Source: a virus. From it: a stretch of DNA of 64,000 nucleotides. Shown here one piece after another: positions 1 to 64,000 of the stretch. Where the stretch lies: positions 180,406-244,405 of the IMG/VR virus record IMGVR_UViG_3300044712_002679. The stretch is one strand, 5' to 3'. A program made the position numbers and the translations under genes. The notes beneath the pieces are model-generated. The model did not search any database. It was not told the origin of the DNA and saw nothing but the letters and a program-made list of their open reading frames with translations. Each line of letters begins with the position of its first letter. Position 1 is the stretch's first letter.

Positions 1-156
1 GATAATATATCAACTTTAGATCATGAATATTATGTTTTAAATAAAAAATATTTAAATATAATAACCGATGATAATATTGAAAAATATGCAGAATGGATAG
101 AAGCAAATAAATTAACTGATGAATATTTTTTATTGGAAAACGTGGTTGATGATTAA
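1..156 (+). CDS. 3' end of an upstream ORF (partial). It probably encodes the C-terminal end of a split-intein N-fragment fused to the N-extein of GMP reductase/IMPDH
   Basis: Frame-1 ORF runs from the window edge to TAA at 154-156. Its tail ...[12 protein letters not shown] resembles the end of DnaE-type split N-inteins. It lies immediately upstream of the endonuclease and C-intein genes. Confidence 0.35.
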
Positions 157-204
157 CGAAAAAAAATGAGTTAAACATATTTATATATACAATAAAAAAT
201 AAAT

Positions 205-1230
205 ATGTTAAAAAATAAATTTTTAAAAACAAAAGAATGTGAAATATGTGGAAAAAATTTTAATGGTATTAGTGAAAATTCTGATTATAGGTTATTTTTA
301 AGTCACTTAAAAAATGAACACAATATATCATATGAAGATTATTATACTAAATATTATTTGAATGGTATTAAGCCGAAATGCGAATGTGGGTGTGGTAACG
401 TTACAAAATATTATAAAGGTGAATTTAATAAATATTATGGTGATCATAAAAATAAAACTTTACCAAAAAATAGTTCTATTAATAAAATAAAAGAAAAATT
501 AAAAATTGTAAATAATTTAGAAAATAGATTAATAAAATTAAATTTAACAATTAATGATATCGAAGATGCTTGGGATGATTTTATAAATTTAAATAAATCT
601 ATGTCAATGATTTCAAAAGATTTATCTATTGATTTTAGAACACTTAAAAGTTATTGGTTTGAATTGAAATTAATAGATAATAAAGAAGTTTTTAAGAGAT
701 TTACGTTAAAATCAAAAACAAAATGGTTAAATAAAATAGTTGAACCAAATGATGATAAAAAAGAATATTTAAAAAGTTTAATTCCAAATATTCATAAATA
801 TTTGGAAAATAGAAATAATGTTACAATTGATGAATTAGTTAAGTTTTTTAAATTAGATATTAATAAAAATTATTTTTGTTTATTTTTAGATGATCAATTA
901 AATAATAATGAAATATCAAAAATTAAATTTTTCAAATCATCAAATATTGAAATAGAATTTTTTAATGTTTTGCGGTTTTATTTTGGAAATAGTATAATAC
1001 ATAGTTTTGAATTAGAACATAAAATATTTGACTTTAAATTAGGTAAAAAAATTTTAATAGAATTAGATGGAGAATATTGGCATAATTTTGAACAGTCAAA
1101 GATAAATGATAAATTAAAAAATGAAATCGCTTTAAAAAATGGATATGTATTAATACGTATTAGTGATAAAAATATAAATGATTTAGATAATTTAATAAAA
1201 ATAAAAAAATTATATGACAAATTTAAGTAA
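205..1230 (+). CDS. Free-standing homing-endonuclease-like protein: N-terminal Zn-finger-like Cys/His clusters and a C-terminal Vsr/DUF559-like PD-(D/E)xK nuclease domain
   Basis: 341-aa ORF. C-terminal block ILIELDGEYWHNFEQSKINDKLKNEIALKNGYVLIRISD matches the E-DG-WH..R pattern of Vsr-like endonuclease domains. It sits between the two halves of a split intein. Confidence 0.6.
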   Translation: MLKNKFLKTKECEICGKNFNGISENSDYRLFLSHLKNEHNISYEDYYTKYYLNGIKPKCECGCGNVTKYYKGEFNKYYGDHKNKTLPKNSSINKIKEKLKIVNNLENRLIKLNLTINDIEDAWDDFINLNKSMSMISKDLSIDFRTLKSYWFELKLIDNKEVFKRFTLKSKTKWLNKIVEPNDDKKEYLKSLIPNIHKYLENRNNVTIDELVKFFKLDINKNYFCLFLDDQLNNNEISKIKFFKSSNIEIEFFNVLRFYFGNSIIHSFELEHKIFDFKLGKKILIELDGEYWHNFEQSKINDKLKNEIALKNGYVLIRISDKNINDLDNLIKIKKLYDKFK

Positions 1231-1348
1231 ATATAAACTTGTTGAAATAAAAACGAAAAAAATCGTAAATGATAAAATTCATAAAGTATATGATTTATCA
1301 GTTGAAGATAATCAGAGTTATACAGCAAATAAAATAATTGTTCATAAT
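1214..1348 (+). other. Split-intein C-terminal fragment (IntC, 45 aa) with its own Met start
   Basis: MTNLSKYKLVEIKTKKIVNDKIHKVYDLSVEDNQSYTANKIIVHN, followed by Cys+1. It is closely patterned on DnaE IntC (VYDIGVE.DHNF..NG.IASN), with the terminal HN and a downstream Cys nucleophile. Confidence 0.7.
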
Positions 1349-1924
1349 TGTCTTACATCAAAAAATGTTGGTGTTGGATATCCAATGGCATCATTAATTA
1401 AAGAATGTTATGATATTAGTTGCACATTAGATAAACCAGCAAAGATTGTTGCTGATGGTGGAATGAAAAATTATTCGGATATCATTAAAGCATTGGGTCT
1501 TGGGGCAGATTATTGCATGGTCGGTTCAATTTTTAATCGAGCATTAGAAAGTGCAGGTGAAACATATAAAGCAAATGTTAAACACGTGGGTGTTGAAACT
1601 TGGACTGAACCAGGTGAACCAGTTGATCAATTTTCTGACGATGTGAAAAATGCATTTTTAAATGGTGCTAAATATTTCAAAAAATTTAGGGGTATGAGCA
1701 CAAAAAGTGTTCAAAAATTGCTTGGGAATAAGGTTTTAACGACTTCAGAAGGTGTTACACGTATGAACCAAGTAGAATATACCCTTGAAGGTTGGACTGA
1801 AAATTTTACCCATTATTTGGCTTCTGCAATGTCATATTCAGGTGCTAAAACATTAGATGATTTTATTGGTAAAGCTGATTTTGTTAAAATAACACAGAAC
1901 AGTTTTAATAGATTTAATAAGTAA
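1214..1924 (+). CDS. C-intein plus C-extein of a GMP reductase / IMPDH-family enzyme (C-terminal half of a fractured gene)
   Basis: After VHN|C the extein reads CLTSKNVGVGYP...IVADGG...GADYCMVGS...FRGMSTKS.... This matches the GuaC/IMPDH catalytic-Cys segment (GSxCTTR..GVGYPQ..DGG..GAD.VMLG..YGMSS). Confidence 0.7.
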   Translation: MTNLSKYKLVEIKTKKIVNDKIHKVYDLSVEDNQSYTANKIIVHNCLTSKNVGVGYPMASLIKECYDISCTLDKPAKIVADGGMKNYSDIIKALGLGADYCMVGSIFNRALESAGETYKANVKHVGVETWTEPGEPVDQFSDDVKNAFLNGAKYFKKFRGMSTKSVQKLLGNKVLTTSEGVTRMNQVEYTLEGWTENFTHYLASAMSYSGAKTLDDFIGKADFVKITQNSFNRFNK

Positions 1925-2069
1925 TTGAAATGGATAAATATAATTATATTCCCGATTGGATGATATACACTGATTCAGAAAACGATTCAGAAAAAGAATC
2001 CGACAAAGAATCTGACACAAACCTAAATATGGATGAATATACTATAACTTTTGATTCATATTATTTTTA

Positions 2070-2897
2070 ATGAAAGATTTTTATAATTCATATTTTAGTA
2101 ATGATTGTATATCAGAAATATCTATTGTTAATAATGGTAAAACTATTATATCTAGAGAATTATTTTATGTAGAATTTTCTGATTTTGCTAAAAATACACT
2201 AAATTGTAAAAATGGCTTTTTTGTTGATAATAATAATTATCTAGAAAATATTTATAATAAAACTATTCGATCATCTAATAAAGAAAAAATATTTCTAGAT
2301 AATTCAGATAATAATATTGTGAATATACAATATACTAAAAATTATTATTGTTACATTAAAGTACTTAATGATTATATTAATCCACAATTAAATGGTAAAT
2401 TATTAATTTTTAAATTTGGTTTTTCTATATTACAAAAATTTTTAGAATATTACAATAATATTACGAATATTACAAATATTAATGTAACAGATTTATATTT
2501 TAAACATTCTTTTATTATTAGTAAGTTGCCTACACCACAAAATAGTCTACCTACACCACAAAATAGTCAATATAAAATAATTAAATGTGATTTTACAAAC
2601 AATGAAATTAATTTATATGATGAAAAATTAAATTTAGATAATGTAATATCATTTCCAAAAATTAATATAAATTCTTTAATGCGAAGATATAAATTATCCC
2701 ACCTTAAAGAAATATCAATTGGTAATATAATAATTGAATTAATAAATGATGGTTGGGATATAAATCTAATCAATAAAGATGAAAAAAAAACTTGGATTGC
2801 AAAAAAAGATAATATAAATCTTACTTGTAATGTCGAATTTGATAAACCTGTCGATTGTATACAAAATATGTACGAAACAATTATAAAAAATGAATAA
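2070..2897 (+). CDS. Hypothetical protein with a tandem LPTPQNS duplication
   Basis: 275-aa ORF. In-frame 21-nt tandem repeat at 2523-2564. Confidence 0.5.
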   Translation: MKDFYNSYFSNDCISEISIVNNGKTIISRELFYVEFSDFAKNTLNCKNGFFVDNNNYLENIYNKTIRSSNKEKIFLDNSDNNIVNIQYTKNYYCYIKVLNDYINPQLNGKLLIFKFGFSILQKFLEYYNNITNITNINVTDLYFKHSFIISKLPTPQNSLPTPQNSQYKIIKCDFTNNEINLYDEKLNLDNVISFPKININSLMRRYKLSHLKEISIGNIIIELINDGWDINLINKDEKKTWIAKKDNINLTCNVEFDKPVDCIQNMYETIIKNE

Positions 2898-2949
2898 AAA
2901 ATGAATAAAAAATGAATATATTTGAAATAGGAAATAAAATAACAATAAA

Positions 2950-3366
2950 ATGAGTATACAAGAAACAATAAAAAATGACTTAGTGGTAGCCATGAAGTCT
3001 AAAAATGTAGAAACAACATCTTTATTGAGAGTTGTTTTAGGTGAATTCAGTACTGTAGCTAGTCGAATGCCAAATAATTCTGAAAAAGTATTATCTGATG
3101 ATTTAGCACTTAAAGAAATCCGAAGAATGTATGAAAATGCGAAAATGATGCAAAACCAATTCGAAATTGATACATTAGATAAATATCTTCCTAAAATGCT
3201 TTCCGAAGACCAAATCAAAAATATTATAGTAACTATAATATCTGAAAAAAATATTTCAGGTATACAAAATATGGGTAAAGTTATGGGTGAAATTAAACTT
3301 CTTCCTACTGCTAGTATGATAGATAACAAAATCGCCAGTAATATAGTTAAAGAACTATTAAAATGA
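2950..3366 (+). CDS. GatB/YqeY-domain protein
   Basis: MSIQETIKNDLVVAMKSKNVETTSLLRVVLGEF... resembles the YqeY/GatB C-terminal domain N-terminus (MSLKEQIKEDMKTAMKAKD..L..IR). Confidence 0.5.
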   Translation: MSIQETIKNDLVVAMKSKNVETTSLLRVVLGEFSTVASRMPNNSEKVLSDDLALKEIRRMYENAKMMQNQFEIDTLDKYLPKMLSEDQIKNIIVTIISEKNISGIQNMGKVMGEIKLLPTASMIDNKIASNIVKELLK

Positions 3367-3605
3367 AACCAAACCCTAAATTTAAAAAAGGTGATAGATG
3401 TGTTTTTGTTTATCCTGTGGGTAAAGGTAAAAATAAAAAATGGGAAGTTTTAGATGATAATATGATTATAAATAGTGAACCATTTTGGTATGAAAGGGAT
3501 TGGTATTATAATATAGTCGGAAAAGCAAATCCATGTAATGATGCGTATTTAATTTTATATACAGATTTAAAAAATGACATACTTAACTGCTTGGAGAAAA
3601 GGTGA
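3363..3605 (+). CDS. Hypothetical protein
   Basis: 80-aa ORF. ATGA start/stop overlap with the upstream gene. Confidence 0.4.
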   Translation: MKPNPKFKKGDRCVFVYPVGKGKNKKWEVLDDNMIINSEPFWYERDWYYNIVGKANPCNDAYLILYTDLKNDILNCLEKR

Positions 3606-3825
3606 TTTAGTTAGATTACCAAATGGTGATGAGTTTCGATTAACTTCTGATGGTTATGAAAAACGACCATATCCGTATTGCCAAACCTTTGAGTCGTGGG
3701 AGTTGACCCTCAAATGGGCATTGAACCTGTTCATTACAAAGATGGTAGGTTTTACATTGATGGGCCAACATGGACAGAACAACGTGTGGAATATTAAAAA
3801 CAGGAATAGTGCTAGAGACAAATAA
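3574..3825 (+). CDS. Hypothetical protein
   Basis: 83-aa ORF overlapping the previous gene by 32 nt. Confidence 0.3.
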   Translation: MTYLTAWRKGDLVRLPNGDEFRLTSDGYEKRPYPYCQTFESWELTLKWALNLFITKMVGFTLMGQHGQNNVWNIKNRNSARDK

Positions 3826-3895
3826 ATCATCGTTATGAAATGACACCAGGTAAACAAAAAGAATTTTAGGGTGGATTTTTTATATATAAAAGAAA

Positions 3896-4369
3896 ATGAT
3901 GAAAGATTTGAAAAAGTTTATAGCAACTACTATACGAGAGTATTTGAATGAAAGTATTAATAATATTTTACAAAATTCATTAAAAATTATAGGTGATAAA
4001 TATTCAAAAGAACATAATAAAACACCACAAGAATTAAATAGTGGAGATTGTGAAGATATTGCTTATGATGTTATTGAAAATATTGGTGGTGAAACATCTA
4101 ATACATACATTATAGATGATGGATGGTTTTGGAATATTGACATAAAAAGTAAATATAAAACAGAAAGTGGTGAGTATTGGAATGTGAAAAATTTAAAAAA
4201 ATATGGAGAACCACCATTTGGTTATGACAAGTTAAATAAATTAGATTTAAAAGGTCATGTTTGGATATTTTCAAAAGGAAAACATTATGATGTTGAAACA
4301 TTACAAGGTGTTGATAATTTTTGGTATTTACCAATATACCAAAGACAACTTGCCAACTTGATAATTTAA
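3896..4369 (+). CDS. Hypothetical protein with a CTS-like N-terminus (MKDLKKFIATTIRE)
   Basis: 157-aa ORF. Confidence 0.5.
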   Translation: MMKDLKKFIATTIREYLNESINNILQNSLKIIGDKYSKEHNKTPQELNSGDCEDIAYDVIENIGGETSNTYIIDDGWFWNIDIKSKYKTESGEYWNVKNLKKYGEPPFGYDKLNKLDLKGHVWIFSKGKHYDVETLQGVDNFWYLPIYQRQLANLII

Positions 4370-4380
4370 TATCTTTGTGC
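4362..4380 (+). promoter_or_regulatory. Candidate promoter -7 box TATCTTTG upstream of the 4484 gene
   Basis: aatatctttgtgcg matches TAnnTTTG. Confidence 0.3.
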
Positions 4381-4483
4381 GTTGGGTAAATTCTTTTTGT
4401 TTTTCAATACAAAACACAAATCGAAGAACTGATACTGATAAATACGGTCACCCAATATTAGCAATATTTAAATTTAAATAATA

Positions 4484-4987
4484 ATGAAAAAAACATATCA
4501 AACAATAATAGAAAAAGGTAATGGTAATTGTATGCAAGCCGCATTAGCATCATTATTTAATCTTGAATTAACTGATGTACCACATTTTCTTAGTTATGGT
4601 GAAGATTGTTTTAAAGTGTGGCACGATTTTATAAAAAATCATGGGTATGAACAAACTGGTGTATTATTTAATAAAAACTATAATAGATTATTAGCACCAA
4701 CTGCGTGTTGTTTTAAAAAAGAAGCTTGGTATAGACCTGGACTATTAAGTATAACAAATCTTAAAAAACATGGTGGTGTTGATGGTTTCTTTTATGCAAG
4801 TGTATATTCACCAAAATATTTTAACTATAAAGATGGTTTTATGAATACACACGCTGTTATTGTTGATATTAATTGTAATGTTGTTCATGATCCAAATCCT
4901 GAATATGAAAAAATAATAAAATACCCATTAGCAGACTTACTCAAATTTAATGGTATTCTTGATGTAACATTAATAAAAAAATTGTAA
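4484..4987 (+). CDS. Hypothetical protein, possibly a papain-like Cys peptidase. Its N-terminus MKKTYQTIIEKG is T4-CTS-like
   Basis: 167-aa ORF. GNCMQAALASLF Cys and a downstream NTHAVIVD His give a Cys...His arrangement. Weak evidence. Confidence 0.4.
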   Translation: MKKTYQTIIEKGNGNCMQAALASLFNLELTDVPHFLSYGEDCFKVWHDFIKNHGYEQTGVLFNKNYNRLLAPTACCFKKEAWYRPGLLSITNLKKHGGVDGFFYASVYSPKYFNYKDGFMNTHAVIVDINCNVVHDPNPEYEKIIKYPLADLLKFNGILDVTLIKKL

Positions 4988-5134
4988 ATATGTCTAAATG
5001 TGTAAATGAAAAATGTATCGGAAATGATACGTTTTTTAATAATTGGTTGAAAATATAAAAAATTAAATAATTAAATTTAAACACATTACAAAAAAAAACT
5101 TTATTTTTTTAAAAAACGTGTAAAAAAGTTTTTT

Positions 5135-5166
5135 TAATCAAAATAAAGTTTTTATATTTGCATCAT
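5135..5166 (+). promoter_or_regulatory. Candidate promoter, copy 1 of a repeated upstream element carrying a TAnnTTTG -7 box
   Basis: caaaataaagtttttatatttgcatc is repeated at 5371-5400. TATATTTG matches the Bacteroidetes -7 consensus. It lies about 17 nt before the ATG at 5181. Confidence 0.4.
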
Positions 5167-5180
5167 AATTAATCAGAATA

Positions 5181-5348
5181 ATGGAAAATATAAATAATGT
5201 ATTGACAGAATTGCAAGAAAGACAAAATGATTTTGAAAACCCAAGTTCATATCAAGAATCAGAATGGTATGTGAAATGTAGGGCAAAAGCAGAAGCATTT
5301 GAAGAAGCAATTAACATTGTGAAAAGACATTTTTCAATAAAAGATTAA
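5181..5348 (+). CDS. Small hypothetical protein (56 aa)
   Basis: ATG at 5181 and TAA at 5346-5348. Flanked by repeated promoter-like elements. Confidence 0.25.
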   Translation: MENINNVLTELQERQNDFENPSSYQESEWYVKCRAKAEAFEEAINIVKRHFSIKD

Positions 5349-5370
5349 AAAAAGTGCAAAAAAATTTTTT

Positions 5371-5400
5371 TATTCAAAATAAAGTTTTATATTTGCATCG
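5371..5400 (+). promoter_or_regulatory. Candidate promoter, copy 2 of the repeated element
   Basis: ttcaaaataaagttttatatttgcatcg, about 17 nt before the ATG at 5418. Confidence 0.4.
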
Positions 5401-5417
5401 AAATTAAAACAACAAAA

Positions 5418-5615
5418 ATGAAAACAATAACAATTTGGTTTATGATAATTGCTCTTAAAAAAGCAATCGAAACAAAAGAAAAAGAAACAAATTCTATCTT
5501 AATTAGTGCTTATGAAATATTGATTAAAAATTATAGTGATACAATTATGTTGCTTAAAGCAGAAAGAACAGCTAAAATAGGAAAAATAAAAAATAAACTT
5601 TTTAAAACAAAATAA
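5418..5615 (+). CDS. Small hypothetical protein
   Basis: 65-aa ORF. Confidence 0.3.
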   Translation: MKTITIWFMIIALKKAIETKEKETNSILISAYEILIKNYSDTIMLLKAERTAKIGKIKNKLFKTK

Positions 5616-5760
5616 CTAAAAGAAAATAAATATTTAATTGGTGGTGTAGGGTTAGATTCAAACTCTAAACAATTAAATATTTATTTTAAAAATGGAAAAA
5701 AATGAGTTTTTTATTAAAATATATAATAAAAAATAAACTTTTTAAAACAAAATAACTAGA
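5583..5760. repeat. 33-bp direct repeat (ataaaaaataaactttttaaaacaaaataacta) at 5583-5618 and 5728-5760
   Basis: Identical copies about 145 bp apart. Confidence 0.5.
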
Positions 5761-5942
5761 AATAACAGAAACAAAAATTAATTATTAAAAAAGCAAACAG
5801 AGATGAACCGAAATTATATATATAACGAATGTAACGAAGATATGAATGAAGAAATTTATATCATTGATGATAATTCGATTCAATTTGACTGTGGATGTGG
5901 ATGTATGATATTAGGCTAAATAAAAAAGCAAAATAAAAACAG

Positions 5943-5976
5943 AAAACCCAGTCAACAAAAAAGGCTGGGTTTTTTA
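5943..5976. terminator. Rho-independent terminator-like hairpin
   Basis: aaaacccagtcaacaaaaaaggctgggtttttt. Confidence 0.5.
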
Positions 5977-5979
5977 ATT

Positions 5980-6198
5980 ATGAAAAAAGAAGAAGAAAAA
6001 GAAGTTGTAGAATTAATAGATAAACAAGAAAATTACGAACAACTAAAAAAACAATCAGAATTAACTGAAAAATTTATAAGGTTAGCTGATAATTTGAAAA
6101 TTGATGATAAAGAAATTCCAAAAACTGAAAAAGGTTTGACAACAAAAGCAAAAGAGTTATTGGAAAAAGTTCAAAAAAAGATTGAAAAAGAAATTTAA
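5980..6198 (+). CDS. Small Lys/Glu-rich hypothetical protein
   Basis: 72-aa ORF. Confidence 0.35.
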   Translation: MKKEEEKEVVELIDKQENYEQLKKQSELTEKFIRLADNLKIDDKEIPKTEKGLTTKAKELLEKVQKKIEKEI

Positions 6199-6204
6199 AG
6201 ATAT

Positions 6205-6294
6205 TGCGGTGTGGAGAAGTTGGTCATCTCACCTGTCTCATAAGCACGGAGTCCCTAATAAGGTTTAACACAGGTTCAAATCCTGTCGCCGCTA
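6205..6294 (+). pseudogene. Diverged copy of the initiator tRNA gene (anticodon loop CTCATAA) with a broken anticodon stem and about a 21-nt insertion
   Basis: Shares TGCGG.G...CGCCGCTACA ends and the D-arm GAGAAGTTGGTCATCTC with the adjacent tRNA-fMet. T-arm ACAGGTTCAAATCCTGT. The 3' strand of the anticodon stem does not pair. Confidence 0.3.
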
Positions 6295-6308
6295 CAAATA
6301 TCAAACAT

Positions 6309-6381
<73 letters not shown>

Positions 6382-6514
6382 CAAAAATAAATAAAAGTAA
6401 AACGATGAAAAATTGTATGAACATATGTAATTATTGCAACATTAATATTATTAATGATGATGAACGTATGGATTATAGTTTACATTGGATTGGATAAATT
6501 ATACTTAGATGAGT

Positions 6515-6550
6515 AAAAAAGCCAATCCTTAAACAAGATTGGCTTTTTTT
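6515..6550. terminator. Rho-independent terminator-like hairpin
   Basis: aaaaaagccaatccttaaacaagattggcttttttt. Confidence 0.55.
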
Positions 6551-6597
6551 ATTAAAATTGTTCTTTGACATATTGGGAAATAAAATAAAATGATGTA

Positions 6598-6660
6598 ATT
6601 AATCGTCCGATTATCGGATGATTGTTCAAAAAATCGGATGATTTTCGGGCGATTAATTAA
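6598..6660. repeat. Long inverted repeat (taattaatcgtccga ... tcgggcgattaattaa) enclosing direct repeats of atcggatgatt
   Basis: A 14-15-bp stem with one mismatch. Located between tRNA genes. Confidence 0.4.
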
Positions 6661-6662
6661 AT

Positions 6663-6748
6663 GTTGCGGTATGCAAATGGCCTAAGCGAACAGACTTTCA
6701 TTCTGTACTTCTGAAAAGAAGTTGCGGGTTCGACTCCCGTCCGCAATA
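6663..6748 (+). tRNA. Type-II (long variable arm) tRNA with anticodon UUC (Glu), which is non-canonical. Discriminator A73
   Basis: Acceptor GTTGCGG/CCGCAAT, 3-bp D-stem, anticodon stem ACAGA/TCTGT with loop CTTTCAT, variable hairpin ACTTC-TGAAAA-GAAGT, T-arm GCGGGTTCGACTCCCGT. Confidence 0.5.
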
Positions 6749-6756
6749 CTTTTTTA

Positions 6757-6830
6757 TGCTGCTTTCGTATAATTGGAATAGTACCTCAGACCTCAATCTG
6801 GAAAATACGGGTTCGAGTCCCGCAGGCAGT
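6757..6830 (+). tRNA. tRNA-like sequence with a good T-arm. The acceptor and anticodon could not be resolved
   Basis: T-arm CGGGTTCGAGTCCCG at 6806-6822. Confidence 0.2.
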
Positions 6831-6836
6831 ACATTT

Positions 6837-6908
6837 GGCGCATTCGTCTAACGGTTAGGACGTTTGGTTTTCAACCAAAAAATGGGATTTCGATTATCCC
6901 ATGCGCTA
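6837..6908 (+). tRNA. tRNA-Glu (TTC)
   Basis: Acceptor GGCGCAT/ATGCGCT, D-arm GTCTAACGGTTAGGAC, anticodon stem TTTGG/CCAAA with loop TTTTCAA, T-arm GGGATTTCGATTATCCC. Confidence 0.8.
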
Positions 6909-6984
6909 CTAATGAATAAAGAAAACATTCAGCAAACAAAAATTGACTGCAAATCAAACAAAACCGTTTTCTGTTTCATATTTT

Positions 6985-7068
6985 GGTCTCGGGGGCTGCT
7001 TGGTGTGGCCGCCTGCCTGTCACGCAGGAACCGTAAGGATCAGGAGGGTTCGAATCCCTTCGGGACCG
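6985..7068 (+). tRNA. tRNA-Asp (GTC) with an unusual 15-nt variable region
   Basis: Acceptor GGTCTCG/CGGGACC, anticodon stem CCTGC/GCAGG with loop CTGTCAC, insert AACCGTAAGGATCAG before the T-arm GAGGGTTCGAATCCCTT. Confidence 0.55.
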
Positions 7069-7079
7069 CATTTAAATTG

Positions 7080-7170
7080 GGGTGCGTTGCTTCATGGGGT
7101 CTGTAAAACCCTTCTGCGTTAACAAAATAGAAGCTGGTGGCAGTTTTGAGGTTCAATTCCTTCGTATCCC
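7080..7170 (+). tRNA. D-arm-less tRNA-like gene with a Tyr-type anticodon hairpin (GTA)
   Basis: Acceptor GGGTGCG/CGTATCC, a 9-nt linker, hairpin GGGGT-CTGTAAA-ACCCT, a 35-nt region with a D-loop-like GCTGGTGGC, T-arm GAGGTTCAATTCCTT. Confidence 0.35.
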
Positions 7171-7192
7171 ACAAATTGAACGCAAATTATAT

Positions 7193-7265
7193 GGTGAAGA
7201 AGCTAGTATGGTACAGCTACGGTCTGTTAAACCGAGGATAGTGGGATCGTTACCCACCTTCACCG
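7193..7265 (+). tRNA. tRNA-Asn (GTT)
   Basis: Perfect acceptor GGTGAAG/CTTCACC, D-arm GCTAGTATGGTACAGC, anticodon loop CTGTTAA, T-arm GTGGGATCGTTACCCAC. Confidence 0.75.
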
Positions 7266-7322
7266 CAATATACTGTACTTCGAGAAGAAGGTAATGATAA
7301 GAATCATTCAGTACTATTTTTT

Positions 7323-7398
7323 GGTGCGTTGAGCGTACATGAGTACGAACCTGGCTGTCACCCAGGTAAAACTAGGGGTTCGATACCCCTACGCACCG
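7323..7398 (+). tRNA. tRNA-Asp (GTC)
   Basis: Perfect acceptor GGTGCGT/ACGCACC, anticodon stem CCTGG/CCAGG with loop CTGTCAC, T-arm AGGGGTTCGATACCCCT. Confidence 0.75.
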
Positions 7399-7403
7399 CA
7401 AAC

Positions 7404-7485
7404 TGTGGTGTATTCAGCCGATCCTGATAAGATCGAGAACTTGTAATTGGTATTGTAAATGTGGGTTCAAGTCCCACCACCACAA
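7404..7485 (+). tRNA. D-arm-less tRNA-like gene with an Ile-type anticodon hairpin (GAT)
   Basis: Perfect acceptor TGTGGTG/CACCACA, an 8-nt linker, hairpin CGATC-CTGATAA-GATCG, a 25-nt region containing GTAATTGGTAT, T-arm GTGGGTTCAAGTCCCAC. Confidence 0.45.
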
Positions 7486-7650
7486 CATTTAGACAACAAC
7501 GGGGGACTTTAGTTATCTCAATGGTTATCAGCATGAGGTATCTAAAATAGTTTAGTGATATTTTTTCGTAAATATTAAAACCTATTTGAAATCTTATTCG
7601 TATTAATAAACAACTTAGAAAATAAGAAAAATTAAATAAAGCTGATTTAT

Positions 7651-7735
7651 GGAAGTATTGGGCAACTGGTTGCCTAGCGGGCCGTAACCCCGTGATCTTA
7701 CGATATTGGGGGTTCGAATCCCTCTGCTTCCACCA
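7651..7735 (+). tRNA. tRNA with a 13-nt variable region, anticodon probably GTA, CCA encoded
   Basis: Acceptor GGAAGTA/TGCTTCC then ACCA. D-arm GGGCAACTGGTTGCC, anticodon stem GCGGG/CCCGT with loop CCGTAAC (C33 is unusual), T-arm GGGGGTTCGAATCCCTC. Confidence 0.5.
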
Positions 7736-7788
7736 TCGAAAATAACAAAAAATGACTTTATTTATTTAATATATAGAATAAAAACTAA

Positions 7789-8494
7789 TATGAAAAATAA
7801 ATGGTCAAAAAATAACTTATTTGATGTTATTAATACATCAAATAATAAAATTGAAGTTTTAACAAAACTTAAATTAACAATATTTACGGGAAATTATGAT
7901 ACATTAAATAAATACATTAAAAAATATAATATAGATATATCACACTTTAAACGAAATCATAATATAGATAATTTAAATAATTTTAAAAAAATTGATTTAA
8001 AAAATATATTAGTAGAAAATTCAACCTATAGTCGATCTAAATTAAAAGAAAGATTATATAAAGAAGGTTTAAAAGAAAGAAAATGTGAAAAATGTGGGCA
8101 AGATGAAGAATGGAATGGTGATCATATTAGTTTAATTCTAGATCACATCAATGGTATTAATGATGATAATAGAATAGAAAATTTAAGAATACTTTGTCCA
8201 AATTGTAATGCTACATTAGACACACATTGTGGAAAAAATGTTAAAGATAAAAGCAAAACAAATATAACTATCAAAACAAAAAATGACAAATATTGTTTAT
8301 GTGGTAAGAATATAGACAAAAGATCAAAAAAATGCAAATCTTGTAATAACATAGAATTATCTATATTGCAACGTAAAGTTGAAAGACCAACATATGATAC
8401 ATTATTAAAAAATATTGAAGATTTTGGATATTCTGGTACAGGAAGAATATATAATGTAAGTGATAATACAATACGAAAATGGATAAAAAAATAA
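7789..8494 (+). CDS. HNH homing endonuclease, paralogous to 25232-26077
   Basis: CEKCGQDEEWNGDHISLILDHINGINDDNRIENLRILCPNCNATLDTHCGKN is an HNH/Zn motif. The likely start is MKNKWS at 7789, downstream of the tRNA at 7651-7735. It is embedded in the tRNA cluster, like segB in the T4 tRNA region. Confidence 0.7.
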
Positions 8495-8495
8495 A

Positions 8496-8580
8496 GGGGG
8501 TATCGCATAGCGGCAATTGCAATTGACTGTAAATCAATCGTCTTATGGCTTCGTAGGTTCGAGTCCTACTACCCCCACCA
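8496..8580 (+). tRNA. tRNA-Tyr (GTA), bacterial type II with a long variable region, CCA encoded
   Basis: Acceptor GGGGGTA/TACCCCC then ACCA. Anticodon stem ATTGA/TCAAT with loop CTGTAAA, a 14-nt variable region, T-arm GTAGGTTCGAGTCCTAC. Confidence 0.75.
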
Positions 8581-8584
8581 AATT

Positions 8585-8656
8585 GGAAGTGTAGCTCAGA
8601 GGCAGAGCGTTTGCCCGTTAAGCAAGGGGTCGAGATTTCGAAATTCTCCATTTCCG
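8585..8656 (+). tRNA. tRNA, anticodon probably GTT (C33 in the loop CCGTTAA is unusual)
   Basis: Acceptor GGAAGTG/CATTTCC, D-arm GCTCAGAGGCAGAGC, T-region GAGATTTCGAAATTCTC. Confidence 0.5.
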
Positions 8657-8660
8657 CAAT

Positions 8661-8733
8661 GGTGTTGTAGTTCAGTGTGTAGAATAAGGCGTTGTCTGCG
8701 CCAAGGTCGTGAGTTCGAGTCTCATCAGCACCG
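8661..8733 (+). tRNA. tRNA, anticodon unresolved (loop TTGTCTG)
   Basis: Acceptor GGTGTTG/CAGCACC, T-arm GTGAGTTCGAGTCTCAT. Confidence 0.5.
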
Positions 8734-8738
8734 CATAA

Positions 8739-8812
8739 GGTAGTGTAGCTCAGTTGGTTAGAGCGGCGGACTGTTAATCCGTAGGTCGGGGGATCGTAAC
8801 CCTCCACTACCG
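8739..8812 (+). tRNA. tRNA-Asn (GTT)
   Basis: Perfect acceptor GGTAGTG/CACTACC, D-arm TAGCTCAGTTGGTTAGAGC, anticodon region GGCGGACTGTTAATCCGTA identical to E. coli tRNA-Asn. Confidence 0.8.
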
Positions 8813-8822
8813 CAAAATTATT

Positions 8823-8906
8823 GCACAATTGGTCGAGTGGCTTAGGCAACGGTCTGCAAAATCGTAACGGAGAAATCCTACGGGGGTTCGAATCCCTCAT
8901 TGTGCT
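8823..8906 (+). tRNA. tRNA with anticodon GCA (Cys) and discriminator U73, but a Leu/Ser-type D-arm and a 15-nt variable arm
   Basis: Perfect acceptor GCACAAT/ATTGTGC, D-arm GTCGAGTGGCTTAGGC, anticodon stem ACGGT/ATCGT with loop CTGCAAA, variable hairpin GGAGAAATCC, T-arm GGGGGTTCGAATCCCTC. Confidence 0.55.
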
Positions 8907-8950
8907 CTTTTTAAATAAAAACAAATTCAAATTATTTATATGTTAAAAAT

Positions 8951-9034
8951 ATCGTAGTGCGCAGAGTTGGTCTATTGCAGTGGGCTCATATCCCACCATC
9001 TTTGATATCGTGAGTTCGAATCTCACCTACGATA
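8951..9034 (+). tRNA. tRNA with a CAT anticodon (elongator Met or Ile2 type) and a 13-nt variable region
   Basis: Perfect acceptor ATCGTAG/CTACGAT, anticodon stem GTGGG/CCCAC with loop CTCATAT, T-arm GTGAGTTCGAATCTCAC. Confidence 0.55.
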
Positions 9035-9047
9035 CGGTAAATTTAAT

Positions 9048-9124
9048 GGGAATCTAGCTCAATTGGTCAGAGCATCTCGCTGATACCGAGAAGGTTGCAG
9101 ATTCGAGTTCTGCGTTTCCCACCA
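9048..9124 (+). tRNA. tRNA-Ile (GAT), CCA encoded
   Basis: Acceptor GGGAATC/GTTTCCC then ACCA. D-arm TAGCTCAATTGGTCAGAGCA, anticodon stem CTCG/CGAG with loop CTGATAC, T-arm GCAGATTCGAGTTCTGC. Confidence 0.8.
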
Positions 9125-9127
9125 AAT

Positions 9128-9205
9128 ATCGGTGTATCTCAACTGGCTTATACCCAGGCATAACTGAGTAATTGGTGTATGTGGGTTCGAGTCCCACCTC
9201 CGATA
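9128..9205 (+). tRNA. D-arm-less tRNA-like gene with an anticodon hairpin TAT (Ile-AUA type)
   Basis: Acceptor ATCGGTG/CTCCGAT, an 8-nt linker, hairpin CTGG-CTTATAC-CCAG, a 23-nt region containing GTAATTGGTGT (same motif as 7404-7485), T-arm GTGGGTTCGAGTCCCAC. Confidence 0.4.
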
Positions 9206-9243
9206 CAAATCCATTATAATAAGGCAAGTAAAAAATCTTGTAA

Positions 9244-9310
9244 TCATAGGGTAGCGTGTCCGCAGCTAATTGGGGATAAGTTGGTGATAATCCCAATCAC
9301 GTCCTATGAT
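9244..9310 (+). ncRNA. Structured RNA-like element (function unknown), possibly a T-arm-less tRNA-like fold
   Basis: Outer helix ATCATAGG/CCTATGAT, D-arm-like AGC-GTGTCCGCA-GCT, and a 6-bp hairpin TTGGGG...TCCCAA with a 15-nt loop. Confidence 0.2.
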
Positions 9311-9319
9311 GGGTTTTAT

Positions 9320-9394
9320 AGTGCTGTAGTTCAGATTGGTTAGAATACTAGACTGTCACTCTAGTGGTCACGGGTTCGAATCCCGCCAGCACTG
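9320..9394 (+). tRNA. tRNA-Asp (GTC)
   Basis: Perfect acceptor AGTGCTG/CAGCACT, D-arm TAGTTCAGATTGGTTAGAATA, anticodon stem CTAGA/TCTAG with loop CTGTCAC, T-arm CGGGTTCGAATCCCG. Confidence 0.75.
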
Positions 9395-9403
9395 CAATAA
9401 TTT

Positions 9404-9541
9404 GGGGAAGATGGCAATGGTTTACATTATTATGATAATTCTAATAAAAATGTACAATTTATTAATCATGATATGTAAATTGGCAAGCAAGGAAGGCTCG
9501 TACACCTTCTACCTGAAAAGGTTACTGTTGGTTCGAATCCA
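9404..9541 (+). tRNA. tRNA-like gene interrupted by about a 70-nt structured insertion (intron-like or pseudogene)
   Basis: Acceptor GGGGAAG...TCTCCCC, T-arm GTTGGTTCGAATCCAGC. The insert tttacatt...atgtaaa carries inverted repeats. Confidence 0.4.
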
Positions 9542-9557
9542 GCTCTCCCCACAAAAT

Positions 9558-9719
9558 AATTTTATTTGGAGAAATAGCTCAGTTGGTAGAGCAACGTAAA
9601 AAGAAAAAAACGTAATTTGTATTTGATATTCGAAGTCAAAAAATTAAAAATTATGTACAGCAAACCAAAATCTAAGCATGTAAAGCCGTGTGTCGGGGGT
9701 TCAAGTCCTTCTTTCTCCA
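9558..9719 (+). tRNA. tRNA-like gene with about a 95-nt insertion between the D-arm and T-arm
   Basis: Perfect acceptor GGAGAAA/TTTCTCC, canonical D-arm TAGCTCAGTTGGTAGAGCA, T-arm GGGGGTTCAAGTCCTTC. Internal candidate anticodon hairpin TTGAT-ATTCGAA-GTCAA (TCG). Confidence 0.4.
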
Positions 9720-9738
9720 CGAATATGTTTTTAAAATT

Positions 9739-9814
9739 GGGGTATGGCTTAGTCGGGTCTAAAGCAACTGTGACTGATGTGCAGGAGATCATTGGTTCGA
9801 ATCCAGTTGCCCCT
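9739..9814 (+). tRNA. tRNA, anticodon unresolved
   Basis: Acceptor GGGGTAT/TTGCCCC, D-arm GCTTAGTCGGGTCTAAAGC, T-arm ATTGGTTCGAATCCAGT. Confidence 0.5.
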
Positions 9815-9857
9815 ACAAAATGATAACTTATCAGATTTATATATACAAATAAAAAGT

Positions 9858-10811
9858 ATGTACGACAAAAACAATAAAGAGACAATATGGCAAAGAACGG
9901 AAGAAAATATGTTTACAGATATTCTTTTCGATTTTATACCATTTAAGCATGATGCATGTGAAGAAACGTGGGAAGCATATTATACTTATGGTGATCCTTG
10001 TTTTATTGAAGGTTTAAAAAATTGCATTAAAAAAGTTTATAGAACAGGTTGGAAAGCTAAAATATTTGGTGAATATTATTATCAGCTACAAAGGTGGCCG
10101 ACATCATATGAAAATATGATAGGAATGTCGAGGGATCATTTGATTTATGTATTTTCTGCATTATACAAATATGGGATATCTTCAGATGAATTACACGAAT
10201 ATGTTTCACATTTAAGACCTGTTGTTAGTACGACAATTGGGATGCATATGACATTTGAACTTTGGTTATGGTTAAAATTGATATCAAAACGGAAAATAGG
10301 TATTTTATATTATCCTTGGCGATTGGTTGGTTCGACTTTAAATATGTTGTGGACTAAGTTAATTTACAAATTAGCAAATTGGCCAGAAGAATTATCATTA
10401 GATGAATATTGGCCTCGTAGAGATGAAAGACTTAATAAATCATTTAAGGATAGGATATTTTCATCGTTGGTAGCACCTGTATATTCTAGAAAATTGACTT
10501 CGACAAAAGTAAGTTTATTACCTGATAATTGGTGGACAAAATCAATTAAAAAGATTGAATTAATGACAACGACAAGATATAATTATGTTTTGCGAATGTT
10601 GAATGGTGATAAAACAGTTAAAAGGGAAGATATTGAAGCATATCATTCTATTCTATATTATAGATGGTCTGATTCATTTGAACCATGGCGAACAGTCCGT
10701 TGGATGACAGAGATTCCCAAAGATCGTGGATATGATTTAGTTAATATATATCATATAAATCAAATAGATAGGGATTATGCATTAAAAATATATGATGAAT
10801 TAATAGGATAA
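9858..10811 (+). CDS. Hypothetical protein
   Basis: ORF 9777-10811 trimmed to Met at 9858 (MYDKNNKETIW), downstream of the tRNA ending at 9814. Confidence 0.55.
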   Translation: MYDKNNKETIWQRTEENMFTDILFDFIPFKHDACEETWEAYYTYGDPCFIEGLKNCIKKVYRTGWKAKIFGEYYYQLQRWPTSYENMIGMSRDHLIYVFSALYKYGISSDELHEYVSHLRPVVSTTIGMHMTFELWLWLKLISKRKIGILYYPWRLVGSTLNMLWTKLIYKLANWPEELSLDEYWPRRDERLNKSFKDRIFSSLVAPVYSRKLTSTKVSLLPDNWWTKSIKKIELMTTTRYNYVLRMLNGDKTVKREDIEAYHSILYYRWSDSFEPWRTVRWMTEIPKDRGYDLVNIYHINQIDRDYALKIYDELIG

Positions 10812-10895
10812 AAATATTTGCATCGGAAGGTGTAATTTGCCTTTATGTAAAAGTGTAATAATTACGTAATAAAAGCACATAATGTAATAAGGGTA

Positions 10896-10965
10896 CGTGA
10901 CATAGGTCAGGGGTAGACCGCTGGTGCGAAACCAGAAGTCGGTGGTTCGAGTCCATCTGTCGCAA
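10896..10965 (+). tRNA. tRNA, anticodon unresolved (loop TGCGAAA)
   Basis: T-arm GGTGGTTCGAGTCCATC, acceptor CGTGACA/TGTCGCA, D-arm GGTCAGGGGTAGACC. Confidence 0.45.
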
Positions 10966-10966
10966 C

Positions 10967-11114
10967 GAAGATTCCTGGCAGTGGTGATGTCAGCTACACA
11001 GGTAGGTGTGGTGTCTTAACAGACTAAGTTAATGTAAAAATTTAAAATTAGTTGAATAATATTGCGCATAAAAATTTAATGAAATTAAATTAGGTTCGAA
11101 TCCCTTGATCTTCA
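10967..11114 (+). tRNA. tRNA-like gene with about a 75-nt insertion
   Basis: Acceptor GAAGATT/GATCTTC with a T-loop GGTTCGAATCCCTT. The ends are 148 nt apart. Confidence 0.35.
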
Positions 11115-11119
11115 CGATT

Positions 11120-11190
11120 GGTAATATAGTTTAACGAATAGAATGGCTGCGAGTCAGCAGTTGATGGTGGTTTGATTCCATCTGTTACCG
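11120..11190 (+). tRNA. tRNA, anticodon unresolved
   Basis: Acceptor GGTAATA/TGTTACC, T-arm GGTGGTTTGATTCCATC. Confidence 0.45.
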
Positions 11191-11193
11191 CAA

Positions 11194-11264
11194 AATAATA
11201 TAGCTTAATTGGATAGAGTTGCCGTATTAGCGGTATGGTGTTGGTTCGAATCCTTCTATTATTA
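11194..11264 (+). tRNA. tRNA-like, anticodon unresolved, with an all-A/T acceptor stem
   Basis: Acceptor AATAATA/TATTATT, D-arm TAGCTTAATTGGATAGAGT, T-loop GGTTCGAATCC. Confidence 0.4.
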
Positions 11265-11282
11265 CAAAAAAACACAATTATT

Positions 11283-11504
11283 ATGGAAAAGACAGCATTT
11301 CAATCACGTATTGAAAAGGAAAATGAAGTTTTAAAATTTTTAAATCGTGAAATTTTAAAAAGTGCAAAGAAAGGTGATTATCATTATTATTGGGATATCA
11401 CAGGGTTGAGTGATTATATGATAAAAGGTATAATTGCAACATTAGAAAAGGAAGGTAAATTCATTAAAAGTAAAGGAACAAATTTCAAAATTATACATTG
11501 GTAA
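11283..11504 (+). CDS. Hypothetical protein
   Basis: ORF trimmed to MEKTAFQ at 11283, after the tRNA at 11194-11264. Confidence 0.4.
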   Translation: MEKTAFQSRIEKENEVLKFLNREILKSAKKGDYHYYWDITGLSDYMIKGIIATLEKEGKFIKSKGTNFKIIHW

Positions 11505-11519
11505 TTTAATATATAATGT

Positions 11520-12146
11520 ATGATAAAATTATTTGAAGAATATACAAAAATAGATAAAATTGATACATTTATTAATTTTATGAAACAATATAAATTAACA
11601 GAAATTATAATTGATTCTGAACTTGATAAATATATTATTAATAGTATCAAATTTAATAAGAGATATGATAAATATGTGTTAAATTATCAAGCTATTAATA
11701 GACCATATATTGAAGTTGAATTATCAAGTTTATCATCATCATTTATAGATAATTTGTATGTTTTATGTAAAACTGAAGATTTATTCAATATAGAAAATCA
11801 ATTAAATTCGACTTCGATTGATTTTGATAATTTTGTTAACATCTTAAAAAATTGCAAAGAAAAAATTAATTTTAATAAAGATATGTTTACATCATTATGT
11901 GATTCAGGATGGGTTGAAGATATTAATAAATTTAACTTTCAAGATATATTATTTTCAACACATCCAGAATCATATAAACCATTTTTGGATGAATGTTTTT
12001 TACACTTAGAATACAAAAATGATGATCCAACATTAGAAGAAATGGTTTTACATCCAAAGATTTTAATTAAGTATAATTCATTATTGGGTGATTATTATAA
12101 ACAAAAATTAATGGAACAAAAAGCAAAAAAATACAATATAATTTAA
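11520..12146 (+). CDS. Hypothetical protein of the CTS-like family (N-terminus MIKLFEEY, C-terminus KKYNII)
   Basis: 208-aa ORF. The N- and C-termini are shared with the 34172-37318 array. Confidence 0.55.
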   Translation: MIKLFEEYTKIDKIDTFINFMKQYKLTEIIIDSELDKYIINSIKFNKRYDKYVLNYQAINRPYIEVELSSLSSSFIDNLYVLCKTEDLFNIENQLNSTSIDFDNFVNILKNCKEKINFNKDMFTSLCDSGWVEDINKFNFQDILFSTHPESYKPFLDECFLHLEYKNDDPTLEEMVLHPKILIKYNSLLGDYYKQKLMEQKAKKYNII

Positions 12147-12473
12147 AAATTAAAAAACTTACGAAATGGACACAATGATGATTGACACAGAGTATAAAAC
12201 CGAATTCATTAGAATAATGGATGAAGTTTTCGAAGATTTTGATTTTGATTTTGAATTGGATTTTAGTATATTTAGTATATTTAAATCAAAAAAATCAAAA
12301 GAATAAAAACACTAAAATTGCTGAAAAGAAAAACCAAGAATATTATTTGGGGTATAATTGGAATTGTTTTTTGTGTATTATTTTTACCAATACTGTTTCC
12401 AATATATATTATCTTATTTATATTTATTGCGATATTTGATAATAAAGAATAATTTTATTTCCCAATATAAAAT

Positions 12474-12554
12474 GCCTCAGTATTAGCACTGTCTTCGAAA
12501 CAGTAGTCGTATAGCGGATAATGAAAAACGTGGGTTCGAATCCCTCCTGGGGTA
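12474..12554 (+). tRNA. D-arm-less tRNA-like gene with an Arg-type anticodon hairpin (TCG)
   Basis: Acceptor GCCTCAG/CTGGGGT with two G:U pairs, a 7-nt linker, hairpin ACTGT-CTTCGAA-ACAGT, a 25-nt region with ATAGCGGATA, T-arm GTGGGTTCGAATCCCTC. Confidence 0.4.
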
Positions 12555-12664
12555 CGATGTAAAAGGGTTAAATGATGATTAATAGGGTCTATTTTTAAAT
12601 CTAGATTAATAAATAAGACTATTGATATGTAATTTTTCGTGACAGTTCAAATCTGTCTACATCA
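12555..12664 (+). tRNA. tRNA-like gene with an internal insertion
   Basis: Acceptor CGATGTA/TACATCA (6 of 7 pairs) and T-arm GACAGTTCAAATCTGTC. The ends are about 110 nt apart. Confidence 0.3.
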
Positions 12665-12682
12665 CAAATATATTTAAATGAT

Positions 12683-12756
12683 GTGCTTATGGTGTAAATG
12701 GAAACATACCTGAATACGAATCAGGCGACTTGAAGGTTCGAATCCTTCTAGGCATA
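12683..12756 (+). tRNA. tRNA-Arg (ACG)
   Basis: Acceptor GTGCTTA/TAGGCAT, anticodon stem CCTGA/TCAGG with loop ATACGAA, a 5-nt variable region, T-arm GAAGGTTCGAATCCTTC. Confidence 0.75.
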
Positions 12757-12854
12757 CAAAAGTTCAGAAACAGGAAGATATTTTGTTACTGATATTAAAA
12801 GTGATAGAAAATAAATTCGATAATTTGATGACCCGCTTAATTTTTTAACAAATT

Positions 12855-13709
12855 CTAATAATTAATTAATTTCATTATCAAATTATCATCAATCTTTAAT
12901 TTTTTAATTTTATCAAGAATAATTTCATATTCATCTTCATTAAATATAAAATCATAAAAAATTCTTGACTGACTTTTTATTTCAAGGTATGTTGTTTCAG
13001 ATTCAATATTTTTAATTATGTATTCAAATATAGTTTTTATATATGAATTATATTTATCATTATTAATAAATCTAATTGTGAATATTTGTTCAAATATATT
13101 ATATCCAAATTTTGATTTTTTATTTCTATTATCATTCTTAAAAATAGGTATAATACATATTATTTCTTTTCTAATTTTATTATTTACAATTTTTACGTGT
13201 GTTATTTGTGGACGAATACTTATTTTAGCTTCATAATATTCTATGCCACTTTGAGGTAAAATATCAACAATTTTATTTAAAAAATTATATAAAGCATCAT
13301 TTAATTTTGATATAGTATATGGATTTGGTTTTTCAATTTTTTCTGACTTAACCATTTTTGGTTTTTCAATTTTTTCTGACTTAACCATTTTTGGTTTTTC
13401 AATTTTTTCTGACTTAACCATTTTTGGTTTTTCAATTTTTTCTGACTTAACCATTTTTGGTTTTTCAATTTTTTCTGGTTTTATATTATTTTTATAATAA
13501 TCATCATATGCTTTTTTAGCATCTTCCTTATTAATATGTTGAGATATTGTTGTTATATTACCATGATTAATATTTCTTACTCTAACTTGCCATTTATTAT
13601 TTTTACCTAAAAATATACCATCAATATTTGGTCTATTATTATTCCAAGACATCCTATAAGATGGTTTTTTAAAATTAATATAATCTTCAAAAATATTAAT
13701 ATGTTTCAT
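12855..13709 (-). CDS. AP2-like DNA-binding protein with five tandem 11-aa repeats (EKIEKPKMVKS). Its N-terminus MKHINIFEDY is CTS-like
   Basis: KWQVRVRNINHGNITTISQHINKEDAKKAYDDY resembles the AP2 fold seen in phage HNH-AP2 proteins. Confidence 0.5.
   Translation of the reverse strand: MKHINIFEDYINFKKPSYRMSWNNNRPNIDGIFLGKNNKWQVRVRNINHGNITTISQHINKEDAKKAYDDYYKNNIKPEKIEKPKMVKSEKIEKPKMVKSEKIEKPKMVKSEKIEKPKMVKSEKIEKPNPYTISKLNDALYNFLNKIVDILPQSGIEYYEAKISIRPQITHVKIVNNKIRKEIICIIPIFKNDNRNKKSKFGYNIFEQIFTIRFINNDKYNSYIKTIFEYIIKNIESETTYLEIKSQSRIFYDFIFNEDEYEIILDKIKKLKIDDNLIMKLINY
13325..13478. repeat. 33-bp tandem repeat x about 4.7 (ttggtttttcaattttttctgacttaaccattt), in frame within 12855-13709
   Basis: Direct reading of the sequence. 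Confidence 0.8.
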
Positions 13710-13740
13710 ATGATATATATAAATATTTTATTAGATAAAT

Positions 13741-13769
13741 AAAAAAGATGATCAATGATCATCTTTTTT
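13741..13769. terminator. Rho-independent terminator-like hairpin
   Basis: aaaaaagatgatcaatgatcatctttttt. Confidence 0.55.
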
Positions 13770-13789
13770 ATTTATAATCTTTATTTTAT

Positions 13790-14560
13790 TTATTTGTTAT
13801 AAAATTTATCGAATTCTCGCATCACATCAACATTTGATAGTGCATAATCCCTGAAATCCATATAAGTATCTTTTATATACATTTTGAATTTGGTGATAGC
13901 ATTTCCAAGTTCAGCACCAGTTAAATTTGGATATTTTGTCATTACCATATTACCATTAAATCGACTAGCAATGATTTTATTTTCTTCGATTGTTTTTTTG
14001 TAGTCTGAAATTTGTTTATTAAGTTTAGATAAATCCAACACCGGTTTGACATCCAAACTACAACCGCCAAAATCAGCACTATTAAATTTAAGTAAATAAT
14101 TGAAATATTGATGTTCAACGAATGTGATTTTGTTTGGTAATCTAATTTCGTTTAGATATTTTATCCTCATATGATTTTGTACAACATATAAAACAATATC
14201 CACATCACCACCCATTTGAATAATCCAATTTTTGAATTCAATAACAAAGATTGATGAAACGTCTTCATGTCCAGGCGCAGTCCAAGATTGTTTAGTAATA
14301 TCCCATTTGGTTGTTTCTGCTTTACCTAAATCGTGAAAAAACCCACTTAAATCCAAGTTAATGTCATTATAAGCATTATGTAATCTATTTGTTACAAGCT
14401 TTATATGAATTAAAGTGTTTCCTTCGCTATGCCAAGTTTTATCTTGGTGTGCATATTCGGTAGAATCAACAAGCATTTTTAGTTTGCTTGGTGCTTTATC
14501 GTATAGATATGTGAACATATCGAAATATTCCATTATTTGTTGTTTTAAATGATGGTGCAA
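13790..14560 (-). CDS. HD-domain phosphohydrolase (paralog 1 of 3)
   Basis: HSEGNTLIHIKLVTNRL (H..G...H...V) and FFHDLGK motifs. Confidence 0.6.
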   Translation of the reverse strand: MHHHLKQQIMEYFDMFTYLYDKAPSKLKMLVDSTEYAHQDKTWHSEGNTLIHIKLVTNRLHNAYNDINLDLSGFFHDLGKAETTKWDITKQSWTAPGHEDVSSIFVIEFKNWIIQMGGDVDIVLYVVQNHMRIKYLNEIRLPNKITFVEHQYFNYLLKFNSADFGGCSLDVKPVLDLSKLNKQISDYKKTIEENKIIASRFNGNMVMTKYPNLTGAELGNAITKFKMYIKDTYMDFRDYALSNVDVMREFDKFYNK

Positions 14561-14613
14561 AGATATAAAAAATTTTTCATTAATTAAAATAATATATATT
14601 AAAAATAATATTA

Positions 14614-15267
14614 ATGATGATTAAATTATTTAAAGAGTATGTGAATATTGGGAATGAAAATATGACCCAAGAAATGATAATAAAATTGATGAGAAAAAAT
14701 TCTAGACTTGGCATGTCACCTAGTGAAACATTTAAAGAATTATTTGGTGATGAATCATATGAAAATTTTTTTAAAAGTTTAAGAATAATTGATCGGGGGG
14801 TTTTACAATCATATGAAAATGGTATAAATAAAAAAAGGATTATAGTAAATACAATTATGGATGGTTTAAAAAATGGTATATTATTGAAAGATATAATTAA
14901 ATCGGCCAAAATTACCATTAATGATATATTCGATTTAAGATATATAACGGATGAAGAAAAAAATGAAATTGTAGTAAAAACAATTATAAATGGATTAAAA
15001 AATGAAATATCATTAAAAGATATAATTAAAACAGAATTTAAAGGTATTTATATTGATGATATATTAAATTTTCTAACTGATGATGATAAAAAACTTATAA
15101 ATCAATATAATTTAGAAATTAGTAATTCACCTGAAAATGCTAACCAATATAACAAATTAGGAAAAACAAAAAAATATAAAAATAACGTAGTTGATCCATA
15201 TGAAGATTTCATAGATTCATATCCATATATTCAATATAGCAATAAGATTAGGCAACTAAAACATTAA
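14614..15267 (+). CDS. Hypothetical protein with internal approximately 35-aa repeats (N-terminus MMIKLFKEY)
   Basis: IMDGLKNGILLKDIIKS... repeats again as IINGLKNEISLKDIIKT... Confidence 0.5.
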   Translation: MMIKLFKEYVNIGNENMTQEMIIKLMRKNSRLGMSPSETFKELFGDESYENFFKSLRIIDRGVLQSYENGINKKRIIVNTIMDGLKNGILLKDIIKSAKITINDIFDLRYITDEEKNEIVVKTIINGLKNEISLKDIIKTEFKGIYIDDILNFLTDDDKKLINQYNLEISNSPENANQYNKLGKTKKYKNNVVDPYEDFIDSYPYIQYSNKIRQLKH

Positions 15268-15590
15268 TCTTCAGGTTTAAATGCTTCGGGATATTGTTTT
15301 TTTGCAAGATTGAACCAAGTATTAAATTTTTCGTGTTCGGTTTTATCCATCATTGCAATTTGTACAGTTAGTGACATTTCAAACCAACCTTTTCCAATAA
15401 GAAAACTGCAATAATTATTTTCATCTGATTTATCTATGTAAACTTCTTGCCTATAACCTTTACAACTATCATAGGCATCTTTCAAAACAACATTCGGAAA
15501 TGCGATTTTTACTTCTTCAATAAAATCTTTTTCATATTCGGTTGAATTGTCATCGTACCCGAAATATATTAAATCCATTATTTTATCCAC
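15264..15590 (-). CDS. Hypothetical protein
   Basis: 108-aa ORF, first of three overlapping minus-strand ORFs. Confidence 0.45.
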   Translation of the reverse strand: MDKIMDLIYFGYDDNSTEYEKDFIEEVKIAFPNVVLKDAYDSCKGYRQEVYIDKSDENNYCSFLIGKGWFEMSLTVQIAMMDKTEHEKFNTWFNLAKKQYPEAFKPED

Positions 15591-15867
15591 GATATCTATA
15601 TTTATTAAGTATTGTTGTAATGGTCGTTAAATCTGATTTTGTAGAATTATATGCGTTTTTATATGAATCGAGTTCTTTTTGTAAAGTTTTAATATGTTCT
15701 TCATAAAAACTTTCACTTATAGAAAAAGCGACATCAGCACCAACATTGAAACTTTCTTTATTTTCAGTTTCAGAATAACCTACGGTATCTTTAACTTTTT
15801 GTTTTATATTTTTTGGTATTTCCATTAGTGATTTTTTAAACTGTTCAAAAAATCTTCTTTCGTACAA
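15583..15867 (-). CDS. Hypothetical protein
   Basis: 94-aa ORF. Confidence 0.4.
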   Translation of the reverse strand: MYERRFFEQFKKSLMEIPKNIKQKVKDTVGYSETENKESFNVGADVAFSISESFYEEHIKTLQKELDSYKNAYNSTKSDLTTITTILNKYRYRG

Positions 15868-16115
15868 ATATCGTATTCAACATATTCATCAACATAATGC
15901 CACCAACCTTCAGGTTTATATGTCCAAATTGCAGTTAATGCATTTTTAACATCACATTGTTTAAGACAAGGATATACGTTATTTTGTTTAAGATCGAATC
16001 CACGATTTGATAGAAATGATCTTTGGGTTGTCATTTGGCATAAATCACCCCTTAGAAAGAAAGAATAATCTTTATTACTTTCATTATTTATTGCGGAACT
16101 AAGTAAATTAAACAT
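15825..16115 (-). CDS. Hypothetical protein
   Basis: 96-aa ORF. Confidence 0.4.
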   Translation of the reverse strand: MFNLLSSAINNESNKDYSFFLRGDLCQMTTQRSFLSNRGFDLKQNNVYPCLKQCDVKNALTAIWTYKPEGWWHYVDEYVEYDICTKEDFLNSLKNH

Positions 16116-16210
16116 ATTATTCGGTTTTAATTTGTGAACTTAAAATTCTTATTAATAATTTTATTTTTAAATATTCGACAAATATACTAAAAATTATTTA
16201 TATTTCAAAT

Positions 16211-16678
16211 TTATTTTTTTGCTTTATCATCCAATACCATAAATATTCTTAAATCTTTTTGAAATTCAATAGGAAAGGAATTATATGTATCAATCATATC
16301 ATTAACTGATTGTTTTGTTATTGGATCACCATTAGATGAATTTTTTCCAATTTTCAATTTTTCGGAATCTTTTATAATTCTTCTTCTTAAATAATGATAT
16401 CGTACAATATTTTTAGTATAGTCTGATATAAATGGAATATTTTTGATCATTTGATATGATTTTTCTTCGTGATTAGTAAAAGAATACCCATCTTCATCTT
16501 CATCTTTTGCTGCTACAAAAGGCTTACCAATATCGTGAAGTATTGCAGCTAAATAAAATTTAGGTTTATTAGATAATATTGAATACCATAACACTAATAA
16601 TGTGTGTATTAATACTGAATGTTTATGATATTTATTTTGTTTCCAAAACAATGTAATGAAAAAAATTTTGAAATTCAT
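16211..16678 (-). CDS. HD-domain phosphohydrolase (paralog 2 of 3)
   Basis: HKHSVLIHTLLVLWYS and AILHDIGKPF motifs. Confidence 0.6.
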   Translation of the reverse strand: MNFKIFFITLFWKQNKYHKHSVLIHTLLVLWYSILSNKPKFYLAAILHDIGKPFVAAKDEDEDGYSFTNHEEKSYQMIKNIPFISDYTKNIVRYHYLRRRIIKDSEKLKIGKNSSNGDPITKQSVNDMIDTYNSFPIEFQKDLRIFMVLDDKAKK

Positions 16679-16680
16679 AT

Positions 16681-17043
16681 TTATAATTTTAATTTTTCAA
16701 TGATTGGTAATATTATATTTGAATGTTCGATATAATATTTACTTAATGTATTTCTTGCATTAAGTGGTTTATCTTTTTTTGAAAATCTAGCACATTCCCA
16801 ATCAATAATCATTTGAATATAATTTTTTTCTGATTTGATTTTAGTGTTTACGTGGTGATATGAATTTTTTCTATGTATTTTAGATATTTTTTTTAATGGT
16901 ATTGGGAAAAAAATATACATAAGCAATTTGTCTAAATCGTGTGTTAATCCTAACCAAGATATTTTACCTGTTAATTTTTTTTCAACAACTAAAAAATAAT
17001 ATTTGTGTTTAAGTGTATATATGATATGATTTAATCTTTTCAT
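16681..17043 (-). CDS. Hypothetical protein. It may be an N-terminal module of the adjacent HD protein (it contains LTHDLDK)
   Basis: 120-aa ORF separated from 16211-16678 by a single stop codon. Confidence 0.35.
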   Translation of the reverse strand: MKRLNHIIYTLKHKYYFLVVEKKLTGKISWLGLTHDLDKLLMYIFFPIPLKKISKIHRKNSYHHVNTKIKSEKNYIQMIIDWECARFSKKDKPLNARNTLSKYYIEHSNIILPIIEKLKL

Positions 17044-17094
17044 TTGTCATTTTTATTTTTTGCAAATATAAACAAAAAAATTAATATATAATGT

Positions 17095-17475
17095 ATGAAA
17101 CATTTAAAAATATTTGAAAGGTTCAAAAAAGAACTTATAATAACAGAAGATGAATTTGATGAACAATATAATTTGGTTTTGAATCATTTTTATGATAATC
17201 CAGAAGATTGTGCATTTAGTGGATATATGTTTGAAACATATGGAAAAGAATATGAATATATAATTTCTTTGGTTGAAAATCCTGAAACAGCTAATACAGT
17301 TTGGACAATAATTGAAGATGATGATCTTGATGAAAACATATATGTTAGTGGGTTTTATAATCATCAGATGGTTTTTGGATATTTGGTTACAGAAGAAAAA
17401 GTTCCTGATAATGTAAGAATTACAGTTGGTGATGATTTAGATTTAAGACGTAAAATGAAAAAATACAATATATGA
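17095..17475 (+). CDS. Hypothetical protein, CTS-like family (MKHLKIFERF ... KKYNI)
   Basis: 126 aa. ATGA overlap with the next paralog. Confidence 0.5.
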   Translation: MKHLKIFERFKKELIITEDEFDEQYNLVLNHFYDNPEDCAFSGYMFETYGKEYEYIISLVENPETANTVWTIIEDDDLDENIYVSGFYNHQMVFGYLVTEEKVPDNVRITVGDDLDLRRKMKKYNI

Positions 17476-17927
17476 AACATTTAAAAATTTTTGAAGAATA
17501 TATTTCACCTGAAGATTGTATATTTTCAGATGCATCAAGATTAGATGCGATGCAAGAAGTTTTAGATTCAATTGAAAATGGTGATTATGATAATGTTGAT
17601 GAACCTGAATATGATTGGTTATTGGATCCATATGATGGTTATGAAAAACAAACTTACATTCAATATAATCCTGATGAAGGTATTATTACATATTGGGAAG
17701 GATGGTCAAAATTATGTTGGGATGCATTATTTAATAAAAAAGGTTATAACGGATTAAGTAAAGAAGAAGCTACAAAAAATGTAGTAGAAAATAGGATAAT
17801 ACCATCAATTAAAAATGAATTTAAAAATTTAGAACTTATTGAATATAAAAACTTTTGGCATGAAACCTGGGATGATGATATTGAAGATGGTTGGATAACT
17901 AAAATTGATTTTAAAATTATTGCCTAA
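17472..17927 (+). CDS. Hypothetical protein, CTS-like family (MKHLKIFEEY)
   Basis: 151 aa. Confidence 0.5.
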   Translation: MKHLKIFEEYISPEDCIFSDASRLDAMQEVLDSIENGDYDNVDEPEYDWLLDPYDGYEKQTYIQYNPDEGIITYWEGWSKLCWDALFNKKGYNGLSKEEATKNVVENRIIPSIKNEFKNLELIEYKNFWHETWDDDIEDGWITKIDFKIIA

Positions 17928-17950
17928 TTCTCCCAATCAATTTCAGTATC

Positions 17951-18493
17951 TTAATATTTTAGTTTTTTTAATTCTTTATTTAAAATGTTATCTTTTTGAT
18001 TTAATTCTTTTTTTAATTTTTGTGCTGTTTTTGGGGACAATACCCATTGAATTTTATTTTCTATATATTTTGGCATTTTTTTGATTTCTGCATTAACTTC
18101 GATATTTTTAAAATAATACATATGATCTATTGCAAACCAAATTATATCATCATAATTGAATCCACTAGCCATTCCTAATAATATTTGATATTTTGTATCA
18201 TTTGATAATGATTCAATTCCTTTAAGTGGAAAATAGGAATAATTTAAATTTTTTAGTATATTATCAAATTCATTACAATTTTTATTATCTATACAATCAA
18301 CATGAATTGCCCAAACTTCATCATCTGTTAAACCAAATGGAAATTTATATTTTTGGGATAGGTTTGTACCAAAATATTCATCAAAATCAACAGCAGGTTT
18401 ATAATTGGTTGTTCTAGTTCTAGTATATTCAAAAACAAATTCAGTAAAATTTGTTTTATCATCTTTAATAAATTCAATAAAATTTGTTTTCAT
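17951..18493 (-). CDS. Hypothetical protein
   Basis: 180-aa ORF. Confidence 0.5.
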   Translation of the reverse strand: MKTNFIEFIKDDKTNFTEFVFEYTRTRTTNYKPAVDFDEYFGTNLSQKYKFPFGLTDDEVWAIHVDCIDNKNCNEFDNILKNLNYSYFPLKGIESLSNDTKYQILLGMASGFNYDDIIWFAIDHMYYFKNIEVNAEIKKMPKYIENKIQWVLSPKTAQKLKKELNQKDNILNKELKKLKY

Positions 18494-18507
18494 ACCTTAT
18501 ATATTAA

Positions 18508-18532
18508 AATTTTTTTGTATCTTTGTCCAAAA
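18508..18532 (+). promoter_or_regulatory. Candidate promoter TTTTTGTATCTTTGT about 45 nt upstream of the 18577 gene
   Basis: The same box precedes many minus-strand genes. It contains TAnnTTTG. Confidence 0.4.
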
Positions 18533-18576
18533 TTAAAACAACTTTACATCATAGAAACATTTAAAACTTACAAATC

Positions 18577-18873
18577 ATGACAACTTCACAATTTGACGCA
18601 AAAACAGGCAGCATGTTTACAACTGAAATCACTGATTTTAGCCATTCGAATAGAATAATCGGCGAAGGTTATTTTGTTATAATTAACCCAGATTCAAAAC
18701 ATGTTTCATTCTCAAAAGCTAAACATGATATTTGTCTTGGTGATATCGTAAGCGACATTATTCCTAATTATACAAATCAACAATATGCTAACGATTATGG
18801 TGATAGGCTAACTGGCATGGGTTTGACGGTAAGGGAATTTATGCAAAAAAATTGTAGAATGAACATTTTGTAA
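18577..18873 (+). CDS. Hypothetical protein
   Basis: 98-aa ORF. Confidence 0.45.
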   Translation: MTTSQFDAKTGSMFTTEITDFSHSNRIIGEGYFVIINPDSKHVSFSKAKHDICLGDIVSDIIPNYTNQQYANDYGDRLTGMGLTVREFMQKNCRMNIL

Positions 18874-18894
18874 TTATCGCTTAGAGTCTAAACA

Positions 18895-19167
18895 GTGCAA
18901 CAATTTATTAGTGAAATGAATACGAAATACACAAAGATAGAATTGCCTAATTTTGATTACGAATTTGAAAATTATTGGTATTATCGAAGAGGTGGATATA
19001 AGATAGACAAGAGAACAAGAGAAGGTAAGTCTATTGTTGATTTTGTAACAAGTATCAATCCATCAAGATGTATAGAAATCGGAAATATGTATAATATTCA
19101 TCCTGCAATGATCTACACATCTATTCGTGTAAGAAATGAATTGTTTACTTTTCCGTTTATAAATTAA
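18895..19167 (+). CDS. Hypothetical protein
   Basis: 90-aa ORF. Confidence 0.4.
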   Translation: MQQFISEMNTKYTKIELPNFDYEFENYWYYRRGGYKIDKRTREGKSIVDFVTSINPSRCIEIGNMYNIHPAMIYTSIRVRNELFTFPFIN

Positions 19168-19177
19168 ATAAAACCTA

Positions 19178-19930
19178 ATGAAAAAATTATTAGAAATATT
19201 GCGAACAAGTAAAGAACCTTGGATTGAAATTCAAGGGTTATTTGATAATGGTGAATTAAAAATAATTTGTCCAATATTGTATGATTTATCTAATACAGAA
19301 GATGGTCATAAAAATAATTTTTTGCATACCTTAAAAGTATTAAAAAATACTTGTGACAATAATTTTTCTTTTGAAATGAAAGTTACTGCATTATTTCACG
19401 ATATTGGTAAGCCAATTACAAAACGTAAAATTGGAAATGACTGGGCTTTTCATAATCATGAAATTGTTGGTGCAAATATGTTTCTTAAAATGTGTAAAAC
19501 TGAAAATATTGATGATATAAATATTGATTATATTTACCGAATGATTTTACATCATGGTAGAATTAAGATGCATAGGGATGTAACAGAATCTGCAATAAGA
19601 AGATTAAATAAAGAAGTTGGACCAGATATAATATTTGATGTCATCAATTTTAGTGAATGTGATATTACTACTAGAAATCAAGCTAACAGGGAAAGAATTG
19701 TGTCGGGGCTTAATGTTATCAAAAATAGAATTGTTGAAGTTTGTGAAAAAGATGAATATGATTCTTGGAGATCACCATTAACTGGACACGTTATTATGGA
19801 ATTGTTCGATAATAAAATAGAAGGTAGAAAGATTGGTGAAATAAAACGTGCATATGATGATATTCTCAGAAATGAAAAAATGACATTAAATGAAGTAATT
19901 AATGATATAAAGAATAAATATTTATTATGA
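19178..19930 (+). CDS. HD-domain phosphohydrolase (paralog 3 of 3). It resembles the HD domain of CCA-adding/tRNA-repair enzymes
   Basis: HKNNFLHTLKVLKNT and ALFHDIGKP motifs. Confidence 0.6.
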   Translation: MKKLLEILRTSKEPWIEIQGLFDNGELKIICPILYDLSNTEDGHKNNFLHTLKVLKNTCDNNFSFEMKVTALFHDIGKPITKRKIGNDWAFHNHEIVGANMFLKMCKTENIDDINIDYIYRMILHHGRIKMHRDVTESAIRRLNKEVGPDIIFDVINFSECDITTRNQANRERIVSGLNVIKNRIVEVCEKDEYDSWRSPLTGHVIMELFDNKIEGRKIGEIKRAYDDILRNEKMTLNEVINDIKNKYLL

Positions 19931-20268
19931 AACAATTAAGATTTACAACAACTGAACCACGTGGTATGTTTAGCATGATAGATACGATAGATACTGAATT
20001 ATTAGTAACAATTGATAATATTGGAACACTCAGTGAATATAAACCAAAAGGCTCCGGAGCATATATTCACGGGGACGCAGAAGAATTAGCTGGGTTTGAC
20101 ATTCCAATTTTTTTAGATGGGGATTATGAACAGCTAGATTTGCCAATCGAAGAACAAGATATTTTAATGATTTTACCATCAGGTAATTATCAATGTGTAG
20201 CTGATTTGTCATATAAAACAATGTTTGCAGATGAAGCGGATAAATATCTTTTAACATTAAAGGTATAA
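19927..20268 (+). CDS. Hypothetical protein
   Basis: 113 aa, ATGA overlap with the upstream gene. Confidence 0.45.
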   Translation: MKQLRFTTTEPRGMFSMIDTIDTELLVTIDNIGTLSEYKPKGSGAYIHGDAEELAGFDIPIFLDGDYEQLDLPIEEQDILMILPSGNYQCVADLSYKTMFADEADKYLLTLKV

Positions 20269-20283
20269 GAAAATAAATACCAA

Positions 20284-20345
20284 TAAAGAAGAATTTAATT
20301 TCTTCTTTATTGATATTTAATTTATTGATATTTAATTTATTAAAA
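20284..20345. terminator. Hairpin (aaagaagaatttaatttcttcttt) followed by the direct repeat ttgatatttaatttat x2
   Basis: Direct reading. Confidence 0.4.
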
Positions 20346-20369
20346 ATACCAAATAGCTTTTTATTTATT

Positions 20370-20897
20370 TTAATCTAAATTTCCATTTAAAAATTTTTCT
20401 TCAACAATTTGCCATTTATTTTTAGGACATGATCCACCATCTTTAAATGTATTTAAAGTGAAAATTTTTCCTTTTAATGCACACCCACAAACAGAACATC
20501 TAACATATAATTCTTGATTAAAAAGTTCTGTAACAGCTTTAAATTCACAAGAATTACAAATTTCTATTCTTTTTGCAGCTAATTTAGATTGATTTAAATC
20601 TGGATTGAAACTAATTTTCCAAGCATTAAAAATTTCTTCAATTTTATTGATAATTTTATTTGTAATATTTGTAGTATCTGGTAAATTAAAAATACTACCT
20701 TCATATACGATTATATTCTTATCATCATCATCATTATAATTATAATTAACTGATAATTTTTTAAAATTGTCGGATTGTTCATCATCATTAAATATACTAT
20801 TATTAACTTCAATAGATAATTTATTATCATTGATTAGTGATGTGAGTATATCAGTCACATCTTTTGTTCCATAAAACGCTGAATTTATTTTTAACAT
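20370..20897 (-). CDS. Hypothetical protein with a C-terminal Cys cluster
   Basis: CNSCEF...CSVCGC...GGSCP. Confidence 0.45.
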   Translation of the reverse strand: MLKINSAFYGTKDVTDILTSLINDNKLSIEVNNSIFNDDEQSDNFKKLSVNYNYNDDDDKNIIVYEGSIFNLPDTTNITNKIINKIEEIFNAWKISFNPDLNQSKLAAKRIEICNSCEFKAVTELFNQELYVRCSVCGCALKGKIFTLNTFKDGGSCPKNKWQIVEEKFLNGNLD

Positions 20898-21922
20898 ATT
20901 CTATTATTATTTTTTTTAATATTTCTACTATATCCATTATTTAGATGATTTTTAAATAATTCATCCATAAATTTTTTATTTTTAGCAACGTTAAAATGAT
21001 TAGGATCACATTTTCTAAAATCTTTACGGGTTGCATATTTATTTGCTTCTTCTTGTAATATATCAATTGTCCAATAATTCATTTTTTTCTTGTTTTCGTT
21101 ATATCCATTATTTGGATGATTTTTAAACAATTCATTTAATATCTTTTTGCTAGATGCAATTATATATGCTGACATATTATTTATCATAAAATCATTTCGA
21201 TTTTGATATTTATTTGCTTCTTCTTGTAATCTTTTTTTGCTCCATTTTTTTATAGCACCACCTAAATTTCCAGGTTTCATTCTATTTAGTAATTCCCATT
21301 GATTATTCTTATAATAATTTACCCAATATATTTCTTGTGATCTAGCATTATTAGAATCTAAATTATCCTTTAATATTTTATAATTTGGACAGGATATATT
21401 ATATTCTTTTGTAAATTTAAACAATGGATCTCTATCATCAAATATATGTTCAGTGTCCCGTCTTTTGATATTATTGGTTAATCCAATATAGACTTTATTA
21501 TATTGTGGCAATTCGTATGCATATACGACATAACGATTTTCTATCCATTTATCATCAAGATATCCGAAATTGATATGATTTTTAAATAGTTCATCTAATA
21601 TTTTATATTTACAAGCATATTCATATGCTGCGTAATAATATTTTTTAAATTCAATTCTTGTTTTACATTTATTTGCTTCTTCTTGTAATTTTTCTTTAGT
21701 CCAATATCCAATTGGCTTTTTATTTGAATATCCACAATTATTATGATTTTTAAATAGTTCATCCATTAATTTATTTTTTAAAGCAATATTCGCACAAGAT
21801 GCATTATTTTTCCAAAATTCCCCTCTTGTTTTATATTTATTGGCTTCTTCTTGTAATTTTTCTTTTGTCCAATATCCATTTGGTTTCTTCATAATATAAT
21901 TTCTTTTTTTAAAAGTCCACAA
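20891..21922 (-). CDS. GIY-YIG nuclease flanked by four copies of an approximately 40-aa repeat (WTKEKLQEEANKY.R.EF)
   Basis: VVYAYELPQYNKVYIGLTNNIKRRDTEH is a GIY..YIG..R..E core. Confidence 0.65.
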   Translation of the reverse strand: MWTFKKRNYIMKKPNGYWTKEKLQEEANKYKTRGEFWKNNASCANIALKNKLMDELFKNHNNCGYSNKKPIGYWTKEKLQEEANKCKTRIEFKKYYYAAYEYACKYKILDELFKNHINFGYLDDKWIENRYVVYAYELPQYNKVYIGLTNNIKRRDTEHIFDDRDPLFKFTKEYNISCPNYKILKDNLDSNNARSQEIYWVNYYKNNQWELLNRMKPGNLGGAIKKWSKKRLQEEANKYQNRNDFMINNMSAYIIASSKKILNELFKNHPNNGYNENKKKMNYWTIDILQEEANKYATRKDFRKCDPNHFNVAKNKKFMDELFKNHLNNGYSRNIKKNNNRIC

Positions 21923-22171
21923 TCTTTCATATCTTTATATATTAAATATTCAACATATTTAGATTTATTTTCGAATTTTTCTTCAAGGAAATCATAGACT
22001 TTAGTATCCAATGATATTGATACTTTTCTTTTTGTTATTGGTTTTTTCATTTATTTGGTATTTTTATAGTATATATAAATAAAATAAAGTCATATTTTGC
22101 TATTTTTTAAAAAAATTTTATCTATCTTTGTGCTTTATTTAAATCATTAATAACAATTAAAATTAACAACT

Positions 22172-22843
22172 ATGAAGAAACTTATTATTTTTATGATGTT
22201 ACTGATTTGTGCAGTCAGTCTAAACGCACAACAACAAATTAGTGGATTTGGAAAATTGAAATTGGGAAATCCAATAGGATCATTCGTTGATACTATAAAT
22301 ATTAAAAAAATATTCACAAGAGATGAATATTTTGATAATTTATATCTTCATCCTACTTCTGTTCCAATTGAATTTGTTTCAGATACAATTACTGGTTATG
22401 TAGAAACTGATTGTTATCTTAATAAAAATGTTAAAACTATATATTTGCCAAAATTTCAAATACTTGAAAATTTAATTCTTAATAATGTTTATTTATCATT
22501 TTATAATGATAGCTTATTTGCTATTTCTGCTGAAAGAAATCAAGATTTGGAAGATGCGTTAAAATTAAAATATGGAACACCGAAAGAAGATGTATCTGAA
22601 AAATATGGAAATTATGGTAAAAATCAATTTTTTTTAACAACATACGAAAACGATGATTTTGTATATTGTCGTAGTTCAATTTACAAATATTTTGATAAAA
22701 ATTATGAAGCAAATTTCATTACAAATATTAAATTAAATAATAAAATAATAACAAATATTGTTGAAAATGAAGAAAATATAATTAAAAATAGAATAACAAA
22801 ACGTATCGACGATCAGAAAAAACAACAATTAAAAGATTTATAA
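22172..22843 (+). CDS. Secreted or lipoprotein-like hypothetical protein
   Basis: N-terminal signal peptide MKKLIIFMMLLICAVSLNAQ. Confidence 0.55.
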   Translation: MKKLIIFMMLLICAVSLNAQQQISGFGKLKLGNPIGSFVDTINIKKIFTRDEYFDNLYLHPTSVPIEFVSDTITGYVETDCYLNKNVKTIYLPKFQILENLILNNVYLSFYNDSLFAISAERNQDLEDALKLKYGTPKEDVSEKYGNYGKNQFFLTTYENDDFVYCRSSIYKYFDKNYEANFITNIKLNNKIITNIVENEENIIKNRITKRIDDQKKQQLKDL

Positions 22844-22860
22844 TTTGATTCGAAAATAAT

Positions 22861-22893
22861 AAAAAAAGTCCAAATTTATTTGGACTTTTTTTA
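22861..22893. terminator. Rho-independent terminator-like perfect palindrome
   Basis: aaaaaaagtccaaatttatttggacttttttt. Confidence 0.6.
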
Positions 22894-22939
22894 TTTTAAA
22901 CAATATCTATTTAATATAATATATAAAAAGAAAAACCTG

Positions 22940-23101
22940 ATGGGAAGACCTACAATAACAGATAAAAAGAAAACATTATCACTTTCTATAAATATTGAAT
23001 TGGATGAATTGTTAGATAAAGTTTGTGAAGAAAAAAATATCAATAAATCTAAATATATTGAATATTTGATTAAAAAAGATATTGAAGAACGTGAAAGATA
23101 G
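22940..23101 (+). CDS. Small ribbon-helix-helix (Arc/CopG-like) DNA-binding protein
   Basis: MGRPTITDKKKTLSLSINIELDELLDKVCEE...YIEYLIKKDIE. Confidence 0.4.
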   Translation: MGRPTITDKKKTLSLSINIELDELLDKVCEEKNINKSKYIEYLIKKDIEERER

Positions 23102-23489
23102 ATTATTTTTCAATAGTAAAATCGAATTGCGGAAATCACCAATTCATGGGTGGGGTGTTTTTGCAAAGGATGATATTGAAATAAATGAAATATTAGAAGA
23201 AGTACCATATTTAATTGTACCAATGAAAAAAGGTGAATTATCATCAATTTTTATTGATTATAGGTTCAATTTTCCAAGTGGTGATTGGAAATATCAAGTA
23301 TTGCCAGGTGGATTTGGTTGTTATTATAATCATTCAAATAATCCAAATGCATATTGGATAACTGATGAAGAAAATGATATTTTTTTATTTATTACATCAG
23401 CAAAAATTAATAAAGATGATGAAATATTCGTATATTATGGTGATGTAAATTATTGGCAAGATGGAAGAATAAATACTAATGTCAAATAA
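23082..23489 (+). CDS. SET-domain protein-lysine methyltransferase (vSET-like, minimal)
   Basis: KSPIHGWGVFA, YNHSNNPNA and EIFVYYGDVNYW align with Chlorella-virus vSET (KSPLGGYGVFA, FNHSKDPNA, ITISYGDDYW). Confidence 0.7.
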   Translation: MKNVKDRLFFNSKIELRKSPIHGWGVFAKDDIEINEILEEVPYLIVPMKKGELSSIFIDYRFNFPSGDWKYQVLPGGFGCYYNHSNNPNAYWITDEENDIFLFITSAKINKDDEIFVYYGDVNYWQDGRINTNVK

Positions 23490-23882
23490 TTATTCTATAT
23501 CATTTTCTGAAATTCTAATATTATCATTATAAATAATACACCCACAAATATTAAGACAATCTTTCCAAGTTTGATCTGATTTTTCCCATTTTTCCCAAAT
23601 TTTTTTACCCGATTTACCTAGTACCATTGTTATTGGTTCTTCTAAAGATGGATAATCAATTTCAAATTTGGATTGATCAAATTTGGAAAATGGTTTTTTT
23701 ATTATTATTGGTTCACCACCAATATCTTCTATGACTTCTATCGAATAATATTCAGCCATTTCTTTGATATTTGTCCAATAGCTAGGGGAATTTATACCAT
23801 TTTCAAACATTTTATCTAAATTTTTATCACTTGTGCCATGATATAAATAATATTCGGGAAAAGAATTAAAATCAGTTATCAT
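23490..23882 (-). CDS. Hypothetical protein
   Basis: 130-aa ORF. Confidence 0.45.
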   Translation of the reverse strand: MITDFNSFPEYYLYHGTSDKNLDKMFENGINSPSYWTNIKEMAEYYSIEVIEDIGGEPIIIKKPFSKFDQSKFEIDYPSLEEPITMVLGKSGKKIWEKWEKSDQTWKDCLNICGCIIYNDNIRISENDIE

Positions 23883-23914
23883 TATTTAATATTTTCTTGT
23901 ATATATTAAAAATG

Positions 23915-23930
23915 TTTTATATATTTGTAA
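23915..23930 (+). promoter_or_regulatory. Candidate promoter -7 box TATATTTG
   Basis: About 14 nt upstream of the ATG at 23942. Confidence 0.35.
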
Positions 23931-23941
23931 AAAATAAAAAT

Positions 23942-24220
23942 ATGAATATATTAAACAAAAGTGGGTTTTTAACCGATGAAGACAGAAAAGAACCATTAGA
24001 ACGTGGATGTGAATATTTTACGTTTAAAACTAATTTGGATTTATCTATACCAATTAAAGTAATTCCACATGGAATCAGAAATGAATATAGCATAGATCAA
24101 TATAGCAAAGATTTGGCTTCATTTATTTCATTTTGGACTCATTTTATTGCTAAAGATCTAAATGGATTTTCAGGGTTTAATAATGTTAAATTTGAATTAA
24201 TTGGATTTAAAATAATATAA
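23942..24220 (+). CDS. Hypothetical protein
   Basis: ORF 23897-24220 trimmed to MNILNK. Confidence 0.4.
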   Translation: MNILNKSGFLTDEDRKEPLERGCEYFTFKTNLDLSIPIKVIPHGIRNEYSIDQYSKDLASFISFWTHFIAKDLNGFSGFNNVKFELIGFKII

Positions 24221-24222
24221 TT

Positions 24223-24699
24223 ATGATGGGTCCTTGGAATACACGTAATGTGCCACCATTGAAAACATTGATAATACTTGGTGATGATGATTTCCAAAAA
24301 TTGATTAATGGTGAAGTTGTTGAAAAAGCTGGTGTTAAAATTGCATTGTCAGATATTGGATTTTTACGAATGCAAGAAATTATAGATAAAAATTATAATA
24401 AATCATTAAATGAAACTTATCCTAAACAACAGAAGCAATATGCTGATGTAGATTTTATTGAATATACCGACAATGATGATAATTACGTTGAACCCGAACG
24501 GAATTGTTCTGATTGGGTTGATATGAGGTTATATTGCCTATACAAAGGATGTAAACAATATATTAAAGGCAAGGAAGGTTATAATGGACTTTTTGTGACT
24601 GAAAATGGGAAACAAGCAGATTTAAGAAATCAATGTTGGATTTGTAAAAAACACGATCACGAAAATGAAACATTTGTAGATTTTAATGGAAAAAAATAA
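24223..24699 (+). CDS. Hypothetical Cys-rich protein
   Basis: 158 aa with CSDW...CLYKGC...CWICKKHDH. Confidence 0.45.
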   Translation: MMGPWNTRNVPPLKTLIILGDDDFQKLINGEVVEKAGVKIALSDIGFLRMQEIIDKNYNKSLNETYPKQQKQYADVDFIEYTDNDDNYVEPERNCSDWVDMRLYCLYKGCKQYIKGKEGYNGLFVTENGKQADLRNQCWICKKHDHENETFVDFNGKK

Positions 24700-24734
24700 A
24701 ACTTTTTAAAAATAATTTGCTAAGTATAAAAAGT

Positions 24735-24750
24735 TTTTCTATATTTGTAC
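24735..24750 (+). promoter_or_regulatory. Candidate promoter -7 box (ctatatttgtac) ahead of a short leader ORF and the tRNA-Gln trio
   Basis: TAnnTTTG match. Confidence 0.3.
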
Positions 24751-24848
24751 AGAATTAGAAAAAAGTGGAAAAAAAAGAAATATATATAATACGAAATGAA
24801 AAATTTATCTAATAATATTATGATTCAACAACAACAACAGATTACGGT

Positions 24849-24930
24849 CTGATTGGGAAGAATCATGTCTTTTTTTTACCCAATCAGTGATGGTTGGGTT
24901 TTTTATTGCCCAAATTTATTTGGGTTTTTT
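24849..24930. terminator. Two consecutive hairpin/T-run elements
   Basis: ctgattggg...cccaatcag, then gcccaaatttatttgggtttttt. Confidence 0.4.
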
Positions 24931-24943
24931 ATTGATTTTTTAT

Positions 24944-25015
24944 TGCTTTTTAATGTAATGGTTAGCATATAACACTTTGACTGTTAGAGTCTTGGTTCGA
25001 ATCCAAGGGAGGCAA
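24944..25015 (+). tRNA. tRNA-Gln-like (TTG) with a G:U-rich acceptor
   Basis: Acceptor TGCTTTT/GGAGGCA, D-arm ATGTAATGGTTAGCAT, anticodon stem TAACA/TGTTA with loop CTTTGAC, T-arm CTTGGTTCGAATCCAAG. Confidence 0.5.
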
Positions 25016-25027
25016 CAAAACAAAAAT

Positions 25028-25098
25028 AGCCTTGTAGCATAATGAAGTGCTCCATCCTTTGAAGATGTAAGGTATCGGTTCAAGTCCGATCAAGGCTT
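25028..25098 (+). tRNA. tRNA-Gln (TTG)
   Basis: Perfect acceptor AGCCTTG/CAAGGCT, D-arm GCATAATGAAGTGC, anticodon stem CATC/GATG with loop CTTTGAA, T-arm ATCGGTTCAAGTCCGAT. Confidence 0.75.
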
Positions 25099-25099
25099 C

Positions 25100-25171
25100 A
25101 ATCTTTTGGTGTAATGGTCAGCATATAATTTTCTGAAATTTAAGATATTGGTTCGATTCCAATAAAGATTA
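25100..25171 (+). tRNA. tRNA-Gln (CTG), probable
   Basis: Perfect acceptor AATCTTT/AAAGATT, D-arm GTGTAATGGTCAGCATAT, anticodon loop TTCTGAA, T-arm ATTGGTTCGATTCCAAT. Confidence 0.55.
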
Positions 25172-25231
25172 CAAATGTCCATAGTGGTATTTTTTCGATA
25201 TTTTTTATTTATATATAAATAAAAAAACACT

Positions 25232-26077
25232 ATGGACAAAATTTTAAAACAATTTGGAAAAGATAAACTTATAGAAGCAGTAAACGAATCTAATTCTTTT
25301 GTTGAAGCAACATCTTTTTTAGGATTAGATGCAAAAAATACTAACATTAAAAAGAATGTGGAAAGATCAATTAAAAGATTAGGATTATCCACAGAACACT
25401 TTGAAAGTGTCAAACGAGTAAAAGATGCTAAAACTAGATACACAAAAGAAAAATTAGAATCGCTTGTTATAAAATGTAAAAATTATAAAGAAATTTTAAT
25501 TGAATTGGATGTTTTACCTATTGATAATAATTATAAAAAATTAAAATCTGAATTATATCGTTATAAAATTGATTTTTCACATTTAAAAAATCAAAAAATA
25601 TCAACAATTAAAGTAAATTGGGCAAAAGAAGTTTTGGAACCAATATTTAAAAAATCATTATCCCAAAAAGAAGTTTTAGAAAAATTAGGATTAAGATCTG
25701 CTGGTGGTAATTTTAATACTTTACGAAAATATATAAAATTATATAATTTAGATAGTTCTCATTTTATTAAAAATTATGATTCTATGTGCAATGTTAGTAA
25801 AAATAAAAAAATTCCTTTAGATCAAATTTTAGTTGAAAATTCGACATATGATAGAACACATCTTAAAGATAGATTATATAAAGAAGGATTAAAAGAAAGA
25901 AAATGTGAAATGTGTGAACAAGATGAAAATTGGCATGGTAAACGTATGAGTTTGATTATTGATCACATAAATGGTATTCATAATGACAATAGATTAGAAA
26001 ATTTAAGAATTATTTGTCCTAATTGTAATGCAACATTAGACACACATTGTGGAAAAAATAATAAAAAAGCCAGATAA
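25232..26077 (+). CDS. HNH homing endonuclease, paralog of 7789-8494
   Basis: CEMCEQDENWHGKRMSLIIDHINGIHNDNRLENLRIICPNCNATLDTHCGKN. Shares ILVENSTY..LK.RLYKEGLKERKCE with the paralog. Immediately downstream of the tRNA-Gln genes. Confidence 0.7.
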   Translation: MDKILKQFGKDKLIEAVNESNSFVEATSFLGLDAKNTNIKKNVERSIKRLGLSTEHFESVKRVKDAKTRYTKEKLESLVIKCKNYKEILIELDVLPIDNNYKKLKSELYRYKIDFSHLKNQKISTIKVNWAKEVLEPIFKKSLSQKEVLEKLGLRSAGGNFNTLRKYIKLYNLDSSHFIKNYDSMCNVSKNKKIPLDQILVENSTYDRTHLKDRLYKEGLKERKCEMCEQDENWHGKRMSLIIDHINGIHNDNRLENLRIICPNCNATLDTHCGKNNKKAR

Positions 26078-26089
26078 CCTGGCTTTTTT
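26063..26089. terminator. Rho-independent terminator-like hairpin
   Basis: aaaaaagccagataacctggctttttt. Confidence 0.6.
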
Positions 26090-26158
26090 ATTATTTTTTG
26101 ATAAATTTAGTTATTAAAAATTTATCGTCAGTTCAATTTTATGTTTATAAATTTCCCT

Positions 26159-26449
26159 TTATTTAAAATCTGGTTCATAACCTTTAATTATAGGCTTTTG
26201 TGTTTTTGTGTGAACTTCATGACCGCATAATGTACATTTTTTTGTCCACCTATCAACTTGAACATCACGATAACCAGCATAATCCCACCAAGGATCAGAA
26301 CCACTTCCTACTTGAACACTACCATAACCTTCTTTAACTGTTTCAGGATTAAAATATGGTTCACCATAAGTATGTTTGCAATTTGCAATTTTATACTTTT
26401 CTGCTTCAATTTGATTTTGAAGTTCTTTTATTTTATCGCTTGAATTCAT
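26159..26449 (-). CDS. Hypothetical Zn-ribbon-like protein
   Basis: 96 aa with CKH...CTLCGH. Confidence 0.4.
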   Translation of the reverse strand: MNSSDKIKELQNQIEAEKYKIANCKHTYGEPYFNPETVKEGYGSVQVGSGSDPWWDYAGYRDVQVDRWTKKCTLCGHEVHTKTQKPIIKGYEPDFK

Positions 26450-26453
26450 ATTT

Positions 26454-26672
26454 TTATATTAAAACCATTGTGTGACCATTTGTATTCCATTCTTCATTTG
26501 GGTTTATTTGAATACAATTAATATTACTCTTAAAAAAATCATACCCAAAATATGAATATACTTCACATTCACCATCATTTTTCACATTTTGTATTGTACA
26601 TATGTTACCAACCCAATCTCTATCACCTGAAGTAATTTTTACTTTAATTCCTTCAAAATCTTTTATTTCCAT
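26454..26672 (-). CDS. Hypothetical protein
   Basis: 72 aa. A 41-aa upstream ORF (26655-26777) lies between it and the promoter. Confidence 0.4.
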   Translation of the reverse strand: MEIKDFEGIKVKITSGDRDWVGNICTIQNVKNDGECEVYSYFGYDFFKSNINCIQINPNEEWNTNGHTMVLI

Positions 26673-26784
26673 AAATCTAAATTTGGTTGAAGACTAGTTG
26701 AAAGATTGATACCAAGATTGATACCTGTTAGGGACATTTCATTTAACATTTCATCAGTTAATTCTACAGTATTCATTTTTTATA

Positions 26785-26822
26785 GTTTTAATGATTAACG
26801 ATACAAAGATACAAAAATTTTT
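26785..26822 (-). promoter_or_regulatory. Conserved promoter box (minus strand reads TTTTTGTATCTTTGTATCGTTAATCAT)
   Basis: Member of a promoter family of at least 8 copies containing TATCTTTG (TAnnTTTG). Confidence 0.45.
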
Positions 26823-26834
26823 TGAATTAAAAAA

Positions 26835-27410
26835 CTAAATCGTTTTCATTTTCATATATTGCCTAACATATTCAACACTTTTATTTAAAAATGGTGTCAA
26901 ATCAACAATATGATGTTCTGTATTACTATACATTTCCGATTCTGAAAATTCTGCAACTATATTGTTAGCAGAATAAAATATAATACTAGGTTCAATATCT
27001 TTTAAATTTGGTCTTAATTGTGTGAGTATTTTTGCTTTTGTTACCAGTTCAGAAAATACAGAAGATAATACATCACTATTAATTTGGTCAGAATTAGAAA
27101 AACTGGTAGTTACATTTTCATTTTTAGTTGATCTATTTTTTACATTTTCATGTATATATTCTATAACATACCAAAGTGATTTACCATAACTTGGTGAATT
27201 CATTCTGAACATCTTAGTTGTATTTTTTTCATTGATATCATTGATTGGTAAATCAATCCACAATCTAAAAGATTCTTCGTGTGTATCGTTTTCGATGATA
27301 ACTATATGACCCCTGAATAATACTTCCGAAAATGTTTCACTATCGTTGATAAACCGACTAGCAACATAATCTCTTAGTTCAATCCAATCATTCGAATTAA
27401 TTTCTTTCAT
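26835..27410 (-). CDS. Hypothetical protein
   Basis: 191-aa ORF. Confidence 0.5.
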   Translation of the reverse strand: MKEINSNDWIELRDYVASRFINDSETFSEVLFRGHIVIIENDTHEESFRLWIDLPINDINEKNTTKMFRMNSPSYGKSLWYVIEYIHENVKNRSTKNENVTTSFSNSDQINSDVLSSVFSELVTKAKILTQLRPNLKDIEPSIIFYSANNIVAEFSESEMYSNTEHHIVDLTPFLNKSVEYVRQYMKMKTI

Positions 27411-27411
27411 A

Positions 27412-27452
27412 ATATTTTGTAATGATTAACGACAAAGATACAAAATTTTTTG
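27412..27452 (-). promoter_or_regulatory. Conserved promoter box (minus strand AAATTTTGTATCTTTGTCGTTAATCATTAC) directly upstream of the 27410 start
   Basis: Same family. Confidence 0.45.
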
Positions 27453-27478
27453 GATAAAAAAAATAATATATAAACAAT

Positions 27479-28084
27479 ATGAAAACAAAATTTGCAGAAT
27501 TTATAATTGAATCAAAAACGTATAATTTATATAAAGGGGTCACTAGATTGGACGAAATATTAAAAAGTGGTAAACTTAAATATGATAATAATTGGGAAAC
27601 AACTATAAGACAAAATATGGGTATAATGGGTATTGGAATATCAGCTACTCGTGTTTTTTCAACAGCATTAAAATATGGTGAAGCAATTATAGAATTTGAT
27701 ATCGAAAAATTGAGTGCCAAATATAGAATTATACCATTTTCGGAAAATCCAGATTATTTTATTTGGTATAAAAAACATTTTTCACCACCAGACAGTTATA
27801 ATTATGTAAAAACTGGAATTAGTGATAATCAATATAATGATATTTTTTGGGATTATAAAACAAATAAATATGATCCGGATTTTAATATTGCAGAAGAAAT
27901 TATTTTAACAAAAGAAATACCTATAAAATATTTCAAAAAGGTGTATCTCAACACAGATAATATACTATTACTTAAATTATTAAAATCTAAAAATATTCCA
28001 TATGAAATTGTTGATAATGAACATTTATCTGAAATAAGACATAAAAATAAGAAGAAAAATAAAAAAAATTTATTAGATTTTTGA
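27479..28084 (+). CDS. Hypothetical protein
   Basis: 201-aa ORF. Confidence 0.5.
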   Translation: MKTKFAEFIIESKTYNLYKGVTRLDEILKSGKLKYDNNWETTIRQNMGIMGIGISATRVFSTALKYGEAIIEFDIEKLSAKYRIIPFSENPDYFIWYKKHFSPPDSYNYVKTGISDNQYNDIFWDYKTNKYDPDFNIAEEIILTKEIPIKYFKKVYLNTDNILLLKLLKSKNIPYEIVDNEHLSEIRHKNKKKNKKNLLDF

Positions 28085-28270
28085 TATTTTTTGAATTTTG
28101 TTATCATCAAATCTAATTTCTAAATTTTTTGAAAAAATAGAATCAACTTTATTATCATACATTACAACATAATCATTATCTGATGGTAACCAACCATTCA
28201 ATTCCTTATTTAGTCTACAAACCTTTTTTAGTTTTAGTTGTAATATATCATTTAATTCGCTAAATTTCAT
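28073..28270 (-). CDS. Small hypothetical protein
   Basis: 65-aa ORF. Confidence 0.3.
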   Translation of the reverse strand: MKFSELNDILQLKLKKVCRLNKELNGWLPSDNDYVVMYDNKVDSIFSKNLEIRFDDNKIQKISKI

Positions 28271-28283
28271 TATTTTAAATATT

Positions 28284-28308
28284 AAAAAAGGGGATTAAAT
28301 CCCCTTTG
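28284..28308. terminator. Rho-independent terminator-like hairpin overlapping the stop codon of 28295-28843
   Basis: aaaaaaggggattaaatcccctttg. Confidence 0.5.
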
Positions 28309-28843
28309 CCATTTTATTTTTGATTTCATTTATTTTCAATTGGGCATCTTCTTTATTTTCAAAATAATTTCCTGTTGCTTTACGATAATGATAAGCAAAT
28401 TCATTTATGTGTGTTTCGGTTGTTACCATATGTTGAATGATGCCCTTTGAACTGATAAAGAAGTATATTTTACCATCATAAATATCTTTATCGGTTACTG
28501 TATAACTTACTTTATTGATTTCAATTGTATATTTTGCTCTTGTTTCGGTAACTGATTGTGCAGTTAAAACTGTTGCAGGAACTTTTACTGACAATCCACG
28601 ATGTTTTACTGACAATCCACGATGAGATTTTGCAAATTTTTCAGTAATATAAACCACATCCCCTGGTTTGAAATATGTTTCATATTCAACTTTGAAGAAA
28701 TCTGGTTCTTTTTCAGGATTATAAATACAAACTTGACCACCATCAAATACCCATTGTCCATTAATGAATTTAACACCGGTTCCAATTTTAATTCCACCAG
28801 GAAGAATTTTTGTAGTTACATAATAAGTTGCTTTCATATTCAT
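28295..28843 (-). CDS. Hypothetical protein with an in-frame 21-nt tandem duplication (HRGLSVK x2)
   Basis: 182 aa. DNA repeat at 28591-28632. Confidence 0.5.
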   Translation of the reverse strand: MNMKATYYVTTKILPGGIKIGTGVKFINGQWVFDGGQVCIYNPEKEPDFFKVEYETYFKPGDVVYITEKFAKSHRGLSVKHRGLSVKVPATVLTAQSVTETRAKYTIEINKVSYTVTDKDIYDGKIYFFISSKGIIQHMVTTETHINEFAYHYRKATGNYFENKEDAQLKINEIKNKMAKGI

Positions 28844-28882
28844 TTGTTGTTTTAAATTCGATACAAAGATACGAATTATTTT
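28844..28882 (-). promoter_or_regulatory. Conserved promoter box (minus strand AATTCGTATCTTTGTATCGAATTTAAAACAACAA) upstream of the 28843 start
   Basis: Same family. Confidence 0.45.
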
Positions 28883-28967
28883 TTAAATGAACAAACTTTA
28901 TTTGTGATATTCTTCTTTATATTTCATATTGGTTTCCAATCGGGTCTAAAACATGAAATTAGTTTTT

Positions 28968-29004
28968 AAAAAAAGTGGGTCTAATAATTAGACCCACTTT
29001 TTTT
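28968..29004. terminator. Rho-independent terminator-like hairpin
   Basis: aaaaaaagtgggtctaataattagacccacttttttt. Confidence 0.6.
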
Positions 29005-29211
29005 CACTTTATAATATTGTTTTTTCATATTAATTAATGCATTTAATATTTTTCCAACAACTTCAACCACTTCGTTATCATCAGTGACTTCAACCACTTC
29101 GTTATCATCAGTGACTTTCAAATCACCCAATTCTAACTCTAACGCATTAATCATATCTTCTAAAGATATATATGGTTTATTATTACTACCAGTTATTGTT
29201 TCAATTAACAT
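28981..29211 (-). CDS. Small protein with a TDDNEVVEV tandem repeat
   Basis: 76 aa. The start overlaps the terminator hairpin. Confidence 0.3.
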   Translation of the reverse strand: MLIETITGSNNKPYISLEDMINALELELGDLKVTDDNEVVEVTDDNEVVEVVGKILNALINMKKQYYKVKKSGSNY

Positions 29212-29329
29212 ACTTTTAATTTTTATTGTTTATATTTAAGCAATATACTAATTATTTTTTATTTAAGCAATATACTAATTATTTTTTTATGATTAAATAA
29301 TTAATTTCAAATATGATATAAAATTACAT

Positions 29330-29779
29330 TTAATCATTTTTATTCCTTATTTCTTTTAGTTCATACAATTTTAACATTCGTATTAATTGAAGGGAATTTT
29401 TATATTTTGCGTTACTTTTTGGTATATTTTGATTTATATACAAAGTAGAATCTGAAAAATATTGAATAGAATCACAAACAATTTTTATTTTTTTTCCACA
29501 CAGTTTTGGTTGTTCACCAAATTTGCCAAAAAAATTATCAATTGGTGTAGAAAATTTACAATTCTTGTATAACATAATATTGTTTGATTTGTGTTTCATT
29601 TGCCAAACAATATCTAATCTATATTTATTTTTTTCACAATCTTCGATTTTTTCAAGAATCTGATTAAGAATAATATCATCTGTAATAACTAACTCAAAGC
29701 TTTTATCGGCTCGATTAATCATTTTTACGTTATTTTTATCTTTCTTATAAAATATTAAGAATTTTTTCATATTTTGCAC
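29330..29779 (-). CDS. Hypothetical protein
   Basis: 149-aa ORF. Confidence 0.45.
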   Translation of the reverse strand: MQNMKKFLIFYKKDKNNVKMINRADKSFELVITDDIILNQILEKIEDCEKNKYRLDIVWQMKHKSNNIMLYKNCKFSTPIDNFFGKFGEQPKLCGKKIKIVCDSIQYFSDSTLYINQNIPKSNAKYKNSLQLIRMLKLYELKEIRNKND

Positions 29780-29822
29780 AATAAAATAAAACTATTTTGC
29801 ACAATAAAACTATTTTGCACAT
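29762..29822. promoter_or_regulatory. Three direct repeats (TTTTGCACAATAAAA core, about 19-bp period) in the divergent intergenic region. Operator-like
   Basis: gcacaataaaataaaactattttgcacaataaaactattttgcaca. Confidence 0.45.
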
Positions 29823-29883
29823 TCAACAAAAGTAAAAAATAAATTTCAAACAAAAAAATAATTGTAAAAAATATATATAGATT

Positions 29884-30630
29884 ATGATTACTAATTTTAA
29901 AAATTTTAAGAATAAAAAAGAATATATTTTATTAGTCGGACCACCTGGTAGTGGAAAATCGACATATATATCTAAATTACAAAGGTTTGGAAAAAAATAT
30001 GACATTATAAATCGTGATGATATTGTTATTGATATTGCTGAAAAAAATGGACTTACATATAAAGAAATGTTTAGTAGACCAAATAATATTTTTTTAAAAA
30101 ATGGTAAACATTTTATTCCAAATTCTTCTGATTTTTATGTTGAAAATGGTAAGAAATATTTAAAAAACTTTGAATATTTGGGTGATATAATTGAAGTTAC
30201 TGATGGTGAATATAAAAGTAGAATATCACCTGAAATATTTACAAAATTATCAGAATTAAATAATGTAGTTGAAGATACGCTTAATAAAAATATAGAACAT
30301 GCAATAAGGAAAAAACACAATATTATTATTGATATGACTAATAATAATAGGTATTATAGACAATTTTTCATTAATAAATTAAAAACACATAAACAATATT
30401 ATAAAATTATTGCTGTGATATTTAATGATGGTGGTAAAGGAATGGAAGATGTCTTAATAAATGTTAACAAAAGAAGAGATTTAGAATTAGCAAAAAGTGG
30501 AAGAAATAAAGCAATACCTGAAGATATTATTAGAAAATTTATTAGCAGTTATGAACCACCAACAAAATCAGAAGGAATTGACAAAATTATACATATTGAT
30601 ACTAAGAAAAAATTGGAAAAAATAATCTAA
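29884..30630 (+). CDS. Polynucleotide 5'-kinase (T4 Pnk kinase-domain-like, P-loop)
   Basis: Walker A LVGPPGSGKST, DMTNNNRYYRQ and RNKAIPEDIIRKF parallel T4 Pnk (GCPGSGKST, SDTNLNPERR, GTKAVPIDVLRSM). No HAD phosphatase domain. Confidence 0.6.
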   Translation: MITNFKNFKNKKEYILLVGPPGSGKSTYISKLQRFGKKYDIINRDDIVIDIAEKNGLTYKEMFSRPNNIFLKNGKHFIPNSSDFYVENGKKYLKNFEYLGDIIEVTDGEYKSRISPEIFTKLSELNNVVEDTLNKNIEHAIRKKHNIIIDMTNNNRYYRQFFINKLKTHKQYYKIIAVIFNDGGKGMEDVLINVNKRRDLELAKSGRNKAIPEDIIRKFISSYEPPTKSEGIDKIIHIDTKKKLEKII

Positions 30631-30674
30631 ACAATATTCGATTCTTAATCTATAATAAGAAAAAAATATGATAA

Positions 30675-31862
30675 ATGGTTTCAAAAACTGCTGAAGATTT
30701 TATTTTACAATTTGTAAGTAGAGATTTTCAATATTTAACACAACAATCAAAAATTTCATATAAACGAATCAACTTAAAATGTTCTTATTTGATCAACATT
30801 ATACACGAATTACTGATCAAATATTATTTTAGTAACAATATTGATACTAAATTTAATTTATCTTCAATTATCCTTAAAAAGAAATATGGTGAATTTTATA
30901 ATTATTATATAGAATATCTATGTGATAATGGTTTTATGAGCTTGGTATCGAATTATTATGTTGGTAAAAAAACAAAATCATATAAATTAGACACAAAATA
31001 TGTCTATGATACAATACGATATAAAAATACAGATAAATTCATTTTAAAAAAATCAAAAAATAGATATGAAACTACGATTTCTGAAATGAATCAAAGTTCA
31101 ATTTTGCCTGGTGTTCGAACAAAATTAATTCAATCATTGGATAGCATTAAAATTGATTATGATGGTGCTAATAAATTTCTTAATGAATTGATGGATAATA
31201 ATATTATAGATGATTCAAAATATAAACGAAACCAAATATCAATAGAAAATATAAGGGATGGTAACATATATTTTAACTTTGATGATTATGGTAGATTTCA
31301 TACAAATTTTACAATTTTAAGAAAAGAAATCCGTAATCAATTTTTATCAATAAACAATGAAATGTTAGCAGAAGTTGACATTAAGAATTCTCAACCATTG
31401 TTTTTTGGTGTTTTGCTAAAAAATGCATTACCACATATAAATGGGGACACTGAACGATATTTTGATTTAATAGTATCTGGTTTATTATATGAAGATATTG
31501 TGGAAAAATCAACAATTTCAAGTAGGAAGGATGCAAAAATGCTAATGTATAAAATATTATTTGGTGATAACATTAATGATAATAAGAAATTAAATAAAGT
31601 TTTCAAAAAGTTATATCCTTCTGTACACGAATATATTTTAGAATTTAAGGAAGAAAAAAAGAATTATAAAGAATTAGCATACAAATTACAGAAAATGGAA
31701 AGTAATTTCTTGTTTAATACTGTAATAAAAGAAATTTATCAAACTTATCCTGAAATTGTATTGTTTACTGTTCATGATTCGATAATGTTTCCAAAATCAT
31801 ATCAAGAAAGAGTTGAAGCGATATTTTATAAGCATTTTAAAAAACTAATCAGTGTGTTTTAG
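30675..31862 (+). CDS. Hypothetical protein
   Basis: 395-aa ORF. No ligase KxDG motif found. Confidence 0.5.
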   Translation: MVSKTAEDFILQFVSRDFQYLTQQSKISYKRINLKCSYLINIIHELLIKYYFSNNIDTKFNLSSIILKKKYGEFYNYYIEYLCDNGFMSLVSNYYVGKKTKSYKLDTKYVYDTIRYKNTDKFILKKSKNRYETTISEMNQSSILPGVRTKLIQSLDSIKIDYDGANKFLNELMDNNIIDDSKYKRNQISIENIRDGNIYFNFDDYGRFHTNFTILRKEIRNQFLSINNEMLAEVDIKNSQPLFFGVLLKNALPHINGDTERYFDLIVSGLLYEDIVEKSTISSRKDAKMLMYKILFGDNINDNKKLNKVFKKLYPSVHEYILEFKEEKKNYKELAYKLQKMESNFLFNTVIKEIYQTYPEIVLFTVHDSIMFPKSYQERVEAIFYKHFKKLISVF

Positions 31863-31890
31863 ATTACCATTTATCATTAATTTTCGGAAA

Positions 31891-32241
31891 TTATTTATAT
31901 ATTTTCCAAATCATTATGTAAGGCATATCTTTTTCGGATTCACTTTTTGTTTTTAATGATTCTAAAGCAAGTACAGGACTTTCAGTTCCAGAAGCAAACT
32001 TTCCTTTCCCTTGAAATAGTGGCATCATAGCAGCTTCATAATACTTCAAACAAGAAGGATGTATTTGTGCAATTTTTGATGCTTTCGTATAGGTTAATTT
32101 TTCAATTTCCCCTTTGTAATAAGGTTCACCTTCAATTTGATAGTAAGCCTGTTCTAATTCTCCTTCTGATTCAAAGAAAGCAATTGCATAATGCCAAATT
32201 GTTTTAAACTTTACCACAATTTTAATATTTTGAAAGTTCAT
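31891..32241 (-). CDS. Hypothetical protein (start uncertain)
   Basis: ORF 31891-32331 trimmed to an internal Met to limit overlap with 32222-32464. Confidence 0.35.
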   Translation of the reverse strand: MNFQNIKIVVKFKTIWHYAIAFFESEGELEQAYYQIEGEPYYKGEIEKLTYTKASKIAQIHPSCLKYYEAAMMPLFQGKGKFASGTESPVLALESLKTKSESEKDMPYIMIWKIYK

Positions 32242-32464
32242 CAAAATCAAATATTCTACCATTCCAACTGTGCAAATCATCAATTCGATTGTCAGTTTTA
32301 TCAGCAACAAAATAGATTGTAGGGGTTTCACCTATATCATTTTTTAATTCTTCAATCGTATTGTATTGCCGTGAATGTGAACCCAATATTCTGTCTAACA
32401 GTATAACCATTGGGGTTTCACCAATTCCAAGATAATATGTTACCGAAAATTTAATTGTTTCCAT
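32222..32464 (-). CDS. Hypothetical protein
   Basis: 80-aa ORF. Confidence 0.35.
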   Translation of the reverse strand: METIKFSVTYYLGIGETPMVILLDRILGSHSRQYNTIEELKNDIGETPTIYFVADKTDNRIDDLHSWNGRIFDFDELSKY

Positions 32465-32776
32465 TTATTTATATTTAATGGTGTTAAGTGAAGATTCAGA
32501 CCATGCGATAAAATAATTACTTTTTTCGATGTTTTTGACAACATTCATAAAGTTATCATCATCCGGAATAGTCACAAAATCTTCTTTAATTGAATTATTA
32601 TCAGGTGAATATTTTTTTAATTCTTCTGAATATGTAATTTTTTGAAGATTGTATGTGTCAAGGATATCATCAATTGACATATTTGGATTTTCACTTTGTA
32701 TTTTTTCGTATGATGGTTCAATTGGTTTTGAATTACATCTTGTGAAATAGAGTACTATATCAAAATTTCCGTTCAT
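32465..32776 (-). CDS. Hypothetical protein
   Basis: 103-aa ORF. Confidence 0.45.
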   Translation of the reverse strand: MNGNFDIVLYFTRCNSKPIEPSYEKIQSENPNMSIDDILDTYNLQKITYSEELKKYSPDNNSIKEDFVTIPDDDNFMNVVKNIEKSNYFIAWSESSLNTIKYK

Positions 32777-32777
32777 A

Positions 32778-32818
32778 ATTGTTGTTTAAATGATAGGTCA
32801 AAGATACAAAAAAATAAT
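32778..32818 (-). promoter_or_regulatory. Conserved promoter box (minus strand TTTTTGTATCTTTGACCTATCATTTAAACAACAAT) upstream of the 32776 start
   Basis: Same family. Confidence 0.45.
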
Positions 32819-32994
32819 GATTAATCCAAATTAAATGATAGCTAATTCAACATCAGATTCAGTTAATTTAGTTGAATATTCATCGTGATTTAAATTGATA
32901 TTCATCCCATTTTCGATTTTATCAATCATTCGTTCACCTTTAGAAGTCACATCTAATCTTTTTACAACTTCGTTGGTTTTATCTTTTATGATTT

Positions 32995-33378
32995 CTAAAT
33001 ATTTGTACATATTTTTTCGTTTTTCTTTAATGTCTTATTAATTTTGATATTTGCAATTTGCATTTCTTCAACAATTTTTCTCAACTTATGATATAATTCT
33101 TTAGCATCATAATTTTGATCAAATTCAATTGCCTTTAAAATTAAATTTAAATCGCTGAATGATAAATCCCAATTGTATGCATAGTCAGGTGAATCACTTG
33201 TTTTTTCCCAATCCCGTCTATTTTTCATTCCATACAAAAATGCACCATATCCTGGAATTGTTGTAGATTTAACTTTTGAATCATAGTGGTGTGCAGCATC
33301 ATTGTAGATGATATTGAATTCTTCTTCTGTAAATTCAACATTTAATTTTAATTCGGCACAAAAACAATATTTATTCAT
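32995..33378 (-). CDS. Hypothetical protein
   Basis: 127-aa ORF. Confidence 0.45.
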   Translation of the reverse strand: MNKYCFCAELKLNVEFTEEEFNIIYNDAAHHYDSKVKSTTIPGYGAFLYGMKNRRDWEKTSDSPDYAYNWDLSFSDLNLILKAIEFDQNYDAKELYHKLRKIVEEMQIANIKINKTLKKNEKICTNI

Positions 33379-33406
33379 AGTTTTAATTTTTAATTAAATT
33401 TTTTAA

Positions 33407-33664
33407 TTAATTCATAAACATAGGTTTATACCAAGCCATAGGGATATTTTCTTCAATCCACTTTAACGCTATTGGCTTAATATGCATAAAAAGTAAGGAA
33501 TAAATTACATTAGGATATTCTGATGCTGGTCTATCAAAAGTAAAATTGTAGTCATCTAATATGTTATTTAATTCAGGAATAGCAATATCTATTACTATTT
33601 TTGCTTGTGATTCAAACATTCCGTTATTAACAAGCATAGTTTCTAATTTTTCCCTAGAAGTCAT
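33407..33664 (-). CDS. Hypothetical protein
   Basis: 85-aa ORF. Confidence 0.4.
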   Translation of the reverse strand: MTSREKLETMLVNNGMFESQAKIVIDIAIPELNNILDDYNFTFDRPASEYPNVIYSLLFMHIKPIALKWIEENIPMAWYKPMFMN

Positions 33665-33665
33665 A

Positions 33666-33718
33666 ATTGTGTTGTTTTAATGTTGTTTTAAATTATAGAA
33701 CAAAGATATGAATAATTA
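33666..33718 (-). promoter_or_regulatory. Conserved promoter box (minus strand ATTATTCATATCTTTGTTCTATAATTTAAAACAACA) upstream of the 33664 start
   Basis: Same family. Confidence 0.45.
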
Positions 33719-34111
33719 ACGATTAAACCAAATAATTTGATCAAAATCTTTGCGAACTTTACCACATTTTATGTCACTCGGAAATATATCAATGTCACTC
33801 ATTTTGCCATCTTTAATATAATTTCCGGAACCATCATAATCAATAAATCCACCACATTTGCAATTAGATACAAATTCTTTAAGTGTCATAATATCACCAA
33901 AATCTGGTAATTCTTGATATGTTGGGGTTTTTACCAAGCGATACAATCTTGATATGGTGCAAGATTTTTCTGATGCTTTTCGCATATATTCTTGAAATTC
34001 TTGATATGATAAATTAAGTGGTATATTTTTATACCATTCATCATATTCTTTATCGGCTAATTCAAGTGCGATTTTTAATTCTGCTTCAGTTTTTTTCGTA
34101 ATTTTAGCCAT
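33716..34111 (-). CDS. Hypothetical protein
   Basis: 131-aa ORF. Confidence 0.45.
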   Translation of the reverse strand: MAKITKKTEAELKIALELADKEYDEWYKNIPLNLSYQEFQEYMRKASEKSCTISRLYRLVKTPTYQELPDFGDIMTLKEFVSNCKCGGFIDYDGSGNYIKDGKMSDIDIFPSDIKCGKVRKDFDQIIWFNR

Positions 34112-34150
34112 ATTGTTGTTTTAAATGATGGTACAAAGATACGAATAATT
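34112..34150 (-). promoter_or_regulatory. Conserved promoter box (minus strand AATTATTCGTATCTTTGTACCATCATTTAAAACAACAAT then ATG)
   Basis: Same family. Directly abuts the ATG at 34111. Confidence 0.45.
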
Positions 34151-34171
34151 ATTTAATTTACAAAGATTTAT

Positions 34172-34489
34172 TTATAAAATATTATATTTTTTTGCATTTA
34201 TTTTTATATCAAACGGTTTCCAAAAATCAGATGAAACTATTATTTTTGTAGTTACACAATTACCATATGTTGATTTAATATCAATATCATAATCTTTAAA
34301 AGTTTCTAATATTTTTTTTAAATTTTCTTTATATATAACACGATATTTAAGATTAATACTAAATGAATCCACATATTCATCAACAATAGTAATTATCATA
34401 GCATCATCAAATATTTCATATAAATATGGTAAATATTTATCAGTATCTTTATCTCTTCTTTTAACTTCAAATGTTTTTACGTATTTCAT
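34172..34489 (-). CDS. Cassette-array member 6 (MKYVKTFEV ... INAKKYNIL)
   Basis: 105 aa with the conserved termini. Confidence 0.55.
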   Translation of the reverse strand: MKYVKTFEVKRRDKDTDKYLPYLYEIFDDAMIITIVDEYVDSFSINLKYRVIYKENLKKILETFKDYDIDIKSTYGNCVTTKIIVSSDFWKPFDIKINAKKYNIL

Positions 34490-35694
34490 AATATATTATA
34501 TTTTTTTGCTTTGGTTTTTATTTCATATTGTTTTCTATCTTCAGATGTTATTATTAAATTTCCCATATTAGTCCATTCTGGATTATTTATAATTGAATCG
34601 TGTGCAAATCTCCAATTCCACCCCACCAATGAATTAAATCCAAAATTTGTTATTAATATTTCATCATTTAAATTCATATGATTGTCGATCCCAGATTGTT
34701 TCATTGTCATTCGTCGTTGATTTGGTATATTTAATTTATCCATTGCAACATCAAAATCAGAGTATAATATTTTCCAATATTTTTTTGTGTTAATGTTGGT
34801 TTCGTTACTTTCAAATTTTTTGGTTTCATATTTTTCTTTCAATTTTATAAATAAGTCATACATTCTCTTATCGTAATGTTTTTTAAATCTTGTTGTTTTT
34901 CCATAAAAATCGAAATTTCTTAATGATAACATTGTAAAAAATTCTTTAAATGTATTAAACGAATTTATTTGATTCCATTTAATATCACCATTTTTTAATT
35001 TTATTATTAATTTATCAACTGCTGCCAAAAAAAATGCATTATATTCTGTTGTTAAATTTGCATAAACTTTATCATATTCATCTATAAAATTTGGATCCAA
35101 TTTGGCATTATATTCAGGATCATTAGCCAATCCAGCATCACAAATATCATATAGTTTTGATTTACTACAAGCTTTTATTAATTCTTTAAATAAATCGAAT
35201 TTCATATCATCTGTGGCATGAATTAATTCGTGAAATATTATCTGTTTTTCTTTATTTTCTAATTTATATCTTGCAATATCTTTTTTAATTTTTTGCAATT
35301 CTTGATTGTTGTTACTTGTAAATATTTTTCTGATTAATTCATAAAATTTATCTAAAGGTATAGTTAATATATATTTATTGCCATTTTTTTCATATGATCC
35401 AGCGATTTTATCCGCTTTACCTTTAACATTACTATCATATTTTTTTATTTTGATAATAAATTTGAAATTTTTAAGGGGAATTTCAAGTGTTTTTGGATAA
35501 AATTCAAAATTTTCATATGTTGTTGAAAAAATATAATCAATATAATGATTTTTGTTGGTTAATATATTATCAGCAATTGTTACAAAATGATTTCGAATAA
35601 GAATCATAATATCGTTCATCATATCACGAATTTCTTCTCTTTTTTCTAAATCTTTACGTTCTATTATAAATTTATATTTCTTTAAATATTTCAT
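34486..35694 (-). CDS. Cassette-array member 5: HExxH zincin-like metallopeptidase candidate (MKYLKKYKFIIER ... KAKKYNIL)
   Basis: 402 aa with IFHELIHATDD. ATGA overlap with both neighbours. Confidence 0.55.
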   Translation of the reverse strand: MKYLKKYKFIIERKDLEKREEIRDMMNDIMILIRNHFVTIADNILTNKNHYIDYIFSTTYENFEFYPKTLEIPLKNFKFIIKIKKYDSNVKGKADKIAGSYEKNGNKYILTIPLDKFYELIRKIFTSNNNQELQKIKKDIARYKLENKEKQIIFHELIHATDDMKFDLFKELIKACSKSKLYDICDAGLANDPEYNAKLDPNFIDEYDKVYANLTTEYNAFFLAAVDKLIIKLKNGDIKWNQINSFNTFKEFFTMLSLRNFDFYGKTTRFKKHYDKRMYDLFIKLKEKYETKKFESNETNINTKKYWKILYSDFDVAMDKLNIPNQRRMTMKQSGIDNHMNLNDEILITNFGFNSLVGWNWRFAHDSIINNPEWTNMGNLIITSEDRKQYEIKTKAKKYNIL

Positions 35695-35996
35695 AGAATA
35701 TTATATTTTTTTCCTTTTTTGATTATTGCTTTATTTTTTATATAATCAAAATATTCATCAGGTGACATCCATTTTGGTGCATAATTTTTTTCACTACAAT
35801 CATCGCATACCCATTCAGGTGGTTGCATACCACCTCTTGCTGTTGGTGTTAATTTATAACTATCACAGTTAGAACAAATATAAAATCTATCACCAAACCC
35901 ATTATCATATAAATAATCATTAAAATTATTTTTAGGTTGATCTTGTTTGGTTAAATAATTACCTTTATGTTTTTCAAAATTTTTTAAATATTTCAT
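35691..35996 (-). CDS. Cassette-array member 4: Zn-ribbon protein (MKYLKNFEKH ... KKGKKYNIL)
   Basis: 101 aa with CSNCDS...CDDCSEK. Confidence 0.5.
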   Translation of the reverse strand: MKYLKNFEKHKGNYLTKQDQPKNNFNDYLYDNGFGDRFYICSNCDSYKLTPTARGGMQPPEWVCDDCSEKNYAPKWMSPDEYFDYIKNKAIIKKGKKYNIL

Positions 35997-36576
35997 AGAA
36001 TATTATATTTTTTTCCTTTTTTCCAAATGTTATATTTTTCAATATCTTTTGGTGTGATTTCAATTTCACCCATATATGTATATTTTTGTGATGATAAAAA
36101 ATCTTCATCAGTAGTATATCCCCAAGGATTATATTATCGAAATCCGTATTTTCTTTTCTAATCTTTCTAATATTTGAAAATTCGTGTGACCAATTACCAG
36201 ATAATAATTCATAAGATTTACATCCTCTAGTATAAATCATCTTTGTTATTTCATCTAATGTTGCTTTAATTCTATCATTTCTTTGCCATTTAGTATTTCC
36301 GAAATCATCATCTAATATTTGTATATATGTTTCAATATAATAATCATTATTATATGAAAAAACAATAAATATTCTATTCTTACCAACCGAAATTATTAAT
36401 GTGTTTTTATTTTTCTTTATTGTTAAAATAAAGTCTTTTTTATATTTTATTTGTTGCCATTGTGCATTACCTGAAATTGAATAATCTCGTTGGACTTGTT
36501 TCATAACAACGAATGGTACACTTAAATTGATAAGTGATGTTTTTTCAAATAATTTATATGTTTTCAAAAATTTCAT
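35974..36576 (-). CDS. Cassette-array member 3 (MKFLKTYKLFEK...). The C-terminus is frame-shifted relative to family members at a poly-A tract
   Basis: 200 aa. Ends ...FGKKEKNIIFYEIFKKF instead of ...KKYNIL, and reads 23 nt into the next gene. Confidence 0.5.
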   Translation of the reverse strand: MKFLKTYKLFEKTSLINLSVPFVVMKQVQRDYSISGNAQWQQIKYKKDFILTIKKNKNTLIISVGKNRIFIVFSYNNDYYIETYIQILDDDFGNTKWQRNDRIKATLDEITKMIYTRGCKSYELLSGNWSHEFSNIRKIRKENTDFDNIILGDILLMKIFYHHKNIHIWVKLKSHQKILKNITFGKKEKNIIFYEIFKKF

Positions 36577-36974
36577 AATATGTTATATTTAGTTGCTTTT
36601 TTGTTGATTAAAAATTTTTCATATTCATCTTCTGATAAATGTTTTTTTAGATAATTATCTAATTCTATTTCATTTGGTTTTTCTAACTTTCTTTTTGGAA
36701 GTATTGCTTCATATTTTTCGACACCCCTTAATATATGATTTGGAAATAGTCTTGGTACATTTTCAAAAAATTGAACCGTAAATTTATAATCATCATAATT
36801 TTTATTATTTATATCAATTATTTTTCCAAATACACCCTTTTTGCAAAATTCAATAGTTGGTGGATCCAAAAGTTCATTATAATTAATTTTAATATAATCA
36901 CCAATGTTAAAATCGTCTTCATCTTTATCGTTATCGTATTTTTCAAATAATTTATATGTTTTCAAAAATTTCAT
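36573..36974 (-). CDS. Cassette-array member 2 (MKFLKTYKLFEKYDND ... KKATKYNIL)
   Basis: 133 aa. Confidence 0.5.
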   Translation of the reverse strand: MKFLKTYKLFEKYDNDKDEDDFNIGDYIKINYNELLDPPTIEFCKKGVFGKIIDINNKNYDDYKFTVQFFENVPRLFPNHILRGVEKYEAILPKRKLEKPNEIELDNYLKKHLSEDEYEKFLINKKATKYNIL

Positions 36975-37318
36975 AATATATTATATTTAGCTGCTTTTTT
37001 GTTGATTAAAAATTTTTTATATTCTTCTTTAGATAAATGTTTTTTTAAATAATAATCTAATTCTATTTCATTTGGGGGTTCTAATTCATCTAAATTTACA
37101 CTAAAAATATATGAACCATTACCTAATGGGACTTTTTTAAAAAATTTAATATCATATGGATATTCTGTTCCAACTTTTATATCTTCTATTTTACCTATTT
37201 CAGATTTAAAAAAAATAAGATGGGATTGATCAAAATAATCTCCAACAATTTTAACATAGTCACCCACATTAAATTCTTGATTATTTTCAAATAATTTATA
37301 TGTTTTCAAAAATTTCAT
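36971..37318 (-). CDS. Cassette-array member 1 (MKFLKTYKLFENNQEF ... KKAAKYNIL)
   Basis: 115 aa. Its C-terminal 40 aa are nearly identical to member 2. Confidence 0.5.
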   Translation of the reverse strand: MKFLKTYKLFENNQEFNVGDYVKIVGDYFDQSHLIFFKSEIGKIEDIKVGTEYPYDIKFFKKVPLGNGSYIFSVNLDELEPPNEIELDYYLKKHLSKEEYKKFLINKKAAKYNIL

Positions 37319-37442
37319 ATTTTATAATTTATATATATAAAAAAAGAAATTTTTTTTTAAGAAAAAACAGTTTTAAATATTAATATATAAAAAAGTAAAA
37401 TTTTATTTTAATATATAAACATAAAAAATAAATAAATTAATC

Positions 37443-37700
37443 ATGAGAAGAAAACAAAACATACAAGATGCTTTCCATAGTGTTATTCCAGTTGGTACTG
37501 CTGGTCCATGGAGTGTAGGATATTCAGGACATACTGATGATTCAGCAGATTTTGCTGCACCTGATTTTATAATTACAGGCATTAGGAATATTACCGATCA
37601 ACATGTACCAGGAACATCAGATCATATTATGAATGATGTTTATATTGATTATTCTGGTTCAACAATATCTGGAACAACTAGTATATATTCATATATTTAA
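37443..37700 (+). CDS. Small hypothetical protein
   Basis: 85 aa. Confidence 0.3.
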   Translation: MRRKQNIQDAFHSVIPVGTAGPWSVGYSGHTDDSADFAAPDFIITGIRNITDQHVPGTSDHIMNDVYIDYSGSTISGTTSIYSYI

Positions 37701-37762
37701 TATTCTATATTTATTTGTTGATAATTGGTAGTATTTTCTATTGATTATTATATTATGTTAGA

Positions 37763-37793
37763 AAAAAAAGATCATTTATTGATCTTTTTTTGT
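37763..37793. terminator. Rho-independent terminator-like hairpin
   Basis: aaaaaaaagatcatttattgatctttttttg. Confidence 0.55.
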
Positions 37794-37850
37794 TTTTAAT
37801 AGTCTTTTGACTTTACTTTCACTATATATAAATAAAAAATATTTTTCCAA

Positions 37851-40800
37851 ATGTTATGGACAATATTACTGATTAAAAAAAATAATAATGGTTGGTATAT
37901 TAACTACATTGAAAACAAGTTAATTAATCAAATAAACAAATTGAAATTAGAAAAGTTTGTTGAAGTTCTTGTATTTGAACCCAATTTACAAATTTTTGCT
38001 AATTATATAAGTGTTGTAGATAAAGTTGAAATATCTGATAATTTTGTGGAAATAATTTACAATAAATTAAAAAATTGTAAAAAAGATTGCATTAGATTAA
38101 CCGCCATAAGTTATATGGATAATGTTCCAATAGAAATAGTCTTACCAATATCAAAATTAAATCCAATAAAAATAGATAATATATTCGAATTACAAGACAT
38201 TAATTATTATATTAATAGTGAAAATCTTTCAAGTATAGTTAAAACGATAGACACAATAAACATTCCAGTTATTTATTATGAAGATTTGAATAAAATACCA
38301 TTCAGTATCATTATATCAGCATATAAATCACAAAAATATATTGAAGAATGTTTAGATTCAATTGAAAATCAAACATACTTTAAAGATAATGATAATTATG
38401 AAATATTAGTTGGTGTTGATGGTTGCCAGGACACCTTAGATAAATTACAAGAAATCAAGGATAAATACAGAAATCTTCATATTTATATGATGACTGAAAA
38501 TAAAGGCACATATATCTGTTGTAATACATTGATTGATTTAGTGAAAAATGAAAATGTTATTAGGTTTGATTCTGATGATGTTATGACACCTAATTTTATT
38601 AGAGAAGTTGTTAGAAATATTAATGATAACGATATTATGATATTGGGTTCATTGGATTTGACAAATGGTATTGTTGGCACAAAATTTTTATTAACGGAAG
38701 GAATCATTTATTTTAGAAAAAGTGTAATGGATAATATTGCTGGGGGATATCAACCTTGGATATGTTCGGCTGACACAGAATTAATCAAAAGATTAATGAA
38801 TAAAGTAAAAATTATGCAATTAAAAAAAGCATTATTTCACAGAAGATTGCATAGTGAAAGTTTAACACAGAAAGATGGTACACGATATAGATCAGAACTC
38901 AGGGAAGGTTATAAAAAATTGATTAAACCATATTATAAAGATAATGAAATTAAAATTGAACGGGTTGTTAATATAATATTAGAAGAAGAAAAATTAGAAG
39001 AAAAATTAGAAGAAAAATTAGAAGAAAAATTAGAAGAAAAATTAGATATAATTTTAGAAAATAACATTCCAAAGATTCCAAAAAAGATGTTTTTTTATTG
39101 GAGTGGTGGCAAATTATCATGGATGAGATATATGACAATATATTCATTTAGAAAATTTAATCCTGATTGGGAAATAACATTATGTTTATCTAATAACAAA
39201 AGTACTTATAATAATTGGAAACATAATAAACAAGATTTTATTGAATATAATGGTGATGATTATTTTAAAAAATTAAAAAAATTAAATATCAATATTAAAG
39301 ATGTCAAATTTTCAGATGAATTATCAAATAATTCATGTTTTAAAAAATTATCACCTATTCACGAAAGTGATTTATATAGATATTATGAACTGTATAAATC
39401 TGGTGGATTTTATTGTGATAGTGATGTTATATTTTTTAGGTCTATTGATAAATTTTACAATGAAATTATTTCTGGTCAATATGATACTGTTGTTCACGAA
39501 TATTATAATTCTGAATCAGACAAATATCAAACAATAGGGTTTTTGGGTTCTTCTATAAATAACCAATATTATAAAGATTTATTTAATTATGCGGTCCATC
39601 ATATTTTAAAAAACAACATATCCAATGATGATTATCAATCATTGGGTGTCAATTTAATTTATAATTATTTTAATAAATTACCAAAATTATTACCAAATAT
39701 TAAAGAAAAATATAAAGATTTAAAATTTATGAATATACCAAACAATTTAATATACAAATATGATTGGAAGTGTATAGAAAATTGTTTTGAAATTGGTAAA
39801 ACAATAAACGATTTTGATATATATTCTATTGGTTATCATTGGTATGGTGGACATAAAATATCACAAAAATATAATAATATTTTAAATGAAAAAAATTATA
39901 AAAAATATAATACGACAATAAGTAATATTGCTAAATTCATTTATGATAAAAAAGAAAAAATATTACCAACAATTTCTATTATTATGACTTATTATAATAG
40001 AAAAACATTATTATACAATACGTTAAAAAGTATAAATACATCATCTGTAAAAAATATAGAAGTTATTGTTGTTGATGATGGTAGTTCGGAAGATCAAAGA
40101 ATAGAAGAATATAAAAATGAATTTTCATTTTTAAAAATAATTAGATTAAATCCTGAAAATAAATGGTATCTTAATCCATGTATACCATTTAATATTGGAA
40201 TAAGATATGCAAGTTCGGATAAAATAATATTACAGAATTCGGAATGTGTATATGTTGATGATATATTAAAATATGTTAATGATAATTTAGATGATTTTAA
40301 ATATATATCATTTTCAACATATTCTATTGATGAAGAATCCAATAATTTAATATCTAAAAATTTAAAAAATGACACATTAAAAGAATTTCTTAAAAAATTT
40401 CCACAACAAACAATAATGGGCAATAGACCAATTGGGTGGTATAATCATTCACAATATAGATCGACATATTATCATTTTTGTGCTGCAATAACTAAGAAAA
40501 ATTTAGATTTAATTGGTGGTTTTGATGAAAGATATGCTAATGGCATTGGATTTGATGATGATGATTTTATAGAAAAAATAAAAAATTTGAATTTAAATAT
40601 GTTGATAGTGGATAATTATTCTGTTATCCATCAGTGGCATGATAGTTATTATTATAATATTCCAAATTTTATGAATTATCATAATAAAAATAAAAATATA
40701 TTTAATTCAATATATAAAAATAAGAAAATATCAGTAGCAATATGCTATTATAATCGTAAGCAACATTTAATTAATACATTAATGAGTATGACTAAAAGTT

Positions 40801-43109
40801 TATATAAAAATTTTGAAGTTATCGTTGTTGATGATTGTAGTGATGATGAACATAGAATCGAATATTTAGAAGAAAAATTTAATTTTTTGAAAGTTGTTCG
40901 TATAAATAAACAAGAAAAAAAACATATTAATCCTTGTTATCCACTTAATTTAGCAATAAGTAAAACTGTTGGTGATATAATCATATTACAAAATCCAGAA
41001 TGTTATCATTATGATGATATATTTTCACAAGTTATAAATAAAATCGAAAAAAATAAATATTTAGCTTTCTCAACAGTAAATATTGATATTGTTGATAACC
41101 TATCTAAAATAAATTATAATAATTATGAATCTGAAATAAAAAATGTAATAAATATTGATATAAATGAACCTAATGATTCTAAAAAGTTTTGGTACTGTCA
41201 TGAAAAATTTAGACCAGAAGCATATAATTTTTGTACAGCAATAACAAAAAATGATTTAATTCAATTAAATGGATTTGATGAAAGATATGCAGATGGTATA
41301 GAAAGAGATGATGTTGAATTTTTAACAAGAATAAAAAGGATGTTAATGACTATATCATTTGAACCATCTATTGTAATACACCAAAGTCATACACAATTTT
41401 ATTATAATGATAAAAAAACAAAAGAATTAAAACAAAAAAATCATGAATTATTTGCAAAAACGACAGCTATTGAAAAAAACATAAAAGTAAATACAAATAA
41501 AAATATTATAAATATGACAAGCAAAAAAATTGGAATTTTAGTAGTAAATTTAAATAATTTAGATTTTACAAAAAAATGTATAAATGATTTAAAAAAACAA
41601 ACAAATCAAAATTTTATAATTTATTTAGTTGATCAAAATTCTGATGAAATAGGTACAATTGAATATCTAAATGAATGTAAAAATGATTATAACATAAAGA
41701 TAATTCAAAATAATGATAATATACCACTCAATTATATTTGGAATAATTTTAAAAATATTTGTAATTGTGAATATTTATGTTTTTTAAATAATGATGTTGA
41801 ATTATCTAATATGTATGTCGATGATACAATTAAAGTATTAGATAAAGAATCATCAGTAGGTATTGTTTTACATATTACTAACAATCCAGAATATATTAAA
41901 TCTAGTATACATTTAAAATATGATATTTTTGATGAACCATTACGTCAAGGTTGGGATTTCACTATTAGACGACATATAATGCCAAATATACCATTAGGTT
42001 TAAAACTTTTTTATGGTGATGATTATATATTTTCAAAAGTTAATTCATTAGGTTATAAATATGCTGTTGTATATAGTTCACCAATAATTCACTATTTGAG
42101 TCAAACTTGTAAAAAATTAAAAAATCTCGATAATTATGCGGATGAAGATGAGATAGTATTTCAAAAAATAATGAATGATGAAAAACTAAAACCGATTTTA
42201 TATTCATCTTGTGGAAAAATTGAAAATAGACAAATTATAGGATCAGGATTATGTAAACTAAAACCAAATAAAAATATGATGGTAATTGATGAAATTAAAA
42301 AAATATTAGTAGTAATTGTAAATTATAATTCAGATCAACTTAATCACTTAAATGCAGTAATTGATGAATTTAATAAATTTGATAAAAATAAATATAAAAT
42401 TGATATTTTTGTACATAGTAATATATCAATTAATAGAAATGATGTAACTACAATAATACATAATATGCCAGAAAAAGGTTGGAATTGGCTTCCTTGGGAA
42501 TGTCGAAAAACAATTTATAAAAATAAAGATTATTATGATTTATATTTATATACAGAAAATGACCATCTATATAAAGAATCACATATAGATTCATTTTTTA
42601 AAATAACAAATATTTTACCAGAAAATTTAATTGCTGGATTTATTCAATATGAAGATTTTCCAGATAAGAATAAAGATAAATTTTATCCAGCTTATCATGC
42701 AAATTATGATTGGGATTTTGATTCTATACAAATAATTGATAATTATATTGTAGCAAAATTTAAAAATCAACATCATGCTGGTTTTTTATTAACTAATAAT
42801 CAATTAAATAAAGTTATAAATGTAATGAAAGATGATTTCTTAATTGATATGGATCGTGGAAAATATATTGATGAATTACCTGGATATGATTCACCAAAAG
42901 TTAGATGTTGTACTGATGTTTATACACATTGTGGTATGAATAAAGTTATACCAATATCACATTTTAATGATTTCTTAATCCACCATTTACCTAATAAATA
43001 TATAAATTTAAATTGTATTAATGGTCATTGGATTTCAATAGAAAATAAAGAAAATCCAAATTATGATAAAATGTCAGATGCAATTAAAAAAATGTTAAAA
43101 ATTAAATGA
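37851..43109 (+). CDS. Giant multi-domain glycosyltransferase (1752 aa): GT2, GT32-like (Och1/DXD), then GT2 x3, plus a C-terminal domain
   Basis: FSIIISAYKSQKYIEECLDSIENQ...VGVDGC. IPKKMFFYWSGGKLSW...YCDSDVIFF. ISIIMTYYNRKT...VIVVDDGS. ISVAICYYNRKQ...VIVVDDCSDD. IGILVVNLNNLDF...IIYLVDQNSDE. Also an (EEKL)x5 linker. Confidence 0.75.
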   Translation: MLWTILLIKKNNNGWYINYIENKLINQINKLKLEKFVEVLVFEPNLQIFANYISVVDKVEISDNFVEIIYNKLKNCKKDCIRLTAISYMDNVPIEIVLPISKLNPIKIDNIFELQDINYYINSENLSSIVKTIDTINIPVIYYEDLNKIPFSIIISAYKSQKYIEECLDSIENQTYFKDNDNYEILVGVDGCQDTLDKLQEIKDKYRNLHIYMMTENKGTYICCNTLIDLVKNENVIRFDSDDVMTPNFIREVVRNINDNDIMILGSLDLTNGIVGTKFLLTEGIIYFRKSVMDNIAGGYQPWICSADTELIKRLMNKVKIMQLKKALFHRRLHSESLTQKDGTRYRSELREGYKKLIKPYYKDNEIKIERVVNIILEEEKLEEKLEEKLEEKLEEKLDIILENNIPKIPKKMFFYWSGGKLSWMRYMTIYSFRKFNPDWEITLCLSNNKSTYNNWKHNKQDFIEYNGDDYFKKLKKLNINIKDVKFSDELSNNSCFKKLSPIHESDLYRYYELYKSGGFYCDSDVIFFRSIDKFYNEIISGQYDTVVHEYYNSESDKYQTIGFLGSSINNQYYKDLFNYAVHHILKNNISNDDYQSLGVNLIYNYFNKLPKLLPNIKEKYKDLKFMNIPNNLIYKYDWKCIENCFEIGKTINDFDIYSIGYHWYGGHKISQKYNNILNEKNYKKYNTTISNIAKFIYDKKEKILPTISIIMTYYNRKTLLYNTLKSINTSSVKNIEVIVVDDGSSEDQRIEEYKNEFSFLKIIRLNPENKWYLNPCIPFNIGIRYASSDKIILQNSECVYVDDILKYVNDNLDDFKYISFSTYSIDEESNNLISKNLKNDTLKEFLKKFPQQTIMGNRPIGWYNHSQYRSTYYHFCAAITKKNLDLIGGFDERYANGIGFDDDDFIEKIKNLNLNMLIVDNYSVIHQWHDSYYYNIPNFMNYHNKNKNIFNSIYKNKKISVAICYYNRKQHLINTLMSMTKSLYKNFEVIVVDDCSDDEHRIEYLEEKFNFLKVVRINKQEKKHINPCYPLNLAISKTVGDIIILQNPECYHYDDIFSQVINKIEKNKYLAFSTVNIDIVDNLSKINYNNYESEIKNVINIDINEPNDSKKFWYCHEKFRPEAYNFCTAITKNDLIQLNGFDERYADGIERDDVEFLTRIKRMLMTISFEPSIVIHQSHTQFYYNDKKTKELKQKNHELFAKTTAIEKNIKVNTNKNIINMTSKKIGILVVNLNNLDFTKKCINDLKKQTNQNFIIYLVDQNSDEIGTIEYLNECKNDYNIKIIQNNDNIPLNYIWNNFKNICNCEYLCFLNNDVELSNMYVDDTIKVLDKESSVGIVLHITNNPEYIKSSIHLKYDIFDEPLRQGWDFTIRRHIMPNIPLGLKLFYGDDYIFSKVNSLGYKYAVVYSSPIIHYLSQTCKKLKNLDNYADEDEIVFQKIMNDEKLKPILYSSCGKIENRQIIGSGLCKLKPNKNMMVIDEIKKILVVIVNYNSDQLNHLNAVIDEFNKFDKNKYKIDIFVHSNISINRNDVTTIIHNMPEKGWNWLPWECRKTIYKNKDYYDLYLYTENDHLYKESHIDSFFKITNILPENLIAGFIQYEDFPDKNKDKFYPAYHANYDWDFDSIQIIDNYIVAKFKNQHHAGFLLTNNQLNKVINVMKDDFLIDMDRGKYIDELPGYDSPKVRCCTDVYTHCGMNKVIPISHFNDFLIHHLPNKYINLNCINGHWISIENKENPNYDKMSDAIKKMLKIK
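38984..39049. repeat. 12-nt tandem repeat x5 (gaagaaaaatta), encoding (EEKL)5
   Basis: Direct reading. Confidence 0.8.
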
Positions 43110-44167
43110 AAATATTAACAATAGTTGGAACTAGACCCGAATTAATTAGATTGAGTGTTATAATTGAAAAATTAGATCAATTAGTTGAACACATTTTGGT
43201 ATATACAAATCAAAATTATGATTATAATTTGAGTGGTAGATTTTTTGATGATTTAAAAATAAGAAAGCCTAATTATTATTTTTCAAAAGAAGCTAAAACA
43301 TTTCCAGATTTTTTAAGTAATGCTATATTAGAATTTGAAAAAATTTTAAATGATGAAAAACCAAATAAAATACTTATTCTTGGTGATACAAATTCAGGTT
43401 TATTATCAATAATTGCTGAACGATATAAAATTCCAATATATCATATGGAAGCAGGAAATCGGTGTTATGACAGTAGGTTACCAGAAGAAGCAAATAGAAA
43501 AATTATTGATAGTGTTTCTACATACAATTTACCATATACAGAAAATAGTAAACAAAATTTATTATCAGAGGGTTATCATAAAAATTATGTATTTAAAACT
43601 GGAAATCCAATTTATGAAGTATTAAATAAATTTATTATTGAAATACATAATAGTAAAATACTATCAGAATTAAATCTTGAAAAATATGTTTTAGTCACTG
43701 TACATAGAACCGAAAATGTTGATAATGAGGATTCGTTACGAAGCATAATTTATGCTATAAATACTATTTCCGAACAGTTCACAGTTGTACTTTCTCTACA
43801 TCCACGAACAAAAAATAAAATTGAAGAATTTGGCATTAATTTTAATAATAATGTAATTGTTTCTAATCCTTTTGGATTTTTTGATTTTATAAAATTAGAA
43901 AAAAATGCCAAATGTGTCATAAGTGATTCTGGAACAGTTCAGGAAGAGGTATGTATATTTGGTGTACCATCTTTAACAATTAGAGAAAGTACTGAAAGAC
44001 AAGAAACAATTGAATGTGGATCAAATATTCTATGTGGTACAAAAACACAAAATATAATAAATGCTTTTAATATTGCAATTAAGAGAAATAATAAATGGAA
44101 TGTTCCAGAAGAATATTTGAATAAAAATGTTTCAGATACAATAATTAATATATTATTAGGAAAATAA
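43106..44167 (+). CDS. UDP-N-acetylglucosamine (or UDP-L-RhaNAc) 2-epimerase, WecB/WbvD family
   Basis: MKILTIVGTRPELIRLSVII... matches the WecB N-terminus MKVLTVFGTRPEAIK. 353 aa. Confidence 0.75.
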   Translation: MKILTIVGTRPELIRLSVIIEKLDQLVEHILVYTNQNYDYNLSGRFFDDLKIRKPNYYFSKEAKTFPDFLSNAILEFEKILNDEKPNKILILGDTNSGLLSIIAERYKIPIYHMEAGNRCYDSRLPEEANRKIIDSVSTYNLPYTENSKQNLLSEGYHKNYVFKTGNPIYEVLNKFIIEIHNSKILSELNLEKYVLVTVHRTENVDNEDSLRSIIYAINTISEQFTVVLSLHPRTKNKIEEFGINFNNNVIVSNPFGFFDFIKLEKNAKCVISDSGTVQEEVCIFGVPSLTIRESTERQETIECGSNILCGTKTQNIINAFNIAIKRNNKWNVPEEYLNKNVSDTIINILLGK

Positions 44168-44176
44168 AAATAAAAT

Positions 44177-44821
44177 ATGAAAGAATTAAAAGAACAAATG
44201 ACAAATTTTTGGGAAGAACAGCATAAAAATGAATATAAGCCATGTTTAAGTGGAAGTGAATATGAACAAACAATTAATTGGTTAAAAATCAATGATATTA
44301 TAAAGCCAAATTTAAATATATTGGAAGTTGGTGTTGGATTGGGTTATGTTACAAAAAAACTTTTTGAAAATAAATTAAATGTGAGTTCAGTTGATATATC
44401 AGAAATTGGATTAGAACGAGTAAAACCATATTGTGAAAAAACATATAATATAAATAATATTTCTGAATTACCATCAAATTATTTTGATATTATAATATGC
44501 AATCTTGTTGTTCAGCATATTTCAACAGAAATTCTTATACAAGAATTAAAAGAATTTATGAGATCATTAAAAAAAGATGGAGTTTTTTCAATACAGTTTG
44601 TTTCATCTGATAATTTTGATGATAATGGAATTAACGCATCATTTGATGATTCACAAGCAGGAAGATTATGTCGAACACCAGAAGTCATGAAAACCATATT
44701 TAAAAAATTTGGTGGAAAATGCGAAATTGTAAATGAATCACCACTCACATCTGCTTGGTTAACACGAAGTTATGTTTTCCATGTAACAAAAATACAAAAT
44801 ACAATATATGCAAAATACTAA
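44177..44821 (+). CDS. Class I SAM-dependent methyltransferase
   Basis: Motif I ILEVGVGLGYVTKKL. Confidence 0.6.
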   Translation: MKELKEQMTNFWEEQHKNEYKPCLSGSEYEQTINWLKINDIIKPNLNILEVGVGLGYVTKKLFENKLNVSSVDISEIGLERVKPYCEKTYNINNISELPSNYFDIIICNLVVQHISTEILIQELKEFMRSLKKDGVFSIQFVSSDNFDDNGINASFDDSQAGRLCRTPEVMKTIFKKFGGKCEIVNESPLTSAWLTRSYVFHVTKIQNTIYAKY

Positions 44822-45362
44822 TTTTAATGATATTAGCCAATTAATATCAAAATATGTAAATTTGGATATAGATAAACTTTTAGTTTTAGGTTGTGGTGAA
44901 TTAAGATATGAATTAAATTTAAATGCAAATCACATATTGGGTATAGATTGGTCTGATGAACAATTAGATAAAGCAAAAAATAAATCTAATGTAATTGTAA
45001 TAAAATATGATATTACTGAAATTAAAAACATCCTTCGTGATAAAAGTTTTGATAGTGTTGTATTAATTGATGTTTTAGAACATCTCGAAAAAAAAGATGC
45101 ATTAAATATATTAATAGATTTAGAAAAAATTGTTAAAGATCAAATAATATTATTTGTACCAATTCAAGAAAAAATAGAAAATTTAGAAAAATTTATAAAA
45201 TATCAAAAAGATCGTAAATTAAATAATCTTTCTATGGGTTATCATTTATCAAATTGGACACCTCAAGAATTAGAATTATTGGGTTTTATTGGTGAGTATT
45301 CAGAAAAATATCACATAGAAAAAAATATGGGTGCAATATTCTGTGTAAAAACAATATTATAA
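44808..45362 (+). CDS. SAM-dependent methyltransferase-like protein
   Basis: LVLGCGELRYELN and VVLIDVLEHL motifs. Confidence 0.5.
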   Translation: MQNTNFNDISQLISKYVNLDIDKLLVLGCGELRYELNLNANHILGIDWSDEQLDKAKNKSNVIVIKYDITEIKNILRDKSFDSVVLIDVLEHLEKKDALNILIDLEKIVKDQIILFVPIQEKIENLEKFIKYQKDRKLNNLSMGYHLSNWTPQELELLGFIGEYSEKYHIEKNMGAIFCVKTIL

Positions 45363-45364
45363 GT

Positions 45365-45928
45365 ATGGATTATCTAAAAATATATGAAGGAATTTTTAAT
45401 GAATATGAAAATTATGATAACCATATTGGTTATATTGATAGATATAATTATATAATAAAAGAAATATCTAAATATTCATATAAAAAAATAATAGATATTT
45501 CATCTGGTCGTGGTGTTTTAATTAAATTATTGCAAAATAAATTTTCAGATATTAAAATATGCACTACTGATATTAAAAAATTCAATGATATAGATGTTGA
45601 TTTTATAAAATTAGATTTAACAAATAAAATCGAATATAATAATATAATAGATAAATATGATTTATTGTTGTGTTTAGATGTATTAGAGCACATTGAAGAA
45701 GAATATATAGATGATGTATTAAATTTCTTATCATCAATATCAGAAAATTTTTGTTTTTCAATTGCAAATCATTCTGATATAAAAAATAATTATGAATTAC
45801 ATTTAATTCAGAAAAACAAAAAATGGTGGAATACAAAATTAAAAAAATATTATAAAATAATAAAAACATTTAATAAATATGATAACAAATTATATTGTTA
45901 TATTTTAACAAAAAAAAATAAATTATGA
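45365..45928 (+). CDS. SAM-dependent methyltransferase-like protein
   Basis: IIDISSGRGVLIKLL and LLLCLDVLEHI motifs. Confidence 0.5.
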   Translation: MDYLKIYEGIFNEYENYDNHIGYIDRYNYIIKEISKYSYKKIIDISSGRGVLIKLLQNKFSDIKICTTDIKKFNDIDVDFIKLDLTNKIEYNNIIDKYDLLLCLDVLEHIEEEYIDDVLNFLSSISENFCFSIANHSDIKNNYELHLIQKNKKWWNTKLKKYYKIIKTFNKYDNKLYCYILTKKNKL

Positions 45929-46644
45929 AAATACTTATATTAGGACATAATGGATTATTGGGAAATACTGTTTTAAAATATTTTAAATCAAAAAAATATG
46001 AAATAATAATAACAGATTTAAGGTGGCCTGATAATGATTTTAAATCATTTATATCAGAACAAAAAGTTGATTATATTATCAATTGTATTGGTGTTATACC
46101 ACAAAAGAAGCCAAATGATGAACTTTATGATTTAGTTAATTATCAACTACCTGTTTGGTTAGATAGTTTAAATATTAAAGTTATACACCCAGATACTGAT
46201 GAACCTGATGATAATCCATATGGTTTAGCAAAAAGAAAAGCACGGGAAGATATAAATAAAAATACTAAAATACTAAAAGCATCTATTATTGGATTTGAAA
46301 AAAATACACAATTTTCATTTTTAGAATGGTTTTTACATTCTGAAAAATCTGTTAGTGGATATACAAATCAATATTGGAATGGTATTACAACATTAGAATG
46401 GGCAGAATGTGCAGAAGAATTAATGAATAATTGGGATAAATTTAATAATGTTACAATATTATCTAATCCAGATTGTTTATCTAAGTATGAAATATTATTG
46501 ATGTTCAAAAAAGTATTTAATAAAAATATTGAAATTATACCAACTGAAGCAACATTAAGTAAAAATAATTGTATGAAAGCTGATTATGTATTAGAAAAAT
46601 TGGAAGCACAATTATATGAAATGAAAAAATTTTATGAAAGATAA
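45925..46644 (+). CDS. RmlD/WbvR-like NAD(P)-dependent sugar 4-reductase (short)
   Basis: MKILILGHNGLLGNTVLKYF Rossmann N-terminus, typical of dTDP-4-dehydrorhamnose-reductase-like enzymes. Confidence 0.55.
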   Translation: MKILILGHNGLLGNTVLKYFKSKKYEIIITDLRWPDNDFKSFISEQKVDYIINCIGVIPQKKPNDELYDLVNYQLPVWLDSLNIKVIHPDTDEPDDNPYGLAKRKAREDINKNTKILKASIIGFEKNTQFSFLEWFLHSEKSVSGYTNQYWNGITTLEWAECAEELMNNWDKFNNVTILSNPDCLSKYEILLMFKKVFNKNIEIIPTEATLSKNNCMKADYVLEKLEAQLYEMKKFYER

Positions 46645-47575
46645 ACGAATATTTATAACTGGTGGTGCCGGGTATTTAGGTACTAATATAATTAAACGAT
46701 ATTATAATGATAATGAAATATCAGTTTATTCAAGAGATGAAGTTAAACATTATTATCTTAAAAAACAATACCCAAAAGTCAATTGTATAATTGGTGATGT
46801 TCGTAATTTTGATTTATTAAGCAGATCATCAAAAAATCATAATATTGGAATATTTGCAGCATCCCTTAAACAAATTGGTGCTGTTGATCAAAATCCAGAG
46901 GAAAGCGTTCGTGTAATAATTGATGGTGCAATAAATTCAAGAAGATGTGCAGAAGAAAACAAATTTGAATCTGCGTGTTTTATATCATCAGACAAATCTA
47001 GAGCAGCAACCACTTTATATGGTGCAATGAAATTTGTTGCTGGTGAATTGTTTATAGTTAATGCGGATAGAAGTTCAACTATGCTATCATCTGCAATATA
47101 TGGTAATGTTACTAATTCTACTGGTAGTATAATTCCTTTAATTTGGGATAGTATTAATAAAAAATATGAATTAATATTATATTCAGATCAAATGACAAGA
47201 TTTATGTTAGATGTTGAAGATGCAATTGATGTTATTGAAAATGCACTACAAGTTAATGGATATAATGTTATACCAAATGTTAAAAGTATTAAAATAAAAG
47301 ACTTATTTGATGTATATCAAGAAAAATTTGGATTAAAATATAAATTGGGTGAACCTAGAATATCAGAAAAAATTCATGAAATTATGATCGCCAAAGAAGA
47401 ATTACCAAGAACATACTATTCAAAAGATAAAAATATGTATTTTATGCATTATCAAAATATTCAAAAAGATAGTATGATTGGAAATTTTATAAATAATGAG
47501 TATAATTCGGGTGATTATACCTATTCAAAAGAAGAATTAATACGATTATTAGAAAAAAATAATTATTATAAATGA
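46634..47575 (+). CDS. UDP-GlcNAc 4,6-dehydratase (5-epimerase), PseB/CapD/WbvB family
   Basis: RIFITGGAGYLG...ISVYSRDEVKHYYL...IIGDVRNFDLL and YGAMKFVAGELF parallel H. pylori PseB (ILITGGTGSFG...IIVYSRDELKQ...FIGDVRD, YGATK). Confidence 0.75.
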   Translation: MKDKRIFITGGAGYLGTNIIKRYYNDNEISVYSRDEVKHYYLKKQYPKVNCIIGDVRNFDLLSRSSKNHNIGIFAASLKQIGAVDQNPEESVRVIIDGAINSRRCAEENKFESACFISSDKSRAATTLYGAMKFVAGELFIVNADRSSTMLSSAIYGNVTNSTGSIIPLIWDSINKKYELILYSDQMTRFMLDVEDAIDVIENALQVNGYNVIPNVKSIKIKDLFDVYQEKFGLKYKLGEPRISEKIHEIMIAKEELPRTYYSKDKNMYFMHYQNIQKDSMIGNFINNEYNSGDYTYSKEELIRLLEKNNYYK

Positions 47576-48150
47576 AATTATTAATAAAAATATACATTCG
47601 AGAAATGAATCCTTATGATTTATTACAAATTTTAGGTGCATTAGAATCTGTTGTCTGTGAAAAAGATAATACCAAAATTGTTATTATGACAAATGATTCA
47701 ACATTTGATTTTGACCATTATGAATATTATTATTCATCCGATACAAATATCCAAAAAATGATAAATTATAAACTAGATGAATTGGAATGGGATATCATTC
47801 TACCAATATTTAGGCCATTTATCGCAACCCGTAATTTTGATTCAATTATAAAAAAATTATATGAAGAATATTTTAAAAATTTAGATGGTGTATTATGGGT
47901 AAACGATAATGTACAACATGAAGTTGCAACATTTCCAATCATTGGTAGAAAATATTATGAAAAATTTGGATATGTTTTCAATTCAATTTATAATAAAAAG
48001 AATTTCGAAGAAGAATTTACGGAAATTTTAAAACTTAATAAAAAATATCATTATTATGATAAAACTACAATGTTCAAAATATTACCATTAAAGTTGGATG
48101 ATGATAATATTTTTGATTTTAGAAAAAAAATAAATTTTTGTTATTTATAA
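47572..48150 (+). CDS. Hypothetical protein
   Basis: 192-aa ORF. Confidence 0.4.
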   Translation: MKLLIKIYIREMNPYDLLQILGALESVVCEKDNTKIVIMTNDSTFDFDHYEYYYSSDTNIQKMINYKLDELEWDIILPIFRPFIATRNFDSIIKKLYEEYFKNLDGVLWVNDNVQHEVATFPIIGRKYYEKFGYVFNSIYNKKNFEEEFTEILKLNKKYHYYDKTTMFKILPLKLDDDNIFDFRKKINFCYL

Positions 48151-48209
48151 TATTCAAAAAATTATAATTAGTTTTACCAATATTTAGAATTACAGAAAAT
48201 ATAGAAATA

Positions 48210-49508
48210 TCAAAATTGATAAATATCACACATTCTAACTTTTTTCCTAAAAACATTATAATGATTTACATCATTTAATGAAACCCGATAATTCATTTTC
48301 GAATTTTTTATTAAATCAAATAATTCTTTCCAATTATCAGGTATATCATTAACCGTTTCCTTCCATTGGTGTATTAATGATTGTTTTAACCAAACTGTTG
48401 GATAAAATTTATTTGATTTTTTAATTATTATTTCATAACCCCTACGGGCAATTTCCATACTTGAATTGACAGGATCAACTTTATCATACATACAATTACC
48501 AATAAAAGAACTATATGCTGGATTGATCTTATATAATTTTTGACCATTGATATTACATCGTTTTTGTAAATTATCTATGAATTTATTTCTTTTCCATAAA
48601 TTCTTGGTCAACCTATTAAATGCTTTACCTTTACTATTATTTGGTTTAAAATCCAAATCTTCAATGAATATAAATTTACATTTATAATGCTTTGATATTT
48701 CTGATATCCGTTTACTTACATTTAAGATTTCATAATCAAGTTTGTTGTTTAAATATTTAACTTCCTTTGAATCACTTGATTTATTTGTTTTCTTAATCTT
48801 GTTTATGATTTCACTGAATTCAAAATCATAACTGTCAATCAATTCCATATCTTTATTGCAAACCGATATACCAATATTGGTTGGGTTTAAATCAATACCA
48901 ATAAACCTATTTTCTTTTAAATCAGCTACTTCATTTTTAATTTCATCGAAACTGATATTAATTTCAGATTCATTTAATATCACAGTAAATTTATGTTTCT
49001 TTTGTTGGCATAAATCCTGGATTTCAAGCAATTGTTTTAATTGATTTTTTGATGGATTAACATTTAAATCATAATGATGATCTTTATCGTATTTGAATGT
49101 GATAACGTTATTTAAAATATCTAAATTAAAATTCCTGTTACCATTTCTTGCTGTTTCACCTTGAAGACATAACGGAATTAAACGTTTTGCTGTAAATTGT
49201 TCTTTTGTTATTTTTTCCTTACATCTTTGATTGAAGTTATATTTTCCACCAAAAATTGATCTATGGTTGTTAACTTTGTCCTTTTCATATAACCTGTTTG
49301 TAAAGTCAATACAATCATTGATTAATCGACCTTTAATCAAGTTTACACCATTTAAATTTGGTATTAATGAATAGATTTCTTTTTTTGTTAACCCATCATA
49401 TAAACGATTATAACCGTATCTATAAACACACGAATATTGCTTCCTCATTTTTAATAAAAAATAATGATATTCTTTGGTGGAATTATATTTTAATTTAATC
49501 GTTATCAT
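48210..49508 (-). mobile_element. tnpB: IS200/IS605-family TnpB (OrfB) RNA-guided nuclease-like gene. Solo, with no adjacent tnpA
   Basis: 432 aa. RuvC-I IGIDLNPTNIG and a C-terminal RuvC-III/Zn-finger region CNINGQKLYKINPAYSSFIGNCMYDK. Confidence 0.75.
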
Positions 49509-49658
49509 TGAAGTATATATAAAAAAATCAAAGTCTTTTTTATAAACTTTATTGATATATTTTTATATGTTATGATAACATATTTGATTTTAGGAAAAAT
49601 AAATTTTTGTTTGAATGAAATAGATTATTACGATTTAAGAAAAATAAAACTTTGATAT

Positions 49659-50504
49659 ATGAATAAAATAAAAATTGGCATAATTGGTGTTGGGTTTGTG
49701 GGAAATGCAGTATATTCTTTTTATAAAAAAAATAAAATAAATGTTATTAGATTAGATTTAGATAAAAATAAAGCAGATTTCGACAATTTAGATTTATTTT
49801 TAAATGAAAATCCTGATTATATTTTTATTTGTGTTCCAACACCACAAAAATTAAATGATTGTGATTTTAATATTGTTAAAAATACATGTTTAGATATTGA
49901 AGAAATATCTAAAATAAATAATGTTTCTTATAATATTATTATCAAATCAACAGTATCACCAATATTTTTATCAGAATTAAAAAAATCAATAAATAATTGT
50001 GTTTTAATTACATCACCAGAATTTTTAACACAAAGAACAGCAAATGAAAATTTTGAAAATAGTCAATTATTTATATGGGGGTGTGAAAATAATGATATCT
50101 TAGATAAAATAATCAATGATTTATGTTGGTCTGTAAATTTTCCACAGTTAAAAAAAGTATATAGATTTAATGATATTGAAATGCCAATGAAATTTAAATA
50201 TGCACACAATGTAATGGGTGCATTAAATGTTCTTATATCTAATGTAATGTTTGATTATATTAATGATAATGATATATATAAAAATAATTTTAAAGAATTT
50301 TTAGTACTAACAGAACATTTTACCGATACATATTTAACTGTTCCTGGATATGATGATAAACGTGGTTTTGGTGGAGCTTGTTTCCCAAAAGATTTGAATA
50401 GTTTTATTTATCAAATCAATAATAATTTAAATATAACAAAAGAAGAAATAAAATTTATCAAATCAGCACAAAAACTAAATAATAAATTAAGGAACAAAAA
50501 ATGA
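49659..50504 (+). CDS. Nucleotide-sugar dehydrogenase (UDP-glucose/UDP-ManNAc dehydrogenase family), short form
   Basis: IGIIGVGFVGNAV NAD motif, IFICVPTP, and catalytic GFGGACFPKD. Only 281 aa. Confidence 0.6.
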   Translation: MNKIKIGIIGVGFVGNAVYSFYKKNKINVIRLDLDKNKADFDNLDLFLNENPDYIFICVPTPQKLNDCDFNIVKNTCLDIEEISKINNVSYNIIIKSTVSPIFLSELKKSINNCVLITSPEFLTQRTANENFENSQLFIWGCENNDILDKIINDLCWSVNFPQLKKVYRFNDIEMPMKFKYAHNVMGALNVLISNVMFDYINDNDIYKNNFKEFLVLTEHFTDTYLTVPGYDDKRGFGGACFPKDLNSFIYQINNNLNITKEEIKFIKSAQKLNNKLRNKK

Positions 50505-51448
50505 TTTTAAGCATTATAATACCATATCACGAAGAAGGATTAGATTTTATTACAACAACAATAAATCAGATAAAAGACACAATTGATGTTGAACCATATG
50601 AAATAATTATTGTTGATGACAAATCAGAAATACCATTAGATAATATTGATGGTGTTACTATTGTTAGACATACAGAAAATTTAGGTGTTGGTGCAGCATT
50701 TGATACAGGTGTAAAGTATGCACAATCTGAAAATATTTTTTTGATGGGGTCAGATATCCGGTTTATCAAAAATAAATGGGCTAGTCAAATAGTAAAAGAA
50801 ATCGAAAATCATCCAAAATCATTTACCTGCACTTCATGTGTCGCTTTAAGCCAAAAAGAATTAGATATAGAAAAAAGAAGATTGATAAATGTTGTAAATG
50901 GTGCAACCATATTAATGTTTCATGATAAGTTGTCAAATCCAAAACAATCTGACACGTTTAGAGGCATAATAGAAGCCCAATGGTTGAATCGGGTTAAAAG
51001 TCGAGATATTGATAGCTTTGAAATACCTTGTATCCTTGGTGCTGCTTATGGGGTCAAAAAACAATGGTATGAATATGTTGATGGTTGGGTTGGACACAAA
51101 AAATGGGGTACTTTAGAACCAATGATTTCACTTAAAAGTTGGTTATTTGGTGGTAGTTGTCGGGTTGCACCAAGAATAGAAACAGGTCATATATTTAAAG
51201 TACAGGGAACACATGGGATTACCCAGGAAAAACTAATATACAACAAGTTTTTAGTTGCAACATTATTATTTGATGATTATCAAAGATTAATTAATTTTTT
51301 AGGAACTAATGATACAGTTGAACGTGCTAGATTATTATATAATGAAAATTTAGATTTCATTTTGATAAAGAAAGAAGAATACAAAAATAAAACAGTTTAT
51401 AATTATTTAGATTTTTTTAAAAAATTTAATATTGATTACAGATTATAA
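50501..51448 (+). CDS. Family 2 glycosyltransferase
   Basis: LSIIIPYHEEGLDFITTTINQI...YEIIIVDDKSE. Confidence 0.6.
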   Translation: MILSIIIPYHEEGLDFITTTINQIKDTIDVEPYEIIIVDDKSEIPLDNIDGVTIVRHTENLGVGAAFDTGVKYAQSENIFLMGSDIRFIKNKWASQIVKEIENHPKSFTCTSCVALSQKELDIEKRRLINVVNGATILMFHDKLSNPKQSDTFRGIIEAQWLNRVKSRDIDSFEIPCILGAAYGVKKQWYEYVDGWVGHKKWGTLEPMISLKSWLFGGSCRVAPRIETGHIFKVQGTHGITQEKLIYNKFLVATLLFDDYQRLINFLGTNDTVERARLLYNENLDFILIKKEEYKNKTVYNYLDFFKKFNIDYRL

Positions 51449-51880
51449 AATATTATATTTTTTTGCAGTTCTGTTTATTTCTATATTTTTATAATTTTCT
51501 GGATATTTTTTTATTAATCCATTAAATACGTCAGCAATTTCAATATAATTATTATTACCACCACTTATAAAATTCCATAAACTGTCAAAATGATCTTTTG
51601 AATTTTCTTTCCACCAAATATAGGTTTCAGCACCATTTTTATGTAAATGATCAATTGTATTGCTACCAATACTTATTTTATGTTCAATTTTATAATATGT
51701 TTTATTATAACCTGGTATATTAATAATTATTTTTTTCTTATTTATGTTATCTAATAATTGTACAATAAGTTGGACCAATTCTTTAGCATCTTTATTTAGG
51801 CTATTTTGTGTTACCTCTATAAATTTTTTAGCTTTTTCTAATTCATCAATTTTATCTTTAAATGATTTTAAAAAATTCAT
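51443..51880 (-). CDS. CTS-like family member (MNFLKSFKDKIDELE ... RTAKKYNIL) embedded in the glycan locus
   Basis: 145 aa. Confidence 0.5.
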   Translation of the reverse strand: MNFLKSFKDKIDELEKAKKFIEVTQNSLNKDAKELVQLIVQLLDNINKKKIIINIPGYNKTYYKIEHKISIGSNTIDHLHKNGAETYIWWKENSKDHFDSLWNFISGGNNNYIEIADVFNGLIKKYPENYKNIEINRTAKKYNIL

Positions 51881-51942
51881 ATGTTTATTTTTATTTTAAC
51901 ATATATATTAAAACATAAAGTTAAAAATGTAATATATAAATT

Positions 51943-52773
51943 ATGAACATTCTTGTATATGATAAATATAACAATCCTCGTGATCTTGCTCAAATGGATA
52001 TGTATTACGCATTAGAAGAAAAACACAATCTTATTTATGCAAATTCAACTAACTTAATTTCCCTTATAACTGAAGGAAATTATGATATTTTATATTTGGG
52101 AATTCTTCATCCATGGCATGGTAATATTAATTGGGAACAAGCTTTAAATATAAATAGAAAACCAATACTTATAGATCAAGCAGATAATGAAGGTTTTATG
52201 GCACGTAGTAATTCTAAATATATTTATAATGAAAGTAACTGTATATTATTGAGTCGTTATTTGCCTAATAGATTGACTAATGTGTGGAAAGGTAAACTAT
52301 GTTTGTTACCATGGTACATTAATCCAGATCGGTTTATACCCCAAGAAAAAATAATAGATGTCTCTTTTGTTTGTATGATAAATATTAAACGATTGGGTTC
52401 TGATAGAAAACAAATGAGTCAAGATATTTTAAAATATTGTGAAGAAAATGAATTAAATTATATCATAGGTGAATATTTTGGTGATACTTATAGAAAGATT
52501 ATAACATCATCTAAAGCTATGGTAGTCGATGGTAGTAGATTGTGCTTAACACAAAAATATATAGAAGCATCATTGAGTAATTGTATAATTATTGGGGAAC
52601 ATCCTACAAGTCCAGAAAATGAAATTAAAACAATAGAATTGAATATGATCAATTTTAAAAACATAAATGATTTTAATGAAAATGTCCAATATAATAGAAA
52701 TTATATATTGGACACTTTCGCAAACAAAGATAAGTTCTTAAAAACTTTCGATGATATTATATCAAATTTTTAA
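51943..52773 (+). CDS. Hypothetical protein (possible glycosyltransferase)
   Basis: 276-aa ORF. Context only. Confidence 0.4.
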   Translation: MNILVYDKYNNPRDLAQMDMYYALEEKHNLIYANSTNLISLITEGNYDILYLGILHPWHGNINWEQALNINRKPILIDQADNEGFMARSNSKYIYNESNCILLSRYLPNRLTNVWKGKLCLLPWYINPDRFIPQEKIIDVSFVCMINIKRLGSDRKQMSQDILKYCEENELNYIIGEYFGDTYRKIITSSKAMVVDGSRLCLTQKYIEASLSNCIIIGEHPTSPENEIKTIELNMINFKNINDFNENVQYNRNYILDTFANKDKFLKTFDDIISNF

Positions 52774-52799
52774 TTTGAAAACACTATCACTAAACAATA

Positions 52800-53162
52800 T
52801 TAATACAGATTCTCCGATATTAATATTGATCCACTTTCATTTTCTGTGGCAGCCAATCCGAACAGGATTTGATTGTTTGCTTTTGCGATAATCCAACCTT
52901 CTTTTCTATCAACATATCTATCGAAAGATGTCATAAATCCTTGATAATTTCTATAACTATCTTCTGATATATCCAAACTCTTAAAATATGTGTTTACATC
53001 CCCCTTTAGGTCTTTAATCGTCTGATAACAATTGTGATGCCTTCTGCCACAAACAACGAATCCAATTTCAATATTTTCAGGCTGTTGTTCGTGTTTTTTA
53101 CCATCATTAATCCAAATAGCGGCACATAAAATAAATTCTTTATTCATGTAGTATCTTTGCAA
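52800..53162 (-). CDS. Hypothetical protein
   Basis: 120-aa ORF. Confidence 0.4.
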   Translation of the reverse strand: MQRYYMNKEFILCAAIWINDGKKHEQQPENIEIGFVVCGRRHHNCYQTIKDLKGDVNTYFKSLDISEDSYRNYQGFMTSFDRYVDRKEGWIIAKANNQILFGLAATENESGSILISENLY

Positions 53163-53164
53163 AT

Positions 53165-53758
53165 TTAAATTGTGTTATATTCAAAATCTAAATCTGTACA
53201 TTTTACTAATAATTTTTCATTATTTGAAGTTTTTATTTCCACCGAATGAAAATAATTTGGTGAATGAATTCCTTCTGATTCAAAATTGGTTTTAATTATA
53301 TCAACATATTCACCATTATATAATGCTTTTTTGTGCAAAATTTGTGTGTTATATTCAATCTTGTAAGTATTTGGAATATCTTCATCCAAACAAGATATAA
53401 TATCGACATGGATCGCATATTCTTCAGGGTCTAATAAAGACACTAAATAATTTTTTACTTTTTCAGCAATTTCAGTTGAAACAAATTCAAATTCTTCTGG
53501 CCATTTTCTACCATTTTGATTAGAAACTGCAACAAATTCACCATCTAAAAAATACGCTTTAATACCAACAAAACTATCAGTACAATGATGAACTTTAATA
53601 AAATAAGATTTTAATCTAGTATCATCAGACCAATCTAAATTAATATTAAATTCAGATGATAAATTTGTCCAATCAGGACAATCTTCCAATTTTTTATTCG
53701 TAAAATCTATTTCTGAAATTAATTTTCTTAATGTTGTCATAATTATAATTTTTGACAA
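53165..53758 (-). CDS. Hypothetical protein
   Basis: 197-aa ORF. Confidence 0.45.
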   Translation of the reverse strand: MSKIIIMTTLRKLISEIDFTNKKLEDCPDWTNLSSEFNINLDWSDDTRLKSYFIKVHHCTDSFVGIKAYFLDGEFVAVSNQNGRKWPEEFEFVSTEIAEKVKNYLVSLLDPEEYAIHVDIISCLDEDIPNTYKIEYNTQILHKKALYNGEYVDIIKTNFESEGIHSPNYFHSVEIKTSNNEKLLVKCTDLDFEYNTI

Positions 53759-53772
53759 AGATAATAAAAAAA
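53740..53772 (-). promoter_or_regulatory. Promoter box of the same family (minus strand TTATTATCTTTGTCAAAAATTATAATT then ATG)
   Basis: TATCTTTG. Confidence 0.4.
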
Positions 53773-54309
53773 TTAATCTCTTGTTGTTTTGTATGCTGGA
53801 ATTAATAAAAAAATTCTTTTATCAACATTATTATCAACAATTTCTAATTTCCAATTAGCTGATAATAAACTAACTTTAGGCTTATTAAAAGTGCAAATAA
53901 GATTTCCTGATAGATCATTAATATGAAACAACGATGTTTGTCCCAATTGTATCTTGTCTGATATTGCAAATAATTTATAGTTTTTGTCATAAATTTTATA
54001 TAAAGCGTATGGTGAAAAAACATTTGATATTACGGTTTCTTCGAGAAATCCTATTTTATTATTATTTTCATCGAAGAATGTCACTTTTGTTATGCCAATA
54101 TATACTTCTTTCTTCAAATATGCTTGTAATATATTTTTATTATCAAACATTTTAAAATTTATAATTTTACCAATTTTACCTTTTTCTGTTACAATTTCAA
54201 ATGAATCAGTTTTTTGTTCTAAAATAAATGTATTTATTTGCATATCAGATTTAATTGCATTTGAACAAAAAAACATTATAAGTATTAAGGCCAATAAAAA
54301 TTTTTTCAT
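53773..54309 (-). CDS. Secreted hypothetical protein
   Basis: Signal peptide MKKFLLALILIMFFCSNAIKS. Confidence 0.5.
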   Translation of the reverse strand: MKKFLLALILIMFFCSNAIKSDMQINTFILEQKTDSFEIVTEKGKIGKIINFKMFDNKNILQAYLKKEVYIGITKVTFFDENNNKIGFLEETVISNVFSPYALYKIYDKNYKLFAISDKIQLGQTSLFHINDLSGNLICTFNKPKVSLLSANWKLEIVDNNVDKRIFLLIPAYKTTRD

Positions 54310-54333
54310 ATGTTTTTTAATATATATATTATT

Positions 54334-55152
54334 ATGATTACAAAATTAAATGAATTTGTTGAAAAATTATACGAATATTATAATTCAGATGATTATTTTG
54401 AAATTGAAGATAGGATTAGACATAAAATGTTTAATGATTTTCTTTATAATAACAATGAAAAATTTACAAAAAATATTTATTGGACGGTAATACCATTTCC
54501 AAGATTAAAGAAAATTTGGGAAGATTATATAAATGTGGGTATTGTTAGAGACACTAAAGGTCTAGATATGATTAAATCTATAATGATTGGCAATACGATT
54601 AAAGTTAATATATTTACCGAATTAGCTGGTCACACTGAAGTAAATACTGATGAATATTACGAAGACACAATAGGATATTTTGTTGATGACCAACTTAACT
54701 GTTATTTACCAATAAATAAAAATGAATGTACTGTTAAAAAACACCCATTTATAGAAGAATTATTAATAAATAAATTTGATGAAAATTACGAAGAAGATTA
54801 TAATAAAGGTAGATTAGATCGTAATATTGTTAAATCATTTTTATTTGATGAAATGTTAGATTTATTTATTTGGAATTATATGAATGATTCTAAAAATGAA
54901 TTGGGTGGATTTGTATCAGATTATGGATTACGACCATTAATGAAATTACTGTATAAGTTATTAAATTCAGATGAACCTGAAGAAACATTAACAATTATTG
55001 ATAAAATGTTGAATGTTATACATCAAAGATCGGACATCGCTGCGTGGTTTGTTCAAGGTGGTTCAAATTCATTAGATAAATTAAGTGGTTATTATGATGA
55101 AACAGGAGACAGTAAAATTTCTGGAAAATACAGAATGGCAGATTATAGATAA
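54334..55152 (+). CDS. Hypothetical protein (MITKLNEF family)
   Basis: Start trimmed to MITKLNEF. Its first 30 nt are identical to those of the next gene. Confidence 0.45.
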   Translation: MITKLNEFVEKLYEYYNSDDYFEIEDRIRHKMFNDFLYNNNEKFTKNIYWTVIPFPRLKKIWEDYINVGIVRDTKGLDMIKSIMIGNTIKVNIFTELAGHTEVNTDEYYEDTIGYFVDDQLNCYLPINKNECTVKKHPFIEELLINKFDENYEEDYNKGRLDRNIVKSFLFDEMLDLFIWNYMNDSKNELGGFVSDYGLRPLMKLLYKLLNSDEPEETLTIIDKMLNVIHQRSDIAAWFVQGGSNSLDKLSGYYDETGDSKISGKYRMADYR

Positions 55153-55162
55153 AAATATTATT

Positions 55163-55732
55163 ATGATTACAAAATTAAATGAATTTATCAGTGAAAAAAC
55201 AACAAACATTTTTAATAAATATTTGTATTATATAGAAGCACCAGGTATTAGGGGTGTTAATATAAATAAAGTATTAAATTTGGTTAATGATTCAGAAACT
55301 AGGTATTTGTTTTTCAAAGACCCAACAATTGAAGATGTAGATTTTTTACAAAAATATCTTAAATCAAATAAATTCAATTTGATTGAATTATATCATGGAA
55401 CATCATCTGATCATAATATTTTGGATGATGGTTTATTAACAACAAAATTATCTACAAAAAAATCAATGCAATCTGAAATTGGGTATGTTTATTTGTCAGT
55501 ATTTGATAGTATGGCAAAAACATTTGGTTCATTTGCATATCCAAAAAATGACATTTCGGTATATAAAATAACTGTGCCAGTTTATTTTCTTGAACCTGAT
55601 TTAGATCAATTACGAAATCAAAGATATTATGCAGGAAATAATGTTAATAATACATTAGCTGAATCAGCATTATTTGGACATGGATTTAGAATAAAGGGTA
55701 ATATTCCACCGTATATGATAAAAATGTTATAA
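55163..55732 (+). CDS. Hypothetical protein (MITKLNEF family paralog)
   Basis: Start trimmed to MITKLNEF at 55163. Confidence 0.45.
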   Translation: MITKLNEFISEKTTNIFNKYLYYIEAPGIRGVNINKVLNLVNDSETRYLFFKDPTIEDVDFLQKYLKSNKFNLIELYHGTSSDHNILDDGLLTTKLSTKKSMQSEIGYVYLSVFDSMAKTFGSFAYPKNDISVYKITVPVYFLEPDLDQLRNQRYYAGNNVNNTLAESALFGHGFRIKGNIPPYMIKML

Positions 55733-55788
55733 TAACACCACAAGGAAAAATTCTTATATTGTAGATTATGGTATTGTAGATATTTAAG

Positions 55789-56058
55789 TTATAATCTTAT
55801 TTTGTTATCCCTTGCAAATTCTTCAATATATTTTTTTAAACTAAAAAGTACTTCTTTTTTTGTTAATTCACTACTATTTAATTCTATTTTTACAGATGAA
55901 TAAATTTCACGAAGAAATTCAATCAATTCTGTTTGTTTATTATATTTAAGATCAAATGTTAAATCAATTATTTTTGATTTAAGTTCTTCATTTTCATCTT
56001 CTAATTTTTTTATTTTTTCTAATATTTCTTCTTCTTCGGTCATCGTTCTTTCAAGCAA
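55789..56058 (-). CDS. Small coiled-coil protein
   Basis: 89 aa, Glu/Lys-rich heptads. Confidence 0.35.
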   Translation of the reverse strand: MLERTMTEEEEILEKIKKLEDENEELKSKIIDLTFDLKYNKQTELIEFLREIYSSVKIELNSSELTKKEVLFSLKKYIEEFARDNKIRL

Positions 56059-56237
56059 GTTATTAAAAATTCTAATTCATTAATGTCTTTTTCCATATTT
56101 TTGCGATGTTGTGGTTCTTTAGAATTATCACCACCTAAAACATTTATTAAGTCTTCATATTGATAACTTACATTTATAGTATATTTGCTTTCTGCAAGTC
56201 TTTTTTTGAGCATTCTTAATACTGTTATTCTTTTCAT
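56040..56237 (-). CDS. Small hypothetical protein
   Basis: 65 aa. Confidence 0.3.
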   Translation of the reverse strand: MKRITVLRMLKKRLAESKYTINVSYQYEDLINVLGGDNSKEPQHRKNMEKDINELEFLITCLKER

Positions 56238-56324
56238 ATATTATTTATAACAAATGTATTTTTTTTATTGGATAATACAAAAAAATTACTTTAAAATTTT
56301 AATATATACAGAAAAAATAAAATT

Positions 56325-56534
56325 ATGATAGAAAAACTTAAAGCAATTTGGGAAAAACTTAAAGTCTGGTTTAAGAAAAATTGGATGATAGTTGTAAATT
56401 ATTTAGTAATATTCTTGGCATATTCAATATGTTATGGAAAAGATGGTGTAGTTGGTGCTGATACTTTATTAGGACTTTGGTTATTTGCATCTGCTGCTTA
56501 TGGTGCATATAAATGGTTTATTAAGAAAAAATAA
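56325..56534 (+). CDS. Small two-TM membrane protein (holin-like architecture)
   Basis: 69 aa with hydrophobic segments MIVVNYLVIFLAYSI and LLGLWLFASAAYGAY and a basic C-terminus. Confidence 0.35.
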   Translation: MIEKLKAIWEKLKVWFKKNWMIVVNYLVIFLAYSICYGKDGVVGADTLLGLWLFASAAYGAYKWFIKKK

Positions 56535-56565
56535 AAAAAGCCACTTTTTCAAGTGGCTTTTTTGT
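56534..56565. terminator. Rho-independent terminator hairpin GCCACTTTTTCAAGTGGC, copy 1
   Basis: aaaaaaagccactttttcaagtggcttttttg. Confidence 0.6.
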
Positions 56566-58474
56566 TTATCATTTCAAATTTATATTGTCCACAATCATAT
56601 ATTCTTGGTATATTTAATTTTGACATAATATTTTTTTCGGTATCATTGCATTTTAATTTCTTTTTAGTGAAATGTTGTTTATTTATTCTTTTATTATTTA
56701 CAATATATTTGTAATTTATTTTACTTTCATAAAGTAAATTGAATCCTAGCATATAATATAATTTACCATCACTCCAGGCTTTGTCTGAATATGAAATAAT
56801 TCGATTGGATTCATAGTTTTTTATAAAATAAGACAACAATTTGGAAGCAGCACCAATAACATTAGTATCTAATTTATTACAAAATCTACTTAAATTCCAT
56901 TCATTTTGTTGTAATTTTTTCCTACCTTCCATTTTATCAAATGTCATTATTGAAACTAATTCGTTATTATAAAATAATCCTATTTTTTTAACTGAATGTA
57001 TAAATCCTTGGATATGATTATTATTAAGAAATTGTCTAATAATATTTATATCATCAATTTCTTTAATTTGACATTTTCTCGCAAATATTTTATTTTCTGT
57101 TAAATTAAGCCAATTTTTTATTTGACTTTTCAATATATCTGACCTAAAATCCCAATCATCTTCCCAAATATAAATAATTCGAATTCCTTTTTCTTTAAAA
57201 TAATTTAGTTTTTTTAAATGCTTATCTTTTTCAATATATTTATCACTATGCCAATATAACCCATTAAATTCAAACCCAATTTTGATGTCAGGTAAAAATA
57301 CATCTATTTCATAATGATCTCTATAATTTTCAATAATTGTTCCATCATATATATTTTGAATAAAATTTTTCAATTCTTTTTCTTTTATTGACACATTAGC
57401 ATCAATTGGATAACATACAGTACAAATTTTGCAATTTCTATATTTTCTTTGAAAATAATTATTTGTAGCAATTTCATAAATATGATCCTTTCCACAGTCA
57501 CATTTAAATTGTGACATTAAACCACCAACATATTGAATATAATTAGAATCTTTTGCTATTATGTAATTATATTTTCTAAAATCTTCTAGAAACATAATAT
57601 TATCAACATCATATCTTTCTTTAAATGTGTTTTTTATTTTATTTTTTATTTCATTATTTTGTGTTGGTCTTTCGAATCCATATTTTATTAAATTAGTATC
57701 TTTAATTTTTGTTTGTATTCCAAATAATGATGCAATGTTAGTTGTACCATATTTTTCTAATAATGTAATATTGACTTTATCTGAAAGTTCTTTTGAACTA
57801 TAAGTAAATCCACTATATTTCATATCAAAAGTTTGTTTCTTTTTTTCTTTCACATCAATATCTTGGGATATATTTTTTAGATTGTATATTTTTAGTGTTG
57901 TATTTTCACGAATATTATTTATTTTTTGTATTTCTTCTGTTGTTTTATTATTCCAAGTGTTTTTAATTTTTAATGATATTTCTTCTTTATTTAAATCATA
58001 TTTAATTTTTTTCGAATCTTTAACATTTTGTATTTGCGAAACATGTTCTACACCATATTTTATTAAATTGGTTTTTTTTATTTTTTCTTTAACATCAGAT
58101 AATTCAAATGTTGATTCTACACCATATTTTAAAAAATTGTTTTCTTTTAACTTTAATGCACCACATTTATATGAACAAGAGTATTTATTAGTTTTTTTAA
58201 TGTTTTCATTATATGTTTTCATTGATACAATTTTTTCGTTACCACAATAATCACATATTACAGGTATTTCTATATGTGAACCCTTTGGTATGTCTGAAAT
58301 TTTCACTATTATACTATCATTATCAGTATTATATCCTAATTTTTCATAGTATTTTTTATTAGAATGATTTATATTTACAATTACATTTTCACAATTTATC
58401 ATAGTTTTATTTTTATTTTTATTGGCAAACAATGTAATATGTTTGATTAAGTATATATAAATACAAAATATCAA
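56549..58474 (-). CDS. Large nuclease-like protein: KYGx repeat modules, a Vsr/DUF559-like PD-(D/E)xK domain, and a C-terminal domain
   Basis: IGFEFNGLYWHSDKYIEKDKHLKKLNYFKEKGIRIIYIWEDDW is homologous to the C-terminus of ORF 205-1230. There are about 5 repeats of LIKYGVE...K.KIKKT. Confidence 0.6.
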   Translation of the reverse strand: MIFCIYIYLIKHITLFANKNKNKTMINCENVIVNINHSNKKYYEKLGYNTDNDSIIVKISDIPKGSHIEIPVICDYCGNEKIVSMKTYNENIKKTNKYSCSYKCGALKLKENNFLKYGVESTFELSDVKEKIKKTNLIKYGVEHVSQIQNVKDSKKIKYDLNKEEISLKIKNTWNNKTTEEIQKINNIRENTTLKIYNLKNISQDIDVKEKKKQTFDMKYSGFTYSSKELSDKVNITLLEKYGTTNIASLFGIQTKIKDTNLIKYGFERPTQNNEIKNKIKNTFKERYDVDNIMFLEDFRKYNYIIAKDSNYIQYVGGLMSQFKCDCGKDHIYEIATNNYFQRKYRNCKICTVCYPIDANVSIKEKELKNFIQNIYDGTIIENYRDHYEIDVFLPDIKIGFEFNGLYWHSDKYIEKDKHLKKLNYFKEKGIRIIYIWEDDWDFRSDILKSQIKNWLNLTENKIFARKCQIKEIDDINIIRQFLNNNHIQGFIHSVKKIGLFYNNELVSIMTFDKMEGRKKLQQNEWNLSRFCNKLDTNVIGAASKLLSYFIKNYESNRIISYSDKAWSDGKLYYMLGFNLLYESKINYKYIVNNKRINKQHFTKKKLKCNDTEKNIMSKLNIPRIYDCGQYKFEMINKKAT

Positions 58475-58521
58475 AAAAAAGCCACTTTTTCAAGTGGCTT
58501 TTTCAAGTGGCTTTTCTTTTT
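58473..58521. terminator. Terminator hairpin GCCACTTTTTCAAGTGGC, copy 2, plus a partial third copy
   Basis: aaaaaaaagccactttttcaagtggctttttcaagtggcttttc. Confidence 0.6.
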
Positions 58522-58534
58522 AAACAAGATAATT

Positions 58535-59467
58535 TTAATTACCATCAATTTCGAAGAAATTACCAGCATCATCATCTTCACCAAAAACTGCACTACTATC
58601 TTCTTTAGTTGATATATTATCAAAGCTTGAACCTGATGCCTGTTTTTCTGTAAGATTAATTTCATTTCCACTAAGAATTTCGAGTATCTGAGAAGCTTTA
58701 TATGCTTCTTCGGCTGTCCATTGTTTAGCTTGATGATCTTCCAAATCAACTGTACGATCAAGTAAGAATTGTCTAACTTTTTCTTTAACTTTAGGATTAG
58801 TAATTTTGTTTTTACCTTTTTCATCTACTGTAACCGGAGCTTTTTGTCCTTGGATTGAAATAGGTGATACAGCTAAAAATGTTGATGAATCATAATTAGG
58901 AAATTCACCTAATTGTTTGATTACAAGACGGAAATCTTTTCCGTTAGCTAAGTCGAATACGTTACAAGGTTCACCTGCTGTACCTTCTTTTTGGTCTTTG
59001 ATTTTTTCCTTGATTTTATAACCATAAGGATAAATCATAATTTTACCTTCAAGATCACGGTTTTGCTCATCTTCGATCACTAAGATGTAAGAATAATACT
59101 TTGTATTTCTACTAATCAATTCTGCTTTTTCAACATCTGAAGCATTTTTTGAATTTTTTAATTTCCAATACATTGTACAGAAATCACACTTGTCAGTGAA
59201 ATTCTTCAAACAATCATAATAACCTGAAAGTTCTGGGTGATTTTTAAAATCAACGTAGTGTTGATGTTTTTCAATAGCTGCTTGCAAAACTTTACCATCT
59301 TTCGATAGGTTAGGGAGAAATCTAATTGTTGCAGTATAACCTTTTTTCTTATCGGTTATTTTTGGGCGATAGATACCATCTAACGCACCAGCTTTTTTGT
59401 CTAGAAAATCTAGCGTTTCATTACCTTCGTCAACATCAAAAATGTCAACATTTTCAAATTCTTTCAT
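58535..59467 (-). CDS. T4 gp32-like single-stranded DNA-binding protein
   Basis: YTATIRFLP matches gp32 VIRFLP. H...C-x9-C-x2-C (HYVDFKNHPELSGYYDCLKNFTDKCDFC) matches the gp32 Zn site. Acidic C-tail EDDDAGNFFEIDGN. Confidence 0.7.
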   Translation of the reverse strand: MKEFENVDIFDVDEGNETLDFLDKKAGALDGIYRPKITDKKKGYTATIRFLPNLSKDGKVLQAAIEKHQHYVDFKNHPELSGYYDCLKNFTDKCDFCTMYWKLKNSKNASDVEKAELISRNTKYYSYILVIEDEQNRDLEGKIMIYPYGYKIKEKIKDQKEGTAGEPCNVFDLANGKDFRLVIKQLGEFPNYDSSTFLAVSPISIQGQKAPVTVDEKGKNKITNPKVKEKVRQFLLDRTVDLEDHQAKQWTAEEAYKASQILEILSGNEINLTEKQASGSSFDNISTKEDSSAVFGEDDDAGNFFEIDGN

Positions 59468-59578
59468 TGCCTTTAAATTATTTTTATGAAGCCTTTTAAG
59501 CCTTAAAATATTGCAAAACCTATAAAGCCTTGTAACATTTTATGATATTTATATTATGATATATAAAAAAAGTTTAAA

Positions 59579-60004
59579 TTATTTATCATAATTGTTTTTA
59601 AATATTAATTTTATCCAAGCATAAGGTTTTCTTGATTTTAAATAATTATTATTTAAATCATTATTATATGCTTCTCTTTCAAATGATATATTTCTATATG
59701 CATCTTTAAAAAAAAACAATTTAATTAACCATTCAATAAAATACCAAATATAAAATGGTAGTATAAACAATTCTAATTGTTGTTGCCAATGAATTTTTTC
59801 ATGATTTATAACCGATATAGATTTGATGTTTTTGACATAAATACCAAATGGGCATAGTGTTATACCTGTAACATATTTACCACAAACAAATTTTAAAAAA
59901 TTAGTAAAGATTTTAATTTTTGGTTCAAACATCCTTTTTTTTCTTTTTTGGTTTAAACGATGAAGATTTTTTATAAAATAAATCACGATCAACACCAACT
60001 TCAT
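59579..60004 (-). CDS. Small hydrophobic protein with an HExxH motif (possible Zn-metallopeptidase)
   Basis: INHEKIHWQQQLE. Confidence 0.35.
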   Translation of the reverse strand: MKLVLIVIYFIKNLHRLNQKRKKRMFEPKIKIFTNFLKFVCGKYVTGITLCPFGIYVKNIKSISVINHEKIHWQQQLELFILPFYIWYFIEWLIKLFFFKDAYRNISFEREAYNNDLNNNYLKSRKPYAWIKLIFKNNYDK

Positions 60005-60293
60005 CCAATTTTTTATTGATCATATTCTGCAAATTATATAAATTAAATTTCCAGAAGTTGTCATAAAATTGTCCAAATTCATCAACATCAAAAATATCTA
60101 CATCTTCAATAGTATTAAGGGTTTGATTTAAAAAATCAATACAAAATTCATCATATGTATATTTGAAATCAATTTTGACTTTTTTTAAATCTTTGTTCAA
60201 TAACGATATCGTATATTTATAATCTTTGTAGTCATTAACAAACGATGTTGTTAATGCTTCTTTCATTACATTTTTTCTTTCTTCTAAATCCAT
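59925..60293 (-). CDS. Hypothetical protein
   Basis: 122 aa, basic C-tail. Confidence 0.4.
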   Translation of the reverse strand: MDLEERKNVMKEALTTSFVNDYKDYKYTISLLNKDLKKVKIDFKYTYDEFCIDFLNQTLNTIEDVDIFDVDEFGQFYDNFWKFNLYNLQNMINKKLDEVGVDRDLFYKKSSSFKPKKKKKDV

Positions 60294-60310
60294 TATATTT
60301 CTTTCTATTT

Positions 60311-61159
60311 TTATAAAATGTTATTTTCTAAATAATTATAAATATATAAAAACGGTTCATAATATTTTTTTGCGATTTCAAAATTATCTTTTATAGCATC
60401 TAACATAGTATTATATTTTTCTATTGTTAAATTATTTAGTATGTCATTTAAATCATCAATATTATCAAATGTTATTATACCATTAATATTAAAAAAATTC
60501 CCAATTGATGGACAACCCCAATATATCGGAACTGTTCCAGTAACAAAACAATCCACAATTTTTTCTGTCCAATAATAATCTTCTTTTGTGTTTTCAGTTA
60601 CAATAGAAAAACAATAATTTTTTAAACCAGTCAATTTGTCAGCTATTGGATTATATCCATTTGTTGATATATCATCGCATCTAGCATTATCACCAAAATT
60701 TCCACCATAAATATCTAATAAATAAGAATATTTATTTATAATAGAATGCCTTAATTTATGACCCACAAGAAAATTTCTAGTAGATGCAATAATTGATATT
60801 AATTTATTTTTTTTATGAATATCTCTATTATAAGTACCAATACGGCTTCCTGAATTTGGACAATATATATAATTTTCACCTTTATCCAATAATTTTTTTA
60901 AATGTGTAAAAACATATAAAAAATTATTATTATTTTTTTCAATCCAATTATAATCGTTAATATTTATCATTGGTGATTCTAAAATCCAAGCTATTGATTG
61001 GTTATTTATATTTGTATTTTGCAAATTATTATCAATATAAATAACAATATCATTTGGATTAATATCAGATTCAAGAATTAATTCAGAAAAATTTTGTAAA
61101 ATGTGCCAATCACTTTTTAATATCAAATTATTTTTACCAATATTAATTCTAAAATACAT
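60311..61159 (-). CDS. Alpha-1,3-fucosyltransferase-like glycosyltransferase (GT10)
   Basis: YCFSIVTENTKEDYYWTEKIVDCFVTGTVPIYWG matches the FucT motif F.FENS...Y.TEK....G.VP. Confidence 0.6.
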   Translation of the reverse strand: MYFRINIGKNNLILKSDWHILQNFSELILESDINPNDIVIYIDNNLQNTNINNQSIAWILESPMININDYNWIEKNNNNFLYVFTHLKKLLDKGENYIYCPNSGSRIGTYNRDIHKKNKLISIIASTRNFLVGHKLRHSIINKYSYLLDIYGGNFGDNARCDDISTNGYNPIADKLTGLKNYCFSIVTENTKEDYYWTEKIVDCFVTGTVPIYWGCPSIGNFFNINGIITFDNIDDLNDILNNLTIEKYNTMLDAIKDNFEIAKKYYEPFLYIYNYLENNIL

Positions 61160-61226
61160 ATTTTTAATTTTATTTTTAATTTGACCTATTGTTAATATAT
61201 ATATATAATTAAAACACGATCATTTT

Positions 61227-62096
61227 ATGAAAATAATACAATCTTTTGCACAATTTGATGATGGTAATTTTTATGTTAATGGTAAATTGAATTATACTGA
61301 AATATATTTAAATTTTTATGTATTTTTATTGTCATTTTTAACATTAAAAAAATATTATAATAATGTTACAATGTATTGTAATAAAAAAGCATATGAAACA
61401 TTTGTAAAATATATTCCATACGACAGAATAATATTGAAAGAAAATAAATATTCACAAAAATATTGGAGTGCATATAAATTAGATGTAATAGAAAATATAA
61501 ATGAACCATTTATACATGTTGATAATGATGTATTTATATTTAATGATTTGTTTAGACCATTTATTGATAATGTAAATAAATATGATTTAATGATTCAATT
61601 TGTAATGGATTGTGATGTTCCAGTAATAGAAAATGTTTGTCCAAAAGAAAAATTTGATTATAAATCTTTTACATGTGGTGTATTAGGAATTAATAATGTA
61701 AAAATTAAAAACAATTATATAAATGACACGAAAAAAATATTTAATCTAATTGAAAATAATATTATTGTAGGTGATTCAGCAAAAATAGGATTTATATTAG
61801 AAGAATTTACATTATATTTAAATACGTGTAAAAATGATTTAAAATACTATGAAGTTATACCATATAATGAAATTAAAAAATATGGAATATATGAATGTTG
61901 TGATAAATATAAATATACACATATGTGGTTTCAAAGTAAATTTACAGAAAATAATATAAAATTAATTAAAAATAAAATAAAAAAGGATTTTCCAGGATAT
62001 TATAATATAGTCGAAAAATATGATTTATTAATATCAGAATCAAATATTGATATTAAATATTATCCAGAATCAAATGTTATTAAAAAAAATGTATAA
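61227..62096 (+). CDS. Hypothetical protein (paralog of the partial ORF at 63825)
   Basis: 289 aa. Shares MYCNKKAYETFVKYIPYD with the 63825 ORF. Confidence 0.45.
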   Translation: MKIIQSFAQFDDGNFYVNGKLNYTEIYLNFYVFLLSFLTLKKYYNNVTMYCNKKAYETFVKYIPYDRIILKENKYSQKYWSAYKLDVIENINEPFIHVDNDVFIFNDLFRPFIDNVNKYDLMIQFVMDCDVPVIENVCPKEKFDYKSFTCGVLGINNVKIKNNYINDTKKIFNLIENNIIVGDSAKIGFILEEFTLYLNTCKNDLKYYEVIPYNEIKKYGIYECCDKYKYTHMWFQSKFTENNIKLIKNKIKKDFPGYYNIVEKYDLLISESNIDIKYYPESNVIKKNV

Positions 62097-62964
62097 ATTA
62101 TCCTTTTGTATAACTTGTATGAATAGATTAAGTTTTTTAGAAAAAACTTTATTATATAATTTAAAATTAATTTATCAATTAAAAGAAAAATATAATATCG
62201 AATTAATTTTAATTAATTATGATAGTAAAGATGAAATGGATATTTTTTTAAATAAAAATGTGTTTAATATGTTTATTGATAAAAAATATTTGATATACAA
62301 AAGAATTTATGATAAAGAGTTTTTTCATCGTTCAAACGCAAAGAACATTGCACATTTAACTGCTACTGGTGATATATTATGTAATTTAGATGTGGATTGT
62401 TATTTATCCGAAGAACTAATAAAAGAAACATATGATACATTTATTGAATATGGTTTAAATATTATTATTCATGGTGTAATTAATTATAATTTTGGATATA
62501 TTTGTTTAAGTAAATATAATTTTAATTTAATTGAAGGTTATGATGAAAATTTATATTATTATGGTTTAGAAGATTATGATATATTAATTAGATTATGTAT
62601 AAAGACAAATTGTAAAATAAAACATTTAAAACAGAATTATTTAAATTTATTGATAGATCATAACGACTCATTAAGAATGACAAATCATTATAATAAATAT
62701 TTTACATCATTTATAAATGCAATTATTGTCAATTATAATTTAAATAATAATATAACAAATCCAAATAATGGTATTTTTGGTATCGAAAATAACAATTTTA
62801 AATTTAAAGAATTATTCGATTATCATTTTTTTACAAAATATATTTTAAATGATGATTATATTTTAAATATATGTAAAGAAAATTATAATAACAAAAAAAT
62901 ATGGTTAGATGAAAAAATATTATCAAATTTTGATATATTTTTAAAAAAATATACAATAAAATGA
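62089..62964 (+). CDS. GT2-like glycosyltransferase
   Basis: Start trimmed to MYKLSFCITCMNRLSF. DxD-like LDVDC. Confidence 0.45.
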   Translation: MYKLSFCITCMNRLSFLEKTLLYNLKLIYQLKEKYNIELILINYDSKDEMDIFLNKNVFNMFIDKKYLIYKRIYDKEFFHRSNAKNIAHLTATGDILCNLDVDCYLSEELIKETYDTFIEYGLNIIIHGVINYNFGYICLSKYNFNLIEGYDENLYYYGLEDYDILIRLCIKTNCKIKHLKQNYLNLLIDHNDSLRMTNHYNKYFTSFINAIIVNYNLNNNITNPNNGIFGIENNNFKFKELFDYHFFTKYILNDDYILNICKENYNNKKIWLDEKILSNFDIFLKKYTIK

Positions 62965-63800
62965 AAAAATTGATATATTACAGTGTTAATTATAAATATA
63001 ATAATTTATTGAAATTATCATTATTTACATTAAGATTACATTATAATGGTGATATTTTAATTATTACTGATTATGATAATTCATTAATATTAAAGAAAGA
63101 TTTAAATGTGTTAAATTTAACTTTTTTGATTGTTGATAATACCAATGAAAAGTTTACATTAGCTTTAAATAGATATAAAATTTTTGAATATGATAAAATT
63201 TTTGAATATGATTCGATACTATATTTAGATTGCGATACATTGATTATTAATGATTTAGATGATATTTTTAAATATACTATTGAACAAAATGGTATTGGTG
63301 TTGTTTGTGAAAATGATGAAAATGGTTATCCCAAATTAATGAATTCTGATAATTTTTTTGGTGTACATTTATTTAATGATATTGAATTAAAATTATATAA
63401 TAATATGATTGGTTTAAATAGTGGAGTATTTTGTTTTTCTCCAACAAAAACATCAAACAAAATTTTCAAAAAAATATATGATTATGCAATAAAAGATTTT
63501 AATAATTTGAATATGCGGGATATATGTAATGCTTGGGGGGATCAACCATATTTCGATTATATATTAATTATTAATAATTGTTATTATTCAATAAATAATT
63601 TTTGTCATATAATTGATTTAAGATTTGATATATTCGAAGCAATAATAACGAATAAAAAAGATTATAATAATTCTAATTTTAAAAAACAAATAAAAGATTA
63701 TAGTATTATACATTTAATTGGTCCAGCTTGGGGAAGTTTTGATAAAAAAATTGAAAAAATATTAAAAGCATTTCCAAAAAAAATAATTAAAGATTTATGA
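62961..63800 (+). CDS. Family 8 glycosyltransferase (LgtC/glycogenin-like)
   Basis: LDCDTLIINDLDDIF (DxD) and NSGVFCF motifs. Confidence 0.6.
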   Translation: MKKLIYYSVNYKYNNLLKLSLFTLRLHYNGDILIITDYDNSLILKKDLNVLNLTFLIVDNTNEKFTLALNRYKIFEYDKIFEYDSILYLDCDTLIINDLDDIFKYTIEQNGIGVVCENDENGYPKLMNSDNFFGVHLFNDIELKLYNNMIGLNSGVFCFSPTKTSNKIFKKIYDYAIKDFNNLNMRDICNAWGDQPYFDYILIINNCYYSINNFCHIIDLRFDIFEAIITNKKDYNNSNFKKQIKDYSIIHLIGPAWGSFDKKIEKILKAFPKKIIKDL

Positions 63801-63824
63801 AAATTGTCCAATCTTATATTCAAT

Positions 63825-64000
63825 CAAAAAATTTTAAAAATAAAAAATTTTATACTTTTTTATTAAATTATTTAGTGTTAAAAAAGAATTATGGTTATGT
63901 TGTTATGTATTGTAATAAAATTGCATATGATAGTTTTATAAAATATATACCTTATGATGAAATAATATTACTAGAAAATAAAAGTTCAATATTATCATAT
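63825..64000 (+). CDS. 5' part of a paralog of 61227-62096 (partial at the window edge)
   Basis: MKIVQSYIQS...VVMYCNKIAYDSFIKYIPYD. Confidence 0.35.

What the first reader, a model, noticed from the sequence alone, without database searches (positions are those of the whole stretch)
56534..58521. Nuclease-like 641-aa gene bracketed by identical GCCACTTTTTCAAGTGGC terminator hairpins
The same 18-bp palindrome plus T-run occurs immediately downstream (56541-56558) and upstream (58481-58498, with a partial third copy at 58503-58512) of the minus-strand gene 56549-58474. This gene carries a Vsr/DUF559-like nuclease domain homologous to the intein-associated endonuclease at 205-1230. It also has KYG repeats. 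Duplicated flanking hairpins suggest the gene arrived as a mobile cassette, by homing that duplicated the target terminator, between the small membrane-protein gene and the gp32-like gene.
Basis: seen in the sequence. Interest (0 to 1): 0.55.

Follow-up and report, generated by a model that had tools for sequence, protein, structure and literature searches.

The report
Homing-endonuclease gene flanked by duplicated terminator
A selfish nuclease gene of a known phage family sits just after the single-strand-DNA-binding protein gene of a huge phage, flanked by two copies of the terminator hairpin that relatives lacking the gene carry only once; a clear but largely ordinary case of a mobile gene cassette.

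Summary
An identical 30-nt element (A-run, GCCACTTTTTCAAGTGGC, T-run) occurs twice in 64 kb, at 56533-56562 and 58474-58503, and brackets one minus-strand gene.

The gene is 617 aa, starting at the ATG at 58402 rather than the TTG at 58474. It belongs to the large "Hef-like homing endonuclease" family (PHROG 3339/559, Pfam DUF7487). A high-confidence model shows these domains:
- a zinc-ribbon domain;
- KYG helical repeats;
- an EDxHD/Vsr-like nuclease (I-Bth0305I fold);
- a C-terminal Mom-like GNAT domain. This nuclease-Mom fusion is already described for jumbo phages.

Evidence from relatives:
- All 16 examined genomes carrying an ortholog have it directly downstream of gp32.
- Sister lineages lack it and show gp32, one hairpin, then the convergent membrane-protein gene.
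- Terminator copies flank family members in three unrelated hairpin families.
- Where the empty site already has two different hairpins, the gene sits between them with no duplication.

The best reading is a free-standing homing-endonuclease cassette whose insertion into a convergent junction was followed by duplication of the resident bidirectional terminator, which insulates three transcription units. How the duplication arose is not resolved, and canonical homing does not produce one.

One lead: a conserved leader block resembles an internal gp32 segment and may mark the target.

This is a new member of a known kind, of moderate interest.

The parts
56533..56563 (.). T2: downstream copy of the bidirectional intrinsic terminator. 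It consists of an A-run, the stem-loop at 56540-56557, and a T-run. It ends both the nuclease gene (minus strand) and the membrane-protein gene (plus strand). The last four codons (KKAT) and the TGA stop of the nuclease gene lie inside it at 56549-56563, with the stop in the loop.
56549..58402 (-). Hef-like homing-endonuclease gene, 617 aa, a nuclease-Mom fusion
   Evidence: phrog_3339 at 2e-100, phrog_559 at 4.5e-71 and Pfam DUF7487 at 1e-16. tblastn matches genes annotated Hef or homing endonuclease in phages. A 100% identical 617-aa protein and more than 1596 homologs exist.
58172..58402 (-). N-terminal beta/zinc-ribbon domain, with invariant C50, C53, C76 and C80 (617-aa numbering)
57566..58171 (-). 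KYG helical repeat array, about eight units of roughly 23 aa; presumed DNA-binding module
   Evidence: D16; DUF7487
57398..57541 (-). Second cysteine cluster (C301, C327, C330 and neighbours), a small beta domain
57107..57391 (-). EDxHD / Vsr-like nuclease domain. Conserved residues: E341, D367, E378/N380, H385, D415 (617-aa numbering).
   Evidence: Foldseek match to 3r3p (I-Bth0305I): E 4.8e-5, target TM 0.79, 25% identity. Conserved (invariant, or at least 90% for E341) residues. The domain range is inferred from the motif and the secondary structure.
56567..57097 (-). Mom-like GNAT domain
   Evidence: Foldseek match to 8bv8 (phage Mu Mom), E 2e-7, plus many GNATs. hhalign pairs Mom R111/S124/D149/Y159 with conserved R506/S520/D540/Y549.
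58403..58472 (-). Promoter-like motif TTTATATATACT (58450-58461) and a conserved leader block TAATCAAACATATTACA (58433-58449), between T1 and the start codon
58473..58521 (.). T1: upstream copy of the terminator. It consists of an A-run, the stem-loop at 58481-58498, a 13-nt tandem duplication at 58499-58511, and a T-rich run. It terminates gp32 transcripts.
58535..59467 (-). gp32-like single-strand-DNA-binding protein gene, the constant upstream neighbour
   Evidence: Pfam gp32 at 3.6e-22. It lies upstream of the nuclease gene in all 16 ortholog-bearing genomes compared.
58937..58975 (-). gp32 segment encoding GEPCNVFDLANGK. In several relatives it is the best match in the whole of gp32 to the nuclease gene's leader, so it is a candidate recognition site. 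The similarity is weak in this window itself.
56325..56534 (+). Convergent 69-aa gene for a small hydrophobic protein, the downstream neighbour that shares T2

Best explanation
The gene is a free-standing homing-endonuclease gene of the Hef-like (EDxHD, Vsr-fold) family. It forms its own transcription unit in the convergent spacer between gp32 and a small membrane-protein gene of a huge phage (source contig about 500 kb).

Shown:
- Gene-less relatives have one bidirectional terminator (T) in this spacer.
- Gene-bearing relatives have T1, a promoter-like motif, a conserved leader, the gene, then T2.
- T1 and T2 are copies of the lineage's own T.

Inferred:
- gp32 transcripts stop at T1.
- The nuclease gene is transcribed from its own TTTATATATAC-type phage promoter and stops at T2.
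- T2 also stops the convergent membrane-protein gene.
- The second copy therefore restores termination on both sides of the insert and is kept by selection.

Inferred origin: the right-hand junction lies in an A-tract shared by the gene's A-rich 3' end and the A-run of T. This fits an illegitimate, microhomology-based crossover or strand switch between a gene-bearing and a gene-less genome during recombination-dependent replication or break repair. It does not fit a duplication made by homing itself.

Inferred spread: in mixed infection the nuclease cuts gene-less relatives in or near gp32, and repair copies the cassette. The 30-nt direct repeats also allow precise loss, which regenerates an empty site with one hairpin.

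The C-terminal Mom-like domain may modify DNA to protect the carrier genome. This is inferred from conserved catalytic residues only.
For: Family and fold:
- PHROG and Pfam hits.
- 433 phage records match, many annotated Hef or homing endonuclease.
- AF2 model with pLDDT 91.
- Foldseek to I-Bth0305I and to Mu Mom.
- The literature places Hef-type enzymes in the EDxHD family (PMC3239194) and describes Mom-REase fusions in jumbo phages (PMC7824862).

Presence and absence:
- Empty sites with a single hairpin occur in L008, L043 and L020-22.
- Two of these empty-site lineages, L008 and L043, are sister to gene-bearing lineages in the gp32 tree.
- No leader remnants are found in empty sites.

Position: the gene lies directly after gp32 in all 16 ortholog-bearing genomes, whose gp32 is 44-90% identical to the window's.

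Movement: window versus L069 gives gp32 70% and nuclease 81%. Window versus L041 gives gp32 82% and nuclease 72%.

Terminator duplication in three unrelated hairpin families:
- GCCACTT type: window, L001/2, L041, L073, L076/77.
- GTTGTCAAA type: L075, 33 of 35 identical.
- GCTCTTG type: L109, identical 29-nt hairpin on both sides, in a different gene context.

Natural control: gene-less L045/L003 carry two different back-to-back hairpins, and in L074 the gene sits exactly between them with no duplication.

A-tract junction: compare L069 ...ATTATAAAAAATTGA with L002 ...ATAATTAAAAAAGCCACTTGA.

Terminator strength on both strands.

Precedent: T4 SegG, a free-standing endonuclease gene beside gene 32 that cleaves gene 32 (PMC2988022).
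Against: - No cleavage, homing or termination was measured.
- The nuclease and gp32 trees are largely congruent (r = 0.83). Much of the pattern could therefore be vertical descent plus loss.
- No co-conversion gradient is visible in gp32.
- No sequence 'immunity' differences separate gene-bearing from gene-less gp32 in the candidate target segment.
- Three lineages with a convergent downstream gene (L072, L080, L081) have no second hairpin at all. Insulation is therefore not obligatory.
- In L073 the two loops are complementary (TTT versus AAA) rather than identical. A simple direct duplication does not predict this.
- The similarity of T1 and T2 within each genome could also reflect gene conversion rather than independent duplications.
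Confidence: 0.6

Rival explanations
1. The gene is an old resident that is lost, not gained. It has sat after gp32 since the common ancestor of these phages. Empty sites arise by recombination between the T1 and T2 direct repeats, and there is little or no present-day homing.
For: The nuclease and gp32 trees are mostly congruent (r = 0.83). Empty sites are clean, with exactly one hairpin and no remnants. This is what T1 x T2 deletion would give.
Against: L069/L070 conflict between the two trees. The family is scattered over many unrelated phages and contexts. Other endonuclease genes occupy the same flank in other lineages. This reading does not explain how T2 arose.
Confidence: 0.3
2. The protein is a single-chain restriction-modification-like weapon rather than a homing element. 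The Mom-like domain marks the phage's own DNA and the nuclease attacks unmodified host or rival DNA. Its position after gp32 is inherited, not targeted.
For: Mom fold with conserved counterparts of Mom R111, S124, D149 and Y159. This reading was proposed for the same fusion in jumbo phages (PMC7824862).
Against: The strict association of this subfamily with gp32, while other subfamilies sit elsewhere. Presence/absence differs between sister lineages. Mom R151 has no conserved counterpart. The two readings are not mutually exclusive.
Confidence: 0.2
3. The cassette moves in a PeSL-like or Campbell-type way. Recombination between T1 and T2 releases a circle of hairpin, promoter and gene. The circle re-inserts by homologous recombination at the single hairpin of a gene-less relative, which automatically gives identical flanking copies.
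For: Flanking direct repeats made of a terminator followed by a promoter-like motif. T4-type phages form such mini-circles between promoter/stem-loop cassettes (PMC2839356, PMC4122927). In L002 a second insertion next to T2 is also bordered by a duplicated promoter segment.
Against: Only two copies of the repeat occur in 64 kb, so it is not a dispersed motif family. The repeat covers the hairpin only, not the promoter. Thirty nucleotides is short for homologous recombination. The model does not explain how the first T2 arose in each of three hairpin families.
Confidence: 0.15
4. The insertion mechanism itself duplicates about 30 bp of target. For example, staggered cuts on both sides of the extruded hairpin are followed by fill-in, as in a transposon target-site duplication.
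For: Recurrent duplication of whatever hairpin is locally present, in three unrelated sequence families.
Against: L074 compared with L045/L003 shows an insertion of the same gene with no duplication. Nine lineages lack T2. There is no transposase or integrase domain. The right junction varies: in some genomes the gene's own stop codon is retained (L041, L075), in others the reading frame is fused into the hairpin.
Confidence: 0.05

Closest known systems
Hef of phage U5 and 'Hef-like homing endonucleases' of T4-related, Campylobacter and jumbo phages (Sandegren et al. 2005, cited in PMC2988022)
   Same: Same protein family by PHROG and tblastn. Free-standing gene in an intergenic spacer next to a conserved DNA-metabolism gene. 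Patchy distribution among relatives.
   Different: Here the neighbour is gp32, not nrdA/nrdB. The gene is flanked by two copies of the resident terminator. No activity data exist for this member.
I-Bth0305I, prototype of the EDxHD (Vsr-like) homing endonucleases (PDB 3r3p; PMC3239194)
   Same: Nuclease domain fold (target TM 0.79, 25% identity) and conserved acidic/His residues.
   Different: I-Bth0305I is intron-encoded, 266 aa, with NUMOD-type DNA-binding motifs. This protein is free-standing, 617 aa, with zinc ribbons, KYG repeats and a Mom-like domain.
T4 SegG (PMC2988022)
   Same: A free-standing endonuclease gene adjacent to gene 32. SegG cleaves gene 32 of phages that lack it, and it is expressed from a phage middle or late promoter.
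   Different: SegG is a GIY-YIG enzyme, lies on the other side of gene 32 in T4, and is not flanked by duplicated terminators.
Mom-REase fusions of jumbo phages (Iyer et al. 2021, PMC7824862) and phage Mu Mom (PDB 8bv8; PMC13219725)
   Same: The same C-terminal GNAT/Mom fold fused to a restriction-endonuclease-fold nuclease. PA5oct members of this family are hits.
   Different: Mu Mom is a stand-alone enzyme shown to glycylate adenine using Gly-tRNA. No modification has been shown for the fusion proteins. Mom R151 is not conserved here.
PeSL promoter/stem-loop cassettes of T4-type phages (PMC2839356, PMC4122927)
   Same: A terminator stem-loop next to a promoter, bordering an optional gene and marking indel boundaries between close relatives.
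   Different: PeSLs are a dispersed multi-copy motif family. Here there are only two copies and only the hairpin is repeated.
I-TevI operator that mimics its homing site (PMC2988022)
   Same: A short sequence upstream of the endonuclease gene resembles a sequence in the neighbouring target gene. In relatives the match is 17-18 of 20, or 22 of 24.
   Different: Binding and repression are untested. The similarity is weak in this window (13 of 20). Orientation differs between lineages.

Membership tests
Hef-like / EDxHD (Vsr-fold) homing endonucleases | Sequence membership in the family | tested here: met
   phrog_3339 at 2.2e-100, phrog_559 at 4.5e-71, DUF7487 at 1.2e-16. tblastn matches annotated Hef genes.
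Hef-like / EDxHD (Vsr-fold) homing endonucleases | Vsr-like nuclease fold with conserved E, D, H, D residues | tested here: met
   Foldseek to 3r3p: E 4.8e-5, target TM 0.79. E341 (at least 90%), D367, H385 and D415 are invariant in 75 homologs. The residue-by-residue match to I-Bth0305I was not aligned explicitly.
Hef-like / EDxHD (Vsr-fold) homing endonucleases | Optional gene at a fixed site next to a conserved gene, with precise empty sites in relatives | tested here: met
Hef-like / EDxHD (Vsr-fold) homing endonucleases | Site-specific double-strand cleavage of the gene-less allele and unidirectional gene conversion | not testable with these tools
   Needs protein and a cross. Only indirect signs are available: the tree conflict for L069/70 and the leader/gp32 similarity.
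Mom-family GNAT DNA-modifying enzymes | GNAT/Mom fold | tested here: met
   8bv8 at E 2.1e-7, plus dozens of GNATs
Mom-family GNAT DNA-modifying enzymes | Essential Mom residues R111, S124, D149, R151 (PMC13219725) | tested here: inconclusive
   hhalign pairs R111/S124/D149/Y159 with R506/S520/D540/Y549, all invariant or at least 90% conserved. R151 has no conserved counterpart, and the alignment statistics are weak (E 0.13).
Mom-family GNAT DNA-modifying enzymes | Adenine hypermodification of DNA | not testable with these tools
   Needs nucleoside analysis or kinetic signals from long-read sequencing.
Bidirectional intrinsic (rho-independent) terminator | G+C-containing stem, short loop, U-run on both strands, placed at gene ends | tested here: met
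   Position relative to the gp32, nuclease and membrane-protein gene ends. In vivo termination was not tested.
PeSL mobile regulatory cassettes | Dispersed multi-copy conserved promoter + stem-loop motif | tested here: not met
   Only two copies within 2 mismatches in 64 kb. Other terminators are unrelated. The repeat excludes the promoter.
Transposon / insertion sequence with target-site duplication | Transposase or integrase, and obligatory duplication at every insertion | tested here: not met
   No such domain. L074 is inserted without duplication.

The most novel reading that the evidence does not exclude
The protein is a single-chain, self-protecting homing element.
- Its Mom-like domain acylates adenine in its own genome's target, a conserved segment of gp32 encoding CNVFDLA.
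- Its EDxHD nuclease cuts the unmarked gp32 of co-infecting relatives.
- The conserved copy of that segment in its leader serves as an operator.
- The duplicated terminators make the insertion precisely reversible, which drives a gain-loss cycle.

This would be a homing endonuclease that achieves immunity by DNA modification instead of target-site polymorphism.
Probability: 0.15. Interest if true: 0.7.

Novelty: new member of a known kind. Interest (0 to 1): 0.4.

Why it matters
The locus is a clean natural series of filled sites, empty sites and alternative fillings. It shows how a selfish nuclease gene settles into a tight convergent gene junction without disturbing its neighbours: the shared terminator ends up on both sides of the insert. 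This happened in at least three unrelated hairpin families. It did not happen where two terminators were already present.

The locus also offers a concrete, testable candidate for the target of a widespread but uncharacterised nuclease-Mom fusion family: gp32, around the CNVFDLA codons. More than 1500 relatives exist, many in huge phages.

Neither point changes current concepts of homing endonucleases.

Tried and rejected
- Single-sequence AlphaFold model: useless (pLDDT 31). It was replaced by a 75-sequence alignment model.
- Sequence searches of the PDB with the protein and with a 7-sequence profile: no meaningful hits.
- NCBIfam: no hit.
- Rfam on 56000-59600: only sub-threshold matches caused by the terminator shape.
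- Co-conversion test, identity along gp32 between the window and gene-bearing versus gene-less relatives: no gradient.
- Search for synonymous 'immunity' changes in the candidate gp32 segment: no split between gene-bearing and gene-less genomes, although the window itself has four C-ending or otherwise unusual codons there.
- Pattern search for an empty site of the L075-type hairpin in viral contigs: nothing.
- Look-up of the source contig of the identical protein P0001: not on record.
- Direct homology to the ORF at 205-1230: not significant by BLASTP, marginal by profile methods.
- The Campylobacter phage NCTC12673 'Repeat Unit' annotation next to Hef genes: these are the repeated 5' ends of tandem paralogs, not flanking terminators.
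- Transposon-like obligatory target duplication: rejected because of L074 versus L045/L003.
- PeSL membership: rejected because only two copies exist.
- Survey of 61 more distant family members: most have no hairpin on one or both sides. Of 7 with hairpins on both sides, only L109 has matching copies. Duplication is therefore recurrent but not a general property of the family.
Full report
**The observation**

The 18-nt sequence GCCACTTTTTCAAGTGGC occurs at 56540-56557 and 58481-58498 and nowhere else in the window, even with two mismatches allowed. Chance expects 0.02 matches.

Together with its A-run and T-run, the identical repeat is 30 nt long and the copies lie 1941 bp apart (family D19). 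Each copy scores as an intrinsic terminator on both strands. Each folds as RNA at -14 to -19 kcal/mol, far below shuffled controls.

The upstream copy is followed by a 13-nt tandem duplication (58499-58511).

My own hairpin census of the 64 kb found only two other strong A-run/stem/T-run hairpins, and their stems are unrelated. The hairpin is therefore not a generic genome-wide terminator.

**The gene**

The mechanical ORF is 56549-58474 with a TTG start. The real start is the ATG at 58402, giving 617 aa. Three points support this:
- A database protein of exactly 617 aa is 100% identical. It lies on a 501,337-bp contig, so the source is a huge phage.
- Every homolog aligns from that methionine.
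- The TTG-to-ATG stretch contains a promoter-like motif and abuts the upstream hairpin.

The last four codons (KKAT) and the TGA stop lie inside the downstream hairpin, with the stop codon in its loop.

**What the protein is**

It matches PHROG 3339 'homing endonuclease' (2e-100), PHROG 559 (4.5e-71) and Pfam DUF7487. tblastn finds relatives in 433 phage records. Many are annotated Hef or Hef-like homing endonuclease, including Campylobacter phages, RaK2-like Klebsiella phages, PA5oct, AR9, Lak phages and uncultured huge phages. The protein database holds more than 1596 relatives.

A structure model built on 75 homologs is confident (pLDDT 91). It shows, in order:
- an N-terminal beta/zinc-ribbon domain;
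- a run of about eight helical 'KYG' repeats;
- a second cysteine cluster;
- an alpha/beta nuclease domain;
- a C-terminal alpha/beta domain.

Foldseek matches the catalytic domain of I-Bth0305I, the prototype EDxHD (Vsr-like) homing endonuclease (E 4.8e-5, target TM 0.79, 25% identity). Its top hit is phage Mu Mom (E 2e-7), followed by many GNAT acetyltransferases.

The I-Bth0305I paper already assigns 'Hef type homing endonucleases' to this Vsr-like family (PMC3239194). A survey of jumbo phages already describes Mom domains fused to restriction-endonuclease-fold nucleases, with five copies in PA5oct (PMC7824862).

A profile alignment pairs the Mom residues R111, S124, D149 and Y159 with R506, S520, D540 and Y549. 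The first three are essential or important for activity according to PMC13219725. The four counterparts are invariant or at least 90% conserved among 75 homologs. R151 has no counterpart and the alignment statistics are weak. Activity of this domain is therefore plausible but not shown.

**The link to the ORF at 205-1230**

BLASTP gives nothing significant. A profile comparison aligns only the FEFNGLYWH/IELDGEYWH motif region (E 0.01, probability 4%). Both proteins hit PHROG 559, the ORF at only 7e-4. They probably share the nuclease fold, but the claim is weakly supported.

**Relatives: filled and empty sites**

Using gp32 and the nuclease as queries I collected loci from viral contigs, metagenomes and assemblies.

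Every ortholog examined lies directly downstream of gp32. This covers 16 genomes in 14 distinct lineages, with nuclease 54-89% identical and gp32 44-90% identical to the window's.

Gene-less relatives L008, L043 and L020-22 show gp32, one hairpin, then the convergent membrane-protein gene. An example from L008 is AAAAAAGCCACTTTTTAAGTGGCTTTTTTT.

In a gp32 tree, L008 is sister to the gene-bearing L044/L073 lineage and L043 is sister to the gene-bearing L041.

The conserved leader block of the cassette is absent from all empty sites, so they carry no remnants.

Other lineages (L006, L010, L012-14, L051, L053) carry a different, reverse-oriented endonuclease-like gene at the same gp32 flank. This flank is therefore a hot spot for such genes.

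**The two hairpins across lineages**

Where the downstream gene is the convergent membrane-protein gene, gene-bearing genomes have two copies:

| Genome | T1 (upstream) | T2 (downstream) |
|---|---|---|
| window, L001, L002 | GCCACTT-GAAA-AAGTGGC | the same (one mismatch in L001) |
| L076/77 | GTCACTT-GAAA-AAGTGAC | ACCACTT-GAAA-AAGTGGC |
| L041 | ACCACTT-CAAA-AAGTGGT | GCCACTT-CAA-AAGTGGC |
| L073 | GCCACTT-TTT-AAGTGGC | GCCACTT-AAA-AAGTGGC |

L075 has an unrelated hairpin, GTTGTCAAA...TTTGACAAC, and a different convergent neighbour. It again has two copies, 33 of 35 identical.

In a survey of 61 more distant family members, L109 lies in yet another context with no gp32 nearby. It is flanked by an identical 29-nt hairpin, AAAAAGCTCTTGTTATTCAAGAGCTTTTT, on each side. 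Six other loci have unrelated hairpins on the two sides.

By contrast, L032, L033, L069, L070, L079 and L082 have a co-directional downstream gene and only the upstream hairpin. L072, L080 and L081 have a convergent neighbour but no second hairpin.

The most telling case is L074. Its gene-less relatives L045/L003 have two different hairpins back to back. In L074 the gene sits exactly between them, with no duplication, and borrows its stop codon from the resident ATGTAA.

**What this means for mechanism**

- The second hairpin is a copy of the lineage's own terminator. It is not a sequence carried with the gene.
- Duplication arose, or was maintained in concert, in at least three unrelated hairpin families.
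- Duplication is not an automatic product of insertion, as L074 shows. A transposon-like target duplication is therefore unlikely, and 'homing duplicated the terminator' is not accurate.
- The right junction sits in an A-tract shared by the gene's A-rich 3' end and the A-run of the hairpin. Compare L069 ...ATTATAAAAAATTGA with L002 ...ATAATTAAAAAAGCCACTTGA. In L041 and L075 the gene keeps its own stop codon just before the A-run.

The simplest account is an illegitimate, microhomology-based exchange between a gene-bearing and a gene-less genome. Selection then retained the result because it restores a terminator for each of the three transcription units. This is inference.

Gene conversion between the copies, or a PeSL-like circle that inserts by hairpin homology (PMC2839356, PMC4122927), cannot be excluded. 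The PeSL label fails, however, because only two copies exist and only the hairpin is repeated.

The complementary loops in L073 remain unexplained.

**Is it mobile now?**

The nuclease and gp32 trees are largely congruent (r = 0.83). There is one clear conflict: L069/70 have a distant gp32 (70%) but a close nuclease (81%), whereas L041 has a closer gp32 (82%) and a more distant nuclease (72%).

Against the closest relative, nucleotide identity is 92-96% over the 3' two-thirds of the gene but 75-90% in the flanks.

Together with the interleaved empty sites, this fits occasional transfer plus loss. Loss through the 30-nt direct repeats would give exactly the empty sites seen. I found no co-conversion gradient in gp32.

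**Expression signals and a lead on the target**

Between T1 and the start codon lies TTTATATATACT. This motif also sits 5-25 nt upstream of other ORF starts in the window, including the ORF at 205.

It is followed by a block, (A/T)AATCAAA(C/T)AT(A/G)TTA(C/T)A. The block is conserved across lineages whose nuclease proteins are only 70% identical, and a recognisable form persists in L081 at 60%.

This block resembles the reverse complement of the gp32 codons for C-N-V-F-D-L-A:
- L081: 22 of 24, better than all 300 random controls.
- L072 and L073: 17 of 20, the top-ranked of about 1850 windows in their own gp32.
- L075: a different leader matches the same gp32 segment in the sense orientation, 17 of 20, the unique top.
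- This window: only 13 of 20.

By analogy with the I-TevI operator that mimics its homing site, and with T4 SegG, which lies beside gene 32 and cleaves it (PMC2988022), this segment is a candidate recognition site. It is a lead, found post hoc, not a result.

**Verdict**

The gene is a new member of the known Hef-like (EDxHD nuclease + Mom-like) family and forms an optional cassette at the gp32 3' flank.

The flanking hairpins are two copies of the resident bidirectional terminator. Their duplication is best explained by recombination plus selection for transcriptional insulation, not by homing itself.

Interest is moderate. The locus is a tidy comparative example and gives a testable target prediction, but nothing lies outside known kinds of system.

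Noticed in passing
window 205-1924: The 341-aa ORF at 205-1230 has a Vsr-like IELDGEYWH motif and a weak hit to phrog_559. It overlaps the start of the ORF at 1214-1924. That ORF begins with an intein C-terminal splicing motif (Pfam Intein_splicing, 2.8e-5) followed by the C-terminal part of an IMPDH/GMP-reductase-like enzyme (3.8e-22). This looks like a 'fractured gene': a free-standing endonuclease gene between split-intein halves.
   Followed up: partly
window 6205-12757 and 24944-25172: A large tRNA gene array: 22 predicted tRNAs with many duplicates (Met, Glu, Asp, Asn, Tyr), plus a cluster of three tRNA-Gln. This is typical of huge phages.
   Followed up: no
window 14535-34164 (e.g. 26799-26834, 33678-33718, 34111-34151): A dispersed 36-41-nt motif containing ACAAAGATAC occurs at eight or more places (repeat families D7, D13, D18). 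It may be a promoter class or a regulatory cassette. Unlike the hairpin studied here, it is multi-copy.
   Followed up: no
window 13291-13488 and 38984-39055: Perfect tandem repeats of 33 nt (five to six units) and of 12 nt (AGAAGAAAAATT, about six units).
   Followed up: no
L002 7439-9560: In the closest relative, a 569-aa leucine-rich-repeat-like gene lies on the opposite strand between the downstream hairpin and the membrane-protein gene. It comes with an internally deleted second copy of that gene and a duplicated promoter segment of about 65 nt. This is a second insertion bordered by duplicated regulatory DNA.
   Followed up: partly
L006 8951-9862, L010 8960-9793, L012 3005-3769 (also L013, L014, L051, L053): A different endonuclease-like gene of 254-303 aa starts MIITKTIK. 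Its N-terminus resembles the Hef N-terminal domain, and it hits PHROG endonuclease families. It occupies the same gp32 3' flank in reverse orientation, without terminator duplication.
   Followed up: partly
L035 4677-6228: A more distant family member also ends its reading frame (…KKKET*) inside a bidirectional terminator shared with a convergent gene, with the stop codon in the loop. Running into the neighbour's terminator is therefore recurrent in this family.
   Followed up: no
window 58946-58966: In the candidate target segment of gp32 the window uses AAC GTA TTC GAC, where most relatives use AAT GTT TTT GAT. That is four synonymous differences in a row, in a very A+T-rich genome. It could be a protective polymorphism or chance.
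   Followed up: partly
window 180-191, 9836-9847, 22068-22079, 49512-49523, 58450-58461: TTTATATATAC(T/A) lies 5-52 nt upstream of ORF start codons. It is probably a phage promoter class reminiscent of the T4 late promoter TATAAATA. Enrichment is borderline: 11 matches with up to one mismatch against 5.2 expected.
   Followed up: partly
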